64,000 nucleotides of DNA from Botryllus schlosseri (taxonomy: Eukaryota). The position numbers were made by a program, and so were the translations under genes. The stretch covers positions 34,350,001 to 34,414,000 of the forward strand of contig CM119372.1 of NCBI GenBank assembly GCA_051294905.1, read 5' to 3'. The notes beneath the pieces are model-generated. The model was not told the DNA's origin and searched no databases. It saw only the letters and a list, made by a program, of their open reading frames with translations. Below are positions 1-64,000 of this stretch, piece by piece (the stretch's first letter is position 1; each line of letters opens with the position of its first letter).

Positions 1-838
1 GAATTCGCTCAACACATGCATAAGCACCTTTGCTTTCTCTCGATGAAATCACGGCATGTAGGCTTCAGCCGTTTCCTTCACAATAAAGCAGTCATGCTGT
101 AAAAGCTTCTGTGAAGCAGGTGTTGTTTGTTCATCATGTATTTCGTAACTCAACATGTCCTGAATTAATTTTGAAACAGCACCTGCCAAACTACTAACAA
201 TGCGCACTCAGAATCCCCGCCGGTAGCTGACTTCTTGAACACCTAATCAGCAAGCTGCTGCTGCCGTGATCATTGAAGCATAGCCGATTAGCCAATCAAG
301 AGCCGTGGTTATTTGATTACTAGTCTTCTTGCCGTTCTATGGCCGGTGGCACGCCCATTCCTGAGTAGCTACTTTCAAACGCTTTGCCCGAAATCTTAAC
401 GGCTTTCCTGTAAGCTTCTTTCAGGCTAATTGTTGTTTTTTATCAATAATCTATAGAATGAGACACAATCACGGAGACTTTTTAAGATTTTCCAAATTTT
501 GGACAACCCTACTATGCATGCATATTTTTCTGTACCACCACCACTGCCGTGTGTTATGTATTTTGGTTGGGTGAAAATAAAGACTCTCTCTCTCTCTCTT
601 AAACACCTGAGTCATAGACCAGTGGTTCTCAACTTTTTGTATCCACGGACCGCTTTCGGAGCGTCAAGGACGCCCGCGGACCCCCACGAAGCTTTAGTTC
701 TAATTTAGCTCAATTATCATGCCATCGTCATCTGTCTTGTGCAAATGAAAACTGTGGGCTTAGTGATAAACAGCAACAAAATGACCTTTCGTGAAAATAA
801 AATCATACTGTTTCATGTGGAAATCGAGTTGACTTCTA

Positions 839-1060
839 TTATTTCAAAGCGAATTCTGCAACTGCATTTCTTGAAATACGTGGTCGCGTCTTGAAAATCC
901 GCGCCTTCGATTTGATATGATCGACTGCCCAGAATGCATTTTCACAAATATAGTAGGTGGCGAATGTAATAATTCCTCGTAACGCTGCCGACGACACATT
1001 AGGGTATGATCGCAACAAATATGGCACCAAAATTGACAAACAAATTTTTATAATGAACAT
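839..1060 (-). pseudogene. hAT transposase C-terminal dimerisation-domain remnant
   Basis: Translation SYPNVSSAALRGIITFATYYICENAFWAVDHIKSKAR resembles the hAT motif YP.LS..AL..L.PF.TTYLCE..FS....K.K.R; lies inside the TIR element 620-1664. Confidence 0.7.
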
Positions 1061-1092
1061 ATAACGTCAAGCCATCTATCTTCTATCTAGCA

Positions 1093-1405
1093 CAGTGGTT
1101 CTCAAACTTTTTTGGACACGCCCCCTTTATGACAGTGAACATTTTCGCGCCCCCTTATCGTCATATCACAAAATAAAACCAGAATGATATCAATCCCAAT
1201 GGATAGTTTGATGGCATGGACGGTTATGACTGTTGATGCGAGAATGCTCAAATATGTGATTCGGACTATACACAGAGCAATAACCATGAATTGGAGATAA
1301 ATCACGCGGAGCGCGAACAAAATTTTCAGTTAACAGCAGGTTCGCGCCCACTTCTGATGCCTTAACGCCCCCAAAGGGGCGTGCCCCCCAGTTTGGAAAC
1401 CATTG
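1093..1405. mobile_element. hAT MITE nested in 620-1664
   Basis: TIR CAGTGGTTCTCAAAC / GTTTGGAAACCATTG; perfect TSD ATCTAGCA. Confidence 0.9.
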
Positions 1406-2013
1406 ATCTAGCAGCTTATCTTGCTGTTATTATCGAAAAAGGATTTTTGTAAACATTTCGAAGTCACCGTGATTGACCTTACTCATCCAACTTTTTTTCT
1501 CCACAATGCCCTTTACAAAACATCTCTAAACAGCAAAATGTTTGTATCAGTAGGCTATTGGTAATTTAGCAATTAAAATAAGTTTCCACAGTAGGATATC
1601 AACTATTTTGTGGCTTCGTGGACCCTGTGAAAATGCTTCGCGAACCCTCGGTTGAGAACCACTGTCACAGGCTATCACCAAGCTTTGCGTATTTTTATTT
1701 GTGAACTAAAAGTAATGACTTCGCAAGTAGCATCAGTAATGAGTTTGAACATCTCAGTATCAACACAGAGTTGAGTGATGTGCAGTATACTTTGCCGGCA
1801 ATGTGATGTTATATATTTTTGAATCAAAATTTGAGTTATTTGTATTTGCAGCATGTCACGACACTGCAATGCTCTGCGTGCAGGTAAGAGCTATCATACC
1901 ATGTCCCGATTAGAAGCTCTGAAATCCCTTCTCAAATCCCTAAAGTTGCTAAATATTGGCTGCTGATAATTGCGAATTACTATTAGCCTAGTATAAAATA
2001 TTTTTATATGGGG

Positions 2014-2205
2014 CAGGGGCGGCCAACCCGTGGTCCGCGAGGAGGTTTTGAGTGGCCCGCGAGATAATTCTCGAAATTATTTATAATATCAAAAAATAAA
2101 TTATCCAGTTAATGTATTGTGAATTTGCATGGCCGAACAAAAATTTGATTAGCCTGACTGCGAAATTTGGTATGTTGATGACTAAAATATCAGTTCCGAC
2201 GCATT
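2014..2205 (-). mobile_element. Truncated copy of the MITE family at 16560-17277 and 36264-36952
   Basis: CAGGGGCGGCCAACCCGTGG...GAGTGGCCCGCGAG matches the reverse complement of about 17090-17277; no matching second end with TSD found. Confidence 0.7.
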
Positions 2206-3134
2206 GGCGTAGCCAGGGGCCAGCTACATTTTTCTTAGATATTCGTATACGACCATAACGTAGAATATTTCGTGGCAGAATTATGTGAATATATACTTTT
2301 CTCAGCAGTTCGCGCGATTTTCTTGTCCCTCGATTTCTTACTTATAGTATTAGTACCCCCCCTGAAAATTGAAAATTAAAAATACGCCCGATTTATAGAA
2401 TTGAGTCTGAATATATTCGCAATTATAAGAGAACGTGACGTTCAACAAGCGACTTCGCGTCTGCACTCGCAAAACGATCGGTGGGTTGAAACCGTTGCCC
2501 ATAATGATAGACGCATCATCACCGAAAATCTTCGATATTCATATGTCCAAGCGCCGAATAATCCTGTCCTTCCAAAATGAGCCCAGTGATATACAGAGAC
2601 GACCCACATTATTACATGCAAGTGACATTACTGTTGACCGAGTTCATTCATTGTCTTCGAAAATATTTCGCGCTTCGCGTGGTTAGGAAATAGATGACCA
2701 TTGCCCACTGACTCTTCATGACATAATTGCTATCGATTTTTATATGTAGTACTACAAATCTTGTTTTTACCGTTACCTAGTTCGGTTCGCTCTCATCGTA
2801 CGACTTAACGAACATGAGCAACATTCAAGTGACCCGCGTAATGGTTCGTACATCTCATGTGGGACTTCCGCCAAAAAGGTTGTCCCCCTGATATAAGGCA
2901 AATATCGTACCTTCAAGTTACTTTTAGGCGTGTCCATCGGACCAATGTAATTGGAGCAGTTCGAAAAGAAATTCTGCATAACGTCGGTTAATCACAAAGA
3001 AAAGCAGACCTGACGACGCCTGTAGGACAATGCAGAGACATTGTCTTGCTGATCAAAAGCGCGAAAAACTTTCTTGCAAGTGACATTCCCAAATATAAAT
3101 TCAACGAACAAACTCAGCTATCCATAGTCCAGTT

Positions 3135-5840
3135 CAGTGCTTTTCACCCTATAGGATGGTACGCTTTTGTGCGAATGAAAAAATTAGTAGTGCGAATGAC
3201 GAAGGTAGTGCGATTAAGGCAAATGAAAATCCAGATGAGTGTGGATGAAAATCGTAAATAATTGGTAATCTTTCTGACGCGAAATAATTCAAATGCACTT
3301 AATAGGAAATTCAAGGGCAGTGTCTCCTTAAATTTTGTGGTTGCGACGCAATTGTAAACAAAAACTTGTTTGACTTACGACGCACCACTAGTCGTAGCTT
3401 TGACAATAACTTTGTCTCTCACAAGCTGTCCTGAGTTAATATTTTCGCTCAATAATTATTACGTAACCAAGAGCCTGATTTGAAAGCCGGTGTCGTGGCA
3501 GATACAGTGGATCATCCCTTCTGAGTCGGCGACAGGTTGTAAAAATGTCGTCAAATTGACGTTATTCTTTCTTTCGCTGAACAATCATCATATCTTCGTA
3601 ATAACCGTTCGATTACCGTGAGGCACGAGGATAGTAGTAAATATCATCATTACATACTCACATTTACAAGTTACTGTTACCCTTCTCCTTTAAGGGTTAT
3701 CAAAGTTTGGTCTGCAAAGAGCGTAATTTTGGGTAGACACGGGGCCAGAGCTATCTGGTAATATGTATGTAATATTTGTTGAATTTATTGCCAAAAAAAT
3801 CCTGCGATAGTTTTTACATATCCGCAGGGTCACTATGTTGGGTATTATAGCCAATAAGCGAGACCCACAGAAAATATGGCTTGATCATGGAAATCTGCCG
3901 ACCTGTGGTTTAAATTCATGATACGATTTGTCAGACTTATTTTTTGCTGGAAAACATGGTCGAAGACTATTGCGATTAATTAGTGTTGGGGAGTACAACG
4001 AGTGAACATAAAATGCGGTGCCGAAAAATCAGCGGCTACAAAACCTTGGCCAAAATGATCGTCGCTGGATGGCCTAACCTTTCGATATGGATATGCTCCA
4101 ATGTCGGCAGTCGGCACCGAATAGTCCCGCTCGTGCAATCCGAGTATAGACAGTAGTACAAACGCGACGAGAAGAGGAATTTAAATCACCCCTGTTTGAA
4201 ATCGTGTGCTTCAGACATGTTCGTTTTGGGTACGTTTGTGGTGTGCGCATTCTGCATGTCATAAATCTCTTTAAAATCGTAGCATACTACCGTAATATTA
4301 AAAAAGCCTTCTTTTTCATGTGCGAGGCTCGGGTCGCGAGATGCCACTAAAACTCTGATTTTGGTCGTGGTCTAAGAAGCGGGTTATTGGTTATTGAAGG
4401 TTATTGAGCTGTTCCGAACTTTCACTAGATTGAGCTAAAGAGCCGAACACACGATATCGTGACTTTCTTTGCTCTTCTCATATACTTGCGAGCAGAGGTG
4501 GTCAGTAACGAAGTACTTCTACTTTTTCGAAGTACTCAAGTAGTTTTCTTCTACTTCCGGTACTTACTCAAGTAGATCTGATTTTCGCTACTTCTACTTC
4601 TACTTCGCAATATTTTGTAAACTACTTACTTACTTTTCGCTATTTTCAGTTTGTCAAGTAGAAGTAGTTCAATCTTCCAATCAGGAAGATAGCCGGGGCT
4701 GTTTTCACGGAGCATCAATATTTAATTTTCATAAAAGTTTAGTGAAGCCCAGAATTTTCGTTGCGTTTCGCGCGCAGTGGATACGGATTGACCAATATGA
4801 TTTCACGAAAGTATCGGTGAATATAATTTAGGTAGATGGTTGGCGTGGTTCCGTTCACACTACATTGTCGCTCTTCGCCCATATAAAATAATTCATCACA
4901 GTATATATGACTCATCAAACGTTTGAAACTGATGTTTCGCAATCTAGCATTTACTTGTCATATCGTAATCTAGCATGTCCATGGTGTGTCCAAATCTGGG
5001 AAAGTGGACTCTGATTTTTTTTAGTTTTAGAGCTGTTTTAGCATACCATCTTTGAAACTTTCTGGACTAAAAACATGAAATACATGTTCTGCTTTTAGAA
5101 GTAGTATTTATATTTCACTTTCAATTCCCAGTATCATAAACTTAATTTGAGTTATAATTATTATCAGTTCTTTTGTCTGGCTAACATACATGTTGAAGTA
5201 TAGAAGCAAGTGTAGTAATGCCTTCAATTTCTGGAAATAAAGGTACACAATATGGCATTTTTACGGCCACCATATTTTTTATTAACGTTTATTAATCGCG
5301 CAAAGTGCTTACACCGTATCCTATACAACTTATCCATATTGCTTTTCGACTAAATTATGGGCCTTATAATATGGGGAATGGCGCCATAATAAAACGTGCT
5401 GTTCAAGAAAACAGAGGATTAGCATCGCATTTCCATATCAATACTATCATTTTCATCCCATGATGTGGACGAATACTTATGCTACCGAGAATTGGATACC
5501 TGCTGGTATGCATCAATATGAATCAAGCTCGTCACCTTTCGCATACCTCAATTTGCACCTTTTTACAATCCATGTGAACGAATTAGGATTGTTTTCATAA
5601 CTACTTACTTACTTGAGTACTTTTAAAGTCAGTCAATTCTACTTCTACTTGAAGTAGTTTTAGGTTGCTTATGGAAGAAGTACTTCTACTCGTACTTGAG
5701 TAGATTTTTTCGTCGCTACTTCTGTTTCTACTTGAGTAGATTCCTTGACTACTTTGACCACCTCTGCTTGCGAGACAGAAAATGGGAAATCGAGAAAAAA
5801 GAACGCAAGTTGGAGCACCGTCTCATAAGGTAGCGAGCTC
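3135..5840 (-). mobile_element. Truncated inverted copy of the hAT element at 22227-24182
   Basis: Starts CAGTGCTTTTCA with GTGCGAATG subterminal repeats; colinear reverse-complement similarity to about 22650-24182 (e.g. ctagattgagctaaagagc at 4425 vs gctctttagctcaatcta at 22773); right boundary approximate. Confidence 0.75.
4493..5766. mobile_element. hAT MITE (Ac-type target) with TACTT/AAGTA subterminal repeats
   Basis: TIR CAGAGGTGGTCA / TGACCACCTCTG; perfect TSD CTTGCGAG. Confidence 0.9.
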
Positions 5841-6021
5841 TAATGTACCACCTTTCAGGTGTCTGGTATATGGTCAATTGGTCGTCAATCAATGATAAAT
5901 CGTTGTTTTCAACAATGAACTTGATCGCAGGTCACGATTATTTCCGGGAAATCAATGGTGAATACGGCTCTTCCATTTGCACTGTGAAGGCTAGCAATAA
6001 CTACAAAATTTGACCACGAAG

Positions 6022-6385
6022 ATGTCGTTGAGAAATAATTGCAAGAAAAGAAAGTATGAACAGGTAAATACAAGTTTTGAAAAAATGGGACGTATAGAGT
6101 TTGCATTCAGAGATAATGAAGGTACACCACTCTGCCTAATCTGTCAATAATTACAAGGCTAGTAACTAGTACCGTCACTACGAAACCAAACGCCAAAAAT
6201 TAGTCACGAGTTGCCCAACGAAGACAAATTTCCGCAGTAATAAGATTACTGAGTTGAAATCTTCCTCAAATGCTCAGCACCACTTAAGAAACTGCTCGGC
6301 ACTGATTTGACACCACATCAGTCTGACTTCAAACACCTTGCAGCCCGGGTGGAGACGCACCGTATCGCCAGTCGCCACATCATAA
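6022..6385 (+). pseudogene. Internally deleted Buster/Charlie-type hAT transposase remnant (N-terminal zinc finger joined to extreme C-terminus)
   Basis: Frameshifted translation KKRKYEQ...EFAFRDNEGTPLCLICQ...RHYETK...NKITELKSS then ...DFKHLA...H*, resembling the two ends of Buster-group transposases; probable element end GGTGGCCCACCCCTG at 6517. Confidence 0.65.
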
Positions 6386-6818
6386 TACACTTCATTCGAC
6401 AGCCTACATTTCATTGTGACGCAATAGATTGGTATTTTTGAATTTTAAGTTGTGGTTCTTTTAAAACTAAGCTATTTGATATGCGTCTCGCGCATGAAGC
6501 AGGGTGGCCCACCCCTGCTCTATTATATCAAGTCATGGAATAAATAATAACACTGGTCAACACAAATTTTGTTAACTTTGATCAGACATATGATTTTGAC
6601 TAACTTTTGTGCGCTGAATTCAAAAAAGACTTCCATTTTTCTCCATCACGTCAAGTTTTTGGGTTAGGCACCCCCACATTGTCTCATAACCCACATAATA
6701 GCACCACTTTGAATGTTTTGTGTTTATTGTATAAACGTTTCAAAAACCCCAAGAAGTCGAAAGCAAATCAATAGACTTCAAATAAGCATTTGCACTGCTT
6801 TATTTGGTTGACTTAAAC

Positions 6819-8643
6819 CAGTGGTTCTTAACCTTTTTTCCTCCAGCGCCCTATTTGAAAAATTATCGTGCTCCAACGTCCCCCACCTCATATTGTAAGG
6901 TCTGTAATAAAGACAATGGGTAAGAGGGCGGGCCGTAAAAGCACTTCGTCAGCCCCTTAAAAAACGATTGTCTTGCGCACTCATAGCGTGATAAACCAAA
7001 CGTCTGAGGGCTTCGCCCCTAAGAACCCCGTCACGTGATTTCGATGGTCAGCAAAGGTTGTGTGGCCTGGTCGATGGTCGCCCTAGGCGCCAAAAGTTTC
7101 TATAATGCGTGAAAGAATAGGTGGTAATTGCATATATATGTCGCTATAAACTATTTATCCTCTCTGCCCACGTAAGCAGATTTACCAGTAGCGCTGAGTG
7201 AGCTGTTGTATTGGAAAATGAAGGCCACGTATAAATAATAATTGAACATATTCGAGCGTGCCCCTTGGTACAATTAATTCGTTACATGTTGTTATTTTGT
7301 TACCTCTTGTCCGTTATATAGTCAAAAGATATTGAAACGCATAAACGTATTAAACTGAAGTAAGCACATGATTGAAGTTTACTGTCAACATAAAGTCAAT
7401 CCTCTTCGGCTAAGATTTTATCGCTTACGATCTTTTTGACACACTTCCCGGATTCCCGTATTGACGCGAACTTCATATGTCTTCGTGCATCGTGGCCTGG
7501 TAATGGCCGACGCCGAAATGCCTATTTCTATGTTTTATAATTATGCGTATTCTTCCGTGGAGGAGTCGTCAGAACATGATGTGTAATTTATGTTCATTCA
7601 CCGAAATAATTTGGGGCATTCTTCGAGCTCACCGATTGGGAGTTTGGGTTGCAGCAGCATCGGTCCTGGTGAAAGGTCAAAGTCCCGTCGGTCTTTTCGG
7701 GACTTTTGTATTGGAAATATTTCGCGCTTTGATCGCGCTCGAGGACCATTCGACTACAATAAACCATATAACAATTGTGTGTGGTATATTCAGGGTCAAA
7801 TCAAGGTTGGTATAACAACAATCGGGTACGGTCTCATACCCCGTGGTTCGAACCATCCCGAATTCACATCTGCGATTAGAAATACGGGAAAATTATTGGT
7901 ATTGGATTTGGTCTTAGTGCTTTGCATAACTACAAGTAAGTCAACTGAGAAGGGGATCTGCTCACATTGATCTTAGTACTGTACCCAGTTAATAATTTTA
8001 ACTTGAATGTATTCCAAACAAAGCAGCTCATATTATATATTATAACGTTCATGTGAGGTTGTGAACCACTACACTAGATAGTATCATCCTTTATGATACG
8101 ATGAAGAAATATTCTGACGATTTAATTTTGCAACTCTCAAATACAAGTATATTTAGTTATTCATTTCGTGCACAGAGCTTCAAAACTTATTATATGTACA
8201 AGGGGGCTCTCACTCTCAAAAGTGATATACAGTGCCTCCTTCTTCGGTTTTCACACGCTGTGCGCTGCGGGATATAATACCTGATTCGAAACATTTTGTT
8301 GAAAGTAACCCTAGCAAGCGTGACGGCAGTGTTTTAACGGGAAATTGGAGGTCTAAAAGTACGCGCAATTCGTTTGACATGAATTATAATAACCCACTAC
8401 ATTTATGGAAACATATGTAGCAAACATCATCACGTAGCGCGACCAAAAATTTCGGGATTTGACATGTTCTGTGGAATGTAAATTTGCTCTGAATACTCAT
8501 TAAGGATATGTCATGCTACTGCATCATCTAATACGAAGCCATTTTTCTTCAGCGCCCTCCATATCGCCCCCTGAGCGTTACCGCCCCATTCAAAATCGCC
8601 AGCGCCCCTTGGGGGGCGCTGGAGACAAGGTTAACAACCACTG
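6819..8643. mobile_element. hAT MITE nested in the Chapaev3-like element
   Basis: TIR CAGTGGTTCTTAACC / GGTTAACAACCACTG; TSD acttaaac/atttaaac; contains from about 6929 a partial copy of the 34075-35935 family. Confidence 0.85.
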
Positions 8644-8699
8644 ATTTAAACTGATGTTGCTTCTACAGGGTCCAAATTTACGATAATAACCAATAATTC

Positions 8700-9420
8700 T
8701 ATTTATACTCGAGCAAGAGTCAGCTAACATATGTAATCTCCAATCTACTCTGGTACCTTATTGCCATCATCTTCAGATGTTGGGGGACATTTTCTCCTTG
8801 CCTATCTCTGAGTATGTCAAGGTTTTCAGGGAAATTATTTAGATATTTTAGCTTTATTTTTTATGTCTGATTTCCGACATAAACATATGGCCGTGGCACA
8901 TGTGTATCAGGGTTACAGGCATCCTTGTCTGACCACTAAGAAAACACGATATTTCAAAACTGACACATATTATCCAATCGTGGTCTTGATATTGCACCAA
9001 TTCAATGTTTCTGTATTATTCTCAATGTTTCTATGTAATTCACGAAGGCAAACTGAGTGTGCAATTGTTACTGCTCCTAAGACGTTGGCATTTTGGAGAA
9101 TGCCACAGTTTAGGATTATTTTTGAGCTACCTATAGGCATCTGCCATTGAGTTGTAAATCGGGATTCCTAACTCCTCCAGTAATGCATGGTAACAGTATC
9201 ACACCAATGCCAACATCACGGCAATACACAAAGCTACCGAAAGTAGGCCTACGAAGAAAACGCTGTTTCTCCTGATCGGAAGTGAGATACTTTCTCTACC
9301 TTGCCGAATAACCTTTTCTCACTTCGTAAGGACGTTAAAATTTCCGAAGATTTCTATTCCAAGTCACAAAGCTTCTATGAGATCAGTAACTTGTGTTGAT
9401 GAACTACTATGCCTGCTATG
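8700..9420 (-). pseudogene. Chapaev3-type transposase pseudogene fragments
   Basis: Broken frames read VTDLIEAL..SSEILTSLRSEKRL, LEELGIPIYNS..IGSSKIILNCGILQNAN, and NNFPENLDILRDRQGENVPQHLKMMAIRYQSR..MLADSC, matching the Chapaev3 motifs LNDLIRDL, EWRLFIDSSK.SLKAVLLHNGN and FPENLGAVSDEQGERFHQD..MEKRYQGR..MADYCW. Confidence 0.75.
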
Positions 9421-9776
9421 CCTAAGATCTTCATCTTGATCCAAATTATCGAGCGTATAAGAGTTTCAAGTTACACTGGATAAGCTGAATGTGGCATTGA
9501 ACCTATAGCTAGGAGCAAATGTAATATTCATTTTTCTTGTCATATCCTGCAGTTTGCATCAAATATGTGTGTGAAAGATTCTCGGATGACTGCATCCTCT
9601 AACCAAAAATGGTTGAAAGCATCGGCCTAGATCGATACCAGTACCTTTTTTCTAGATGATTTCATTGAGCCCTAGGCTATATAACACGTGGTAAAAGTGT
9701 GGATTTTTAAATGGTATCGAAAAGTAATATGGCTAAATTCGTGAAAATTTGCATATTTTGGGCATATGGCGTTGAG

Positions 9777-11068
9777 CAGCGGTTCTCAACCTTTATTGAC
9801 ACGCACCCCCCTTGGCGATGGTCAAAAAAATCGCGCCCCCTCTGACCCCCCTTGCATTTATCGTCATGTCGAAAAGAGCACATCATCTAATACAGAGGTG
9901 GGCAACCTTTTTGCTAATCATGACCGCATTCCGATTACTTATGTAGCCTAAGGCCGCATTCCAAGGCATAGCCGCAATGAACGATCTGGACGCAAAATAT
10001 CTATGGTAAACTGTCCATATCCATTCCTGGTGAACTCCGGACTATTCTGCTTTTCACAACGGCCTATTGTACGCACCGAAACCGCGAGTGGCAATGTTAT
10101 GAATAGTTGCAGAGAATGCATATTGTCGCGCTGAGCGCGAAAATTTTTCAGAGCCGGGAATGGATTGTTATTTCTTGACGATTCCCACTGCGGCTCAGAT
10201 TAAGAAGGGCACTACTGCATTAAAATCGAAAAACGAAGTCTTGTTGAGTTGCGCGGAACGCGAAGAAAATTTCAAGATTAAATAATATCTCTCGAAAATT
10301 CGGGAGTGAATTCGTTATTGCAATTCGCTGCCAACACATACTAATTGGATTATAGGCGTCGACGGCCGCACAAATTCCCTTCTACGGCCGCATGCGGCTG
10401 TACGGACGCAGATTGCCCACCCCTGATCTAATAGTATGCATAAGGTATATCTTACGCCAATTTTGAATCCGCATTCCTGTTGTTGAGTCTTCTACATGGC
10501 TGGCAAATTTCCCCAAACTTGTTTGAAAATAACAAAAAGACATTGAACAGGACATCAATTAATTTCAAGGTAGGTTGCACTGAGACTAATCCTGATGCTG
10601 GTAGTGACTACAGAGAGCACGGCGTCGTTCTGTCCTGCCATGCTACATTTGATCAGTTTTGGAAATGAATTAAATTGTGTTGATTTATAGCCTAATTGAG
10701 GGCAAAACCGGGCAACCTATATTGCATCTCAGTCTGTCTTTGGCAGTGCAGTTCGCCAGCTATTAACAACAGCTACCTAGCGCACCGAGAATTAGGCTAC
10801 TGCCAAAGCTGTGAAGTAATGAATGACTTGCACGTAGGAATTGCTCTAAATCTTCAAAGAATATAAAAAATTTGCCCAGATGAAGTTGAAGTCAGCCTAT
10901 ACTCCGTTGAGCGCGACTGCTGGAGTTTGAGTTTGGCAAGCTTTCTAGAATACGAAATAAGTTTAATCTTCGACAATCGTCTTTTCAGAATGGTTGTGAA
11001 ACACATGTTTAGTCACAATGTATACAGACTTTGTCAATTTCTCGCGCCCCCCAGGTTGAGAACCCTCG
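9777..11068. mobile_element. hAT MITE
   Basis: TIR CAGCGGTTCTCAACC / GGTTGAGAACCCTCG; TSD gcgttgag/gcgtagag. Confidence 0.85.
9893..10425. mobile_element. hAT MITE nested in 9777-11068
   Basis: TIR CAGAGGTGGGCAA / TTGCCCACCCCTG; perfect TSD ATCTAATA. Confidence 0.9.
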
Positions 11069-11377
11069 GCGTAGAGGAAAAACTCGACGTGATGGAAAAA
11101 AATCAACGACATTTTTGGAATCAGCACGCCAAAATTAGCCTAAATCAAGTGCAAAATCAAAGTCAAAAAATTTTTCGTTCAAAATTGTTGCCCAGTGTAA
11201 TCAATGATTAGAGTGTCGTGATACGTTCCGGATCGATGACATTTGCAAGCACACGACTTGGCAACTGAAATCAGCGATTGTTCGAAACTTCTGCAACAAG
11301 ACGCCTAGCGACCTAGAAGGTTGAAAACTAAAAATGTTTGTGAGTATATGCTATAATTTGTGCTGCTGAATCGACTA

Positions 11378-11432
11378 TAATAATAACAACAAAAGAAAAA
11401 ACAACAACAACAACAACAACAACACGAACAAC
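11378..11432. repeat. (AAT/AAC)n microsatellite
   Basis: taataataacaac...acaacaacaacaacaacaacaac. Confidence 0.85.
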
Positions 11433-11563
11433 ATGTAAATGTATAGTATTAGATCTGCCTTTATATTACAGGGATACACAATTCCAAAATGTACATATGA
11501 ATTCATATAGTGGAAAAAAAATTTTTCCTGGCGGACGACAAGGCTATTTCTCATCATTACAGG

Positions 11564-11735
11564 TTACGCCCTTGTTTCAGACGTAATAGTCGATGGGACA
11601 GAATCGGTACGAGTCGAAGGACGTAACCTAGATTCCGTAGACGAAAATGTCACTGCGAGGTTTTTATTCATGGAATCGCTGTTCGTGCGTGGCCCTAGCC
11701 CGAACAGGTATTGCCTCGTAGCGGTCCAAAGCTGG
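11564..11735 (-). CDS. GPCR exon 9 (helix 8 and C-tail, stop)
   Basis: ctttcag| SQLWTATRQYLFGLGPRTNS...TITSETRA*; phase 2 matches exon 8. Confidence 0.85.
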
Positions 11736-14700
11736 CTGAAAGTACATAATATAGAATTATGTGACATCTCTATATACATTACACATGTACCAACCGCACT
11801 TGCATCCAGATATGGTTATTGTTGTGCATAAAATCGGAGAGGTATTTTTTGTGGCCTGGTATTAAAAGAGTTCATGAAAATCTACTTATAATGCTATTTA
11901 ATACACTTTTTTCTGTCATCAATGCTGGCGATTCTTGAGACTTTTGGATGTTAGGCGCGTATGATTAACATGCACGACATGTAGGAGCTGTATTCTAGAA
12001 AGAAGCGTCGGAAACGCTATGTTCATGGCATTACACAATGGATATTGGATGTGCGCTCCAATCCTTTGTGGACATTCATATTTACTTATACACGGTGGTA
12101 TTTCGCCGGAGTACTTGACAAATGCTTTCTAACAGAAATCGTCCCGACATCCCGTCGTGGAAACATGTACATTTCGGTCTATTACAGTGCTTCCTAACCG
12201 GTAGATCGCGAAGCTATGTCAGGTAGGTCGGGAAGAATTTTTAAATGTTAAAATTTCTCATTAAATTTGCACAATATTCCAACACTTAGTCTTATCAAGA
12301 TTAGACGAGCAAATACACGTTCTCCTCTTTTAAATTATACTGCGCCATGAGCGCCACAAGCCACGTCCCTGTGCTCCTAATAATTTGTGAGCCAGGTTAT
12401 CGTGAAAGTCATTTTGATTGGAGAGTGAAATCGGACGGTGTGTTAATGTGTATGCCTGAGAATAGGAATTTATTATTTACTCCAAAGGCTTTGCGAACGT
12501 TGCTCGGAAAATGCAGCAATCTAGCCCGATTTGTCGCTATAATCAGCAAACAACTGTCGTGCCGCGTTTTAAAGCTACTCACAAGTTACAACCACTTTGT
12601 GTTCGACTTTTGTTGTTGTTTGTGAAATTCGTGATGTTTTTCGACTGCTCATTTACAGCAGACCAATATTCTATATTTTGATTCCGCAGGTGCCGATTGA
12701 AAGCAGGGCTCACTTCTAGGCTCTTTACGACACCGCGTCTATGCATATCAGGTGGCGAGGAGGAGCCTGGATTAACCATCCTCCTTTGTAATCATCTGCT
12801 GCATGCAGAACCGTAACTGCCGCACCCAAACCCCCTAACTGGGGTTGGGAGCGCGAAGGGCGGTCAATATGATCTCATGAATCCACATGAATTGTAGAGT
12901 ATTTGTTTGGAGAGTTATTCAAAATACAGCAACAGCACTATATTTAGGGGTAATAGATTTATCATAGTTACAGACTTTCACGGATATCATGTACATAAAT
13001 AAACTCCAGTCATGTATATAGGTATTTACCTAGATACTCAAATAACGTGGCATAAATTCAATCAGTTTTACGTCAACCACCTATTGTAAATTTGAAATAA
13101 TCAGTTGGAATATAATATTATTGATATATTTTAAATCAAAATAGTTTTTTCGTAAGATTTTCGCCTGTAAGCTATTTAGTGCAGTTTCTTGAAAGGTTCC
13201 GGCAATGGTCTGACATAATATGTTCAATTGTTCATCTCATCTGCCCTGATATCTTTCTTTTGTTGTTCTGATGTTTTGGTAGAACCTCTCCCCTTGCTAA
13301 TCAACAAGATGATCAGGAAATATATCAAGAAGACTGAACAGGAAGTGAACTTTAATGCTCATGTTTGTGCTCAAGTTTTCGATATGCAGATACGAATTTT
13401 CGGAATAACTGTTTGCAGTTGGCGGCTTTGTGATCATCTGAAAAGTTCTATTTACTACATCTTAGGAGAAAATACATGCAGTGACCTCCTTCCTAATATG
13501 AAATTGAAATCTTTCATCGGTATTCGTATATACCAGATACCAGATTTAAGCTTCTCGTTTGACAGGGTTACTTGGTATACCCACTTTCTTGACTCAGGGA
13601 AAATTATCCATTTACCAGTCAAAAAAAAATGAAACGCATAGGAGTACTGTAGTTAAGCCTTTCAAGGACAAATTTTATTGTCTTACACTTCTCTTTCATT
13701 TTGGTAGAATGACCAATTGATACAGGAGAATATGTATTTCCGTTGTGCATAAGTACAATTTTTAGGCTTGACTAACTGCTTTTTTGACAAACAAATATTT
13801 CTCATCATGTCATGTTAATATTGATAGAATGACTGAGAATGACATGAGGGTTCTTTATAGTCAAGTAGATATTTATGCGCAGTATAAAATTTAAAAAACT
13901 ACAATGATTTTCTTCCTACCAAGTGAAATATTTAAGGGTAAATACAGTAATTTTGGGCTTTTTTTGGGGTATAAATATCTTCTGACATGGAGCCAATCTG
14001 ACAAAACTAATGTGATATTCGTAATCAGCAACCTCAAAAACCCCAGAAACGGCTCTCAGATGTTCCGCCTAAAAAAACTTCCTTCGTTTTATTGACCAGT
14101 GTAATAGGTAATTATGTTCATGAAATTTGAAAGACACCACCTCCTCCCTCAGCTCTACTGGTAAATCTGATCCCTTTGGATAAGAGAGGACAAAAAAATT
14201 GAAATGATATATGCAATTGCTAATATCAATGACCAAATTCAACATGAATTCCGGAAAATGGTCACGCTAGGCACGAACAAATAACTATAACGCAATGACA
14301 ACATAAAAACTAGACCCCACGATCAGTGGGTAAAACGTTAGTCGTCAAAGGGGTCTGGTGGGTCGCGCAATGAAATGTGGATGAGAAGTGGGGCACGAAC
14401 AGAAAACGGTTCGGAAGCACTGGTCTACTGTACTTTGTGTTGACGAGATTAGGCCGAGCGGGCGTACACACGAAACATTATCGTATTAGCCTCGCTCGAA
14501 TGTCACGTCAACATGATCAGCAGACCGTTTTATGGGAGTGAAATGTATACTTACAATGTTGCGTGTAATTAACGTGCCCTCTCTGTGTAAGATCGGCAAC
14601 ATGAAGCCGTATTGCATTCAGTTTATATTGGCTATGCCACTACAGTCATGGATAAATTTATCCGTTTTGTGGGTTAATACCATTTTCGTGAAGCTAAGAC

Positions 14701-17700
14701 TCTGAACAGTTGTATTTGTGTATATCACACATGCCTGAGTCAATTTTGGGCTCTATGCGAGATCGCAAATAGGATTTATTTAATGCGCGATAGTTTTGTA
14801 ATATATTCATAACCTTATTTGAGTTGTGTTGGACGTCGGTCACTGTATTTAATTCTTCACGGATGGCCTGAATGGAGTTTGGAGTCAGGGGCGCATACAA
14901 TTCCAAACGCACTTATATATTTAACACGCTGTGCAGAATTATCTGCACCTTACATATAAAACTGACGTCTCATTATTAGCATCTTATTCAGTTCAATTTA
15001 TTGCTTAAAACTTCATCATTTCGATACACCACAAAACTGGGATACAATGAATAATAGGAAGGTGTCGAAACGACTTGGATCAGTCTTCGAAATCAGGCAC
15101 CCACCCGGCCTAGGCTATGTAAAGCTTGGGCGTGGCATGGAACCGTTTTTACGCGATCTATCAGTCTATATATGTATGCAATATTGCCTCCGTATCGGCA
15201 CATCCAATGAAACGAAGAATATTTGGTGGCTTCAAACTGACTTGATGTAGGAAATCCTTAAATGACTTGACTTGACGCGAGCCAAACTTCCAGCGACTTA
15301 TTGTCAGGAATTTCTACTCAATTTCAAGTAGGAGCAGCAATTTCCAGGACTTATCAAAACGACGACAAATGAAGCTCTGAAAATTATTCACGCAAGAGGT
15401 TTTAAAATTTAGATTATGACGATATGTCGCATACGTTTAGCAGTTGATGGGACAGGGCTACTTTCGAAATTGCATAATGCGTCTTCGCTACAGACGAAAA
15501 ATGTCTGTTGACGCTATTAATACCTTTACAATCATCGAGAATATAATTAGCCGCAGTGACACAGTAGTTTTATTTCATGCGGACCATATGACATATGACA
15601 TATGACGAAGCCGTATCAGCTGGTGACGAATAGTGGTTTTAGGTACCAGAGAATGGCTTATTTTTACCAACAACAACTACAACAAAAACAACAATATTTT
15701 TAAACTGAAAGCAATTTCGCTATTTCAAAATGATTTATTAACCGTTCTTCCGAAACTGTAATCAGGTCGCGGGCCACCAAATATGACCTCGTGGTGCCAT
15801 ACCTTGATGCATAGTTATAGCAGAGTGGGTTGACACATTCTGACGCGCGCAATAAGGTGTAGGCAACGTTCCAATATATCCATCGGTCGCGACGTGTAAA
15901 GCCGGTGTCAACGTTCAAAGCAGCAAGGTAGCGATAGCCTGAAAAAACATTATATTTGACCGTTTCGCATGAATAGTCGGTGGATGATTAATGCTACGGG
16001 TCGCAGTCAAGAAGACCGACGGTATGCCACTTGCGGCTATACGGAAACACGTTGCGCATGCGCATATATGAAAGGCACCATGCGCCGTGCTGTTGGTTCA
16101 AGACTTGCGGATTTTGAAAATAGAGTGTTCAGTGTTCACTGGTCAATTACCATAGTCGAGTCGCCCTACTCTCACCAACAGCGTAGGTTTTCTTACTTTC
16201 ACCATTTCTCAGTGGATTTCCGTGCAAGGCTGGTCTGTGAACTATAGGTGAACACCAGGAGTGGTCAGCATAACGAAGTACTGGATTTTCCTATATTTCC
16301 ACTACTATCTCAATTGATTTTATTTTGAGACTATACCTACATTCCTAGCCAATGGATGTTTATGGAAAAACTACTTAATTTTACTATGCGCTTACTGTAA
16401 GCCGGATAGGAAGGTTTGAATAGGATTGCATCACTTTTATGACTGAAAATGTCGTAACAGCTAAGCGAAATATCCTCTGTGTCGCGCTACCTCATAGTGC
16501 CTTCGGAAGTAGAGCCATTTGTAGTGTCGTTGTTATATATGGGTTTGATGGTCCTTGACCAGGGCTGGCCAACCTTTTTAGCCAAAGGGCCACATTCCAT
16601 TGACGAACTTTTGGGCGGGCCACTATTCGCGCGAAGCGCGAAAAATTTTGCAGTTCATAGGTCAATAATATTGTTACTTGACTTGCAGGCCTGCTGTATA
16701 TCGCTTGGCTAACTTTGCGACGACTGGGCTATTCGGCGCATGGACATATCGATATCGAAAGCTGCGACCAGTATGCGTCAATCATATCGTGCCTAGGTTT
16801 CATAGTCGACAGTCTTACTGCGAGCGCAAATGCACGGTCGCATATGTTGAACGACACTTTGTCTCGTAATCGCGAATATAGTTAGACTCAATCTGATACA
16901 TTAGGTGTTCTTCCAGTTTCGCAAATGGGCAACAATATTAAAAACAAGTAATCGAGTGACAACATATTGCGCTAAGCTTGTAGAAAATTTTTAACTTTGA
17001 TAAATTTATCGCAAATTATTCTGCTTTAATGTAGTGTACGAAGATCTACCAATATGTGAATGGCTGATGGATCTGTCAATGCTTCGGAACTGATATCTTA
17101 GTCATCACATCTCAAGTGTTGCGGCCAGACTAATCAAAATTTTGGTTGACCTTGCAAGTTCACAATCTGTGCAATCCATTTTGATGATATTCGAAATTTG
17201 GGAAATTACCTCGCGGGCCACTCAAAACCTTCTCGCGGGCCAGATGTGGCCCGCGGGCCACGGGTTGGCCGGCCCTGTCCTTGACTATACTATGGTCTGC
17301 GTATCTGATCTGTTTGAGCTCGTCCATTCGATGGTATTTGATTTGACTGGTACCTATAATTCCAATTCACTAACAGGTTTACTTGAGTATGGACCCAATG
17401 AGTCTTGCGCGGTCACGTCAATATGGTTTCATCGCGATACATTTTGTAGATACCTAGATTGTGTGTCTTGAGTGATTATACTGAGTAGTCATTGGCGTCA
17501 ATCGTGAATATGCAACTTGGAATTTCGAATGATGCGCCTCCGATTAACTGATGAATGTGTGCGAGCCTTCCGACCAAATTTACATTTTGATATCACATAT
17601 CTGAGTACTTGTCATATCTACACTTTTAATTCCACAGGAACTAATTTTGACATGACTTCATAATATCTACTTCTTCTTGCAATAGAGAAGACATTTACGA

Positions 17701-20700
17701 CATTACTTCGACTTTATTGAGTGTCAACGCTGACTGCTTTGAACACATCTATAGATCATCGTATTATAATCGTAAAATGATTCGGGTATATTATATATTG
17801 CTGCGCTTTACCTATCGGCATAGCGTGTCCGATCAAATAGCTTAATACGATCACTGCAATCTGACGCAATGCTGCTTTTTCTCTCTGGTTCCTTGCTGTG
17901 GAGCTCGTCAGTCCTGTTCATGAAAATATAAAAATTTAGAATAGTATTGTTTACGCTGTATCATCGAATACTTGCAGCTGCGCTACGGTACAGTTAGAAT
18001 AAAACCCGAGCGAAATCAAATTTTCGAACTGGCACTAATATAACAATTTTTGCCGATAAGGCGATGTTTTCTGCGGATATCACAATGTAACGTACTTTAA
18101 CTAAAACTGGGCTACTCTGGTAAGTTTAGGGTCCAGTTGGTCAAGACCGTTATTACTCTTAGAAATACAAATGTATTACGGTATAGCGGTAATAGCCAAA
18201 GTAATAAGGGAAGTATATATTGTAATGGTAAAAATCACAGCTAGTGATAGAATTTGCATTTCTTCATTCTTTCTTATTCTTAATTTCTTTCTTAATTTTT
18301 TCATTTCCTAACCTAGGTTTCAAAGTGGTGGAAGCGAGTCGAATGCTGTGCTGAAAGTTGCATTGGTCGAGTAGCCATACATATGCGAAATCTATTCGTT
18401 GTAAAGTTCATGGTTGAAAATGCTGACTCGCTGATCCCTGAGTCATTCAGTCTCTAGCCAAGGCAGTTATATATTGTTAATTTGGAGCTTGAAAGAAAGA
18501 ATAAACATACTTTTCTTTGTTTTTGCAAATAAACGATAATGCATTCGGTTGATATAATTAACTAGGGCAACTACCGGATTCGACATTGAGAAGGTCTGCA
18601 GTGTGGGACCGCGGTCCACCAGTTTAGTAGCCCTGAACTAGAGCTTGTACTCACGAATAGGGCTGCGGCATTGTTACGCCACAAGGTCAACCAAGTCACA
18701 ATGCAAATTTCGAGGCTGATAAAGGGGGCTACATGACCGAGAGCAGAAAAAAAATCTATTTACGTAATCAGTAGCGCCGTATCTTTCGATTGATACCAAT
18801 TTTATTAAGTTTCTTGCTCGGCATGGCAATCTAAATAGTGCCGAAAATTTTATTTTGGTCGAATGGAAAGAATGACGTAACCCAAACGCAGTGAGTCTTG
18901 CGATTGGGCTGTGTCCACACCACTGTAGGACAATATGGCCCGTACAGTACTGGCGCATAATGGTTCGGAGCAATGAAGCCATAGAATCCACATTTGCAGT
19001 AGTAACTATTTACAATGCCAGGACAACGTTACGACCAAAGAGCGCGGAAGTTGAAGAGATGACTTCATTGGATTGGCCGATAAACATCGCCGGAACTGGC
19101 CGATACCGTTATTTTTACGGAATCAGATATCGGCGTCGACATATCAGTTGGAATCTAGTACTGAATATGTGGTTAATATGCGATTAGAGTAATTTCCACA
19201 CTGTAAAAGTTCATGCCAACCGAATTAATTCACATTCAATCATTATACTGGGAACAGACAACCGCATGTTTATCTTCACAAAAGACGCCATTCGCAAGGG
19301 TAGCCTATACGTAAAACATACGACCCGATATACCGGCTTCGCTGAGTAAATAGAATAATTCTCGTGTCTTGCAGCATAATTTTATCACAAGTTTAGATTT
19401 TTATGAAGAAATACTATTACGTAAATAATCCCTGAAGACTAAAAATGTCGAATATGTTTTTTGTTTATGCGCGAGTCACTATAAGTGTAACAAGTCTGTG
19501 ACATTCACACGAAATTCGGAGAACGCAGTAAAGTATACACTCAGCTCGCCAATGGTAAACCGCTACAGGCAAGTTACATAGTGCTCTGAAAAGATGAAGC
19601 TAATATCTGTGGTTGTCGTTCAAAGTCACTTTTGACTCCCGGCCTCATAAAGCGATTTTGTCTATCCTCCTAATGTACATTTTCATGCGATCACTTAAAA
19701 CCTGAAATCTGGATTAAATAAAAAACGAACCAAATGCGGAGAATCCGCTTTTATTATTAATTAAAGCATCAATACACATTGCAGCAGTATTATTATTACA
19801 AAGGAAGCATAGAAATATGCCAACTTATATCGTCGTGACCCTGCAGTTTAGAGCCACTGTTTTAGTGGTTAATATAGATATATTAGATAAAAGAATCGCT
19901 CAATCAATGTCATCGTTAGGCTGCTTCATTTACTCACTTTATTGCTTGGTGCAATCCGGGTATTTCAACGTCACCTTGTGGAGCTACGAGACCATTTTAT
20001 AAATCGATTTATGCTTTTAACCAATTTTAGAACAAGAAAATTTCACCCGATACCTTGCACTCGTCTCATGAGCAGTAGATTGTATGCGATGAGGACCGAA
20101 AAAATGATGATCGCGGCCGTGGGTATGTGTTGTAGAATTGGAGCGGTATACGTTGTGTAGGTTCTCTTCAAGTGTATCCTAAACGAGATGGAGAACAAGT
20201 ATTCTTGATGCTCGCGAAGCGAGCATTATGTTTCACGGCTACTACCATGTTCCGTATCCAATGACGCATCTGCGGGCGCCTCCTTTGCCTTCTTCTATTC
20301 CAGTCATAAACATGCGGATTACGAATATCGAAAGAATCGACTCGGCCCAAATTACGGCCGACAGGACCTATTTGACAGTATCTGCATTGATTTTCGCGAC
20401 AGCTCTCATCAAAAGTGATCAGAGCTCAAGCAATAGCTTACGTAACGTCCCAAATTCCAACTCAAATACAAGTAGACCTATACCGATCCTCAAAGAACTT
20501 ATGTCAAGTGGAAATAGAAAATGAAGGTCTGACCAGCATTCAAGTAAGTACTTTCAAAACATATGCTTCTACTTTAGCAGTTAATAGGTGACGAAATTCT
20601 CCTCATCGATGACAAAATTATCCCTATCACCATTGGATTGGTGTTATCCTGCAACCGTCATTTGTGAATAGTCGAGACTGTTTGATTTTCCCACCGTGCC

Positions 20701-23700
20701 GAATTTTCTTTTTTTTAGCCTTGATATTTTATGTCATTTTGACATTATGTCGTTTATCCATTACGTAAGCCATTATTGACTGCTTTTCATTTCATCTTAC
20801 GCCATTGTTGACCGTGGTGCAAAAGACCAATGAGGGATAAGGGCCAAATTCTTCTTCCAATAAACAACGAAAAAAGATGATGTCTGCTTCGCAACTAAGG
20901 CTGCATTTAAAACAAACGGTGTTTTAAAACACTTTGTTTAAAACATGTTTTAAACCAGTGGTTCCCAAAGTGGGCGCCCCCTGGGGACGTTCGCGAGCGT
21001 CAATGGGGCGCTGGCCATGAAATGGGCGATTGGGGGGGCACTGGCTAATAAATTGGGCGGTAGAGCAAATGGGGCGATTCTAGAAGGCAACTGCTGCATA
21101 CTGTTGAAACGATCGATAAATAAAGCATAGCTAAATACGCAGTAAAAATGCAAAATCGATTCGTTCTGAGCAGCTTAGTATAGTCCGTATATTTATTCAG
21201 CTGTACCCGAAAAGTCCATTGTTACATGAAAATGTTGATCCTGCCAGTAGTAGGATGACCTGAAATTGTGCCCCGACATTCCCCGCCCCGAGGCTATTTA
21301 CGTTCATCGTGCCCGCTAGACTATTGCTGTGTGTATTTATGAGCAAATTTCATTGTTTGTGAATTTCAATACCGATATTCGACAGATGTTCGCGAGATAT
21401 TCTATTATGTGTATTTAGGACGACTTGACAAGTGGCTATATTCGCGAGATAATATTATTATGTGTATTTGGACTTTGTATTTTAGCGGATAACATGTGCT
21501 CTCAGATAGACTCATCAACGTTGAACTATAGCCGCGGTTTTATGATGATTACGTTAGATGATTAAATTCCGAAACTTCATAATAACTTGCTTTCTGGATA
21601 TCAATAACATTCAGATTACACATAAATTTCGAAAACTATGATGTCAATGCAAGACTATATTTGGCAGATATTCACAGATAACACTCATCAACGTTGAACC
21701 AGGCGCGGTTTTATGATGATATATCAAAATTCTACACATCATCACTAATTAATTAATGTAAAATGCGATTTTGAGCGCAGACAGATCGCGGTTTCGATTA
21801 CCGAGGTGTCCGCATTTCACGACCTAATATGAACGCGCACTACAACTTCATTCGAATACCTGTGAATTTACTTTGCATGTCGAGTATAAAGATAATTTAA
21901 TCAGCACTAGAACGCCAACGGACGAGCCGCAGGCGCATAATTCTCGGCATTATAATTAAACTAACTTTTCGCTGCAGGTACGCGATTCCTAACTCTCCGT
22001 TACGGAGCAAAAGTCGATATTGGTTTGTGATGATTTTGATGTTGTTCCATACCGATTGGGAAGATAGCACACCTAATTTCGTAACTAACTACATAATCCC
22101 CAGTAACGTAGTAAGACGCATAACGGAATTTACGCAAAATCGGAATTGCTCTGCGATAATTTTGATCACTATGTTTTGATAATGACTTGCTTCCGAGAAA
22201 TAAATAACATTCATTATACGTTAGATCAGTGCTTTTCAACCTTTTTGAGCTTCATTCGCACTTTTTTTTGTAAAATAAATTTCATTCGCACAAACTAACC
22301 GAAAATTATTATGGTAAATACAGCATTTATTTGCTCAGATGTGCAACAAATTGGCTACTATCTACCTTAAGCTATCAAGTGTGTCTCGGCCAAACAAGTT
22401 GTTGGGTTTTGTACAAGAACGTCTATTTGCGCTTGGACGGCCATATGTCTTAAAATCTGTTCTGCACTCCTATCCAAAATACAACGCATTTTTCACCAGT
22501 GAAAAATACTTGCTGGAAGAAATTGATTTTGAGAGCTGACAAAAAGGTCTGGGATGAGGCTCCAGTATGCCGAAAGTGTTAATAAAACACTTGTTTGTGT
22601 TGAGGCTTTTGCCTTATGTCTTGGAAAATGAGGTCCAAACGATCAAGGATAGTAGGCACATTGGAGCTCGCTACCTTATGATACGTTGCTCCAAATTGTT
22701 TTTCGATTTCACATATTCTGTCTCGTATGTATGTGGGAAGAGCAAATAAACTCACGATATACTGTGTGTTCTGCTCTTTAGCTCAATCTAACTGGAGAAT
22801 TCATAACAGTTTAATAACGTTGAACCAGCTTTTTAGTCTATACGACCAAATTCTCAGTTTTTGTGGCATCTCATGACCGAGCCTCAACCATGAAAATGAA
22901 TTCATTTTTAAAATTAGAGTAGTATGCTATGATTTTACGGACATGGATGACATACAGAACGCGCACACCACAATTCTATCCAACACAGCTCTACAAAATA
23001 TATCTGACGCACGCGATTTCAAATTAGGGTGAATTATATTCCTCCGCGTGTTGCAGATGTACTGCTTTCTACTCAGTTTGCAAGAACGGGACTATTCCGT
23101 GCCGACAACGGAGCATATCCATATCGAATGGTTTGGTCATCCAGCATCGGTCATTTTTTGACCACGGTTTTGTCGACGCTTATGTCTTGACACCGCATTT
23201 TATCAGCCGTTTGTTGGCCAAAACTTTACGTCTTCATTTGACCCGAAGCAGAAGGGGTTGGCCTCGAAATAAATGAGTCTCATAGACCTGAACTCGCTCG
23301 TTGCACATCCCTAGTTCCTACAGTAGTTCATCCCAACGGTCTTCAACCATGTTCTCCACGAGAAAAAAAGAGTCGGACAAATCTTATCATGAATTCCCGT
23401 GATAAATCCATATTTTCTGCGTGTCTCGCTTATTGGCTACAGTAGGCCTACCCAACACCTTGATCTTGAATTTGTAAAAACTATCGCGGGGTTCAATAAA
23501 TTCAACAAATATTACATACATATTAACAGATAGCTCTGGCACCGTACCGACCCAAAATTATACCCTTTGCGGTCCATGCTTTAATAACCCTTGATGGGGT
23601 GAAGTTTGCGTTACAGTAACTTGCAAATGTGAGTCTGTAATGATTGCATTTACTACTATCCTCGTGCCTCGCACTAATTGAACAGGTATTAACGAAAGTA

Positions 23701-26700
23701 TGATGATTGTTTAGCGAAAGTAAGCAGAATATCAATTTAACGTCAATTTCCAGTCTGTGGCAGGCTCAGACGGGCTGCTATACTGTATGTCTGCCACTAC
23801 ACAAGCTTCCAAACCAGGCTTTTGGTAATGTAATAATTAGAGTGCGAAAATAGTAATTCACTATGGCTTGTGAGAGCTACGATTAGTGGTGGGTCGTCAG
23901 TTAAAGATGTTTTACTATTGCGTCGCAGCAACAAAAATTACACTGCCTTCGAATTTCCTATTAGGTTATTTTGAATTATTCCAGGTCTGAAAAACTAACA
24001 ATAACTATTCACAATTTTCATTCGCACTCATCTCGGATTTTTATTCGCACCGTTCGCACCACCTTCGTCATTCGCACTCATCCGGGATTTTCATTCGCAC
24101 CGTTCGCACCATGTTCGTCATTCGCACTGCAATTTTTTCCATTCGCACAAGTGCGAACCGTCACACAGGTTGAAAAGCACTGCGTTAGATGATACTTTTC
24201 CTTGATATTCTATCATGTGTATTTAGGACTAATGCGACATCACTATATTTACGACAGGTCTGATTTGAACACACTAATTTTGCGAATTAAACTTATCGCC
24301 CACCACGGACACTCATCCGCCCATTGCCGCACCTATAGCACGCCCATTGCCACATCATCAGCCACGCCCATTGCCACATCATCTGCTACGTCATCTGTGC
24401 CACATCATCAAACACCACGCCTATAGAGCATTATTGACTTTAATACGCTGTATTTTAAATTAATATCGCAAAGTGCACGAATTTCCATGTTGTTCAAATA
24501 CCACAAACTTTGCTTGCTTTGAGAGTTAGTAACTAAGCGCATAACAGAATTTACCCAAAAAATCGGTCCTTAATTTAGTCAACATCATTGAGATAGCCCT
24601 GATTTAAAGAAATTTCATCACAAATCTAATGATGCAACACCCTTAAAACTAACGCAGTCGAATACCGACTTTACGCATATCTGTTTTGCATGAACATAGC
24701 GTATACATATACATAGTCAATTTTAATAACGGAATTACCATGCTAATAATCAAATCCCCAGCCTGAAACTTGGTACGCGGTTGTAGGACATTATGAAAAT
24801 ACAGCATACCAAATTTCGTCAGACATTTCATGATGTAACGCACCTTTAAAACTAACGCAGTTCTCTACAGACTTTTGCGTAAATCTGTTTTTCGGTAGCG
24901 CAGCACGTACCTATACAGTCAACATTAAAACGGAATTACCATGTTAATAATCGACTCCCCACCTTGAAACTCGGTACGCAGTTGTAAGACATTATGGTAA
25001 TGTACCATGTCAAATTTTGTTACGCATTTCATGATTGAACAACTTTAAAACTAACGCAGTTCTATACCGACATTCGAGTGAATCTGTTTTGCGGGAGCGT
25101 AGCACATACCTATGCGTAGTCAACTTTAACCCTATCTCCGCGGTCGGCCTCGAGTCCAAATTTTACCGCTCTCACGAAAAAGATCATAAAATCCGAACAG
25201 TGGGACTTGAACCAACACCCAATATATCGTTGTAAGCAGGAAACAGCTGCCTAACCAACTGAGCTACTCGGATTGATCAGCTGGGAGAGCTGAAAGCGCT
25301 ATGAGAAGAAGTGTTTCAGGTTTTGAAAAATTAGAAGAGAATTTTGTTACTGAATTTGCCTTTACGTCATACATAGACGCTCTCGGGGTGAAATCATCGC
25401 CTGACTGATTTCACAGCAATATCACCTTTCTAAAATGTCCTGAGTGAGCTTCATACCGTAACACAGTCGAGTGTGAAGGCCGTTTATGTAACACGTGCTC
25501 AACGTCGCGCATCTTGCAAACGAGGCTCACACACGCGGCGCGCGTTGTTTTGATAGTCTGGCCGTCACAATATCATTGTATATAATCGGTAATTGCCTAT
25601 CAATCAGTTGTACGATTTATTGCTATGCGTTGAAATAAACCTTGCTCTTTGAACAACAACAGATGAATCCATGGTGGTTGAATTGACCGGTAGTGATAAC
25701 CTGCAACTCCTCCATGCTTCCTCAGGCACAGATATGCCGTCAATATGGTTTATTGTGTATCGCATGCGCATCGCGGCATATATATTCAAGTAAAACGATA
25801 TATTTACGTTTGGCACAATACAATATATTTCAATCATAAGTGGAATACTGACAAACTACACTGCTCAAGGATAACATATATAAAACGGATGATTCAACTG
25901 TCTGTATGATGTTGGTATTACAGGCGCGAATACCGTACACTCGCGCCAACTTCCACACCCATGTCTGCAGTGGTTAGCACTGGCTTCGCGTAACTTATAT
26001 ACGATCAACCTTCGTGATACTGATCTTGTTGAAGTGTTATGGACTGCATCTAACTATGTGTGTGACATTCAACTGTGTAAGACAATCGTAAGTGAATGTA
26101 TATGGCCTTATGTGCCAATGCTCATACGTGCGCGGCATTTTTCACGTAACAGAACATTGCTATATTTCTCATCAATTTGAAGAGTGTTCTATCCAACTAA
26201 TTGCCGATATTATGGTTGAAATGAACTCTTGCGATCAACAACTACTCTAAAACGACAACTGTGTCTGCTTACGACGTGTAGAACGGAAGATGTAAGGAAT
26301 TATAAGATTAGCGTTCATTCAGGCGAACTGAGCTACACATTGTATTTTGCGGGAAACGTTTTTCTGTATTCAATCTGCATTTTGAACAGGTTATGCCATA
26401 AGGCAATGGTTTATATATAGCTGGTCGTATGCGTATCGACAATCGCTATTTCTAGACGATCATTGTAACCGTTTACGACCCCTACAACGCAAGATGTCGT
26501 TAATTGATTGAAGCGTGTTTGTGAAAAACTGTGCATGGATCCTATAGGATCCACCCGCGGGGAAAGGGTGACGGAATTACAGATGCAATTAAGTTTCAAC
26601 ACTTTTACAACGATTCTTCTTGCTTCCTATAACATCCCACTCGAAGCCCTCGTTACTAGGCTATGATCCCAGCATGAGCTATGTCTTGAAGCCTACGGAA

Positions 26701-29700
26701 CTCTGCAAATTGTTTCGATTTATTCTGCCCGTTTAATTTAAGATAAGGAAGCCCATTTCACTCAATGTATCGATGCCTACGGTACTCTACAACATTTTCT
26801 GATTAATTCTCCCTATGTTAATTTACCATAAGAAACACAATTTTACTCCTAAAGTCCGAAATACTTGTTCGCTTGAGCTAACCCGCAGCGCCTGGAGTGG
26901 AATTTTATAGTTCTTGTAAAAAGTTGTTTGTACACAATATATGTTTAAGGTAGGTCCTACACATTCATGATTTCGTCCGAGTTTGTATTTTAGTAGTATA
27001 TACTAATTTACGATACCGCATTTGTAATTTGTGCAAGAGTTGTATGCGCACAATATATGTTTATCATAAGTCCTACACATTCATGATTTCGTCCTAGCTT
27101 GAGTTTTAGAAAATATTATACCGACATCGCGACATCTTTCAAAAACAAAACCGTGGTCAATGCTTAAGAGACCATTTTCGCTATTTTTCATCGCCATAAG
27201 TCATTCTGGACCGCGAAAACGCTAACAGTTTCAGCTTTAAATAAAATTCGGAATATTAACTAATCGAAAAATTCGGTGACCACCTAATGAGTGCAAGCGC
27301 GAGTTCGCAAGTGGCAAATAAGTCAGATCGCTCGAAATAATAGTCCCGAGTTGCGTAAAGCTAATGTTCTCCCCGTAGCTGAGATCAAGGTTTGCAATTT
27401 CGCCTATGGGAATGAGGTATTAGAAAATACCAATTCGAGAGGTTCTCTACTAGATTAGTGCCTAGCTTTCTCCATCGCCAATACCTGATGCTGTCAGACA
27501 AGTTTATGAAACTGACATCTGTCATCCAGAGCAATGAAAAAAGTACATTCCAAAATTTCTTATCACTAAATTTCTACTAAAGTACAGGAAGTGCAGATCT
27601 CCGACAAGTAAAAAAGTAAGTATTAAAGGTATAGTTTGCCAGATAACTGAAAATAATAAAAAATAAAATTAAAACATTAAAAAGCGCGAAAAATTACATT
27701 TTATCCCGGAACGCAACAAGAAAAATCGTATGACTTTTGTAAAGTAGATAGAAAACTACACTATTCCGATGCACTAAAGACTTTTACACTCCGGATTTTG
27801 TATAGTATATACTAATTTTACATTGCGGGGTATTCAGTAAACTTTAATCCAGTGATCCTCCGTCTATTTTCAATCACGGCCCTCTTATTAGTCTAGGCTT
27901 CGAACCCCACATCCAGTACGTTTTATGGGGATTAATATTTTTAGACTCAAATACTTTTTCAATGTACTAAAGTCTTACAGTACCGATTTTGTAGAGTAGA
28001 TAGAAAACTACCTTTTGAGTCGATAGCGAAGTTCTTGTACATTTTGGAGTACTCAGGTATCGGTTTTGCCTTGGTAGCAATATACTCAATCAAGTGATTA
28101 TCTATTTACAGCGCAACCACTTCTATTTCAAAGTTTTCGGTTTTCAGACAAACTATACCTTCAATACTTACTGATTTACTCGTTCGGAAATCATCACTTC
28201 TTGCACTTTACCAAAAATTTACTGATACTAAAATGTTAAAATGTACTTTTTTCAATGCCCTCGATGAGCAGCGCCAGTTTCAACTATATCCTATCATGCA
28301 TTTCGCGCTGCAGAATGACTTATCGCAACGAAAAATAGCAAAAATACATCGAGAATCTGCAAACTCTCACTGCGAAATAGTTGAGTTGTACGAATTATCC
28401 TTCAAAGTGAGCTTACATATTGGATATTATCAAAACCGTCTCGATAGCGAAATAATTGTACATTTGGAGTACTCAAGTATAGGTTTCGCCTGCTTGCGCT
28501 ATACATAATCAAGTGATTATCTATTTAGACTTCATCTACTTCTATTTCTATTTCAGAGTTTTCAGTTTTCAGACAAATAATACCTTCAATACTTACTTTT
28601 TTACTCGCCCGGAAATCAGCACTTCATGTACTTCAGAAGATATTTACTGGTAATAGAATGTTGAAATGTACTTTTCCATTGGCCTTGATGAGCGGGCCCA
28701 GTTTCATTTATATTCTACAATGCATTTTCGCACTTCAGAATGACTTATCGCAATGAAAAATAGCACAAATACATCGAGAATTTGCGAACTCTCACTATAC
28801 GATAATTGAGTTTTACAAATTACCCTTCAAAGTGAACCTACATGTTGGGTATTATCCAAAACCTCGTAGAATTTCGCTCCGAGCGACAAATCCTTTGAAT
28901 TAAGGTGGAAGTACCTATTTCCGACCAAGTAAAACGTCAGTATTCCAGGTCTATTTCTGCTTAATTCTGAAACTATAATGGATTTGAAGCAGTACAATAT
29001 CATAAACACTTGAGAGTATTTGGTGCATGTAGGCAAAAAACGTACTTGAGTACTCGGAAGAATTCCATACTTACTTGTTTAGCCGCTCGGACATCGTCAC
29101 TTCTTGTACTTTACTAGAAATTTACTGCTGATAAATGAGTAATCGACTTTACCCGACATTCGCTTACTATGAAACTGAAGAATGAATAGACGCGTTTTCA
29201 AACTATAAAATGATATAATCTCTACAAAATGTTTTTGATATCAAGATAACTTTTTTATATGAATGGTCACGTATCCTAATATTCAAATAACCCAACACAG
29301 ACCTAGTACTTACAGGAATATCGTAGTTCTTGCAAAAAAGTTGTATGTGCACAATATATGTAAGGTAAGTCCTACTTATTCATGATTTCGTCCAAGTTTG
29401 TATTTTAGAAAATATTATACAGCAATTTACTTTACTAACGAGAAGTGTCGAGTTATCGAATGATTTTCCCTTGCGTCAAAACAAATAGTATGTGGAACTA
29501 TATTTCTAACGTTCCTAACCCTTTTGCACACCAGTGGTCAATCACACAAGCAACAAGTTTCGAGTATCGAGTTATTGAATAACGTGAAAGTGTTTTTCCA
29601 GTGTCGATTCGTTGTGATGATTAAAGCGTATATTGTAATACCACGAAGTGAGGCTTCGAAACTATATCGTCAGTTCTCCAGGAGCAAATATCGTGTTCTA

Positions 29701-32700
29701 CAAGTGTTAAGTTGTTGTATTATGTAACTAGTAATTGGTGCACTAAGCTCAGGATCGAACTAACTTGTGTTAACTTGCGTTATTATGTACCTAGTAATTG
29801 GTGCGAGTAATCCCGCAACTGCTGCTGTTCAATGCCTTTACCGCGTTCTTACCAAGCACCTAGACAGCTCCAAGCGCAGATAATGTAAGTTTGTATGTAT
29901 GAATGATGGGTCTTATGGTGCTTGATGATAGAAGCTGGTCTTTATTCTATATTCCGAAATAATCAAGTTGGTGGTTTTACCAGCACCTCGCCACATAGAA
30001 ACTTTAGTAGAATCACTTATAACTCTCACGTTCACTCAAGTAAATCTAATTTGATACATCGAGTACTGAAACTTAATTTTCCAGCAGTGTGATAAACGCC
30101 GTCAGATGGTACTCAGCATCGCGCAATTCCGCTCGAATACAAGTAAATGTACAGATTTCAAAGTAAGTAAGTAAGTATGTGACTAACTGGTTATGTTTGT
30201 AGACTATATCTCCACTTCTATCGTTCAGAGATGTTGAGCAGAGAAGTACAAGGGTTTCTTCAAAGTACTCAAGTGGTTTTTTTTGCCTACATGCACCAAC
30301 TACTCAAGTGTTTATGATATAGGCCTGTTTCAAATTCAAGACAGTTTCAGTATTAAACAAAAATGGACCTTGAATACTAACTTTTACAATGTGAAATTTT
30401 ATATGCATAAACGAAGAAACGTCACTTTTACAATGGTTCGGTATGATTTCTATATTATTCCACTCTCGTTATTGGACTGCGGTGTGACGCCGAGCTATAT
30501 CTCGATGCCTAGGCTTCCGCATTTATTTTTTTCGATTTATTCGGCCCTATGTAGATTTAACATAAGAAAGGTTATTTTACTCATAAAATTCGGAATACGT
30601 ATTTGCTCGAGTTAAAGCCATAACACTTGGAGTGAAATTTTACGTGGTTTTCGCTGATATCCAACTGGGCTAATTTCCAAATGTAATTTGAAAAACTCAA
30701 ATATCGCATAGTAGGACTTCCCAAATTTTCAGTACATTTTTGTTAATCTGCAGTGCGAAAATGCATCGTAGGATGTAGATGAAACTGACACCGTTCACCA
30801 AGACCACTAGACCACCGAAAAAAGTACATTTCAACATTTTAGTAGCAGTAAATTCCTAGTAAAGTACAAGAAGTGATGATTTCCGAGTGAGTTAAAAAGT
30901 AAGTATTGAAGGTATAGTTTGCTCGACCACCGAAAACTCTAAAATAGAAGTAGATGCAGTGTAAATAGTTAATATCTTGATTAAGTATAGCGCAAGCAGG
31001 CCGAACCTATACTTGAGTACTCCAAAATGTACAAGTACTTCGCTATGGACACCCTCCACGTAAAACGTGACTAGGTTTTAGACTACTTTATCGGTACTTG
31101 GTAGTTTCAGTTTTAGATAAAATTTGAAAAAAAAAACTAGCTCATTCACCCACTTGGCAATCTCTTCTTTAACCTTCACTTGAGTGCAGCAAGTAAATCT
31201 CATTTATTATTAATTCTACATGTACACTCGACCATATTTTATGACTTACATAATTAATTTTCACTATATTTGAAGTCAAGTCTGTCAAATAGCAGTATAT
31301 GTTACGATGAGCTTATTTTCGTTCTGTTTGATCATTCTGACTAACGATATTCATTAGGCGAGCTCTCCAGTGATAGTCTTAGGACTTGGAACAGTGTTAT
31401 ATGACATCATAGCGATACGAAGTTACGACAGTTTATAATTAGCTACCTTACGAAACCAAATTTCGCCTAAATATACATAATAGAATATCTATCGAATATA
31501 GTCTTGTATAGACATCATAGTTTTACATAAAAATACTTGGTGTCGTTGATTTGCACTTATTTGCGGTATGTTTAATTAATTCATGAGCCTTCAAAATGCA
31601 GTAAGCCGGGCGATGGGTATTCGTTGAGTTAAACATAAAAAAATATTCCCGCGCTCCAGGTTTTAGGGTTAGGAAAAAGTAGGTTTAGGAGAGCGCGGGA
31701 ATATTCTTAAACATGTTTGTTTTAAATTGATTTTTGTTTTAAATGCAACCCGATTCGCAACCCACTTAAAATGAATAATGACTACACAAATACCTTCGAA
31801 TTTCGAAAAACTTAAGTTGTCGTGGTACTGGGGATGTTTGGCCGACTCCTAAGACAATGTCAATCCTTTAGGTAAGTGGTTCCCGATCTTTTTCGACTCA
31901 TCGCATCCCTATCAAGCTCGACACAAATTTCTGCTTCCCCCCTTCCATATTTACGGACCCGTAAACGAGGACATATAAACGGAAAATTTATTCACCTAAC
32001 TCTGATCGCTGCTGAATGAACTAAAAAAGGTCATTTTCCTAGTCGGTGCTCGGGAAACCGGTTTCCGCGTCCAGCTGCCGTTGAGTTGACCTTTTTCAGT
32101 CAACTTTCGCGTCATATGCAGAATAAGCCGTCTTCACATGCGTTTTTCGTTGTGTTAATTAAATATATATCATTGGACGTTCTCACATTTTCGCCCCCTG
32201 TTGCCCGCAGTCGCCCCCTTTGGAATTTTATCCCCCTTGTTTCTCAAAATCGCCCACTGGGGAGCGATATCGCCCACATTGGGAACCACTGATGCAAACA
32301 TACCTACTAGCTACTTATTACGTTAAAAAATCCAGAATGTAACCGGTAAGTATTTTTACAGAAGAAAATGGTAGATATATATAGAAGAGGAGTAGGCTGG
32401 AAAAATCGCCACTTAAGTATGTACTGCATGTAGGTAAAATATACTTTGATACTCAGACAAACTGGAGGTACATCGTTTCTGACCACATCTGAAACTAATC
32501 TACGAGACGAAACTTACTTTTGCTTTGGTCGGGGTGAACTTGGTAATGACAATAGGAAATTTCATAGCGACAAGGCGGATGGTGCAGCATGCCAAGATAT
32601 GATGAGTAGTGCATGTTTCGGTCAGCCCAGTTAGCGAATATGAGAGCTAAAGCGAAAATTATATGTTACAAACGAGAAACACGATGCAATAGCGTCAGGA

Positions 32701-35700
32701 TAGCATGAACTACATTGCTTCATAACAAGAATCAATATCCGCCGCCATGTTTGAATGATTCAGAAACACGATTGTACATTAAAATCTACGACTACTCATG
32801 TCCAAAAACATGCGAAAGAAACATACCAGACGATATATGAGATGAGTATATAGGCTATATAGTCAGCATATACCGCGTTCATAATAAAATCTAACGTTTT
32901 GTTCTCTGTGGGTCCATCGCATAATGAAGAGTCAAAATACTATACCGAAAAAATACATAAATGATAAATAGATACGCTTGATGACCATGGGAAATGCACA
33001 AAAATGCGATCGCTTTTATATGTATACGTTACCGTCTCTTACAATTCATCAAACTTAACGAGATATGCAAGTTTAATGTATAAATTCTATTTATACCTTG
33101 CATATAGCCAATGGTAGATTAAATACGCGCAGCCCATAGGTTTTCCTGTACACCACCACCACGCTATTTACGGATGAGAGAATGTCTCCCGCGCAAAGAC
33201 TCACTAACAAGAAGTTGAATGCAGATCTGTAGAAAAGGGTGAAAATGTTGTACGTTGTCAGCAGGGCTTTGGAGCCTGAGCCGGAACCCGGAGCCGGAGC
33301 CCCGGAGCCGTGCATTTTCACCGGAGCTGGAGTCGGAGCCGGAGCTCTACATAAAATTTATCCGGAGTCGAAGCTGGAGCCCGTTATTTGAGGAGTAGCT
33401 CCGGCTCCGACGTATTTCATAAGATGCTATTATATATGCAACAACCACAACTGCTGATTTGTCATAATTGAACAGCAGGCCTGAATTTTAATGCTGTGCA
33501 CAGCAACGGCATAGATAGAGTAAAGTGCGTTCTAGTGCAACTATGATGTTATCGACAATTGACAAGTATTCATTATGACGTCACAAGCCGGCACGGCGGC
33601 AGCTATATCTTCTTTGCTACATCGGATGTTACTGACGGTTGACAGACTCTAGATCAGTGGTTCCCAACCTTTTTCGGTGGCAGGGCCAAATTTAGAATTT
33701 CAAAGTACGGCCGGGGCCGCACGAATGCCAAGGCAATGTAAGGAACCCAAAATAGTCACCAAAATATGAAAATTGGCATTGTTCCGATCATTCGCTTGAC
33801 GCCATTGGCCATTGTGTTGCCGCGTTCCCGTTGTTCAGAACAATCAACATTTGCTGGCTATTTCGGAGTAGTTTTATTGCCGATTCGTATTTTGGGAATC
33901 AGTGCGACACTTGCTTTCGATGAACACCGACATATCAAATTATTCGGACGCTTGGGTCGCGAGCTATTGGACTACCAATTATGCTGCTTTTTGCCGGCTA
34001 AGCAGTACGCATCTCGGCGTATTCAATCGTGAGTCACTTGTTGCACATCTATCCGTAAATTAGTTATCAATACCCAGGGCCGTAACAGCACTTCGTCAGC
34101 CCCCCCACAAAAAAGTTTCGCTTGGGCCCCCCATAGGGTGATAAACAGAACTTCGAAGCCCCCAGACCCCTCAGGCTAGATGGCTGTTGACCGCTATTTA
34201 TCATCTAAATCGGGTGTCCGTTTTAGGCAGCTTCTCTCGACTAATCGCTCAAAGCGCGAAAAATTTCTATGATTCATGATTGAATCGGTCAATATAATCG
34301 GGAATTGCATATATATATTGGTATCAATTTTTATCCTCTCTCTGCTCTAGGGCTGGGCAAAATCGAGCACCTGAGTGATTCGATTCTGAATCACGTAAAA
34401 TGCTTCGAGTCGAGTCGAGTAATCGAGTATCACTCATTATGACGTCATAGCATAATATTATTTGTCAAAGTTCAAATATGTACCTTTTAAGCGACCACAA
34501 AGAATATAATGCCTGTTATCCATCATATTAAGGATACTTTGTTATTTTTTTCGACCATACCGATTTCATTGCACTTGGTGGCAATGTTGTGGGATGATGA
34601 CGACTTCGGAAATGTGCTATTCCCAGTAACGTTCGTAGCTTTGCACTTCATGTTTCGCATGCTACGATACGGCCAATCAAGGTTTCAAGGCTTCAACAGT
34701 GAAATTAGCATAAACTCGTTGATCGTTGATAAACTCCTCGTTGATAAATCATCTTTCAGTGGTGAGGAGCGTATAATTTCAGTACTCGAAAAAATCGTCT
34801 TTTACTACTCGACTCGAATCATTAAAATTAATACTCGATTCAGATTCGAGTACTCGAATCATTGTGCCCAGCCCTACTCTGCTCACGTAATCAGATTGAC
34901 CGGTTGAGCCGAGTGAGTTGTGTTTGATAAGGTAGGACCACTTAATAATAATTAAACATCTTCGGGCGTATACCCGTTGGCAGGAACGAAACAGCACTTC
35001 GTCAGGCCCCCAAAAAACACTTAGGTCTTGAGCTCCCATATGGTGATAAACCGACCCCCCGTGCCGTTGTTCGCTTCTGCCACGGAATCAGGATCACCGT
35101 TTATTGAGCCAGCGTGGAGCGCGAAAATTTTCGATAATTCAAAATAAAATAGGTCAATAAGATCGGGAATTGCATGCTATCAATTACTTGTCCTCTCTGC
35201 TCACGTAATCAGATTTACCGGTAGAGCTGAGTGAGGTGTCTTGGAAACTGCAGGGCCCGTAAATAATAATTAAGCATATTCGGACGGGTTGGTACGACTT
35301 CGTTACACGATGTTATTTGTTATTTCGTGACCTCCAGTCTGCTATATCAAGAAATATAGAATCGACCAAACATACTAAACTAAAAGATGCACACGATTTC
35401 AAATTGGTAGTTCTTCACTGGCATATAATTCTTCCTGCGGGATGGTAGCCTATTTGTCTCGTGCCTATTTGTCTCTCTTGCCAAGACAGGAACATTCGGC
35501 GCCAGTCATTTAGGCGCCTATGGTCAATTAAACCTATATGTATTTTGAATATACATAACGAAGTTTTCGGTCAGCGTAAGGGCAGTCCTTTTCGGCCAAG
35601 GTTTTCTCGCTGCCGATCGTTCTGGCACACTTCTTGGAGTCGCATGTTACATGGCCTAAAACTTTATATGTCTTCGCGCGTCGTGGCGCGGTATTGGCCA

Positions 35701-38700
35701 ACGCCGATATGCCCACTTCTATAAATCTTGCGTATTTTATCTTGGTCGAAGAGTACCCAATAATTCAGGTACTTGGAAACTTGAAATCGCGCGCAGCTCG
35801 AAAAATCTTTGAAAAAGTTGCATAAAATTTCATAAAATACTCTATAATTTATGTTAATTCACTAAATAATTTTGTGGCCCCTTCGAGTTCGCTCCCCCCA
35901 ATTGGGGGGCTTGGGGTGCGGCAGTTACGGTCCTGTCAATACCTATATCTATATCTATATCTATAGGTACTGCCCGTTCAACCGGAAAGTTAAGGCAAAT
36001 TGCATTGAAACAGCAGTCACGTAATCTTAGCAGTCTACTCACAACTTTCCTGCAATCCTAATGGAAAACTCCGGACTCCAAGCCAAGCAAGAGTATTTTA
36101 TAAATATATTTTTTTTTCATAAATCGATTTCTCAATATTTTTGTGGGGGCCGCAAGAAGGCTAGCTGGGGGCCGCATGCGGCCCTCAGGGCCGCGGTTGG
36201 GAATCACTGCTCTAGATTACTATAGATAACTAACCTATGGGTAGATTAGTAATCTATATAGACCATGAATGGCCGACCTTTTCGGCTAAAGGGGCACATG
36301 CAATTGACGAACGAGTGCGCGGTCTACTAGCCGCGCCAAGCGGGTAAAATTTTCAAAGTTTATAAATATACTAGGCCAATAATATTCTTACTTGAGTATA
36401 TTGCGGGTCTACAGTATACCGCCCGCTAGGCCCAGTTTGCAAGGACACGTCTATTCGGCGTCTGGCCACATCGATATCGAAGGTCTCCGATAATATGCGA
36501 TAATGATTTTGTGCCTACATTTCACCGTCGACGATCTTTATGCGAGGGCAAACGCGAAAAGACTTTCTCCCGTAATCGCTAATACAGTTAGACTCAATCG
36601 GGTAAATTAGGCATTTTTTTTTCATTTTCAGTAGGGGGTAGGCTACCAAGCAAGAAATCGTGTGACAATTAAACACGCGAGGCGTGAAGAAAAAATTCGC
36701 TACTATTTTAGTTTATTGTAATGTACGACGATTTACTGAAAATGTGACTGGACCCAGGATCTGCCAATGCGTTGGAACAGGCATTTTAGTCATCAACATC
36801 CCAAGTGCCGCAGCCAGACTTGTAATTTTTGGTTGGCGTTGCAAGTTCACAATCTGAGCAATTCATTTTTGATATTATAATAGGAAATTACCTCGCGGGC
36901 CACGCAAAGCCCTCTCGCGGGCCACATTTGGCCCGCGGGTTAGCCACCCCTGATATAGACAGGCCCATTCGATAATTTCAGAGCCGGAGCTGGAGCCGGA
37001 GCAATGGTATTAATGCGGCTCCGGAGCAGGAGCCGGAGCTAGTGTATGATAAAAGAAAGCTCCGGAGCCGGAGCTGGAGCAGTTTAAATTTACGGCTGCT
37101 CGAAAGCCCTGGTTGTCAGAAACCACAAACTCAAGATGATAGTGGCACGATACAGGACCATTGCATCAGTGACATTGAAGGCCAATACATCTCAATGAAT
37201 CGGGGTCCATGTCTGACGATCACGTGTGTATGACCCGTAGAGTGCGCATCAATTTGTGGCGTCTACATACAGAACGAATTAACTAGCAAGATGTGATGAC
37301 CATAAAGTCAACTTCGCACAGTATGGGTGAGCCAGCTCTGTAAATTGCTTGCTCTAGAACGGAATCGTTAGACATTTCCAGCAAAAGTAAATCGTGACAT
37401 ACAAAACCTACCCTTTTAAAGCAACGCTGCTGCGAATAACAAGCATGGTTAAGGCGTTCGCTGCAAATCCAAATATCGCCATTAAAACCGTCAAAACGAT
37501 AATTATGATTCCCTCCCATTCCGCGAACGTGCCACTAAACAGTAAGATTGTTCAAATTAATAACACCGTAAACATTTCCATGCTGGCATAATATATTCCG
37601 GATAAGCACCAGAGTAACCAGCGATATATATATGAAAAAACAGTTACTTTGAATACCATAGATTTATTATTATCCGTCAGCACTGTTGTGACATACATTC
37701 ATGCCCGTCGCGTATAGTATAGGACTGGATGAGGGCTTGCAATGAATTTCACAGTGTTGTAATGACTCGAGTCACGACTTCCTAATGACTCGTCTTGACT
37801 CGAGTCATTTCTTCGAATGCGTAAAATGACTCGTCTCGATTCAATTTGTGTACTGACTCGACTTTTACTCGACTCATTGTGTATGACTCCGAACCAAGTC
37901 ATATGACTCGGAACTAGGACGGCCAAGACCGACATTTCATTGTCACTTCGAATAATAGTTAAGTCACCACATTATCGATACTTCGTCTATCATTCCTGAT
38001 ACTCGGAAAATAGGGCCAGAAACTGTTACGACTGAGGAAAATTTCGATATTATGAATGCGAGCCATTATATAGCACTCGAGCAGGGTTAAAAATATTGTA
38101 TTGAAGCGGATTGAACTCAACACTGAACAGTGGACACAATGACTTGGATTCGGAATCGAGTCACAACACTATGAATTGGACTCGACCATCTACACACTGA
38201 CTTGGACTCGAATTTGATTCGGTGGTGAATTGAAAATGACTCGACTTGACCCGAGTCAAAACAATAAAAGTGGATATTTTCTGGTGACTTTGAACCTTGT
38301 GACTTGGTTCAGATCCTGGGATTTCAATTAGTCGGAATATGCTCTGCATAACACAACATATAACTGTCTAATTTATGGTTTCCTAATCTAGGATCCATGG
38401 ATTCCTTGGTATCCAAGGACTAGTTCCAATAAAGTCCGATGTTGAATCAACTACTTCAAAACTACATAATCCTTATTACCAAGATCTGTCCTTGTTTTGT
38501 TTTATTTTTAGTCCTTAGCACTGGTTACAATAGCGACATGGTCGCTAGGAACACTTATGACCAGCTGGCCATGAGGTCTTGATTGGGACGCGAAAGCTAT
38601 GACGGCCTTTGTATTACACATAAGCTCCCCAAATGTCTCGGTTAGGAATCCACCCAGCCATCCAAATTATCTAGAGCTCCGTGGATCCGTCCTTTCTAGT

Positions 38701-38816
38701 GTAGTGTCGAGTTATTTACTGTGTTCAGGATCTATTGATACCTACCCTGATTCGCCGTAAGTACGGTTTGCAGCAATCCGATGTCCTGTTGGCTGAGGTA
38801 GATAGGTGTCATTCAT
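11564..38816 (-). CDS. Class A (rhodopsin-like) orphan GPCR, 9 coding exons, 369 aa: complement(join(11564..11735,15803..15938,17812..17913,20054..20178,20246..20367,32518..32646,33097..33226,37412..37534,38746..38816))
   Basis: All 8 introns are GT-AG with compatible phases; 1110 nt open from ATG to stop; seven hydrophobic segments with N1.50 (GFAAN), D2.50 (SLCAGD), C3.25, R3.50, W4.50, ECL2 Cys, P5.50 and NPxxY (NPLCY); N-terminal NDT/NRT sequons; Ser/Thr-rich tail. Confidence 0.92.
12185..14422. mobile_element. hAT MITE in GPCR intron 8 carrying nested insertions
   Basis: TIR CAGTGCTTCCTAACC / GGTTCGGAAGCACTG; degenerate TSD gtctatta/gtctactg. Confidence 0.7.
13190..14101 (-). pseudogene. 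Second Chapaev3-like element fragment with transposase remnant
   Basis: Terminus ...TTGACCAGTG|TAA at 14101; broken frames LKIVLMHNGNTYSPVSIGHSTKMKE, QESGYTK*PC, NMSIKVHFLFSLLDIFPDHL..QGERFYQNIRTTKERYQGR; other end not found. Confidence 0.78.
15803..15938 (-). CDS. GPCR exon 8 (ECL3/TM7)
   Basis: tttcag| YRYLAALNVDTGFTRRDRWIYWNVAYTLLRASECVNPLCYNYAS |gtatgg. Confidence 0.93.
16560..17277. mobile_element. hAT MITE in GPCR intron 7
   Basis: TIR CAGGGCTGGCCAACC / GGTTGGCCGGCCCTG; perfect TSD TCCTTGAC; GGGCC subterminal repeats. Confidence 0.92.
17812..17913 (-). CDS. GPCR exon 7 (ICL3/TM6)
   Basis: gaacag| LTSSTARNQREKAALRQIAVIVLSYLIGHAMPI |gtaaag, phase 1-1. Confidence 0.9.
20054..20178 (-). 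CDS. GPCR exon 6 (TM5)
   Basis: gtttag| WIHLKRTYTTYTAPILQHIPTAAIIIFSVLIAYNLLLMRRVQ |gtatcg. Confidence 0.9.
20246..20367 (-). CDS. GPCR exon 5 (TM4/ECL2)
   Basis: aatag| VLSAVIWAESILSIFVIRMFMTGIEEGKGGARRCVIGYGT |gtagta; followed by a 67-nt intron. Confidence 0.9.
22227..24182. mobile_element. Non-autonomous hAT element, 1956 bp
   Basis: TIR CAGTGCTTTTCAACCT / AGGTTGAAAAGCACTG; perfect TSD CGTTAGAT; CATTCGCAC subterminal repeats. Confidence 0.92.
24620..25129. repeat. Tandem repeat, unit about 200 bp, 2.5-3 copies
   Basis: ttaaaactaacgcag recurs near 24643, 24845 and 25044 with colinear downstream sequence; the third unit resumes (cggaattac) after 26568. Confidence 0.85.
25130..26568. mobile_element. 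piggyBac-like non-autonomous element
   Basis: TTAA|CCCTATCTCCGCGG left end, CCGCGGGGAAAGGG right end (right TTAA degenerate); subterminal palindrome GGATCCTATAGGATCC; interrupts the third unit of the 200-bp repeat. Confidence 0.65.
25191..25273 (-). pseudogene. tRNA-like sequence (pseudo-tRNA or SINE head)
   Basis: ATCCGAG...TTCGGAT acceptor-like stem, A box TAGCTCAGTTGG, B box GGTTCAAGTCC; anticodon arm irregular. Confidence 0.65.
26780..31050. repeat. Mosaic of direct and inverted 100-420 bp modules
   Basis: 28021-28440 vs 28441-28860 tandem; about 30690-31046 and 27500-27650 are inverted copies; 28940-29053 vs 30264-30380 inverted; 26810-26910 vs 30545-30642 direct. Confidence 0.8.
31874..32291. 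mobile_element. hAT-type MITE, old
   Basis: AGTGGTTCCCGA / TTGGGAACCACTG ends with CGCCCC subterminal repeats; TSD not recognisable. Confidence 0.6.
32518..32646 (-). CDS. GPCR exon 4 (TM3/ICL2)
   Basis: ctttag| LSYSLTGLTETCTTHHILACCTIRLVAMKFPIVITKFTPTKAK |gtaagt, phase 0-0. Confidence 0.9.
33097..33226 (-). CDS. GPCR exon 3 (TM2 to C3.25)
   Basis: ctacag| SAFNFLLVSLCAGDILSSVNSVVVVYRKTYGLRVFNLPLAICK |gtataa. Confidence 0.93.
34075..35935. mobile_element. hAT MITE, nesting level 3, with internal duplication
   Basis: TIR CAGGGCCGTAAC / GTTACGGTCCTG; perfect TSD TCAATACC; aacagcacttcgtcag at 34084 and 34990. Confidence 0.9.
34348..34876. mobile_element. hAT MITE, nesting level 4
   Basis: TIR TAGGGCTGGGCA / TGCCCAGCCCTA; perfect TSD CTCTGCTC; same family as 44397-44886. 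Confidence 0.92.
36264..36952. mobile_element. hAT MITE (family of 16560-17277)
   Basis: Colinear with 16560-17277; perfect TSD ATATAGAC. Confidence 0.88.
37412..37534 (-). CDS. GPCR exon 2 (TM1)
   Basis: tttag|T GGC...; GTFAEWEGIIIIVLTVLMAIFGFAANALTMLVIRSSVALK; donor gtaggt. Confidence 0.92.
37752..38318. mobile_element. MITE with GACTCG/CGAGTC arrays in GPCR intron 1
   Basis: Starts CAGTGTTGT; many GACTCG motifs; possible TSD gaatttca/ggatttca; right end degenerate. Confidence 0.6.
38746..38816 (-). CDS. GPCR coding exon 1 (MNDTYLPQPTGHRIAANRTYGES)
   Basis: ATG in aaacATG context; donor GG|gtaggt in phase 2 matches the next exon; two N-glycosylation sequons. Confidence 0.75.
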
Positions 38817-39299
38817 GTTTGAATATACGTCCAGTTTACTCAGTATTAAGGATTGACTGCCTTTCTGGCTAGAGCGTTACTGAACGGTACAACTATACAG
38901 GCGTCTTTCTGTAAGAACTATTATTGAATCCGAGTAAGATACCAGACTTCGAGCTATCACTCACATGCATCTGTAGCACATATTAGATATCGAATTACGA
39001 GCTTCATTTCCCTGCCTCAGAAATAATCTATCTTTAACACACTCAAAAGCGCGTGCAGATCGGCTAGTCCATAGTAATGCGGGTTCCCTGATGAAATGGA
39101 GTACCTCCAATCGTGGAAGAAAGTTTATTCTCAGATGTCACAGTAGAAGGATGCCGAAATATATAAATGCTACGATGTAGTTAAACTGACCATCCATAAA
39201 ACTTGACAGATAAGCAATGACTCTACCATTAGGTAACCAACAATTGCAATTGATCCATACGCACGGTACGACATGACGGTGACGAGTATTAAATACTAT

Positions 39300-39560
39300 A
39301 TATCGTAGTGGTACGTCTTACAGGTGCAACATCAATGAGTCGCGGGTGCAATTCCGACCGGGAACTGTTCCCGAGTCCCAACCTAACTATTTATCTTGTC
39401 ATCTCATACCTAGCCAATGAGCGATACCATCCAAACTCCTATAACTCAGCTCAGAAATCATAAAAAATATCTGCCGGCTGGTGTACAATTGCTATGGCCA
39501 ATGACCATAGGATGCATGTCGACAGACCTTGATTAGTAAAACAATAACACCATACGACAT
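39300..39560 (+). mobile_element. Possible degenerate tRNA-derived SINE
   Basis: A-box-like TCGTAGTGG at about 39303 and B-box-like GGTGCAATTCC at about 39346; boundaries approximate. Confidence 0.3.
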
Positions 39561-40779
39561 CAGGCCGTTGGTTTTCAAAGGCAGTCACAGGTTTTCGTTC
39601 CTTTTTTAAACCTTAAGCTACTTTTCGGGGTGCGCGATCCGTGGCATGTACTCTACAACAGGGATGCAAAATATACAACTTGTGATGCAATGCAGAGTGA
39701 ATGAAGCAATGCTAGTATTCTTCGGCCCATTTCAATCAGAAACTACAATTTTTATTGAGAAATACTTTCAAGTTATTTTCTTTCGAACATCTCGAATGTC
39801 CAACAAGTTCAAAAGTCACATTATGATCGTCCTGCTACAATGTAGAAACGTCACGATAGTCACCATCAACTAAAAGTACGTCACATTGACTCCTAATTCT
39901 GGAAAGAGCGAAAACTACACCCAGAGTGCAGAATTTTCAAAGAAAGTCCGACGGAAAGCTAGTTAGTCGCATAGGCAAAGACGCCAAAATTAAACTGTCG
40001 AATGAGGATTTTATAAGAATCAACCAAATCCGTTTACGGCTAAATCCCCCGTACTCCTTGTAACGCAGACGCAGTGCAAACATCGCATCAGGAATAAAGG
40101 AAAGGGGGATGAGATAGCTACCTTATATTGCCGTGACCATTAGTTTCCGAGCCGTCGTTTTAATGATTCATAACTGCGTTCAATTAGCTATATATCGCTA
40201 ATCTCATTGCATGCGAATAAACATTTTGCCAGAATAGAGGCATAATGATCCGTATTATTATATATTATGTAGGTCTATATCCATAATGATGGAGCGTACA
40301 ATCGAAAAATGGTATTGATTGTGGGATCATTTGACTTGTCGATATCGGGCTCAGGAGTGACCGGAAGATCTGTATCCTGCTCTACAGCCTAATCTCGTAT
40401 AAACTCACGCAACCATGAGTCTCGAAACTAGAATTTACGTCAGAAGTCTAACAAGGCAGTTTAATTGATGTGAATGATGCAAAGTAGATTTTGCTAAGGA
40501 GGCGTCAAATTGAACAAAAGGTAAGAACCATTGCTTTAGTCTATTCAGGCGACGTATCATTAAATTTTACGGCGGATTGACACTACTTTACAGACAGCTT
40601 TTCGCAATACCAAACTTGAAGTCACCAAACTATGTTGATCGGACCAAACACACCTATATCAGACGTTCAACAGCAACTACTATATACTCACAGCGCCTCA
40701 ATTCTGACCACACCTGTCAAAAATGCAGTGAAGCGGCATCCCCAAGGTGACGCCTCTCATTATCACGATGTCCGAATAC

Positions 40780-41205
40780 CAGAGATGAGCATGGATTAGG
40801 ATTAGGTTTTGAAAAAACAGGATTTGTGAAATTTTGTCGGATTTGGATTGGATTTGGATTAGACATTTTTTTCAGAACGGATTAGGATTTGGATTGGATT
40901 TACCTATTTTCTGGGAGATTGAAATGTCGTGTGGCGAGTGGCTACAAACTTTATTCAGATCAGTTAATAATGTACTTATGGTTACTAAGTTATCTTGAAT
41001 CAAGTAAATCGTTGGTTGTGAAAGAAAATTTTCGAATCCCTCCATTGCATAAATTAGTATTTTTTCTGAATTTCCAGTTTGAATTGGATTAGGATTGGAC
41101 ATGGACTTGAATGTGAAAAAGTCATGGATTAGGATTTGGATATGGATTTGAAGGTTCGGATTTGGATTGGATTAGGACATAGAAATTTCAAATCCGCTCA
41201 TCTCT
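40780..41205. mobile_element. MITE with GGATT(T/A) arrays
   Basis: TIR CAGAGATGAGC..GGAT / ATCCGCTCATCTCT; TSD not clear. Confidence 0.75.
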
Positions 41206-43544
41206 CATCTCTCAATGGTGATGGAGTTATGCACTGTAAATAATATACAGAGTTCTTCCAAAATCCCAGAAAGACTGGCGGCACGCCAGAGAATCCGAGA
41301 CGGCAGACAGTTTGGAAATCACTGCTATACACAAACTGACTCAAGTCTATAGTAGAGTCAACGAAGGATTGTAACTCGAGCCCAACTCGAGCCGAGTCAT
41401 GACACGAGTCATTTCAACCCAGGTATTATGAGCCCACCCTATGATTGGCAACGCTTATCAGTATAACTAACCATACCATATTGGGCCAATATGTCATGAT
41501 TCATATTCGACGATCATTTGCAAATATTCGTCTGCCTATTGCGAACTTATACGGCAGGTTTAATTTTATTCATTTTGTAACTTCGTTGAGTTTCGGAAAA
41601 GTGCTGCATTGCCTGATCAAACAATTCATGCCACAAAACTTCTATTCACTTTTTTCCCGAGCAATTTGAAATATCTCCCTGCGTATAATGCTGATAAACA
41701 GTGTATTTCTGTTTTTGACCTCGCAGCTGTTACCGACAAGGCCATACATCGAGAGCTCGCATCCGTGTTCAACAAGGTTTTATTGGATAGTGAAGAGAAG
41801 ACTCGTGGGGATAAACGTATGAGAAGATATTATTGTGATCTTGTTCACCATTGATAAACTGCAACAAATCTCAGTATCTAAATGCCAAATCAGCAACGGG
41901 CTGCAGAATTTGACCTGACGTACCACATGTGGCCACAAGTCGGTGATCCCTGATATAAGGTTTGACACTTGAAACCTTATCTTGCTAGCGATCGCTCAAC
42001 CCTGCTCCTCTGTTGAACTCTGACATTGCATGAAATTTCGCGCGACTTTGGTCGTATGTTGGAAACGGTAAAATGAGATTAGGCATTAAAGTAACGATCT
42101 TCCGGTGATACGTCAAGAATTTAAAACATTTAATACCATTTAATATTGTAATGAGCCTTTTCAAGATCTTTTGCCGAATCAATTCAGTTTTTTGTTTGTT
42201 TTCAAAGCGTTACGCGTCCATTGCAAATGATCTCGAAGACCATCGTACGGATGCCATCTGAGGCGCTATTGTGGCTTCAATCCCTAGCAAGCAGACATGG
42301 TTTGCTGATAAATAATGTGGGTCGACGAAAGAAATGTTATTCTTGCGCGTTAGGGAAGCCTTCATAAATGAAGTCGGCAAACTATTGTTTAGGCTGGAAG
42401 GCAAATCAATTTCCAACGAGGAATATGTGACGTTGTTCACATCAGTTTCGCGTTGTTTGATTATGAACATAGGTGAGACCTCTATGCTCCATCTTGTGTT
42501 GAACTAATACCAAAATACATAGCAATATAATATGCTGGAATAATATTGGAATAATATTATTACAATTATTGGAAATATATTGGAATAATATAGAGTCCAC
42601 TCTCCTTACCATGCGTTTACAGATAGCTTATAAACGCTTTGTAACTTGACATCAAGTCGCAACAAACTACAGATTCGACCTTCGACTACTTCAATCAACA
42701 CCATCCATGATACTTCATCCGAGATATTACCTAGTGTTGTCGCTTGAATTATACCTGAGAACCAACTAGTCCACATACTGTAGTTAGTACAGTAAAAGTG
42801 AAGATATGACGCCGAATTAGAATGTACTATATTGGAGCTGTCGATTTATGCGGTAGTTCAAAAGTATTGTGAAATCATACATGCTTGGAAAGTTTCCCAA
42901 CGCATGAGAAATCGTATCTATGCCATCGACTTTCTAATTGCCGCCAATCTCCAAATTGCAAGATGAATCTCCGGGAACACTACAGATTGACTGATACGGC
43001 TACCACAAATAAAGACTAAATAAGTCAGCATAGAGTAGGGGTACTAAACATTCATCAAATTCGGAACTATTCCGCCACGGACCACATTTTTCACCCTAAG
43101 AAATCTCACCTCACATGCATCGCGTACAACCAGCGTACACGTTGCGACGCCACAAGAAAGCGCAATGAACGGAGCAAGAATACGCCAGTGTGAATATATA
43201 AGTAACATATTTATTGCTAAAAACCGTAGTTGCAATTAATATTATTTTTCAGATTTCTTGACCCTGCAATTAATGGAAAGGCCAGGACATAATATAATTT
43301 ACGCATCAATGCAACGACAACTTGCATTCCAATACTTTTCTTCTAACAGCTATCCATTCAGCACTGGAAACGACGTCTTGGCTTTCGCGTCCGAACCGTT
43401 GTCCTGAACACAAAACGACTTGATCAACATATAAGTCGTGATACCCAGTAAGACTTCTGCTGCGTGACTTTAACACGTTCCTAAGTAACGTGCTTCCGCG
43501 GGCAGAGCTATAAAAGTGGGATTACAGATGTAACAGGTAATCAC

Positions 43545-44365
43545 TACGGCGATTTTTTTGACATGTCGAAATAAGCCAAAATTTGGTCAAAATTGTAGCG
43601 TGAGGTCAAAACATTGTCAAAATATTTTACAAGGTCAATTTTATTTTACAACCTGAATTTCGTTTTTATCGCAGATGTTTGCACTGTGGGTGAACTCATC
43701 ATTGATATTTTACAGCTTGAAACCCAATTTATTGGCCTACCGTTGTATACGGCCCATTGTCTGCTCATTGTGAATCATATACGGCCAAATGAAACAAACA
43801 TGTTGGCAAAGTGGTATGCTCAACGTATCGCAATATCCTAACTGAAGCAAGTCTGCGTGGGCAATGGGCATTGGTTTTTATATCACCAAGCGCATGATGA
43901 AAAATTGTGATGGAGACAAAATTGTTGCAACACGGTGTGTCACCAGCCGTGTACTGTACACACAACTTCAGTGTTGCCAGCCAACAATTGCTGCTGTTAA
44001 CGTTATTTTACCATTCTTGGCCGTTATATACTTAGTTAGGACAGACATTTGCTACCCGAGAATGTAGGAAAGTATCTTTCGTTGTACTACAACAAATTAT
44101 TTCAGATTAATGTAAAATAAATTTTTTTCATGTGAGAATTTGTCAGTTTTTAAGTAAAAAAAGTTAACTCAAGCCTAATTACTTCGTAATGACTGACAGT
44201 GCCGACCAGAAATGAAAAAAATTCTGATATTTTGTGGGAAACACCTAATTTATATACATGAGGTGGAAATTTCGTCAAAATTAAGTTTTTTAATGTCAAA
44301 AAAGTCAAAATATAGATTTTAAGGTCAAAATCTCCGTTTTTTATGTTTAAAAAATAATCGCCCTA
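43545..44365. mobile_element. hAT MITE
   Basis: TIR TACGGCGATTTTTT / AAAATAATCGCCCTA; perfect TSD GTAATCAC; GTCAAAA subterminal repeats. Confidence 0.85.
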
Positions 44366-44396
44366 GTAATCACTAATCACACCCCTTAGTCACGAG

Positions 44397-44886
44397 TAGG
44401 GCTGGGGAAAATCGAGTACCTGAGTAATTCGATTCTGAATCACGTATTGCGCTTCGGGTCGAGTCGAGTAATCGAGTATCACTCATTATGACGTCACAAC
44501 AGATTGTACTATGTCAAAGTTCAATTATGTACCTTTTACGTTACCACGAAGAACATAATGCCTGTTATCCGTCACATTTAAGATACTTTGATAGTTTTTG
44601 ACCATACTGGTTTCATTGCACTTCTTGACAATGTTGTGGTATGATCATGATTTCGAAAAAGTGTTAAATCGAGGAACATTCGTAGCTTTGTGCTATGTCT
44701 GGTATATGCTGCGACACGGCAAATCAAGGTTTCCTCAGTGGAAAAGAGTATCAAAACTATATTACTCGTTAGAAAATTAATAATAATCTCAGTACTCAAA
44801 AAAATCGTTTTTTACTACTCGACTCGAATCATTAAAATTATTACTCGATTCAGATTCGAGTAATCGAATCATTGTGCCCAGCCCTA
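44397..44886. mobile_element. hAT MITE (family of 34348-34876)
   Basis: TIR TAGGGCTGGG / CCCAGCCCTA; perfect TSD GTCACGAG. Confidence 0.92.
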
Positions 44887-46178
44887 GTCACGAGTGATTT
44901 ATGCGCAATTCTTCCTTTGCTATTCCTTCCGTTATTGCGAACCCATGACAACTTCGTCGACTCGGTGGTTTTAGAAATGTGTCAATGTTGACTCGATGGG
45001 TTAATAAGAATTCGCTCGCTCTGTTAAGTTCTTTCTACCACACGATCTCACGTACAGAGAGTAGCAACTATCCGATACGTTAGAGGTCATCGTGAAACGA
45101 CTAAATCAGTGTTTCCCAAACAATTTTAAAATACCGCCCACCTGGGACGCAAACCAGGTATCGAACGCTGCCTAACCCCTTACTGTCGACAAAAAGTTGT
45201 TTGATTCATAACACACTCACTATATTGTCGCGTATCCCTTTTGCGTTGATCTAATTTAATAACAGCCCCATATGTACGCCGTGTCTGGGTGACAGTTTCG
45301 TACGAATTATTTTACAGACACAAACAATGAAAGCAATCGTACAAGGCAACTTGACTTCCAAATCATCGTACATCGTTTCTGTGCGATATGCGAGCTTTAA
45401 ACTTATGATAAGTAGAGTACGGAAGATTCTTGATCAAACTCGTCAGAGTTCCTGTTTGAGATTTCACACTCATCTCGCGTCTTTGCATGCCATTTAAATA
45501 AAGAGTGATTCATTTACAGACCATACCCATTTAAATAAACAACTTACCGGTACTGTATTGGATATTATTGGAAATTCCTTATCAAATAACATGATTTTGA
45601 TCTCCTGGGTAATGATACGAATGCGAATCACTTCAAGGGGTAAAACGCCCACTAGCGGCGTTTTACCCCGCGTATAGGGTGGGCGTTTTAGCCACGAGCC
45701 TGCCTGACTTTCGAAACACTAACAAGGTGGTTATTTTGTGTATCTGACGATGAAATTACACTAAAATCACATCGAACATAGTAGGATCCTAAATAAAATA
45801 AGAAATATTCATTCGACGACCTCAATAGTTACGTTTCGTCCAGTTATATTACGGTTATTTTTGTAAGAAACAAGTCAAAAAGTAATATATCATCGTAAAA
45901 CTCACCAAGTTCTCTTTCAACTTCAGAAATTAAGGTGACAGCTCCGTCTGACCATTCGGCATACTTTAGGCTATTGTGACTCATTCAACAATCACTTTGT
46001 TTGGTAATAGCGATGGTGGGCGTCTTACCTCACAGGGGCGTTTTACCCCACTATACCCTAAGGTAGCAGTGTATAAATGGATGCAGGTGTGTTTCGCATG
46101 TTTGCCCCCCATAGATGAGCGAGTATTACTCAGGATTCTTCAAGATATGACAATGAACGTACCAGATAATATATTGTA

Positions 46179-46888
46179 AACTCTTAACGAAAAAAGTGCG
46201 AATTCACACATGTGTACCACCCCTGATATACGGGTGTGAATCTACACATGAACCAGAACCAAGCCCAGACTGAAACCATGGTATCACCCATACACAGCAT
46301 TTTAACCCGATCGTTGCTTGCACGTAAGGGTTGCATTTAAAACAAACGGTGTTTTAAATCACTTTGTTTAAAAAATGTTTTAAACAGTGTTTTGCAAAAA
46401 ATGACTTTCTTAAAAAAAAATTTTTAAGCTGTAAAATTATGCCATAATTGGGTCAATACTTTACAAAAACATGTTGTATGAGTCTAAGGAAAATTACCGA
46501 CCGATTTAGCCCACGTATATCGATATGGAATGGTTGGTACCCTCAAAATAGTCGGTTCAACAGCAACAGTACATATATTTCGTCAAAGGAGCTATTTTTA
46601 CCCTATATATTCAATTGTCAATGTCAATCCACTATGGCGTCATAATTGAATATTCGTGACGTCATAGCTTTGCAAAAACTTGAAAAAACAATAAAAAAAA
46701 CATGTTTTAAATTAGGGCCTTGTTTTAAACATGTTTGTTTTAAATTGATTTTTGCTTTAAATGCAACCCTACATATAAGTGACGTTGGAACGTATGTAAC
46801 TGTGATATAATTCTGAGTTAGGTTATGTTTTTGTGCGCTACCAGCATTTGGGTGTGAATGTGAATGCACACTGTTTTCGCTGAGAGTG
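46179..46888. mobile_element. CACTCT-ended (EnSpm/CMC-like) MITE
   Basis: ta|aactcttaacgaaaaaagtg and cactgttttcgctgagagtg|ta ends; the same right end recurs at 51325-51363. Confidence 0.55.
46327..46770. mobile_element. MITE with TTTTAAA(C) subterminal repeats, nested in 46179-46888
   Basis: TIR AGGGTTGCATTTAAA / TTTAAATGCAACCCT. Confidence 0.85.
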
Positions 46889-47190
46889 TAATCGTTCATG
46901 ACGATTCGATAAGTTGATATTTATCCGTAGAGCTAATTAAATAGCGCCCAACGGTTTTTTTAATAATAGCGCAAGTTTTTGAAACTTTTGCAACTTTTTT
47001 TTACAGCTTCCGACAGCTTCCTAGATACTCGCAATCTATGTACAATGATGTTTTAAGCTGTCTGGAGAGATTTTATAGTGCAACTTTTTGCAATTTTTAT
47101 CTATTTTCCATACCAATTTTGACTGCAACTTTTATCAAATATTACGTCAAAATGTAAAGGAGTGATTTAAAAACATGCAAACTATTTCCA

Positions 47191-49340
47191 CACTGTAAAA
47201 AATAAAAACCTCGATTTACCGCGAAATGTTTGGAAGCACGGTAGCCAGACATTTCGTGGTAATCTAACATTACCGTCAGTCAATGCAAATTCAACTTACA
47301 CTCGTCCGGTAATCTCACTTTACACGCCAGACTGTAATGTTACAGTCCCCTCCGGGTATATCCAGTCTACATGTTCTCCTGTACATTTGAGACCGAGACC
47401 GCCTACCTACCTACCTAGCCTACATGCTGTCCCTGTAAATCAGGATACATACCAGCTTGTAAATTCACGTACATCCATACCTATCGCAAAGCAACCCGAT
47501 GCTAAAATATCGCAAAATTTTCTTCACACTCCCAAAACGACATTGGAACAAACTGTATATTCATTCATGATATCACGATGAAGTGGTAATCGATGGAAAA
47601 GTATTGCTGCTGGTGGTCTAATTCTTCTTTAGGAGACATGCAGTAAAAGTAACACGAGTGGTCGCAAGAAAAGGTGAATTAATTCCACCACCGGCGAGAC
47701 TTTCAATTGTTTCTTTTTCTCTTCCTCATTCCTTCTGTGTAACTAGCATCTCGCAGGTCCACTAAAAAGAATTCATGAGTAAGTCGCTATATAAAGCAAA
47801 TTTCCTAACCTAGACATGACATTATAAAGACTGCTAAGACAAATAGGCTAACAAAAATATAGGGTAACATGTTTTGAAGTACCGGTACTGGCACATTGTG
47901 TGATGAAGGCTCCGCCTTGCACATTATATAGCAGAGATTCATGACTTACTTTATCTAATGTATTGAAGCAAAAGGTTCCTCACCAATTCCACTCTGGATA
48001 TGAGGTGGCATGTGTGCCAAACAAATCGAGCAGTGGATGAAAACATCTCTATGCTATGGCCCGAAAATGACATAAACAAGCCAACAGTTTTAACTCCTCC
48101 GCGGCGGAGTATGTTGTGTCACAGGTCACTATATAAGTCGACTAGTATTCCAAAATAGAACAGAGAATGCGGAGAATGAAATATTTCAATCATGAAATCA
48201 AAGTGGTGCGCACATTGCACAGTCGCAGATATTCACGGTAACAAATACTATGTAGTACTGTACCTTTTACGATGCGTATCCCATTCAGCGTTCCTAGGAA
48301 TCTTCCACGATCGTGTCCACTTTCTTCAAGCACAACAAGCTTCGCTCCACCCTTTGCTCAAATCTCAATAATAGCCAGATAACGATACGACACTCAAAAG
48401 ATTTCAAAATAAGTGGTATTCATCCGCTGACATGCCACCGATAATATTTGCTGGCCACGTTATAATGTTTGACTTAGGTTATTTCTCTTTCATACAGAAA
48501 CATTTATCATTACATATAGTTTCTTCCTTTTCCATCTAATTTCGTATAAATTGATATTTATCCCAAGTGTTGTTCACTACTTACTGTACTTACTGAACGA
48601 GACGCTCCCTGTGATGTCACACAAAGTCACTCAACTATCATAGTTGAGTGACTTTGATGTCACAGTTGTGCGTTGGCTGTTTACTACGAATCTCAGAAAA
48701 CCAGTAACGCGTAACGGTAACCTATTGTAACCTATTACAGGTCGCCTTGTCCGCCATTAGCAAATGGTCAACTGAGCATGCGATGCTGATATTTCTAGTT
48801 TCCCGAACAATATTATACATCCTAAACTGATTTTCTAACTTATCAGCCGTATCCGTAACAACGAATGTAACCAGCGAGAACGGCCGTATAGCCATAGCCT
48901 TATAATAGAATATAATGGCTATGGTGCAAGTACATTAGCCACGATTGTCAGTTGTTTCTTGTACCCTAGTATGTACTATACTGAAATTGGTACTAGGGCC
49001 AACAATTTCCGTACGACAGACCCCAGTTTCGCGAACGAGGTTGAATCAAGTCAAATCACCACGAGAATGATATATCAGTAACATTCATTTCCACGCATAT
49101 ATTGGCTGCAGCGATTATGAAGCTAATCAATCTTCCCAATAGCCTGGTAAACTGCAGTTACGAGTAACTGTCAGTAATTTTGCGAAGAAATTCTGGTACC
49201 TTGACTTCACAGCTAAACTAAGGTAATATTACATATCAAAATGTGAAATTACAAGCTACGCACAGTTATTGGCTGCGACCGGTAATTCGTTGTAAAATTT
49301 ACAGAGATTTCCCAGTAAATCTACCAGATTTTTTACAGTG
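47191..49340. mobile_element. EnSpm/CACTA-like (CMC) non-autonomous element
   Basis: TIR CACTGTAAAAAAT / ATTTTTTACAGTG; 2-bp TSD CA; TTAC/GTAA subterminal motifs. Confidence 0.75.
48622..48656. mobile_element. 35-bp perfect palindrome with 8-bp TSD: probable P-element excision footprint
   Basis: ATGTCACA|CAAAGTCACTCAACTAT-C-ATAGTTGAGTGACTTTG|ATGTCACA. Confidence 0.7.
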
Positions 49341-50195
49341 CAGTATGGCTCTAATCTCTTTGATTTGCATAACAAAGGGCTATATGATGGGTTAGTTGCA
49401 TCTCACTGTGTTATCTATGACACAATGGCTTGAAAGCAAGATGTTAAACTACCCTGCCAGCAAGACCGTGTCCGAACAATATCTAAATATATCGCTTTAT
49501 TAATTCTGTCGTTTAAATTTGAGATAGTTTCCCATTCCACGAACGCCCAGGCGAGACCGCCAAAAATTACATTTTCATTGGGTCACCTTATTCTGGCTAT
49601 TGATTTTGTTTAAGTCGCTAAGAATGAGTTTTTCTGCAACGCCTTGGGCCAAGTTTACAGACTTAGGCGTTTGGGGTGAGTTATTTGACTTGTTTTAGGG
49701 AGAGGTGGTTATCGCTATGCAGTTTGGCTTTTTTGAGGAAACTTATTCCCGCATTGCGTCATTTTCTAGCGGTGTAGCTAAGAAAAACATAATTTTTGGT
49801 GGTCTCGCCAGAATGTCCGTGAAATGGCAAAGCAGCAAATTTGACAGCTCTGCATGAGCTCGGTTATACAACAGAACCTTTCGAGTATCTAAAACCTGCT
49901 AATTCAACAAAAATTTTAAATGCAACTTTTTACTGCAACCATTGTCGAAATTAAGTGCAACTTTCTGGCGATTTTAGTACAACAAAAACTTGCCCTAGTA
50001 ATTACAGATAGTGGCGTCAAGTTATTTATAGGTGTATAGCGCCACTGGACTTTTACAGTAATGCCACTAATACAATTAATGTTAAGAACGACAACATTGT
50101 TACGAAGATAGACAAGTAAGAGCCCATTAACTACTTGTATTAATATAGCATCAGTATATGGTATACCTTTCAATTGGCCAATATTCAAGACTTAC

Positions 50196-50395
50196 AATTT
50201 GACGTATAACTTCGTCGCGTCTATGTTCGATTCCAGCTCCTCGCATTTCGAAACCAATATAGTCAGATTCCCCAGCGCGTTCGCATCCAACGATGAAATG
50301 ACTGCTGACGAATCGTACGATATTGTAGCATACAAGATCCCCAACCTTGGTTTAGTAGCGCGAGTTGGGCTGAAGTGAATAACCAAGGGTTCTTC
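50196..50395 (-). pseudogene. Exon encoding the start of a synaptotagmin-like C2 domain
   Basis: ttccag| EEPLVIHFSPTRATKPRLGILYATISYD...GNLTILVSKCEELESNIDATKLYVKL |gtaagt; fits the C2 pattern G.L...L.Y...L.I.V..C..L...YVK. Confidence 0.65.
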
Positions 50396-51519
50396 CTGGA
50401 ATTACAGCAAAATATGAACACAGATTATGGTACTGCAACATTAAAATTGAGATCCGTTTACACAGGTTTTATTGCAATAATGTGGCCGCTTTAATAATTT
50501 AATCCCCAATAATGAATAAGATCAGGAATACTGCTGCTCATTCAACTAAGACTATGACCGCGAACTAACGACTCATCAATTGTATATATATATGTTGCAC
50601 ATGGTGTGAAAAACTGTTGATTCGATTTTATTATTGAGCTGGCGGTACAGTGGCTCTATTGTCCGAACATTTCAGTTAACGTGAGCTTAGCATGCGCTCA
50701 CCACAAATACGACGCCTAATGCATGGCTTCGTTTAATATTCACCGAAGTTGACGTTGCCACGAAAAGCTTAAGAGTAGCTGAACTTAGCAACTGGTATCT
50801 ATGTTGCTAATAACGTAAAATCCCAGTGTCAATAAAGACATCATATAGTGCGTGTGCGTGCAAACAGTAACGTTCCCTGGCTGCTTTATAAAACCATAAG
50901 TTATGTGGTTGGGGACTCGTGACAAGTTGGCAAAGAGATATTGTATTTGTGAGTTACTAATGTGTAATGAGTTGTTGTTCCACAAATGCTATTTTATTGT
51001 GGGGTGTGGCAGTTACGAACCTGTCGTAAACCATCACGCAGGGGCATGCAGTTTGCGATGCAACAGCACAACCTACATTCCTAGCGAAATCAGTGAATAT
51101 TCACAACCAAAGGGTGGTACATGAAAACACAACCGAACTAAGAATTATATCGCGGTTGTAAACCCTATACCTGCCTATACGTCCATACCATCCTTAGTCT
51201 GTACATACAAGCATCATTGGGATAAAAATGTTGTATTTGGTTTATACCGTGGTGTATAAGGTATAGGTTCAGATATCGTACACCACAAGTATATTTTCAC
51301 ACCCTTATATCACTCGTGGTAGACGGGTGTGAATGTGAATACACACCGTTTTCGCTAAGAGTGTACATCAAGATTACGCCGACTATAATTGCAACGTATG
51401 ACACTCTCGAGGGATGATGTGTGTGAGTAATGAGTATCTATGAGAAGGCTACGGTGACATTGCTATCTCTAGTGCTAATACTTAGAAGAGACATGGTACC
51501 ATATTTATGTGTGCTGTAC

Positions 51520-53063
51520 CTTGGTAACGCCTTTAACGCCAGACGTTGGTAAATTTGGTTTTCGGCTTTGTGGTGTTAAATATTTTCCATGTGGGGTTGC
51601 GGAACTCGTCAACCTGAACACTTGGTTGTCCAGATGTCCACGCAAGGGTCACTCGATTTCTTTCCAGGCCAAGGTGATTGGGGCAGTTGGTTTTTGTCAG
51701 CGCCGGCAGTACGGTGGAGCAAAAACTTGACCGCACTTTCTCTTGACTTCTCGATCGGTGGTGAGGATTCTTGATGCGTGACCTTGGCCGCTGATATTTC
51801 CTCCTCGAACACAGAACTTTCAGAAGAGCTGTTACTACTTGAAGAGCTGCAACTTGAAGCGGTACTTGAAGTCGAGCTGCTGCTTGAATATCTATTCCTT
51901 CGGCGACTGTTTTCCTGGATGCGTTTCTGAGTTTGCAATCTGCAAGCAGAACAGTTGCTACTGTACGACGCCGCCGAGTCTGATGACGAGCCTTCGCTTT
52001 CCCCGCCGCTCCGCTCCGCCATATACCGCTCCACTAAGTTGAGATTGTTTGGAGTTGGTTTCTTGTTAGAGTCAGAATGATAATCTTGTAGATAGTCGAT
52101 ATCATCATCCGTAATTTAGATATGAGGCACTGGTGCAGCCACTGTTATATTCGCAGAGTCCCCAGTGCCCTTGTCATTTCCGTCGTGTGTTCCTTCAGTT
52201 TTATCGCCTTTTGTGTGGTGTCTCGTGTCTTCGGCTCATTCTTTCCGCGACATTGTTTTAGTTTCAGTGGCTGGTTCTTGTGGTATGGCGTTCTTCTTCG
52301 CATTCTCATTGTCGATTCCCCTTTGAGACTTTTGATCATTTGGATCCGCAGTAGATTCTGCTGGCGTTTTTGTATTATTAGGACCTGCGTCTGGCTTGTC
52401 CTCTTCGGCAATACGCCGTTCATTTATGGTGGGATTGGAAGCATCATTGATGTTTTCAAGATTATTATCAAGCGTTTTTCTATCCTCTTTTTTGATCGAG
52501 TTCCACGCATCCGCAGATTTATCAGAAGCAGATCGTTTATCCGCATCGAGATGGTGTACATCGTCGCTGTCATTTTTAATGTTTTGGTTTCGATCGGCTA
52601 CGTTTGCGCTAGAGACACTTTTCGTCATTGAATCCAGCAATTCTTGAGTGGAACTTCGGGGAGGTGATGAATTCCCGGGTGTCTGTCGGACTTTGTAACT
52701 TTGTGCTATTGAGTCTAGCAGTTTGTTAGAAGAGCTCACACCGTCAACACGGGCAGATGTATTTTTTATTTGTTCACATTCTTCTGGTGATGTCACTTTT
52801 GAAATTGTTTCATCAGCCAATTCAAGACTCAATTCAGATTCCTCTACTTTTTCAATGCTCTCGATGCGGTCGTTATTGGAAGGTACCTGCTCTACTTTCT
52901 CTGTTTTACATTCTCCCGTTTCGCTTACCATGACATCAACGTGGTTCACCTCATTTGAGACACGTAGGACCTCCTGTTGGTTGGAATCTGGCTGAACAAT
53001 GGGAGCATCCAAGGAAGCAATGCTTGAATAGTTGCCAACGTCGACATTGTCAGATGTGGGAAT
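51520..53063 (-). pseudogene. Large low-complexity (Ser/Asp/Glu-rich) exon of the C2-domain gene, disabled and truncated by a P element
   Basis: One frame runs from 53063 to about 51650 with two in-frame stops (TGA 52236-52238, TAA 52116-52118); an inferred 1-nt frameshift near 51648 then leads to ...GVTK|gtacag, in phase 0 with exon 50196-50395. Confidence 0.65.
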
Positions 53064-54323
53064 CAGGGATATCTAGACTAGGGATTGATAACTCTTTTTT
53101 GCCCATTACGTGATGAGGGCAAAATTACAATTATTTGTGAGGACTGCTGTCTGCACCTACGGACCCTTGTTGCCCACTATTACTCCTTCAAGTTGGATAA
53201 CAAATTGCTGATGACATCATTGTGGCCATGACGTCATAATGACCATGGCGTCATAGTGACTATGACGTCACAAATACTTTTCTTTATTATAATATTCGTG
53301 AAATGGCATGCAATTATTTAATTATAAACACAAGATAAACCGTTACAGGACATGCAATACCACCAATTTCGATTGTGTCAATTCTTGGAAGCCTTTGACG
53401 TAAGCTTACTAATTTTACGTAGTTTTTTGATGGCGGCTCAACAAGAGATGGTTGAATCGCTTAAGTTCATTCTTCGCAAAGCAATTGAAAGCTGTCTGGG
53501 CGATGGAGTTGAAGTTTGCATGACCAGATTGACAGCAGTTATTCAAAAGAGGGCGCATTAGGCTTGACAAATCAACCACCTCGTGAGTTGCCTCCGTGAA
53601 AACAAATCTTTGGTTTTGACAACAAAACAATTTTTGCTTCATGTCCATGGAATCACTTATGATGGTGAAATATTTGACAGCAAGCGTCGTTATTGCAAAG
53701 CATAACTCGGTAGGCTCAGCAAGGCCACCTCGATCAGCCATTTTGAATATTCTTTTGTATTCTTCTGGGAAGCAGAAATCCAAATCCGGAACGTCACGGT
53801 CGGTTATCAGCAATGTTTTGCAATCCATGCACTTTCGTCGCACAGAAATTGATCGGCCAATGCATCCACTGACAAAATATATCACACCGGCCTCTTCAGT
53901 TGTGATAAAATTCAGCGGTGCAGAGATAGGCAAAAGAAAGCTCACCAACCATTTGAAATCTTCTGCAGGTTGTAACACAGTTGCGGTCAAAGGTGGGTCT
54001 TGTTCATTCAAATTAAGAATACTCTTCAAACCATGCTGCTGAAGTAAGCTCAAGCAGCGGAACTTCTTTTCCGCAGGCAGTAACTGCTTCACGGACATGA
54101 AAAAGTTTGCCCCATTAACTTGCCGGTACATGCCAAATCTAGCCTCAATGGGATCTGACAAGACTTTTCCGGTGAGAAAATACTTCACGCCATGTTGCCG
54201 TTGAAGGTATCTTGACAGTGAAAGGACTGAGGTCATGGTTTGAATACAAGCCATAAAGGTCTCGTTAGTGAGTCCAGCTCTGTCAGATCTTTGCCACTCC
54301 ATGAATATAGTTATGGCTCTGTT
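53064..54323 (-). mobile_element. 3-prime part of a P-element/THAP9-like transposon (outer copy)
   Basis: Terminus CAGGGATATCTAGACTAGGG at 53064 abuts the host exon; contains the transposase C-terminal half. Confidence 0.8.
53415..54323 (-). pseudogene. P-element/THAP9-like transposase, C-terminal portion
   Basis: GLTNETF, YFLTGKVLSDPIEARFGMYRQVNGANF (catalytic E region), YFVSGCIGR..C..C, DRGGLAEP; open up to the junction at 54323. Confidence 0.9.
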
Positions 54324-54836
54324 CAGGGATATCTAGACTAGGGATTGATAACTCTTTTTTGCCCATTACGTGATGGTTTGCCTTCCCCAGTCAGACCCGC
54401 GAATGAGCCATTGGTGTACTCAATTCTTTGTGCTGTATACACCTCATCTATCATGAGGCATACGATACGATCGCGGGGTGTTAAGTCTTTTGATCGCTCT
54501 TTTAAATAATGCAAGTCTACTTTTCTTGGCTCCACAGTCATTTTCGATGATATTTGGCGAAGTCGACTCATCGAAGGCAAGGCAAAGAAATGCTTCAACT
54601 TTTTGTACAGTGCAGGACTAGTCAATCTCGACAGGAAAGCCAACATAAGAGTATCAGGTGAATATCGGCGACCTTTTGGGTGGATTTGAATCAATTTCAA
54701 CTGTTTCACAATAAATCCTAACAAAGGTGTCATGCAGCCATCCTGTAGAGCTGTGGACTCTGCCGTAGCGACGAGATAATCTTCCAGGATAGACACAGCA
54801 AGACTAATGCTGCTCGAGTCATCACTGCCACTATAC
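54324..54836 (-). mobile_element. Internally deleted P-like copy: transposase N-half fused to the 52-bp terminus
   Basis: KGRRYSPDT...SPALYKKLKHFFALPS...IVCLMIDEVYTAQRIEY (first catalytic D) joined at 54375/54376 to an exact copy of 53064-53115. Confidence 0.85.
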
Positions 54837-57800
54837 AGTAGTAGTAGTTATGATCGCTCGTGAGGTGGGTGGGGCTCTTATGGGCGGGGTGGCGAGCTAA
54901 CGAGAAACCGGGGGTGGCGAACTAACGTTTTCGTCTTATGGCGGGGGTGGCGAACTAACGTTTTCGTCTTATGGCGGGGGTGGCGAGCGGCTGGGAACCT
55001 GGGGTGGCAAGCGGCTCTTTCGTCTTATGGGCGGGGTGGCGAGCGGCTATTGTGTCTTATGGTCGCACGGTAACCCTTTTCAGCATAGGGATCGGTCGCA
55101 AGCGGCTCTTATGTCTTATCGCGGAGGTGGCATACGGCTATTGCGTCTTATGGCGGGGGTGGCATGCGGCTATTGTGTCTTATGGATGCGGTAGTGATTC
55201 GTACTTTCGTTTATAGACTGCGGGCGGCATGTCGTACTTTCAGCAAAAAAGGTGTGAAATAGTTTGCTAAGTCTAGGAATTACTCTCATGGTAATGTTTG
55301 AGTAATTAGATTACCCCAGAGCCGGCGTAGACGGTGATTCGAATATCAACAATAGTCGCGTTCGCAAACTAACACTTCAAAAAGGTGTGAAATATTGGTA
55401 AAATCCAGCGATCACTCACAAGATAATACCTAAGACATAACCATCGCTCGCGACTCGCTGTTACATACATGCCGATCGTTGACAATGTAATATTTTGGTA
55501 ATTAGTTTACCACAGAACCCGCGTAGACGGCGATACCAACAATAGCCGCGTTCACAAACTAACCCTTCAAAAAGGTGCGAAATAGGTTGCAAATCCCACG
55601 ATCACTCACGAGATAACACCTAAGACATAGCCAGCCCTCACCAACTTGTTGTTACATACATTCCAATCGCCACAATGTAATATTTTGATAATTGGTATGT
55701 CACAGGAACTGGATTTCACTGGTAAAATTTAATAAGTAACGGATAACAGAGCCGTCACAGACGATGATTCGAATACCGACAAATTCTCACTTATTTCTGA
55801 TCCCACCCTAATCCTTTGCGAAGTTGACGCTTATTCGAAAAGGTGTGAAATAATTGTAAAGCCCTACGTCGCTGACGGGATAATGCATCAGACATAGCGA
55901 TCTAGTTATAGCATGGGTCGGAATCCATTCGCGGGATGTACTAGGTAAATTGAGATAATCCGAAACGAAATATTTTGACTTTGGTGTAGTGTGAATTGAA
56001 ATAGGATTGACAAACATGGCTATCAACTTTCCCACAGTCCCAAATTGATATTATACACACATTGATTCGAAACAAGTAATGGAACATTGCAACTCTATTC
56101 GCGATCCGACTTTTCGTTTGTCAAAGCGACATTTTTAACATCTTACCATACTCAAAAGAATTATTTACAACATTAACAAGTGTTCAAAATCTAGTTTTCA
56201 CTTACTTGATTATACCACTGCAACTCACAAATTTGAATTAATTCATTCTGGTTGTATTCATATGATCGGTCTTTTTTATTCAATTGTAAAGGTCGTTACT
56301 ATTCTGAAGACAAAGTAAGCTATTTACTAATCGACACATAAATGACTTGACATAAACATATTATATTTTGAGTATACGAGATTTGAATGTCTGAACAATA
56401 ACTGAGAAATAATTTATCACAATAAAATACGTATATTACAGCGTAAAAGATGTTTGAATGTCAGCAACTCTGTACGGTCATAGTTACTACCACTAATTTA
56501 CCCGACCAACTCGTCATGATCATTCCTGAAATCAACACAAATATGACCACTGACTTGAGTTAACCACAAAACAGCATCAAGTTTTAAATCCACTTGTAGC
56601 TTACGGATTATTTGAATGCTGGTTATGTTTTGTTGTAATTGAGTTAACGGAAATAGTATTACGACTCGACATCTGACCATCTTACCATATTCAAAGAATC
56701 AACCACGAAAACATTGTCAAGTAAATCCGTTAACCGACCAACTCAACAGTATCAATATGAAAAACAGCCAAACATACACGAATCCATACAAGCACTAAAA
56801 CCTAAAATCCATAACAAGCCTGGTTGTATTCATATCCCTACATGTCTTTTTTATTCAACTTGAAAAGTCGTTACTATTCTGTAAGACAAAGAAATTACTA
56901 TGCGGTATATTTTGTAAGATAAAAGTAATTACTTCTCGGTGCCCGCGACTTGAGATTAACATAATATGTTTGAGTATGCGAGATTTGAATGTCTGCCCAA
57001 CATGTTGAGAATTCATTTCTTACAATCGAACGCAGGTGTTATATTGAAAATTATCATGATGTAAACATAAGGATTGACACATTGATTTGACATATGTAAT
57101 AGTTGATCATGACTTGACTATTAAATTATTTGCGTTAATTAGACCCGGCGTTGTGGTAAAGATTATTGTGACAGCAACAAACTTTTCAGTACCATTGTTA
57201 TTAACATATTGAGTTGTAAACTATGTGTGTCTAAAATGTTCTCGATTGGAAAATTATTCAGCCTTGGTACAAACCACGCAGAGTATTGTGGATATCAGGA
57301 AATATTTTACAAATGTAATTGTCTGCAGTAAACAAGACTAAAGATGAAACAACAATTTCCTTTGTTGAACAATAACCGGTGCAATACTTTATTGTCGGTG
57401 AGAATTGAAACACTTTCGCGCATTACCTGGTGTCAAGATATCACACTAGGTGAATTGACATACCACCATTTGATTAATGCTTAATCCGTTCGCATCATTT
57501 CACACTCACTTTGATCATTACAAAAGTAAATTGGAATATGTTTGCCAGGCACCACCTATTCAACTATACTTGAGTAATACAGAAACCTCTCAGCATTAAT
57601 AAAATCGAAATGTGCGCTACACTGAAATCTACAAAAATGAGTTTGTATTGCTGTTCGTAGTAGCGATATCGATTTGAACCTCCATCATCTAACCAAACTA
57701 CTGAGAGTCGTTGTCAATTTACATGACGTTCACTGATTACATACTAGAACTATTTGTGCAACGCACACGATCAGAGAAATTGGACATTTTTCCATTGCCA

Positions 57801-57840
57801 TTCGTCAAAGTAAATGTCGTCACAATAATCAGTCACTAAA
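54837..57840 (+). repeat. Left terminal inverted repeat, 3004 bp
   Basis: 55071-57840 is the reverse complement of 61231-64000; paired coordinates sum to 119071 throughout; six substitutions seen. Confidence 0.95.
54865..55185 (+). repeat. GC-rich subterminal minisatellite, unit about 30-34 bp
   Basis: About 9 imperfect copies of GTCTTATGGCGGGGGTGGCGAGCGGCT. Confidence 0.9.
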
Positions 57841-57846
57841 TCAATC

Positions 57847-58122
57847 ATGTCAATCCGTTTCACAATCCACCGTTCTTCAACTCCCCGCACCATAGTGTTA
57901 CGACACAGACAAGAAGCGTCGGTGGAAATAATAAAACACGGAAAGCACACTTTGGTGTTATTTGACATGGATTTTACACCCGACGAACCTTACATTCGAG
58001 CGATGCATTGGAATGGTGATTGTATTATTGATGTCCAGGGAAAACAAATGTATCGATTTATTGGTTTCGTACATATCCAACAAAAACCAGGGTATATGAT
58101 TGTGCACGGTTCGCATATTTGA
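57847..58122 (+). CDS. Hypothetical 91-aa protein at the start of the unique core
   Basis: Intact ATG-to-stop ORF starting 6 nt inside the TIR boundary; no family recognised. Confidence 0.3.
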   Translation: MSIRFTIHRSSTPRTIVLRHRQEASVEIIKHGKHTLVLFDMDFTPDEPYIRAMHWNGDCIIDVQGKQMYRFIGFVHIQQKPGYMIVHGSHI

Positions 58123-58934
58123 CTGTGAACGCTCTATTGATATATGTTGTACAGTTCACTTTCACCGTCGTGCGAATAACCCGTGTCACGGTTCCATGTT
58201 TGTGTGTCTGTATGTCATGCTTCAGATTGACTCAGAGTCATTGCAATGTGGCTTATTGGTATGACATTGTTATCAGGTGACATTCGATCTACATCAAAAC
58301 TACCGGCTATGATAATGTCTGTGGATCGATGTTTGTATACCAACACATTGCATGCAATGTCACACACCTCCATTTCCGCGTATACTGATGTGGGCAAACA
58401 AGCGCGACGTATGTCTGGATGGTATTTTTTCGTGGAAACACACGGTGTAACATGTTTACTTTGAATATTGTTCATTGGTTTATCGATTCAGAGTTGATAT
58501 CCGGCTCCAGTTACATACTTTATCAGGGTTTCCGATTTCAAACTGAATGTCGAGACATACATTGACCAATAAAGACACAATATAGTAAACATGCGGGAGG
58601 AAAACTCGATCTGGAGTTGTTATCGCGATGGGTGACATAAATCCAACCGTTTTCCGAATACCGTTATCCACATACCAACCATCGTCAAGGAGGTGTTTTA
58701 TTCAGACATTTTGACTCTGGAAAATCCAAAGCACGAACCCGGACATCACGGACATATCAGAAACCCCTTTATTCGCCAATTCCGAAAACATACATGTCGA
58801 TGTACAACAGCACATTGTTATTGTATGTGAGTAACCAATGATTTTGATGGGATGCATCAGAGCAAGTGAATATTTGATTACACAAATGTCAGTTTTCAAA
58901 ACGAAAATGGTATTGGTACTCAGGTAAATGATAG

Positions 58935-59298
58935 TTTTCCAAACGAAAAGGGTTTGTTGCCTGGGGAGAAAAGGGTTTGTTGCTCAGTGAAAATGGTTTG
59001 TTGCTCGGGGAAAAAATATATTTCCAAGTGAAAAAGGTTTGTTGCTCAGGGAAAAAATGTATTTCCAAGTGAAAATGGTTTGTTGCTCAGGGAAAAAATA
59101 TATTTCCAAGCGAAAAAGGTTTGTTACTCGGGGAAAAATATATTTCCAAGTGAAAAAGGTTTGTTGTTCAGGGAAAAAATATATTTCCAAGCGAAAAAGG
59201 TTTGTTACTCGGGGAAAAAATATATTTCCAAGTGAAAAACGTTTGTTGTTGAGGGAAAACATATATTTCCAAGTGAAAATGGTTTTGTTACTCGGGTA
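58935..59298. repeat. Tandem array, 40-41 bp unit, about 8 copies plus degenerate flanks
   Basis: G(T/C)GAAAA(A/T)GGTTTGTT(G/A)CTC(A/G)GGGAAAAAATATATTTCCAA repeated head to tail. Confidence 0.95.
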
Positions 59299-61230
59299 AC
59301 GCTAAACTCCCAAGGGAAAATGGTAATTGTACACAAGTAACGACTGACCTCCTGGTGAAAATGATATTTTTACTTGGGTAGGTATCGTATGTTCAGTGTC
59401 AGTGATGTTGTTAAACGTTGTTGCTTGACATCGGTATCCCGTTAGTGTATTATTATGAGTGTGAAAAGGATTTACACATCTTGTGCAGAGTATCAGAGTG
59501 TTGCGACAGTAAAGATATTGTTCGCGTGACGAACCAAGATCGTTGTTTAAATGTTAATGCATTTCGATTACCGAGTTGCTGTACAATAAAGATGAATCTA
59601 CATTAGACCGTGCTGTGTACTTCGATTGAAACCACATGTAAATCTATTCGCACAACTCGATGATGTTGATGTAGTGTTACTAAAATAAATTATTACCTAT
59701 TTACACAACATAAAAATAACAATTCATGTCGTAGTAAGTAAGCTTCTTGAACTCGTGCTTGATGAAAACGATTGGCGACAAGTATGCTTTTGTGTTTGAG
59801 TGAAAAATAATTATTTAGAGTAGTGACAGTTTGTGACCAACGAATGCAAATCGATCATGGTATTACAATATACGCTTTCGTCAACATAACGACTTGGTGC
59901 AGGAGAAACACTTTAACGTTTTTCAATAACCAGAATCTTGAAACATGTTGCTTGTGTGATTTACAGCTGGTGCACAAAGGTTAGCGACGTTTTTTAATAT
60001 AGTTCCACTTTCTAGTTGCTTTGATGTGAGGCTCGGTGCTTCTCGTTAGTAAAGTAAATTGTTTTGTGCGTTAGATTTGTGGTAAGTAAGTCGAATACAT
60101 ACTCTTTTGTGGAAGTAACTGTATTGCTGCAATATCATTGGTAGGTCTCTGAAGCAGTCACCGTGGTTTTAATTTTGAAAGATGTCGCGATGTCGGTATA
60201 ATGTTTTCTAAAAGTCAAACTCGGACGGATATCACGGCTATGTAGGACTTACGATAAACATTATACTTATACAACTTTGTTACAAGAACTATGATATTTC
60301 TGTAAGTGCTATAGTCGTGTGTTGGATTATTTGAATATTTGGATACGTAACCATTCGTATGAAAAAGTTCTTGTGACATCAGAACAGTTTGCAGAGTCAA
60401 ACCAACCATTCAGTTTCGTAGTGTGAGGATATCGAGTAAAGTCGATTACTTTGTGTGATGTAAATATCCTTCGTACTTTTGTAAGAGTTGTGAGGATGAT
60501 CATTCGTATCCTATGAAGTAGCTAGTTGATACTACAAAATATTGAATGATCGCTAACACACTGAGTTCATAACCCAAGATAGTGAAAATTGTGTACTCTT
60601 AGACTAACATAATTCGTATCCAGCAAAACGATAGACACCAAAGGTTCGATGGAGTTTAAATCTAGATTGTATTAAGCGAAGTGGTGAGTATCTCCAGTAA
60701 TAAAGTCGAAACGACCAAAACAAATTTTCTGTGTCTTGTAAATAACTATTTGGTATGATATTACTTGAGTGTGTGACAATTCGTATCCGTCGAGGTTGAA
60801 TGTTTAGCCATATCGAAATGAATCCAGATCACATGAATTATACATTAATCACAATAGAATCGACGAGAATGTTAACCACGTAGAGTGTGTTTGTTTAAAA
60901 GTTATCTCCAATACGGTTACTTCGATCGGTATTAATTCCATGTCATACAAAAACATGTAACCTTTGTACAGTTTCGTAGTACGGGAATATCGAGTGAAGT
61001 TGATTATTTTTGTGTGACGAAAATATCTTGTATTGATATTGGACACTGGTTTCGTTACCCAAGTGAGTGAAAATTGTTCTTGGCTGGACAGATATGATTA
61101 GTATTTAGAAAAAACGACTCACACCGATTAAGCGACGCTGTTTCCTATCCAATGACTGAGTGAAATTTCTCAGGGGTTTGATTTACCGAGTTAATTGTCG
61201 GCGATTCAATCACATACAAGTATATGGTCT

Positions 61231-64000
61231 TTTAGTGACTGATTATTGTGACGACATTTACTTTGACGAATGGCAATGGAAAAATGTCCAATTTCTCTGA
61301 TCGTGTGCGTTGCACAAATAGTTCTAGTATGTAATCAGTGAACGTCATGTAAATTGACAACGACTCTCAGTAGTTTGGTTAGATGATGGAGGTTCAAATC
61401 GATATCGCTACTACGAACAGCAATACAAACTCATTTTTGTAGATTTCAGTGTAGCGCACATTTCGATTTTATTAATGCTGAGAGGTTTCTGTATTACTCA
61501 AGTATAGTTGAATAGGTGGTGCCTGGCAAACATATTCCAATTTACTTTTGTAATGATCAAAGTGAGTGTGAAATGATGCGAACGGATTAAGCATTAATCA
61601 AATGGTGGTATGTCAATTCACCTAGTGTGATATCTTGACACCAGGTAATGCGCGAAAGTGTTTCAATTCTCACCGACAATAAAGTATTGCACCGGTTATT
61701 GTTCAACAAAGGAAATTGTTGTTTCATCTTTAGTCTTGTTTACTGCAGACAATTACATTTGTAAAATATTTCCTGATATCCACAATACTCTGCGTGGTTT
61801 GTACCAAGGCTGAATAATTTTCCAATCGAGAACATTTTAGACACACATAGTTTACAACTCAATATGTTAATAACAATGGTACTGAAAAGTTTGTTGCTGT
61901 CACAATAATCTTTACCACAACGCCGGGTCTAATTAACGCAAATAATTTAATAGTCAAGTCATGATCAACTATTACATATGTCAAATCAATGTGTCAATCC
62001 TTATGTTTACATCATGATAATTTTCAATATAACACCTGCGTTCGATTGTAAGAAATGAATTCTCAACATGTTGGGCAGACATTCAAATCTCGCATACTCA
62101 AACATATTATGTTAATCTCAAGTCGCGGGCACCGAGAAGTAATTACTTTTATCTTACAAAATATACCGCATAGTAATTTCTTTGTCTTACAGAATAGTAA
62201 CGACTTTTCAAGTTGAATAAAAAAGACGTGTAGGGATATGAATACAACCAGGCTTGTTATGGATTTTAGGTTTTAGTGCTTGTATGGATTCGTGTATGTT
62301 TGGCTGTTTTTCATATTGATACTGTTGAGTTGGTCGGTTAACGGATTTACTTGACAATGTTTTCGTGGTTGATTCTTTGAATATGGTAAGATGGTCAGAT
62401 GTCGAGTCGTATTACTATTTCCGTTAACTCAATTACAACAAAACATAACCAGCATTCAAATAATCCGTAAGCTACAAGTGGATTTAAAACTTGATGCTGT
62501 TTTGTGGTTAACTCAAGTCAGTGGTCATATTTGTGTTGATTTCAGGAATGATCATGACGAGTTGGTCGGGTAAATTAGTGGTAGTAACTATGACCGTGCA
62601 GAGTTGCTGACATTCAAACATCTTTTACGCTGTAATATACGTATTTTATTGTGATAAATTATTTCTCAGTTATTGTTCAGACATTCAAATCTCGTATACT
62701 CAAAATATAATATGTTTATGTCAAGTCATTTATGTGTCGATTAGTAAATAGCTTACTTTGTCTTCAGAATAGTAACGACCTTTACAATTGAATAAAAAAG
62801 ACCGATCATATGAATACAACCAGAATGAATTAATTCAAATTTGTGAGTTGCAGTGGTATAATCAAGTAAGTGAAAACTAGATTTTGAACACTTGTTAATG
62901 TTGTAAATAATTCTTTTGAGTATGGTAAGATGTTAAAAATGTCGCTTTGACAAACGAAAAGTCGGATCGCGAATAGAGTTGCAATGTTCCATTACTTGTT
63001 TCGAATCAATGTGTGTATAATATCAATATGGGACTGTGGGAAAGTTGATAGCCATGTTTGTCAATCCTATTTCAATTCACACTACACCAAAGTCAAAATA
63101 TTTCGTTTCGGATTATCTCAATTTACCTAGTACATCCCGCGAATGGATTCCGACCCATGCTATAACTAGATCGCTATGTCTGATGCATTATCCCGTCAGC
63201 GACGTAGGGCTTTACAATTATTTCACACCTTTTCGAATAAGCGTCAACTTCGCAAAGGATTAGGGTGGGATCAGAAATAAGTGAGAATTTGTCGGTATTC
63301 GAATCATCGTCTGTGACGGCTCTGTTATCCGTTACTTATTAAATTTTACCAGTGAAATCCAGTTCCTGTGACATACCAATTATCAAAATATTACATTGTG
63401 GCGATTGGAATGTATGTAACAACAAGTTGGTGAGGGCTGGCTATGTCTTAGGTGTTATCTCGTGAGTGATCGTGGGATTTGCAACCTATTTCGCACCTTT
63501 TTGAAGGGTTAGTTTGTGAACGCGGCTATTGTTGGTATCGCCGTCTACGCGGGTTCTGTGGTAAACTAATTACCAAAATATTACATTGTCAACGATCGGC
63601 ATGTATGTAACAGCGAGTCGCGAGCGATGGTTATGTCTTAGGTATTATCTTGTGAGTGATCACTGGATTTTACCAATATTTCACACCTTTTTGAAGTGTT
63701 AGTTTGCGAACGCGACTATTGTTGATATTCGAATCACCGTCTACGCCGGCTCTGGGGTAATCTAATTACTCAAACATTACCATGAGAGTAATTCCTAGAC
63801 TTAGCAAACTATTTCACACCTTTTTTGCTGAAAGTACGACATGCCGCCCGCAGTCTATAAACGAAATTACGAATCACTACCGCATCCATAAGACACAATA
63901 GCCGCATGCCACCCCCGCCATAAGACGCAATAGCCGTATGCCACCTCCGCGATAAGACATAAGAGCCGCTTGCGACCGATCCCTATGCTGAAAAGGGTTA
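61231..64000 (-). repeat. Right terminal inverted repeat (runs off the window)
   Basis: Mirror of 55071-57840; duplicated ORFs 55808-56035/63036-63263 and 56498-56680/62391-62573. Confidence 0.97.

Follow-up and report, generated by a model that had tools for sequence, protein, structure and literature searches.

A P-family transposon terminus within its own transposase gene in Botryllus schlosseri: possible templated filler at an internal deletion

How might the terminus of a transposon have come to lie inside the gene for its own transposase? This question is raised by a 64-kb stretch of the Botryllus schlosseri genome (the window, meaning the whole stretch of DNA analysed), in which a P-family element carries its 3′ tip twice. 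Direct comparison of the sequences bore out the exact 52-bp direct repeat described in an earlier note on this DNA: positions 53064–53115 are identical to positions 54324–54375, or 53 bp when the preceding T is included. No other exact direct repeat in the 64-kb window is as long as this 52-mer, whose opening 13 bases occur there at only two sites even when up to two mismatches are permitted. The note had also placed the second copy between an N-terminal and a C-terminal half of the transposase, and this was confirmed, the halves being collinear.

Judged by its sequence, the 52-mer is the genuine 3′ terminus of a multicopy P-family transposon, a relative of which (L007) has similar inverted repeats beginning CAGGG. 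The terminus visible here, the single end within the window, is identical at 16 of 24 bases to the 25-bp repeat found at both ends of L007, and by analogy with that relative the first ~24 bp of the 52-mer would be the terminal inverted repeat. Copy 1 (53064–53115, minus strand), assigned from the repeat match and its likeness to L007, is bordered by GTGGGAAT (53056–53063), a candidate target duplication whose 8-bp length is taken from the P-family rule. Among relatives, the flanks of L007 are mismatched (the contig ends 7 bases past the repeat), and none of 24 loci has a clean target duplication. An exact search of metagenome contigs with the 20-base terminus gave no matches. A hairpin with an 8-bp stem (53097–53124, plus strand) holds TGAGGGCA (53114–53121), a putative site recognised by motif match; at positions 51–58 from the end, it is the sole match to the THAP consensus TXXGGGX(A/T) in the first 150 bp. 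The 52-mer stops inside TGAGGGCA, so that copy 2 lacks a complete THAP-type motif, and the hairpin too is cut off there. The ends of L007 have similar AGGGC/AGGGT cores, and the strict THAP-type consensus is absent from them. Behind copy 1 lies the 3′ untranslated or subterminal region (53116–53414, minus strand), with AATAAA at ~53283–53288 and a 17-bp tandem repeat. Copy 2 (54324–54375, minus strand), identified by the repeat match and the contigs, replaces ~0.7–2 kb of missing transposase gene and adjoins GCTCTGTT (54316–54323), which is preceded by ATG and would be the inner target duplication if one element had inserted into another.

The C-half of the transposase (53415–54323, minus strand) contains the E531-equivalent SDPIE and the C-terminal domain, and the N-half (54376–54839, minus strand) contains a helix-turn-helix region and the D230-equivalent MIDEV, the THAP part lying beyond an inserted element. 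Over the stop-free stretches 54377–54835 and 53418–54323 (both minus strand), the N-half ends GLTGEGK in translation and the C-half opens NRAITIFMEW; they correspond to residues 172–286 (42% identity) and 539–830 (32% identity) of a full-length relative, P0003. The gap between them amounts to ~240 residues, among which are the second catalytic Asp and the GTP-binding domain. When the catalytic residues were located via another relative, P0251, onto the Drosophila transposase 6p5a, the D303 equivalent fell within the deletion. The catalytic and GTP-binding region, reported earlier as missing, has thus lost that domain and the D303 equivalent and has kept the other two catalytic residues. Both halves are free of stops, as had also been reported, a wording that concealed a C-terminal frameshift: the last ~12 codons of the C-half are unlike the tail of P0019, a relative with 79% identity, and near 53422–53450 the contigs carry 7-bp and 1-bp insertions relative to the window. 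The halves match full-length relatives with a TNP domain, which points to a P-type transposase of the TNP-like RNase H kind with D, D and E as catalytic residues. Against PF21787 the N-half scored 17.6 bits, under the 24.6 cut-off, and the C-half matched no Pfam family and no PDB chain. A THAP domain was found in P0251 and P0023, and the GTP-binding insertion domain PF21788, deleted in the window copy, was found near the cut-off in P0003 and P0023. The many near homologues of the C-half that are ~330-aa ORFs raised the alternative of a separate gene, which we rejected because L005, L021 and L022 each have it as the final exon of a single gene with all parts in one orientation. Deleted, frameshifted and interrupted, this P copy is dead.

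The element lies against a low-complexity, decayed coding-type frame (51450–53063, minus strand), recognised from stop counts: 4 in-frame stops in 538 codons, where the other frames have 15–50. What the earlier note called a host exon is therefore a coding-like frame and a candidate exon only; the adjacency stands, and the frame has four stops and no homologue was found for it. Residues 300–520 had no homologue among proteins of 295–942 residues, the protein atlas gave no match, and the family scan returned one sub-threshold, low-complexity match to SR-25. Contigs from 4 of 15 runs were aligned to 51300–54905, with depth not to be read as copy number; all figures from them rest on listings that cover 24 of 229 loose ends and 32 of 1415 pieces, along with 40 of 471 substitutions and 12 of 69 indels. 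Among the contigs listed, two types (records 4, 5 and 19) continue for 249–264 unlike letters past 53058–53063, and these, X1 record 5 included, are probably empty host sites.

Contigs of other copies show the reading frame running on past both breaks of the N-half. The X2 loose end before 54374 hand-translates as AKTVLAF, and because this matches SKTVLCF in P0003, positions 54374–54375 are common to the intact frame and the tip, a microhomology of 2 bp. Just before the C-half start, Leu is found in 45 and Phe or Tyr in 46 of the 49 near homologues alignable there (25 of 74 are unalignable), and the tip's first triplet reads Leu in frame at the position preceding that start. A multicopy X7 contig (record 30) reaches 54327 in a full-length alignment, which takes it four bases into the tip; of its 4 differences, 2 are known to fall in the body. 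The left junction probably has microhomology at its first 0–4 bases, but CTG makes up only 8 of the 56 Leu codons of the two halves, and three matching bases of four would suit record 30 equally well. Among the 32 of 1415 pieces listed no contig bridges either junction, an absence that proves nothing because so few of the pieces, and only 24 of 229 loose ends, are listed. In the contigs listed the halves are about equally diverged from the majority (5/259 against 3/310 and 2/234), the window copy as a whole being 1–2% diverged. Other family copies with deletions appear in the X7 contigs, with joints at 53089–53171 and 53126–53298, some of them near the end.

The locus as a whole resembles commonplace transposon debris, and the available sequence does not separate repair copying from a second insertion as the source of the extra tip. 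We tentatively prefer, at a probability of roughly 0.45, a single P element in which templated filler, copied from its own tip, patched a deletion. A P-family element would first have inserted into the coding-type host frame; upon its excision, sister-chromatid gap repair copying from both ends would have been aborted, with loss of the middle. The observed deletion, collinear halves and 2-bp microhomology at the N-half break would then be completed by three further steps. Close to the tip, where the loop of the 8-bp hairpin lies, the N-half end may have used the 2-bp match to prime on the other nascent strand; ~50 bases might have been copied back to the terminus, where a single-stranded template would end at the staggered P-type cut; and release of the strand could have been followed by joining to the end of the C-half at a short shared CAG(G). 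The inverted-repeat element ending in AGTAGT would have entered the N-half as a separate event, and the resulting dead copy would have one left end.

One such repair event covers the collinear, non-overlapping and co-oriented halves, the filler and the junctions, and it suits the right-hand microhomology, the in-frame Leu, the extent of record 30, the lack of a THAP-type site in the 52-mer and the similar divergence of the halves. According to passages of the respective papers, gap repair that is interrupted, with ~2 nt of microhomology, gives rise to P deletions (PMC5991514), animal DNA transposons undergo template switching with fillers and microhomology of median 2 bp (PMC8277862), and the breaks left by P excision receive templated insertions (PMC2895639), although the inserts in the last of these passages are mostly short and local. 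The principal difficulty is that the first base of copy 2 is precisely nucleotide 1 of the terminus, as strand transfer by the transposase gives, whereas a random template would hardly ever start there, the staggered cut being our proposed reason for the exact stop. In addition, in Drosophila the 8-bp target is flanked by bases similar to the three that end the element, ATR...WAT (PMC2577343); ATG-GCTCTGTT-CAG fits this pattern, so that a CAG-like match on the left is partly expected under insertion.

The earlier note had proposed that the transposase inserted a second family copy at GCTCTGTT of the first, both having the same orientation, and we consider this unlikely. The second copy would have lost the stretch from base 52 to the N-half, and more probably once inserted than earlier, because a 52-bp end without a THAP-type site is unlikely to support movement: the sole match to such a subterminal transposase site is cut in copy 2, and a daughter deleted beforehand would probably be immobile. 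The exact terminus at the junction and the ATG...CAG flanks, which suit a palindromic target model, speak for such nesting, as does a multicopy family with other deleted copies, and local hopping is established in passages of PMC7776569. Nesting nevertheless takes two independent events whose breakpoints chance on collinear, non-overlapping halves, and the 64-kb window shows no second left end and no duplicated GCTCTGTT, the expected place for which begins near 64231, past the window. P-in-P insertions exist in Drosophila; a limited literature search found no direct precedent for one. Somewhat less likely again is a sister-chromatid hybrid-end insertion inside the element, in which pairing between the 3′ end of one sister and the other's 5′ end would give a truncated and a full copy in tandem with one left end, aborted repair later trimming the second copy to 52 bp. 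This mechanism is named for P elements in passages of PMC2775673, the product geometry being our extrapolation, and it would account for the exact terminus, the forced common orientation and the fit of ATG...CAG to the target; two events are again needed, and direct repeats of 1.26 kb with a break between them would be expected in many cases to collapse to one element. Because such an insertion followed by deletion also leaves one left end and no duplication of GCTCTGTT, the outcome that the earlier note would have read as patched filler cannot tell filler from hybrid-end insertion.

An error of assembly, or ectopic recombination among the scattered copies of the family, would explain why no listed contig bridges copy 2 and why the window's private variants are missing from the contigs listed. 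We think it improbable, and more so than either kind of insertion: contigs lose rare variants, only 32 of 1415 pieces are listed, the intact frame shares a clean 2-bp microhomology with the right junction, and X2 record 20 crosses from the host into the tip by 29 letters. That contig falls under the 31-letter bridging rule and has 4 unplaced differences, but may be a filled host junction. The recent P activity claimed earlier does not follow from the exact repeat, as at the 1–4% pairwise divergence that the contigs imply, 52 identical bases are expected 12–59% of the time, for which reason we rejected dating by the repeat; moreover, the copy is 1–2% diverged and C-terminally frameshifted.

How does this locus compare with known systems? 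With the P superfamily (Drosophila P, PDB 6p5a/6pe2; THAP9-like; PF05485, PF21787, PF21788) it shares an end starting CA, by analogy with L007 a short terminal repeat, and RNase H catalytic Asp and Glu positions corresponding to D230 and E531; THAP and TNP-like domains are found in full-length relatives, one of which matches 6p5a at E 2.2e-5, and several relatives have introns. From Drosophila P it is distant, its terminus being CAGGG where that of Drosophila P is CATG, and the closest relatives, all unnamed, are 49–79% identical over parts. The central deletion, 2-bp microhomology and probable templated filler recall the KP-type deletions and Pack-TIR gap filling in passages of PMC5991514 and PMC8277862, whereas a filler that is the element's own tip, starting exactly at the terminus, is not described in those passages. 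Hybrid element insertion, or alternative transposition, would likewise bring a true end and an internal site together in direct orientation, but here it is hypothetical and also requires a later deletion. All three models draw on known mechanisms of P-element decay or misjoining and have little wider import; the locus serves as a worked example for separating templated filler from transposase joining. A transposase-made P self-insertion outside insects, nested or hybrid-end, with target flanks mirroring the element's own terminal bases, is unlikely; if true, the Drosophila rule by which the ends restore the target motif would also hold in a distant P family, and the locus would be a true nest of three levels, the inner one a non-coding Polinton satellite with 3-kb arms.

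The inverted-repeat element breaks the P frame at 54839/54840, as the loose ends indicate, and in uninterrupted copies the P frame continues behind 54839 (contig loose end). An AGTAGT-ended inverted-repeat insertion is present as previously noted; the name Polinton-like rests on its ends, and no ORF of the part within the window exceeds 105 aa. If it was mobilised as a Polinton, TACAGT (54834–54839) would be a 6-bp target duplication, and on the far flank TACAGT followed by TTCCTGCA is expected, with the P frame resuming. Its non-coding, AGTAGT-ended left arm (54840–57840, 3.0 kb), the end of which is highly repeated in the genome, is followed by a 3.39-kb spacer with a 41-bp tandem array (57841–61230) and a right arm (61231–64000) that runs past the window end, the mirror end being expected near 64231. 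A search of viral contigs with the 21-base element end gave no matches, and integrase, protein-primed polymerase and capsid-type genes were not seen, the arm and spacer holding no ORF above 105 aa. The inserted 9.4-kb unit is at most a non-autonomous Polinton derivative. Polinton ends start AG and can read AGTAGT, with which the end of this element agrees, although literature searches turned up no passage on this feature. The recording of an unnamed multicopy P family and of this large non-coding inverted-repeat family in B. schlosseri should help repeat annotation. Long terminal inverted repeats of the Polinton/Maverick kind are present, the right arm differing from the left by 6 mismatches in the 2770 bp comparable, and the 3.0-kb arms of this unit, which has no visible coding capacity, contrast with the 584 bp of a lizard example (PMC3014272).

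The copy with a duplicated tip is a real feature: the exact 52-bp direct repeat reported in the earlier note was confirmed at 53064-53115 and 54324-54375, a preceding T common to both copies extends it to 53 bp, and the 52-mer pair is the longest exact direct repeat of the 64-kb window. The two minus-strand transposase frames likewise match their earlier description. The N-half (54376-54839) and the C-half (53415-54323), which flank the second copy, align with residues 172-286 (42%) and 539-830 (32%) of an 856-aa relative, P0003, and with residues 298-439 and 680-966 of a 989-aa relative, P0251; therefore, about 240 residues are missing between them. The corresponding gap spans 720-1985 bp in five related loci, varying with introns.

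THAP and TNP-like RNase H domains are found in P0251 and in another relative, P0023, and a GTP-binding domain, with scores near the cut-off, in P0003 and P0023. P0251 aligns with the Drosophila P transposase 6p5a (E 2.2e-5), and a hand count along this alignment places the equivalents of D230 and E531, of the catalytic triad given in PMC7776569, in the N-half and C-half, respectively, and that of D303 in the gap. A related locus, L007, carries an apparently whole P-family element (11-3886) with 25-bp inverted repeats beginning CAGGGAT. Because the P end in the window is identical to this repeat at 16 of 24 bases, the 52-mer is, as judged from sequence comparison, the genuine 3′ terminus of a P-family element. 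No 8-bp target duplication was demonstrable among 24 related loci. The subterminal AGGGC/AGGGT cores of L007 are asymmetric, lying 64 and 54 positions from the two ends.

Contigs from 4 of the 15 listed read runs were placed on 51300-54905 for comparison. In run X1, depth stood at 7462 where the inserted element begins, against 126-473 across the P sequence and 31-82 across the host frame; depth does not equal copy number, but both the P family and the inserted-element family are clearly repeated in the genome. Further internal deletion or replacement variants of the P family occur in the contigs (53089-53298, 53543-53897, 54246-54300 and 54624-54799), one of them a 96-bp skip with 33 letters between its sides. 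At the N-half junction, a loose end before 54374 (run X2) translates by hand as AKTVLAF, the continuation expected after GKP, so that 54374-54375 constitute a 2-bp microhomology. The start of the C-half could be aligned in 49 of 74 near homologues, where the two residues just before it include Leu in 45 and Phe or Tyr in 46; the first three bases of the tip encode Leu in frame at the matching position. An ungapped alignment of a 188-nt contig of run X7 (record 30, depth 260) extends to 54327 and takes in four bases of the tip; the contig differs from the window at 4 positions, 2 of them placed in the body. This suggests that part of CAGG is common to the tip and intact copies. As CTG makes up just 8 of the 56 Leu codons in the halves, we infer a match of 0-4 bases, plus the common T.

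How might the second tip copy have arisen? We tentatively favour templated filler from the aborted gap repair of one element (probability about 0.45), because this single event explains the collinearity, the orientation and the microhomology. In the literature, P elements are documented to undergo interrupted gap repair that uses microhomology of ~2 nt (PMC5991514), templated insertions are described at P breaks (PMC2895639), and template switching with fillers is described for animal DNA transposons (PMC8277862). The inner end of the filler falls within the loop of an 8-bp hairpin (z -2.6; equalled by 4 of 200 shuffled sequences). The exact stop at nucleotide 1 would be accounted for if copying had run out of single-stranded template at a staggered cut, which is 17 nt in Drosophila (PMC7776569).

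The triple nest proposed in the earlier note is supported at two of its three levels; the middle one, insertion of a second P copy into the first, is unproven; we consider it unlikely, and a repair product of a single element more likely. The palindromic target model (PMC2577343) agrees with the exact terminus at the junction and with the ATG/8/CAG context, but the host site, GAT/GTGGGAAT, departs from that model, so such a fit is not required. A daughter already deleted before it moved is unlikely: TGAGGGCA, a candidate site and the sole match in the first 150 bp of the P end to the THAP consensus (a second-hand citation in PMC3464256), is cut at base 52. Slightly less probable still is a hybrid-end insertion between sister chromatids followed by deletion, a mechanism named in PMC2775673, the geometry here being our own reconstruction. 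Under this model a single left end without GCTCTGTT duplication is expected, an outcome that had been taken as proof of filler and is thus not exclusive to it. Artefact or ectopic recombination seems improbable. Every candidate mechanism is already known.

Recent P activity, earlier deduced from the exact repeat, does not follow from it: at a pairwise divergence of 1-4%, a stretch of 52 bases would be free of differences in 12-59% of cases, and the repeat therefore says little about recency or parent-daughter identity. Compared with the window, the majority contigs among those listed show 5 differences in 259 bases, 3 in 310 and 2 in 234, and listed contigs hold 7-bp and 1-bp insertions near 53422-53450. 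The last ~12 codons of the window copy diverge from the tail of a 79%-identical relative, P0019. Some contigs pass 53058-53063 and then depart from the window sequence, which suggests that there are empty insertion sites and that the P insertion is probably not fixed.

Because the P frame goes on in loose ends behind 54839 (X1, X2) and loose ends before 54840 bear varied flanks (X7 and another run, X11), the AGTAGT-ended element starts at 54840 and splits the transposase. This non-coding element of ~9.4 kb (54840-64000 in the window) has 3.0-kb arms that are 99.8% alike (6 differences in 2770 positions) and a 3.39-kb spacer, with no ORF >105 aa. Its far end should lie near 64231, beyond the window; scans of metagenome and viral contigs returned nothing on that far side. 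The Polinton label is based on the long arms and the AG-type end; the AGTAGT end, which we presume to be a Polinton feature, was not found as such in the literature searched. Polinton features include a 6-bp target duplication and long repeats (PMC3014272). The arms contain 32/33-bp and 190-bp tandem units and the spacer a 41-bp array; the element's end is very highly repeated, with the variants AGTAGTTAG and AGTAGTATAGTA among loose ends. At 28065-31026 lies a further inverted-repeat structure, which contains tandem units of 425 bp, and repeats at 26908-29646 resemble the spacer at 59855-60384, hinting at an older relative.

The host frame (51450-53063, minus strand) has 4 stops in 538 codons, compared with 15-50 for the remaining five frames. 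It is a serine/acid-rich sequence of coding type that has decayed, and searches found no homologue. A second version in the contigs, ~14% diverged (64 differences in 460 bases), suggests a duplicated gene or pseudogene. Elsewhere in the window, a related pair of ~0.5-kb elements (34348-34886 and 44397-44886) have TAGGGCTGGG as inverted ends and 8-bp direct repeats on their flanks (CTCTGCTC and GTCACGAG, respectively); they are presumably hAT-type miniature elements. A ~1.2-kb sequence occurs as diverged inverted copies, ~80% alike, at 3135-4332 and 22877-24182, 19-20 kb apart.

Follow-up and report, generated by a model that had tools for sequence, protein, structure and literature searches.

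The window analysed here is a 64,000-nucleotide stretch of Botryllus schlosseri DNA (assembly GCA_051294905.1, contig CM119372.1, positions 34,350,001 to 34,414,000). An insertion of 9,458 bp, which begins at 54840 and runs past the window end to 64297, is, as judged from sequence comparison with its sister copies, an internally deleted member of an abundant family of 13-kb palindromes. The whole explanation favored for it is that of a non-autonomous insertion with Maverick-type ends, belonging to a palindromic family that is copied by helper elements, which was internally deleted by end joining; it was given a probability of about 80%.

Limits of the insertion and the host transposon

Self-comparison of the window gave an inverted repeat of 2,770 nt between 55071-57840 and 61231-64000, which contained no indel, did not extend further inward, and enclosed 3,390 bp between 57840 and 61231. 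Exactly six mismatches (55204, 55409, 56043, 56473, 56659, and 56843) were found by arm-to-arm alignment within the window, and the mirror described in an earlier note on this DNA, with no net indel and the same six substitutions, was thereby reproduced in full. When the contig was read past the window end, the mirrored terminus ...CATAACTACTACT (equivalent to ...GCGATCATAACTACTACT) was found to end at 64297. Such a terminus had been predicted near 64234 and exists, at this somewhat later position. The right arm exceeds the left by two units of a 33-bp subterminal repeat, an indel of 66 bp. With a seventh substitution at about 55000, the differences between the whole arms of 3,001 and 3,067 bp (Table 1) come to 7 substitutions and this indel, at 99.8% identity.

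Directly after 64297 stands TACAGT, and the same six bases precede AGTAGTAGT at 54840; this was the second of two alternatives that had been offered for a 6-bp target site duplication (TSD). The element termini, AGTAGTAGT...ACTACTACT, are of the 5'-AG...CT-3' type with an (AGT)n//(ACT)n motif. The insertion lies in a P/THAP9-like transposon, of which the left flank gave a weak match to TNP-like RNase H and the right flank a THAP domain (E 2e-15), and the open frame of this host resumes past the insertion, as the earlier note had anticipated. Uninterrupted paralogues of the host all read ...CCACTA TACAGT TTCCTGC... with TACAGT once only (5/5), and in one of them the empty site is spanned by an ORF. 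Because TACAGT flanks the element on both sides and is single in the empty paralogues, the locus was read as an insertion of 9,458 bp that had duplicated 6 bp of its target. Two other placements were considered and rejected. A start at 54837 with a TSD of CTATAC was ruled out since the empty sites carry TACAGT, and a Tc1-like reading (TA duplication followed by CAGT) was ruled out since AGTAGTAGT is where the inverted repeat stops, the six bases that flank the element being repeated directly and not in inverted form.

Table 1. Coordinates of the features of the insertion and its surroundings, as positions of the window.
Feature	Position	Strand	Remarks
Host P/THAP9-like transposon, frame split by insertion	53415..54839	-	resumes beyond 64304
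Left TSD copy TACAGT	54834..54839		right copy 64298-64303, past window; single TACAGT in 5/5 empty sites
Left arm (TIR), 3,001 bp	54840..57840	+	starts AGTAGTAGTTATG; outer half of the family's 6.1-kb arm
Terminal 44 nt common to coding Mavericks	54840..54883	+	(AGT)3 end-motif, then 32-mer (positions 13-44)
Subterminal 32/33-bp tandem repeats, TCTTATGG...GGTGGCGA units	54876..55217	+	right end has two 33-bp units more
Deletion junction	57841..57844		filler TCAA (4 nt) between cut left arm and loop remnant
Remnant of the family's central loop	57845..58228	+	about 390 of 934 bp kept, 541 bp gone
ORF91, 91 codons and stop	57847..58122	+	ATG 2 nt past the point where family-loop similarity restarts
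Right arm, full length, 6,069 bp	58229..64000, running to 64297	-	61231-64297 mirrors left arm
Inner right arm, partner deleted	58229-61230	-	from comparison with sister copies
41-bp tandem array in inner arm	58945..59367		source of the longest, non-coding, open frames

Ends shared with coding Mavericks

With up to 3 mismatches allowed, the 30-nt tip of the element was matched 29 times across the genome and its reversed control not once, so its repetition is not due to chance; the 32-mer of positions 13-44 gave 192 matches at the same threshold (control 0). The tip therefore recurs genome-wide, as had been predicted. Positions 13-44 are identical (32/32) to a coding copy at C12:23788809-23804703 and nearly so (31/32) to a coding copy on C16. 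Over its first 44 bases the element matches the coding Mavericks of the same genome, save for an offset of one base at positions 10-12. Identity to the C12 copy over the first 56 nt is 89%, and subterminal motifs occur at positions 37, 49, and 74 in both element and coding Maverick; the likeness ends after about 400 bp. Matching tip variants between palindromic copies and coding Mavericks were noted in two cases. A perfect 6-bp TSD was present in all 12 elements examined, namely the present one, nine non-coding copies, and two coding copies.

The coding copy on C12 is 15.9 kb long, with a TSD of GACGTA and a 634-bp TIR, and encodes an integrase (rve and chromodomain), an ATPase-like ORF, and an ORF of 1,300 aa; neither capsid nor protease genes were recognized in this copy either. 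The 1,300-aa ORF had 414 relatives at E<=0.001 (best 1.7e-274), which carry PF03175 and are named DNA-directed DNA polymerase. On the precomputed annotation of these homologues it is probably the protein-primed polymerase (pPolB), and what we take to be polymerase motifs were recognized in it by eye. There was no direct PF03175 match in a hmmscan of this ORF and none with the PF03175 profile over the whole genome, where the control likewise matched in no genome; a PDB sequence search with the ORF gave a chance match only (E 0.35). The PF03175 null was not taken as absence, since the homologues carry this domain and a tblastn-type search gave 46 pPolB matches in the genome. Coding partners of the kind anticipated in the earlier note were found: copies with pPolB and integrase share the tip. 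From the shared ends and TSDs we infer that the palindromic family is a non-autonomous partner of the resident Mavericks, by which it would be mobilized.

In the available text of Barreat and Katzourakis 2021 (PMC8097293), an (AGT)n//(ACT)n end-motif with a 6-bp TSD is the commonest signature of vertebrate Mavericks, and (AG)n//(CT)n termini also occur. According to the accessible part of PMC5499653, Maverick/Polinton elements are defined by a protein-primed family B polymerase and a retrovirus-like integrase. The present element resembles these elements (polintoviruses) in its 6-bp TSD, (AGT)n//(ACT)n ends, and terminal inverted repeats, and its ends are near-identical to those of same-genome coding copies with pPolB, chromo-integrase, and ATPase. 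It differs from them in lacking genes for pPolB, integrase, protease, ATPase, and capsid, and in that its family is almost wholly palindromic and has an orphan 91-aa gene of its own. Its TIRs (3.0 kb here, 6.1-6.35 kb in the sisters) also differ from those of vertebrate Mavericks, for which the same portion of PMC8097293 gives 46-1,447 bp.

These ends also bear on a rival reading, in which the element would be one of the fold-back transposons from a different superfamily, such as P/Galileo-like or Mutator-like ones, with a transposase of its own type, and would resemble a Maverick at its ends only by coincidence. TSDs measure 7-8 bp in Galileo/P elements and 9 bp in Foldback, and neither a 7-9-bp TSD nor the P- or FB-type termini that are the hallmark of Galileo and fold-back elements were found in the element. 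The element does share with Drosophila Foldback and Galileo, as described in the consulted part of PMC3573991, inverted arms that are long and internally repetitive, tandem repeats in subterminal position, and a scarcity or lack of coding sequence, and no Maverick gene lies within it. Against this, positions 13-44 are identical to a coding Maverick end, the tip is (AGT)n, the 6-bp TSD is constant in coding and non-coding elements, and there is no link to a P-type or other transposase, which together make a fold-back origin extremely improbable.

Gene content and ORF91

No open frame longer than 105 aa was present in the element, tblastn with the ORFs of the coding copy gave no match to it, and nothing above the Pfam cut-off was found in its 55 ORFs of at least 45 aa. 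Genes for polymerase, integrase, protease, packaging ATPase, and double or single jelly-roll capsid proteins were not found by these ORF, tblastn, and Pfam searches of the element, in agreement with the claim made beforehand that it has no recognizable replication or capsid genes. Lacking pPolB and integrase, it ranks as a dependent derivative rather than a true Polinton. An Rfam scan (E<=0.1) and a tRNA scan of 54000-64000 found nothing. Of the open frames of at least 120 aa in five other copies, 11 were compared with Pfam, and the sole match was a nested BEL/Pao-type DUF1759 frame in the copy on C9.

The description of the element as a non-autonomous derivative stands as regards replication, integration, and capsid genes, but the element is not gene-less, since it contains a conserved ORF of 91 codons (ORF91). 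This frame is open and exactly 91 aa long in the window, in eight of ten close copies, and in seven further copies at 59-88% identity. Scoring of at least 150 loci, drawn from 1,178 candidates, gave an open frame in 148 of 150 matches. Subfamilies of ORF91 are 59-68% identical to each other, dN/dS between them is 0.2-0.3, and third-position changes are in excess; by this codon pattern ORF91 is assessed as being under purifying selection. It was not found in the coding Maverick copy compared, had no Pfam or PDB relatives, and gave nothing at >=0.9 in the protein atlas. A word-based protein search returned one protein (91% identity) and an exhaustive profile search one representative, and the AlphaFold model (mean pLDDT 42.8) has no confident fold. 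Of two RNA runs placed on 57300-58700, X21 gave 0 reads and X24 gave 79, of which 76 overlapped only partly. The X24 reads differed from the present copy and covered ORF91 to a depth of about 4-5 from one mate orientation but not at all from the other, a signal too slight to indicate expression or its absence.

The palindromic family and the deletion in the present copy

Sister copies are palindromes of 13.2-13.6 kb, with arms of 6.1-6.35 kb and a loop of roughly 0.9 kb, and carry the 'core' of the window twice, in inverted orientation. Loop boundaries are identical in 10 close copies (loops 911-948 bp). By comparison with these sisters, 3,002 bp of the 3,390-bp 'core' belong to the inner part of the 6.1-kb arm, and the present copy lacks 541 bp of the loop together with about 3.1 kb from the inner part of one arm. 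The layout that had been taken as native, with a 3.4-kb unique core between 3-kb TIRs, is therefore secondary, the copy being internally deleted from a 13-kb palindrome. The junction is unique, as only one of 40 scored genome matches spans it, the window itself.

It is proposed that a break in or near the loop was followed by end joining, with loss of both missing parts. The same deletion would have produced the 3-kb TIRs and the apparent unique core, and would have left ORF91 directly behind foreign arm sequence. Cunningham and colleagues reportedly described in 2003 a centre-break mechanism that leads to stabilizing central deletions of long palindromes. As in such deletions, the two breakpoints are divided between loop and arm, the junction has a short filler and no long homology, and the present copy is left less symmetric; asymmetric deleted alleles of a palindrome are described in the available part of PMC4255720.

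The deletion might instead have arisen while the molecule was being replicated or mobilized, with polymerase template switching as one conceivable route, so that the 9.46-kb form itself transposed. The deleted form is bounded by intact termini and a perfect TSD, internally deleted defective genomes are, in the excerpted literature, a common product of viral replication, and other paired ends in the genome lie 6.6-8.4 kb apart, from which it follows that shorter derivatives exist. The confinement of the junction to a single scored match gives no sign that the 9.46-kb form propagated, however, and the 4-nt filler is no less compatible with end joining than with template switching; this course of events is considered somewhat doubtful.

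A different objection is that the inner arm is absent through an artefact of assembly and that the locus is in truth a complete 13-kb palindrome. Long near-perfect palindromes do assemble poorly, and no independent contig bridging 57840/57841 was among those listed from reads placed on 57300-58700. The seven substitutions and the 66-bp difference in repeat number nevertheless indicate that the assembly kept the two arms apart, the same assembly contains many intact 13-kb palindromic copies, and the junction contains filler bases, so that an artefact appears highly improbable.

Origin of the family and comparison with known systems

In the favored explanation, insertion into the P-like transposon with its 6-bp target duplication would have proceeded in the manner of a Maverick-type integrase; the protein-primed polymerase of the helpers would copy the family from the AGT repeats, and their integrase would insert it. 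Arm pairs in three sister copies (6,133 bp, 99.98%; 6,105 bp, 99.90%; 6,351 bp, 99.67%) are near-identical, whereas identity between copies is only about 91-95%. This architecture and these identity values suggest that the palindrome had a single origin through copy-back of one end, and that the arms are kept alike by arm pairing, whether by hairpin or panhandle repair or by arm-to-arm gene conversion. Young age of each copy could explain the near-identity of the arms instead.

Incomplete particles of adenovirus are a known instance of long inverted repeats. The family resembles the copy-back or snap-back defective viral genomes treated in the consulted text of PMC6140465 in its architecture, with an inverted duplicate of one end on the far side of a short unique loop, and, presumably, in its reliance on the replication proteins of a helper. 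It is unlike them in forming a long-lived, diversified genomic lineage instead of a transient by-product, and past about 400 bp its arms no longer consist of helper sequence.

Non-autonomous Polinton entries are held in Repbase. Like other non-autonomous derivatives of self-synthesizing transposons, the family has kept helper-type ends and has no core genes; Tlr1 was once proposed to be such a derivative, according to the accessible text of PMC4028283. In the published literature searched, neither a giant palindromic build, nor such a copy number, nor a conserved gene of their own was found for non-autonomous Polintons.

Implications

Mavericks/Polintons are regarded as integrated viruses, and to our knowledge parasites of them in animal genomes have hardly been described. 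The palindromic family may be a true satellite virus of the endogenous Mavericks, an integrated hyperparasite replicated by the helper from its AGT ends and packaged by the helper, with ORF91 acting on helper or host in its favor; at present this is rather unlikely. Packaging in helper capsids would explain the narrow size range of 13.2-13.6 kb, near the 15.9 kb of the helper. If the family is such a satellite, ORF91, as its sole unique and selected coding sequence, would be what acts on helper or host, and the 9.5-kb copy would be a dead-end remnant, too short and with ORF91 cut from its native upstream sequence.

What the genome contains is a gene-poor lineage with only the end signature of its helper, a self-complementary 13-kb body, and one selected small gene. 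Its copies number at least 150 and perhaps about a thousand; by extrapolation, and provided that most are full length, the family would make up a few per cent of the 495-Mb genome. In annotation it should be borne in mind that such elements take on the look of 'long-TIR elements with a unique core' only once they are damaged. The family offers a natural system for asking which end sequences are enough for a Maverick to be replicated and integrated, and likewise for following the survival and decay of long palindromes in an animal genome, of which the present copy would represent one route of decay.

Ends, size and insertion site of the element

The inverted repeat was compared base by base over 55071-57840 and 61231-64000 (2,770 nt), which differ by six mismatches and no indels, are separated by 3,390 nt and show no further pairing inward; the mirror, the positions of the six substitutions and the core length in the earlier note were exact. 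Contig sequence past the window edge was read from the genome assembly (G000; 495 Mb, 219 contigs), in which the window is C2:34350001-34414000, and the right terminus, ...GCGATCATAACTACTACT, was located at window coordinate 64297, followed by TACAGT. The mirrored end expected near 64234 is therefore present, but lies 63 bp further outward. On the left, TACAGT occupies 54834-54839 and is followed by AGTAGTAGTTATG, so that the proposed start at 54840 with TACAGT as the duplication stands. The outermost portion of the arms contains one substitution beyond these six, and the subterminal 33-bp repeat has two more units in the right arm than in the left, an indel of 66 bp.

The flank on the left belongs to a multi-copy transposon, with 43 genome matches. 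All five fetched paralogues with an uninterrupted site read ...CCACTA TACAGT TTCCTGC..., with one TACAGT, which proves that the insertion made a 6-bp target duplication. The host transposon is of a P/THAP9-like kind: sequence directly past the right end of the element encodes a THAP domain (E 2e-15), the left flank encodes a TNP-like RNase H match that is weak and below cut-off, and a 223-codon frame crosses the empty site in one paralogue. A perfect 53-bp direct repeat in this transposon (53063-53115 and 54323-54375, 1,260 bp apart), with 100% identical copies at many other loci, may reflect either a nested insertion or a module that the transposon repeats. Immediately outside it, at 51609-52115 (-), lies a serine/arginine-rich open frame with a weak, below cut-off match to SR-25.

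Target-site duplications (TSDs) of 6 bp without mismatch were found in all 12 elements whose ends were read, namely that of the window, nine non-coding and two coding ones (fetched stretches L009-L018, L025-L033 and L049/L050). The two central positions are CG in nine (CACGTT, AACGCA twice, TGCGCA, GACGTA, ACCGGT, TGCGTC, CACGCT and AACGTT), the others being TACAGT (window), GATGAG and CAAGTC; this share suggests an integrase target preference of NNCGNN.

Coordinates and dimensions of the element, its loop gene and related copies (C numbers denote other contigs of the same genome)
Feature	Location	Length	Arm or TIR length	Arm or TIR identity	Loop	TSD
Window's element	54840-64297	9,458 bp	3,001 and 3,067 bp			TACAGT
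ORF91 (within loop)	57847-58122	91 codons				
Coding Maverick/Polinton	C12:23788809-23804703	15.9 kb	634 bp	91%		GACGTA
Second coding copy	C16					CAAGTC
Palindromic copy	C11:15835947-15849146	13.2 kb	6,133 bp	99.98%	934 bp	
Palindromic copy	C11:15392417-15405548	about 13.1 kb	6,105 bp	99.90%		
Palindromic copy	C10:10723817-10737459	about 13.6 kb	6,351 bp	99.67%		
Diverged copy	C5	about 15.3 kb	about 5.5 kb	96.7%		

Ends shared with coding Mavericks

Searches of the genome with the terminal 564 bp returned 106 matches, many in inverted pairs 8-18 kb apart. With up to 3 mismatches allowed, 29 matches were found for the 30-nt tip and 192 for positions 13-44 of the element, against 0 for the reversed control of each; other copies exist, as had been anticipated. 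One of the inverted pairs bounds a coding Maverick/Polinton with pPolB and integrase, a partner of the kind sought; this C12 copy is identical to the element at 32/32 of positions 13-44 and 89% identical over the first 56 nt; the second coding copy carries the same 32-mer with one mismatch. Resemblance to the C12 copy is restricted to the first ~400 bp, where the two share the motifs TCTTATGG and GGYGRYGA at offsets 37, 49 and 74. According to PMC8097293, the signature most often seen in vertebrate Mavericks combines an (AGT)n//(ACT)n end-motif and TSDs of 6 bp, and their TIRs measure 46-1,447 bp.

The C12 copy encodes an rve integrase with a chromodomain, an ATPase-like ORF and a 1,300-aa ORF (L028:620-4519, minus strand) with 414 relatives at E<=0.001 (best 1.7e-274); the relatives carry PF03175, and some bear the source name DNA-directed DNA polymerase. 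This polymerase ORF has at least 46 matches in the genome, 26 of them full-length and 14 of those 26 free of internal stops. Neither the genome search nor hmmscan detected these Maverick polymerases with the Pfam model PF03175 itself, and screens by Pfam only would under-call Mavericks in this genome.

No such genes were detected in the window's element, in agreement with the claim that recognisable replication and capsid genes are lacking. It contains no stop-to-stop frame longer than 105 aa, its longest open frames being a 41-bp tandem array; none of the 55 ORFs of at least 45 aa from 57801-64000 has a Pfam match above cut-off, and neither Rfam families nor tRNAs were found. The ORFs of the C12 copy gave no tblastn match in the element or in the C11 copy, and their matches in the C10 copy are confined to open frames formed by the terminal repeats. 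Because Polintons by definition encode pPolB and integrase (PMC5499653), the element is a dependent derivative outside Polinton as defined by gene content.

Palindromic family and the deletion

The core, called unique in the earlier note, occurs twice in sister copies, in opposite orientations. Core positions 389-3390 correspond to the inner arm and positions 1-388 to a portion of the loop; relative to its sisters, the window's copy is short of about 3.1 kb in one inner arm and of 541 bp in the loop. At the junction, the arm can be aligned as far as 57840 and the loop from 57845 onward, the four bases between them (TCAA) fitting neither. Of 40 scored genome matches, none but the window's own crosses this junction, nor does any independent contig among those listed. 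The copy is read, from these alignments, as a probable one-off deletion of a palindromic copy; either the chromosome or the transposing molecule may have been the site of that event. Long palindromes are known to undergo asymmetric deletions at their centre, and PMC4255720 describes asymmetric deleted alleles and cites work on centre breaks.

Some family members (e.g. G000:C7:3273329-3280523 and C10:10445234-10452352) share only a partial inner arm (core positions about 1047-3390, 93%) and have different sequence nearer the loop, so that the arms are mosaic and modular between subfamilies. A 16.7-kb family copy on C9 owes its extra length to a nested insertion whose 896-aa open frame (L010:2182-4869, minus strand) bears a DUF1759 domain (BEL/Pao-type gag region).

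The loop gene ORF91

As judged from comparison of its copies, ORF91 is a real gene under selection. Of 10 close sister copies, 8 keep it open with a length of exactly 91 aa (the exceptions being one frameshift and one stop), 7 more copies have it open without gaps at 59-88% identity, and it is the sole portion of the loop still alignable between subfamilies. Nei-Gojobori dN/dS is mostly 0.2-0.6 among close copies; between subfamilies it is 0.2-0.3, and there third codon positions show an excess of changes (e.g. 28/15/40). Genome-wide, all 150 scored of 1,178 candidates match and 148 are stop-free, a share biased upward because the best candidates were scored first. Since its ATG lies only 2 nt inside the resumed loop similarity, the native upstream sequence has been lost in the window's copy.

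ORF91 is absent from the C12 coding copy compared. One near-identical protein was found among 5.8 billion sequences and one representative among 1.84 billion, while Pfam gave no match and the atlas no neighbour of use; the structure prediction is not reliable (pLDDT 42.8). In RNA run X24, a small read pile with both mate orientations covers 57723-57816 (region 57720-57816), in which 4 reads enter a poly(A) stretch past 57754 and 15 have unrelated sequence ahead of 57720; the pile may mark where a transcript of some family copy ends or is spliced.

Proposed mechanism and comparison with known elements

A helper's protein-primed polymerase would start copying at the AGT repeats, and the helper's integrase would insert the copy. 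Coding and non-coding elements alike have 6-bp TSDs, 9/12 of them with a central CG. The palindrome would have originated once, since loop boundaries are identical in 10 close copies, most likely through copy-back of one end. Arm identity is 99.7-99.98% within a copy and only about 91-95% between copies. Pairing of the arms would keep them alike, whether within a single strand that has been displaced or through chromosomal arm-to-arm conversion; alternatively, near-identity reflects the young age of each copy. With 7 substitutions between its arms in 3,001 bp, the window's copy is probably a recent insertion, as earlier proposed, though it is not the youngest seen.

Neither the length of the TSD nor the sequence of the termini fits the fold-back families of other superfamilies, which are excluded on these grounds. 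A 2026 preprint reports butterfly Polintons with gene-bearing TIRs of about 2 kb, so that long TIRs are in themselves nothing new; the literature searches returned no account of non-coding, palindromic families with Maverick ends. The earlier observation is confirmed, and its interpretation, once corrected, is supported: although its gene content is not that of a Maverick/Polinton, the element resembles a satellite of Mavericks and probably works like one.
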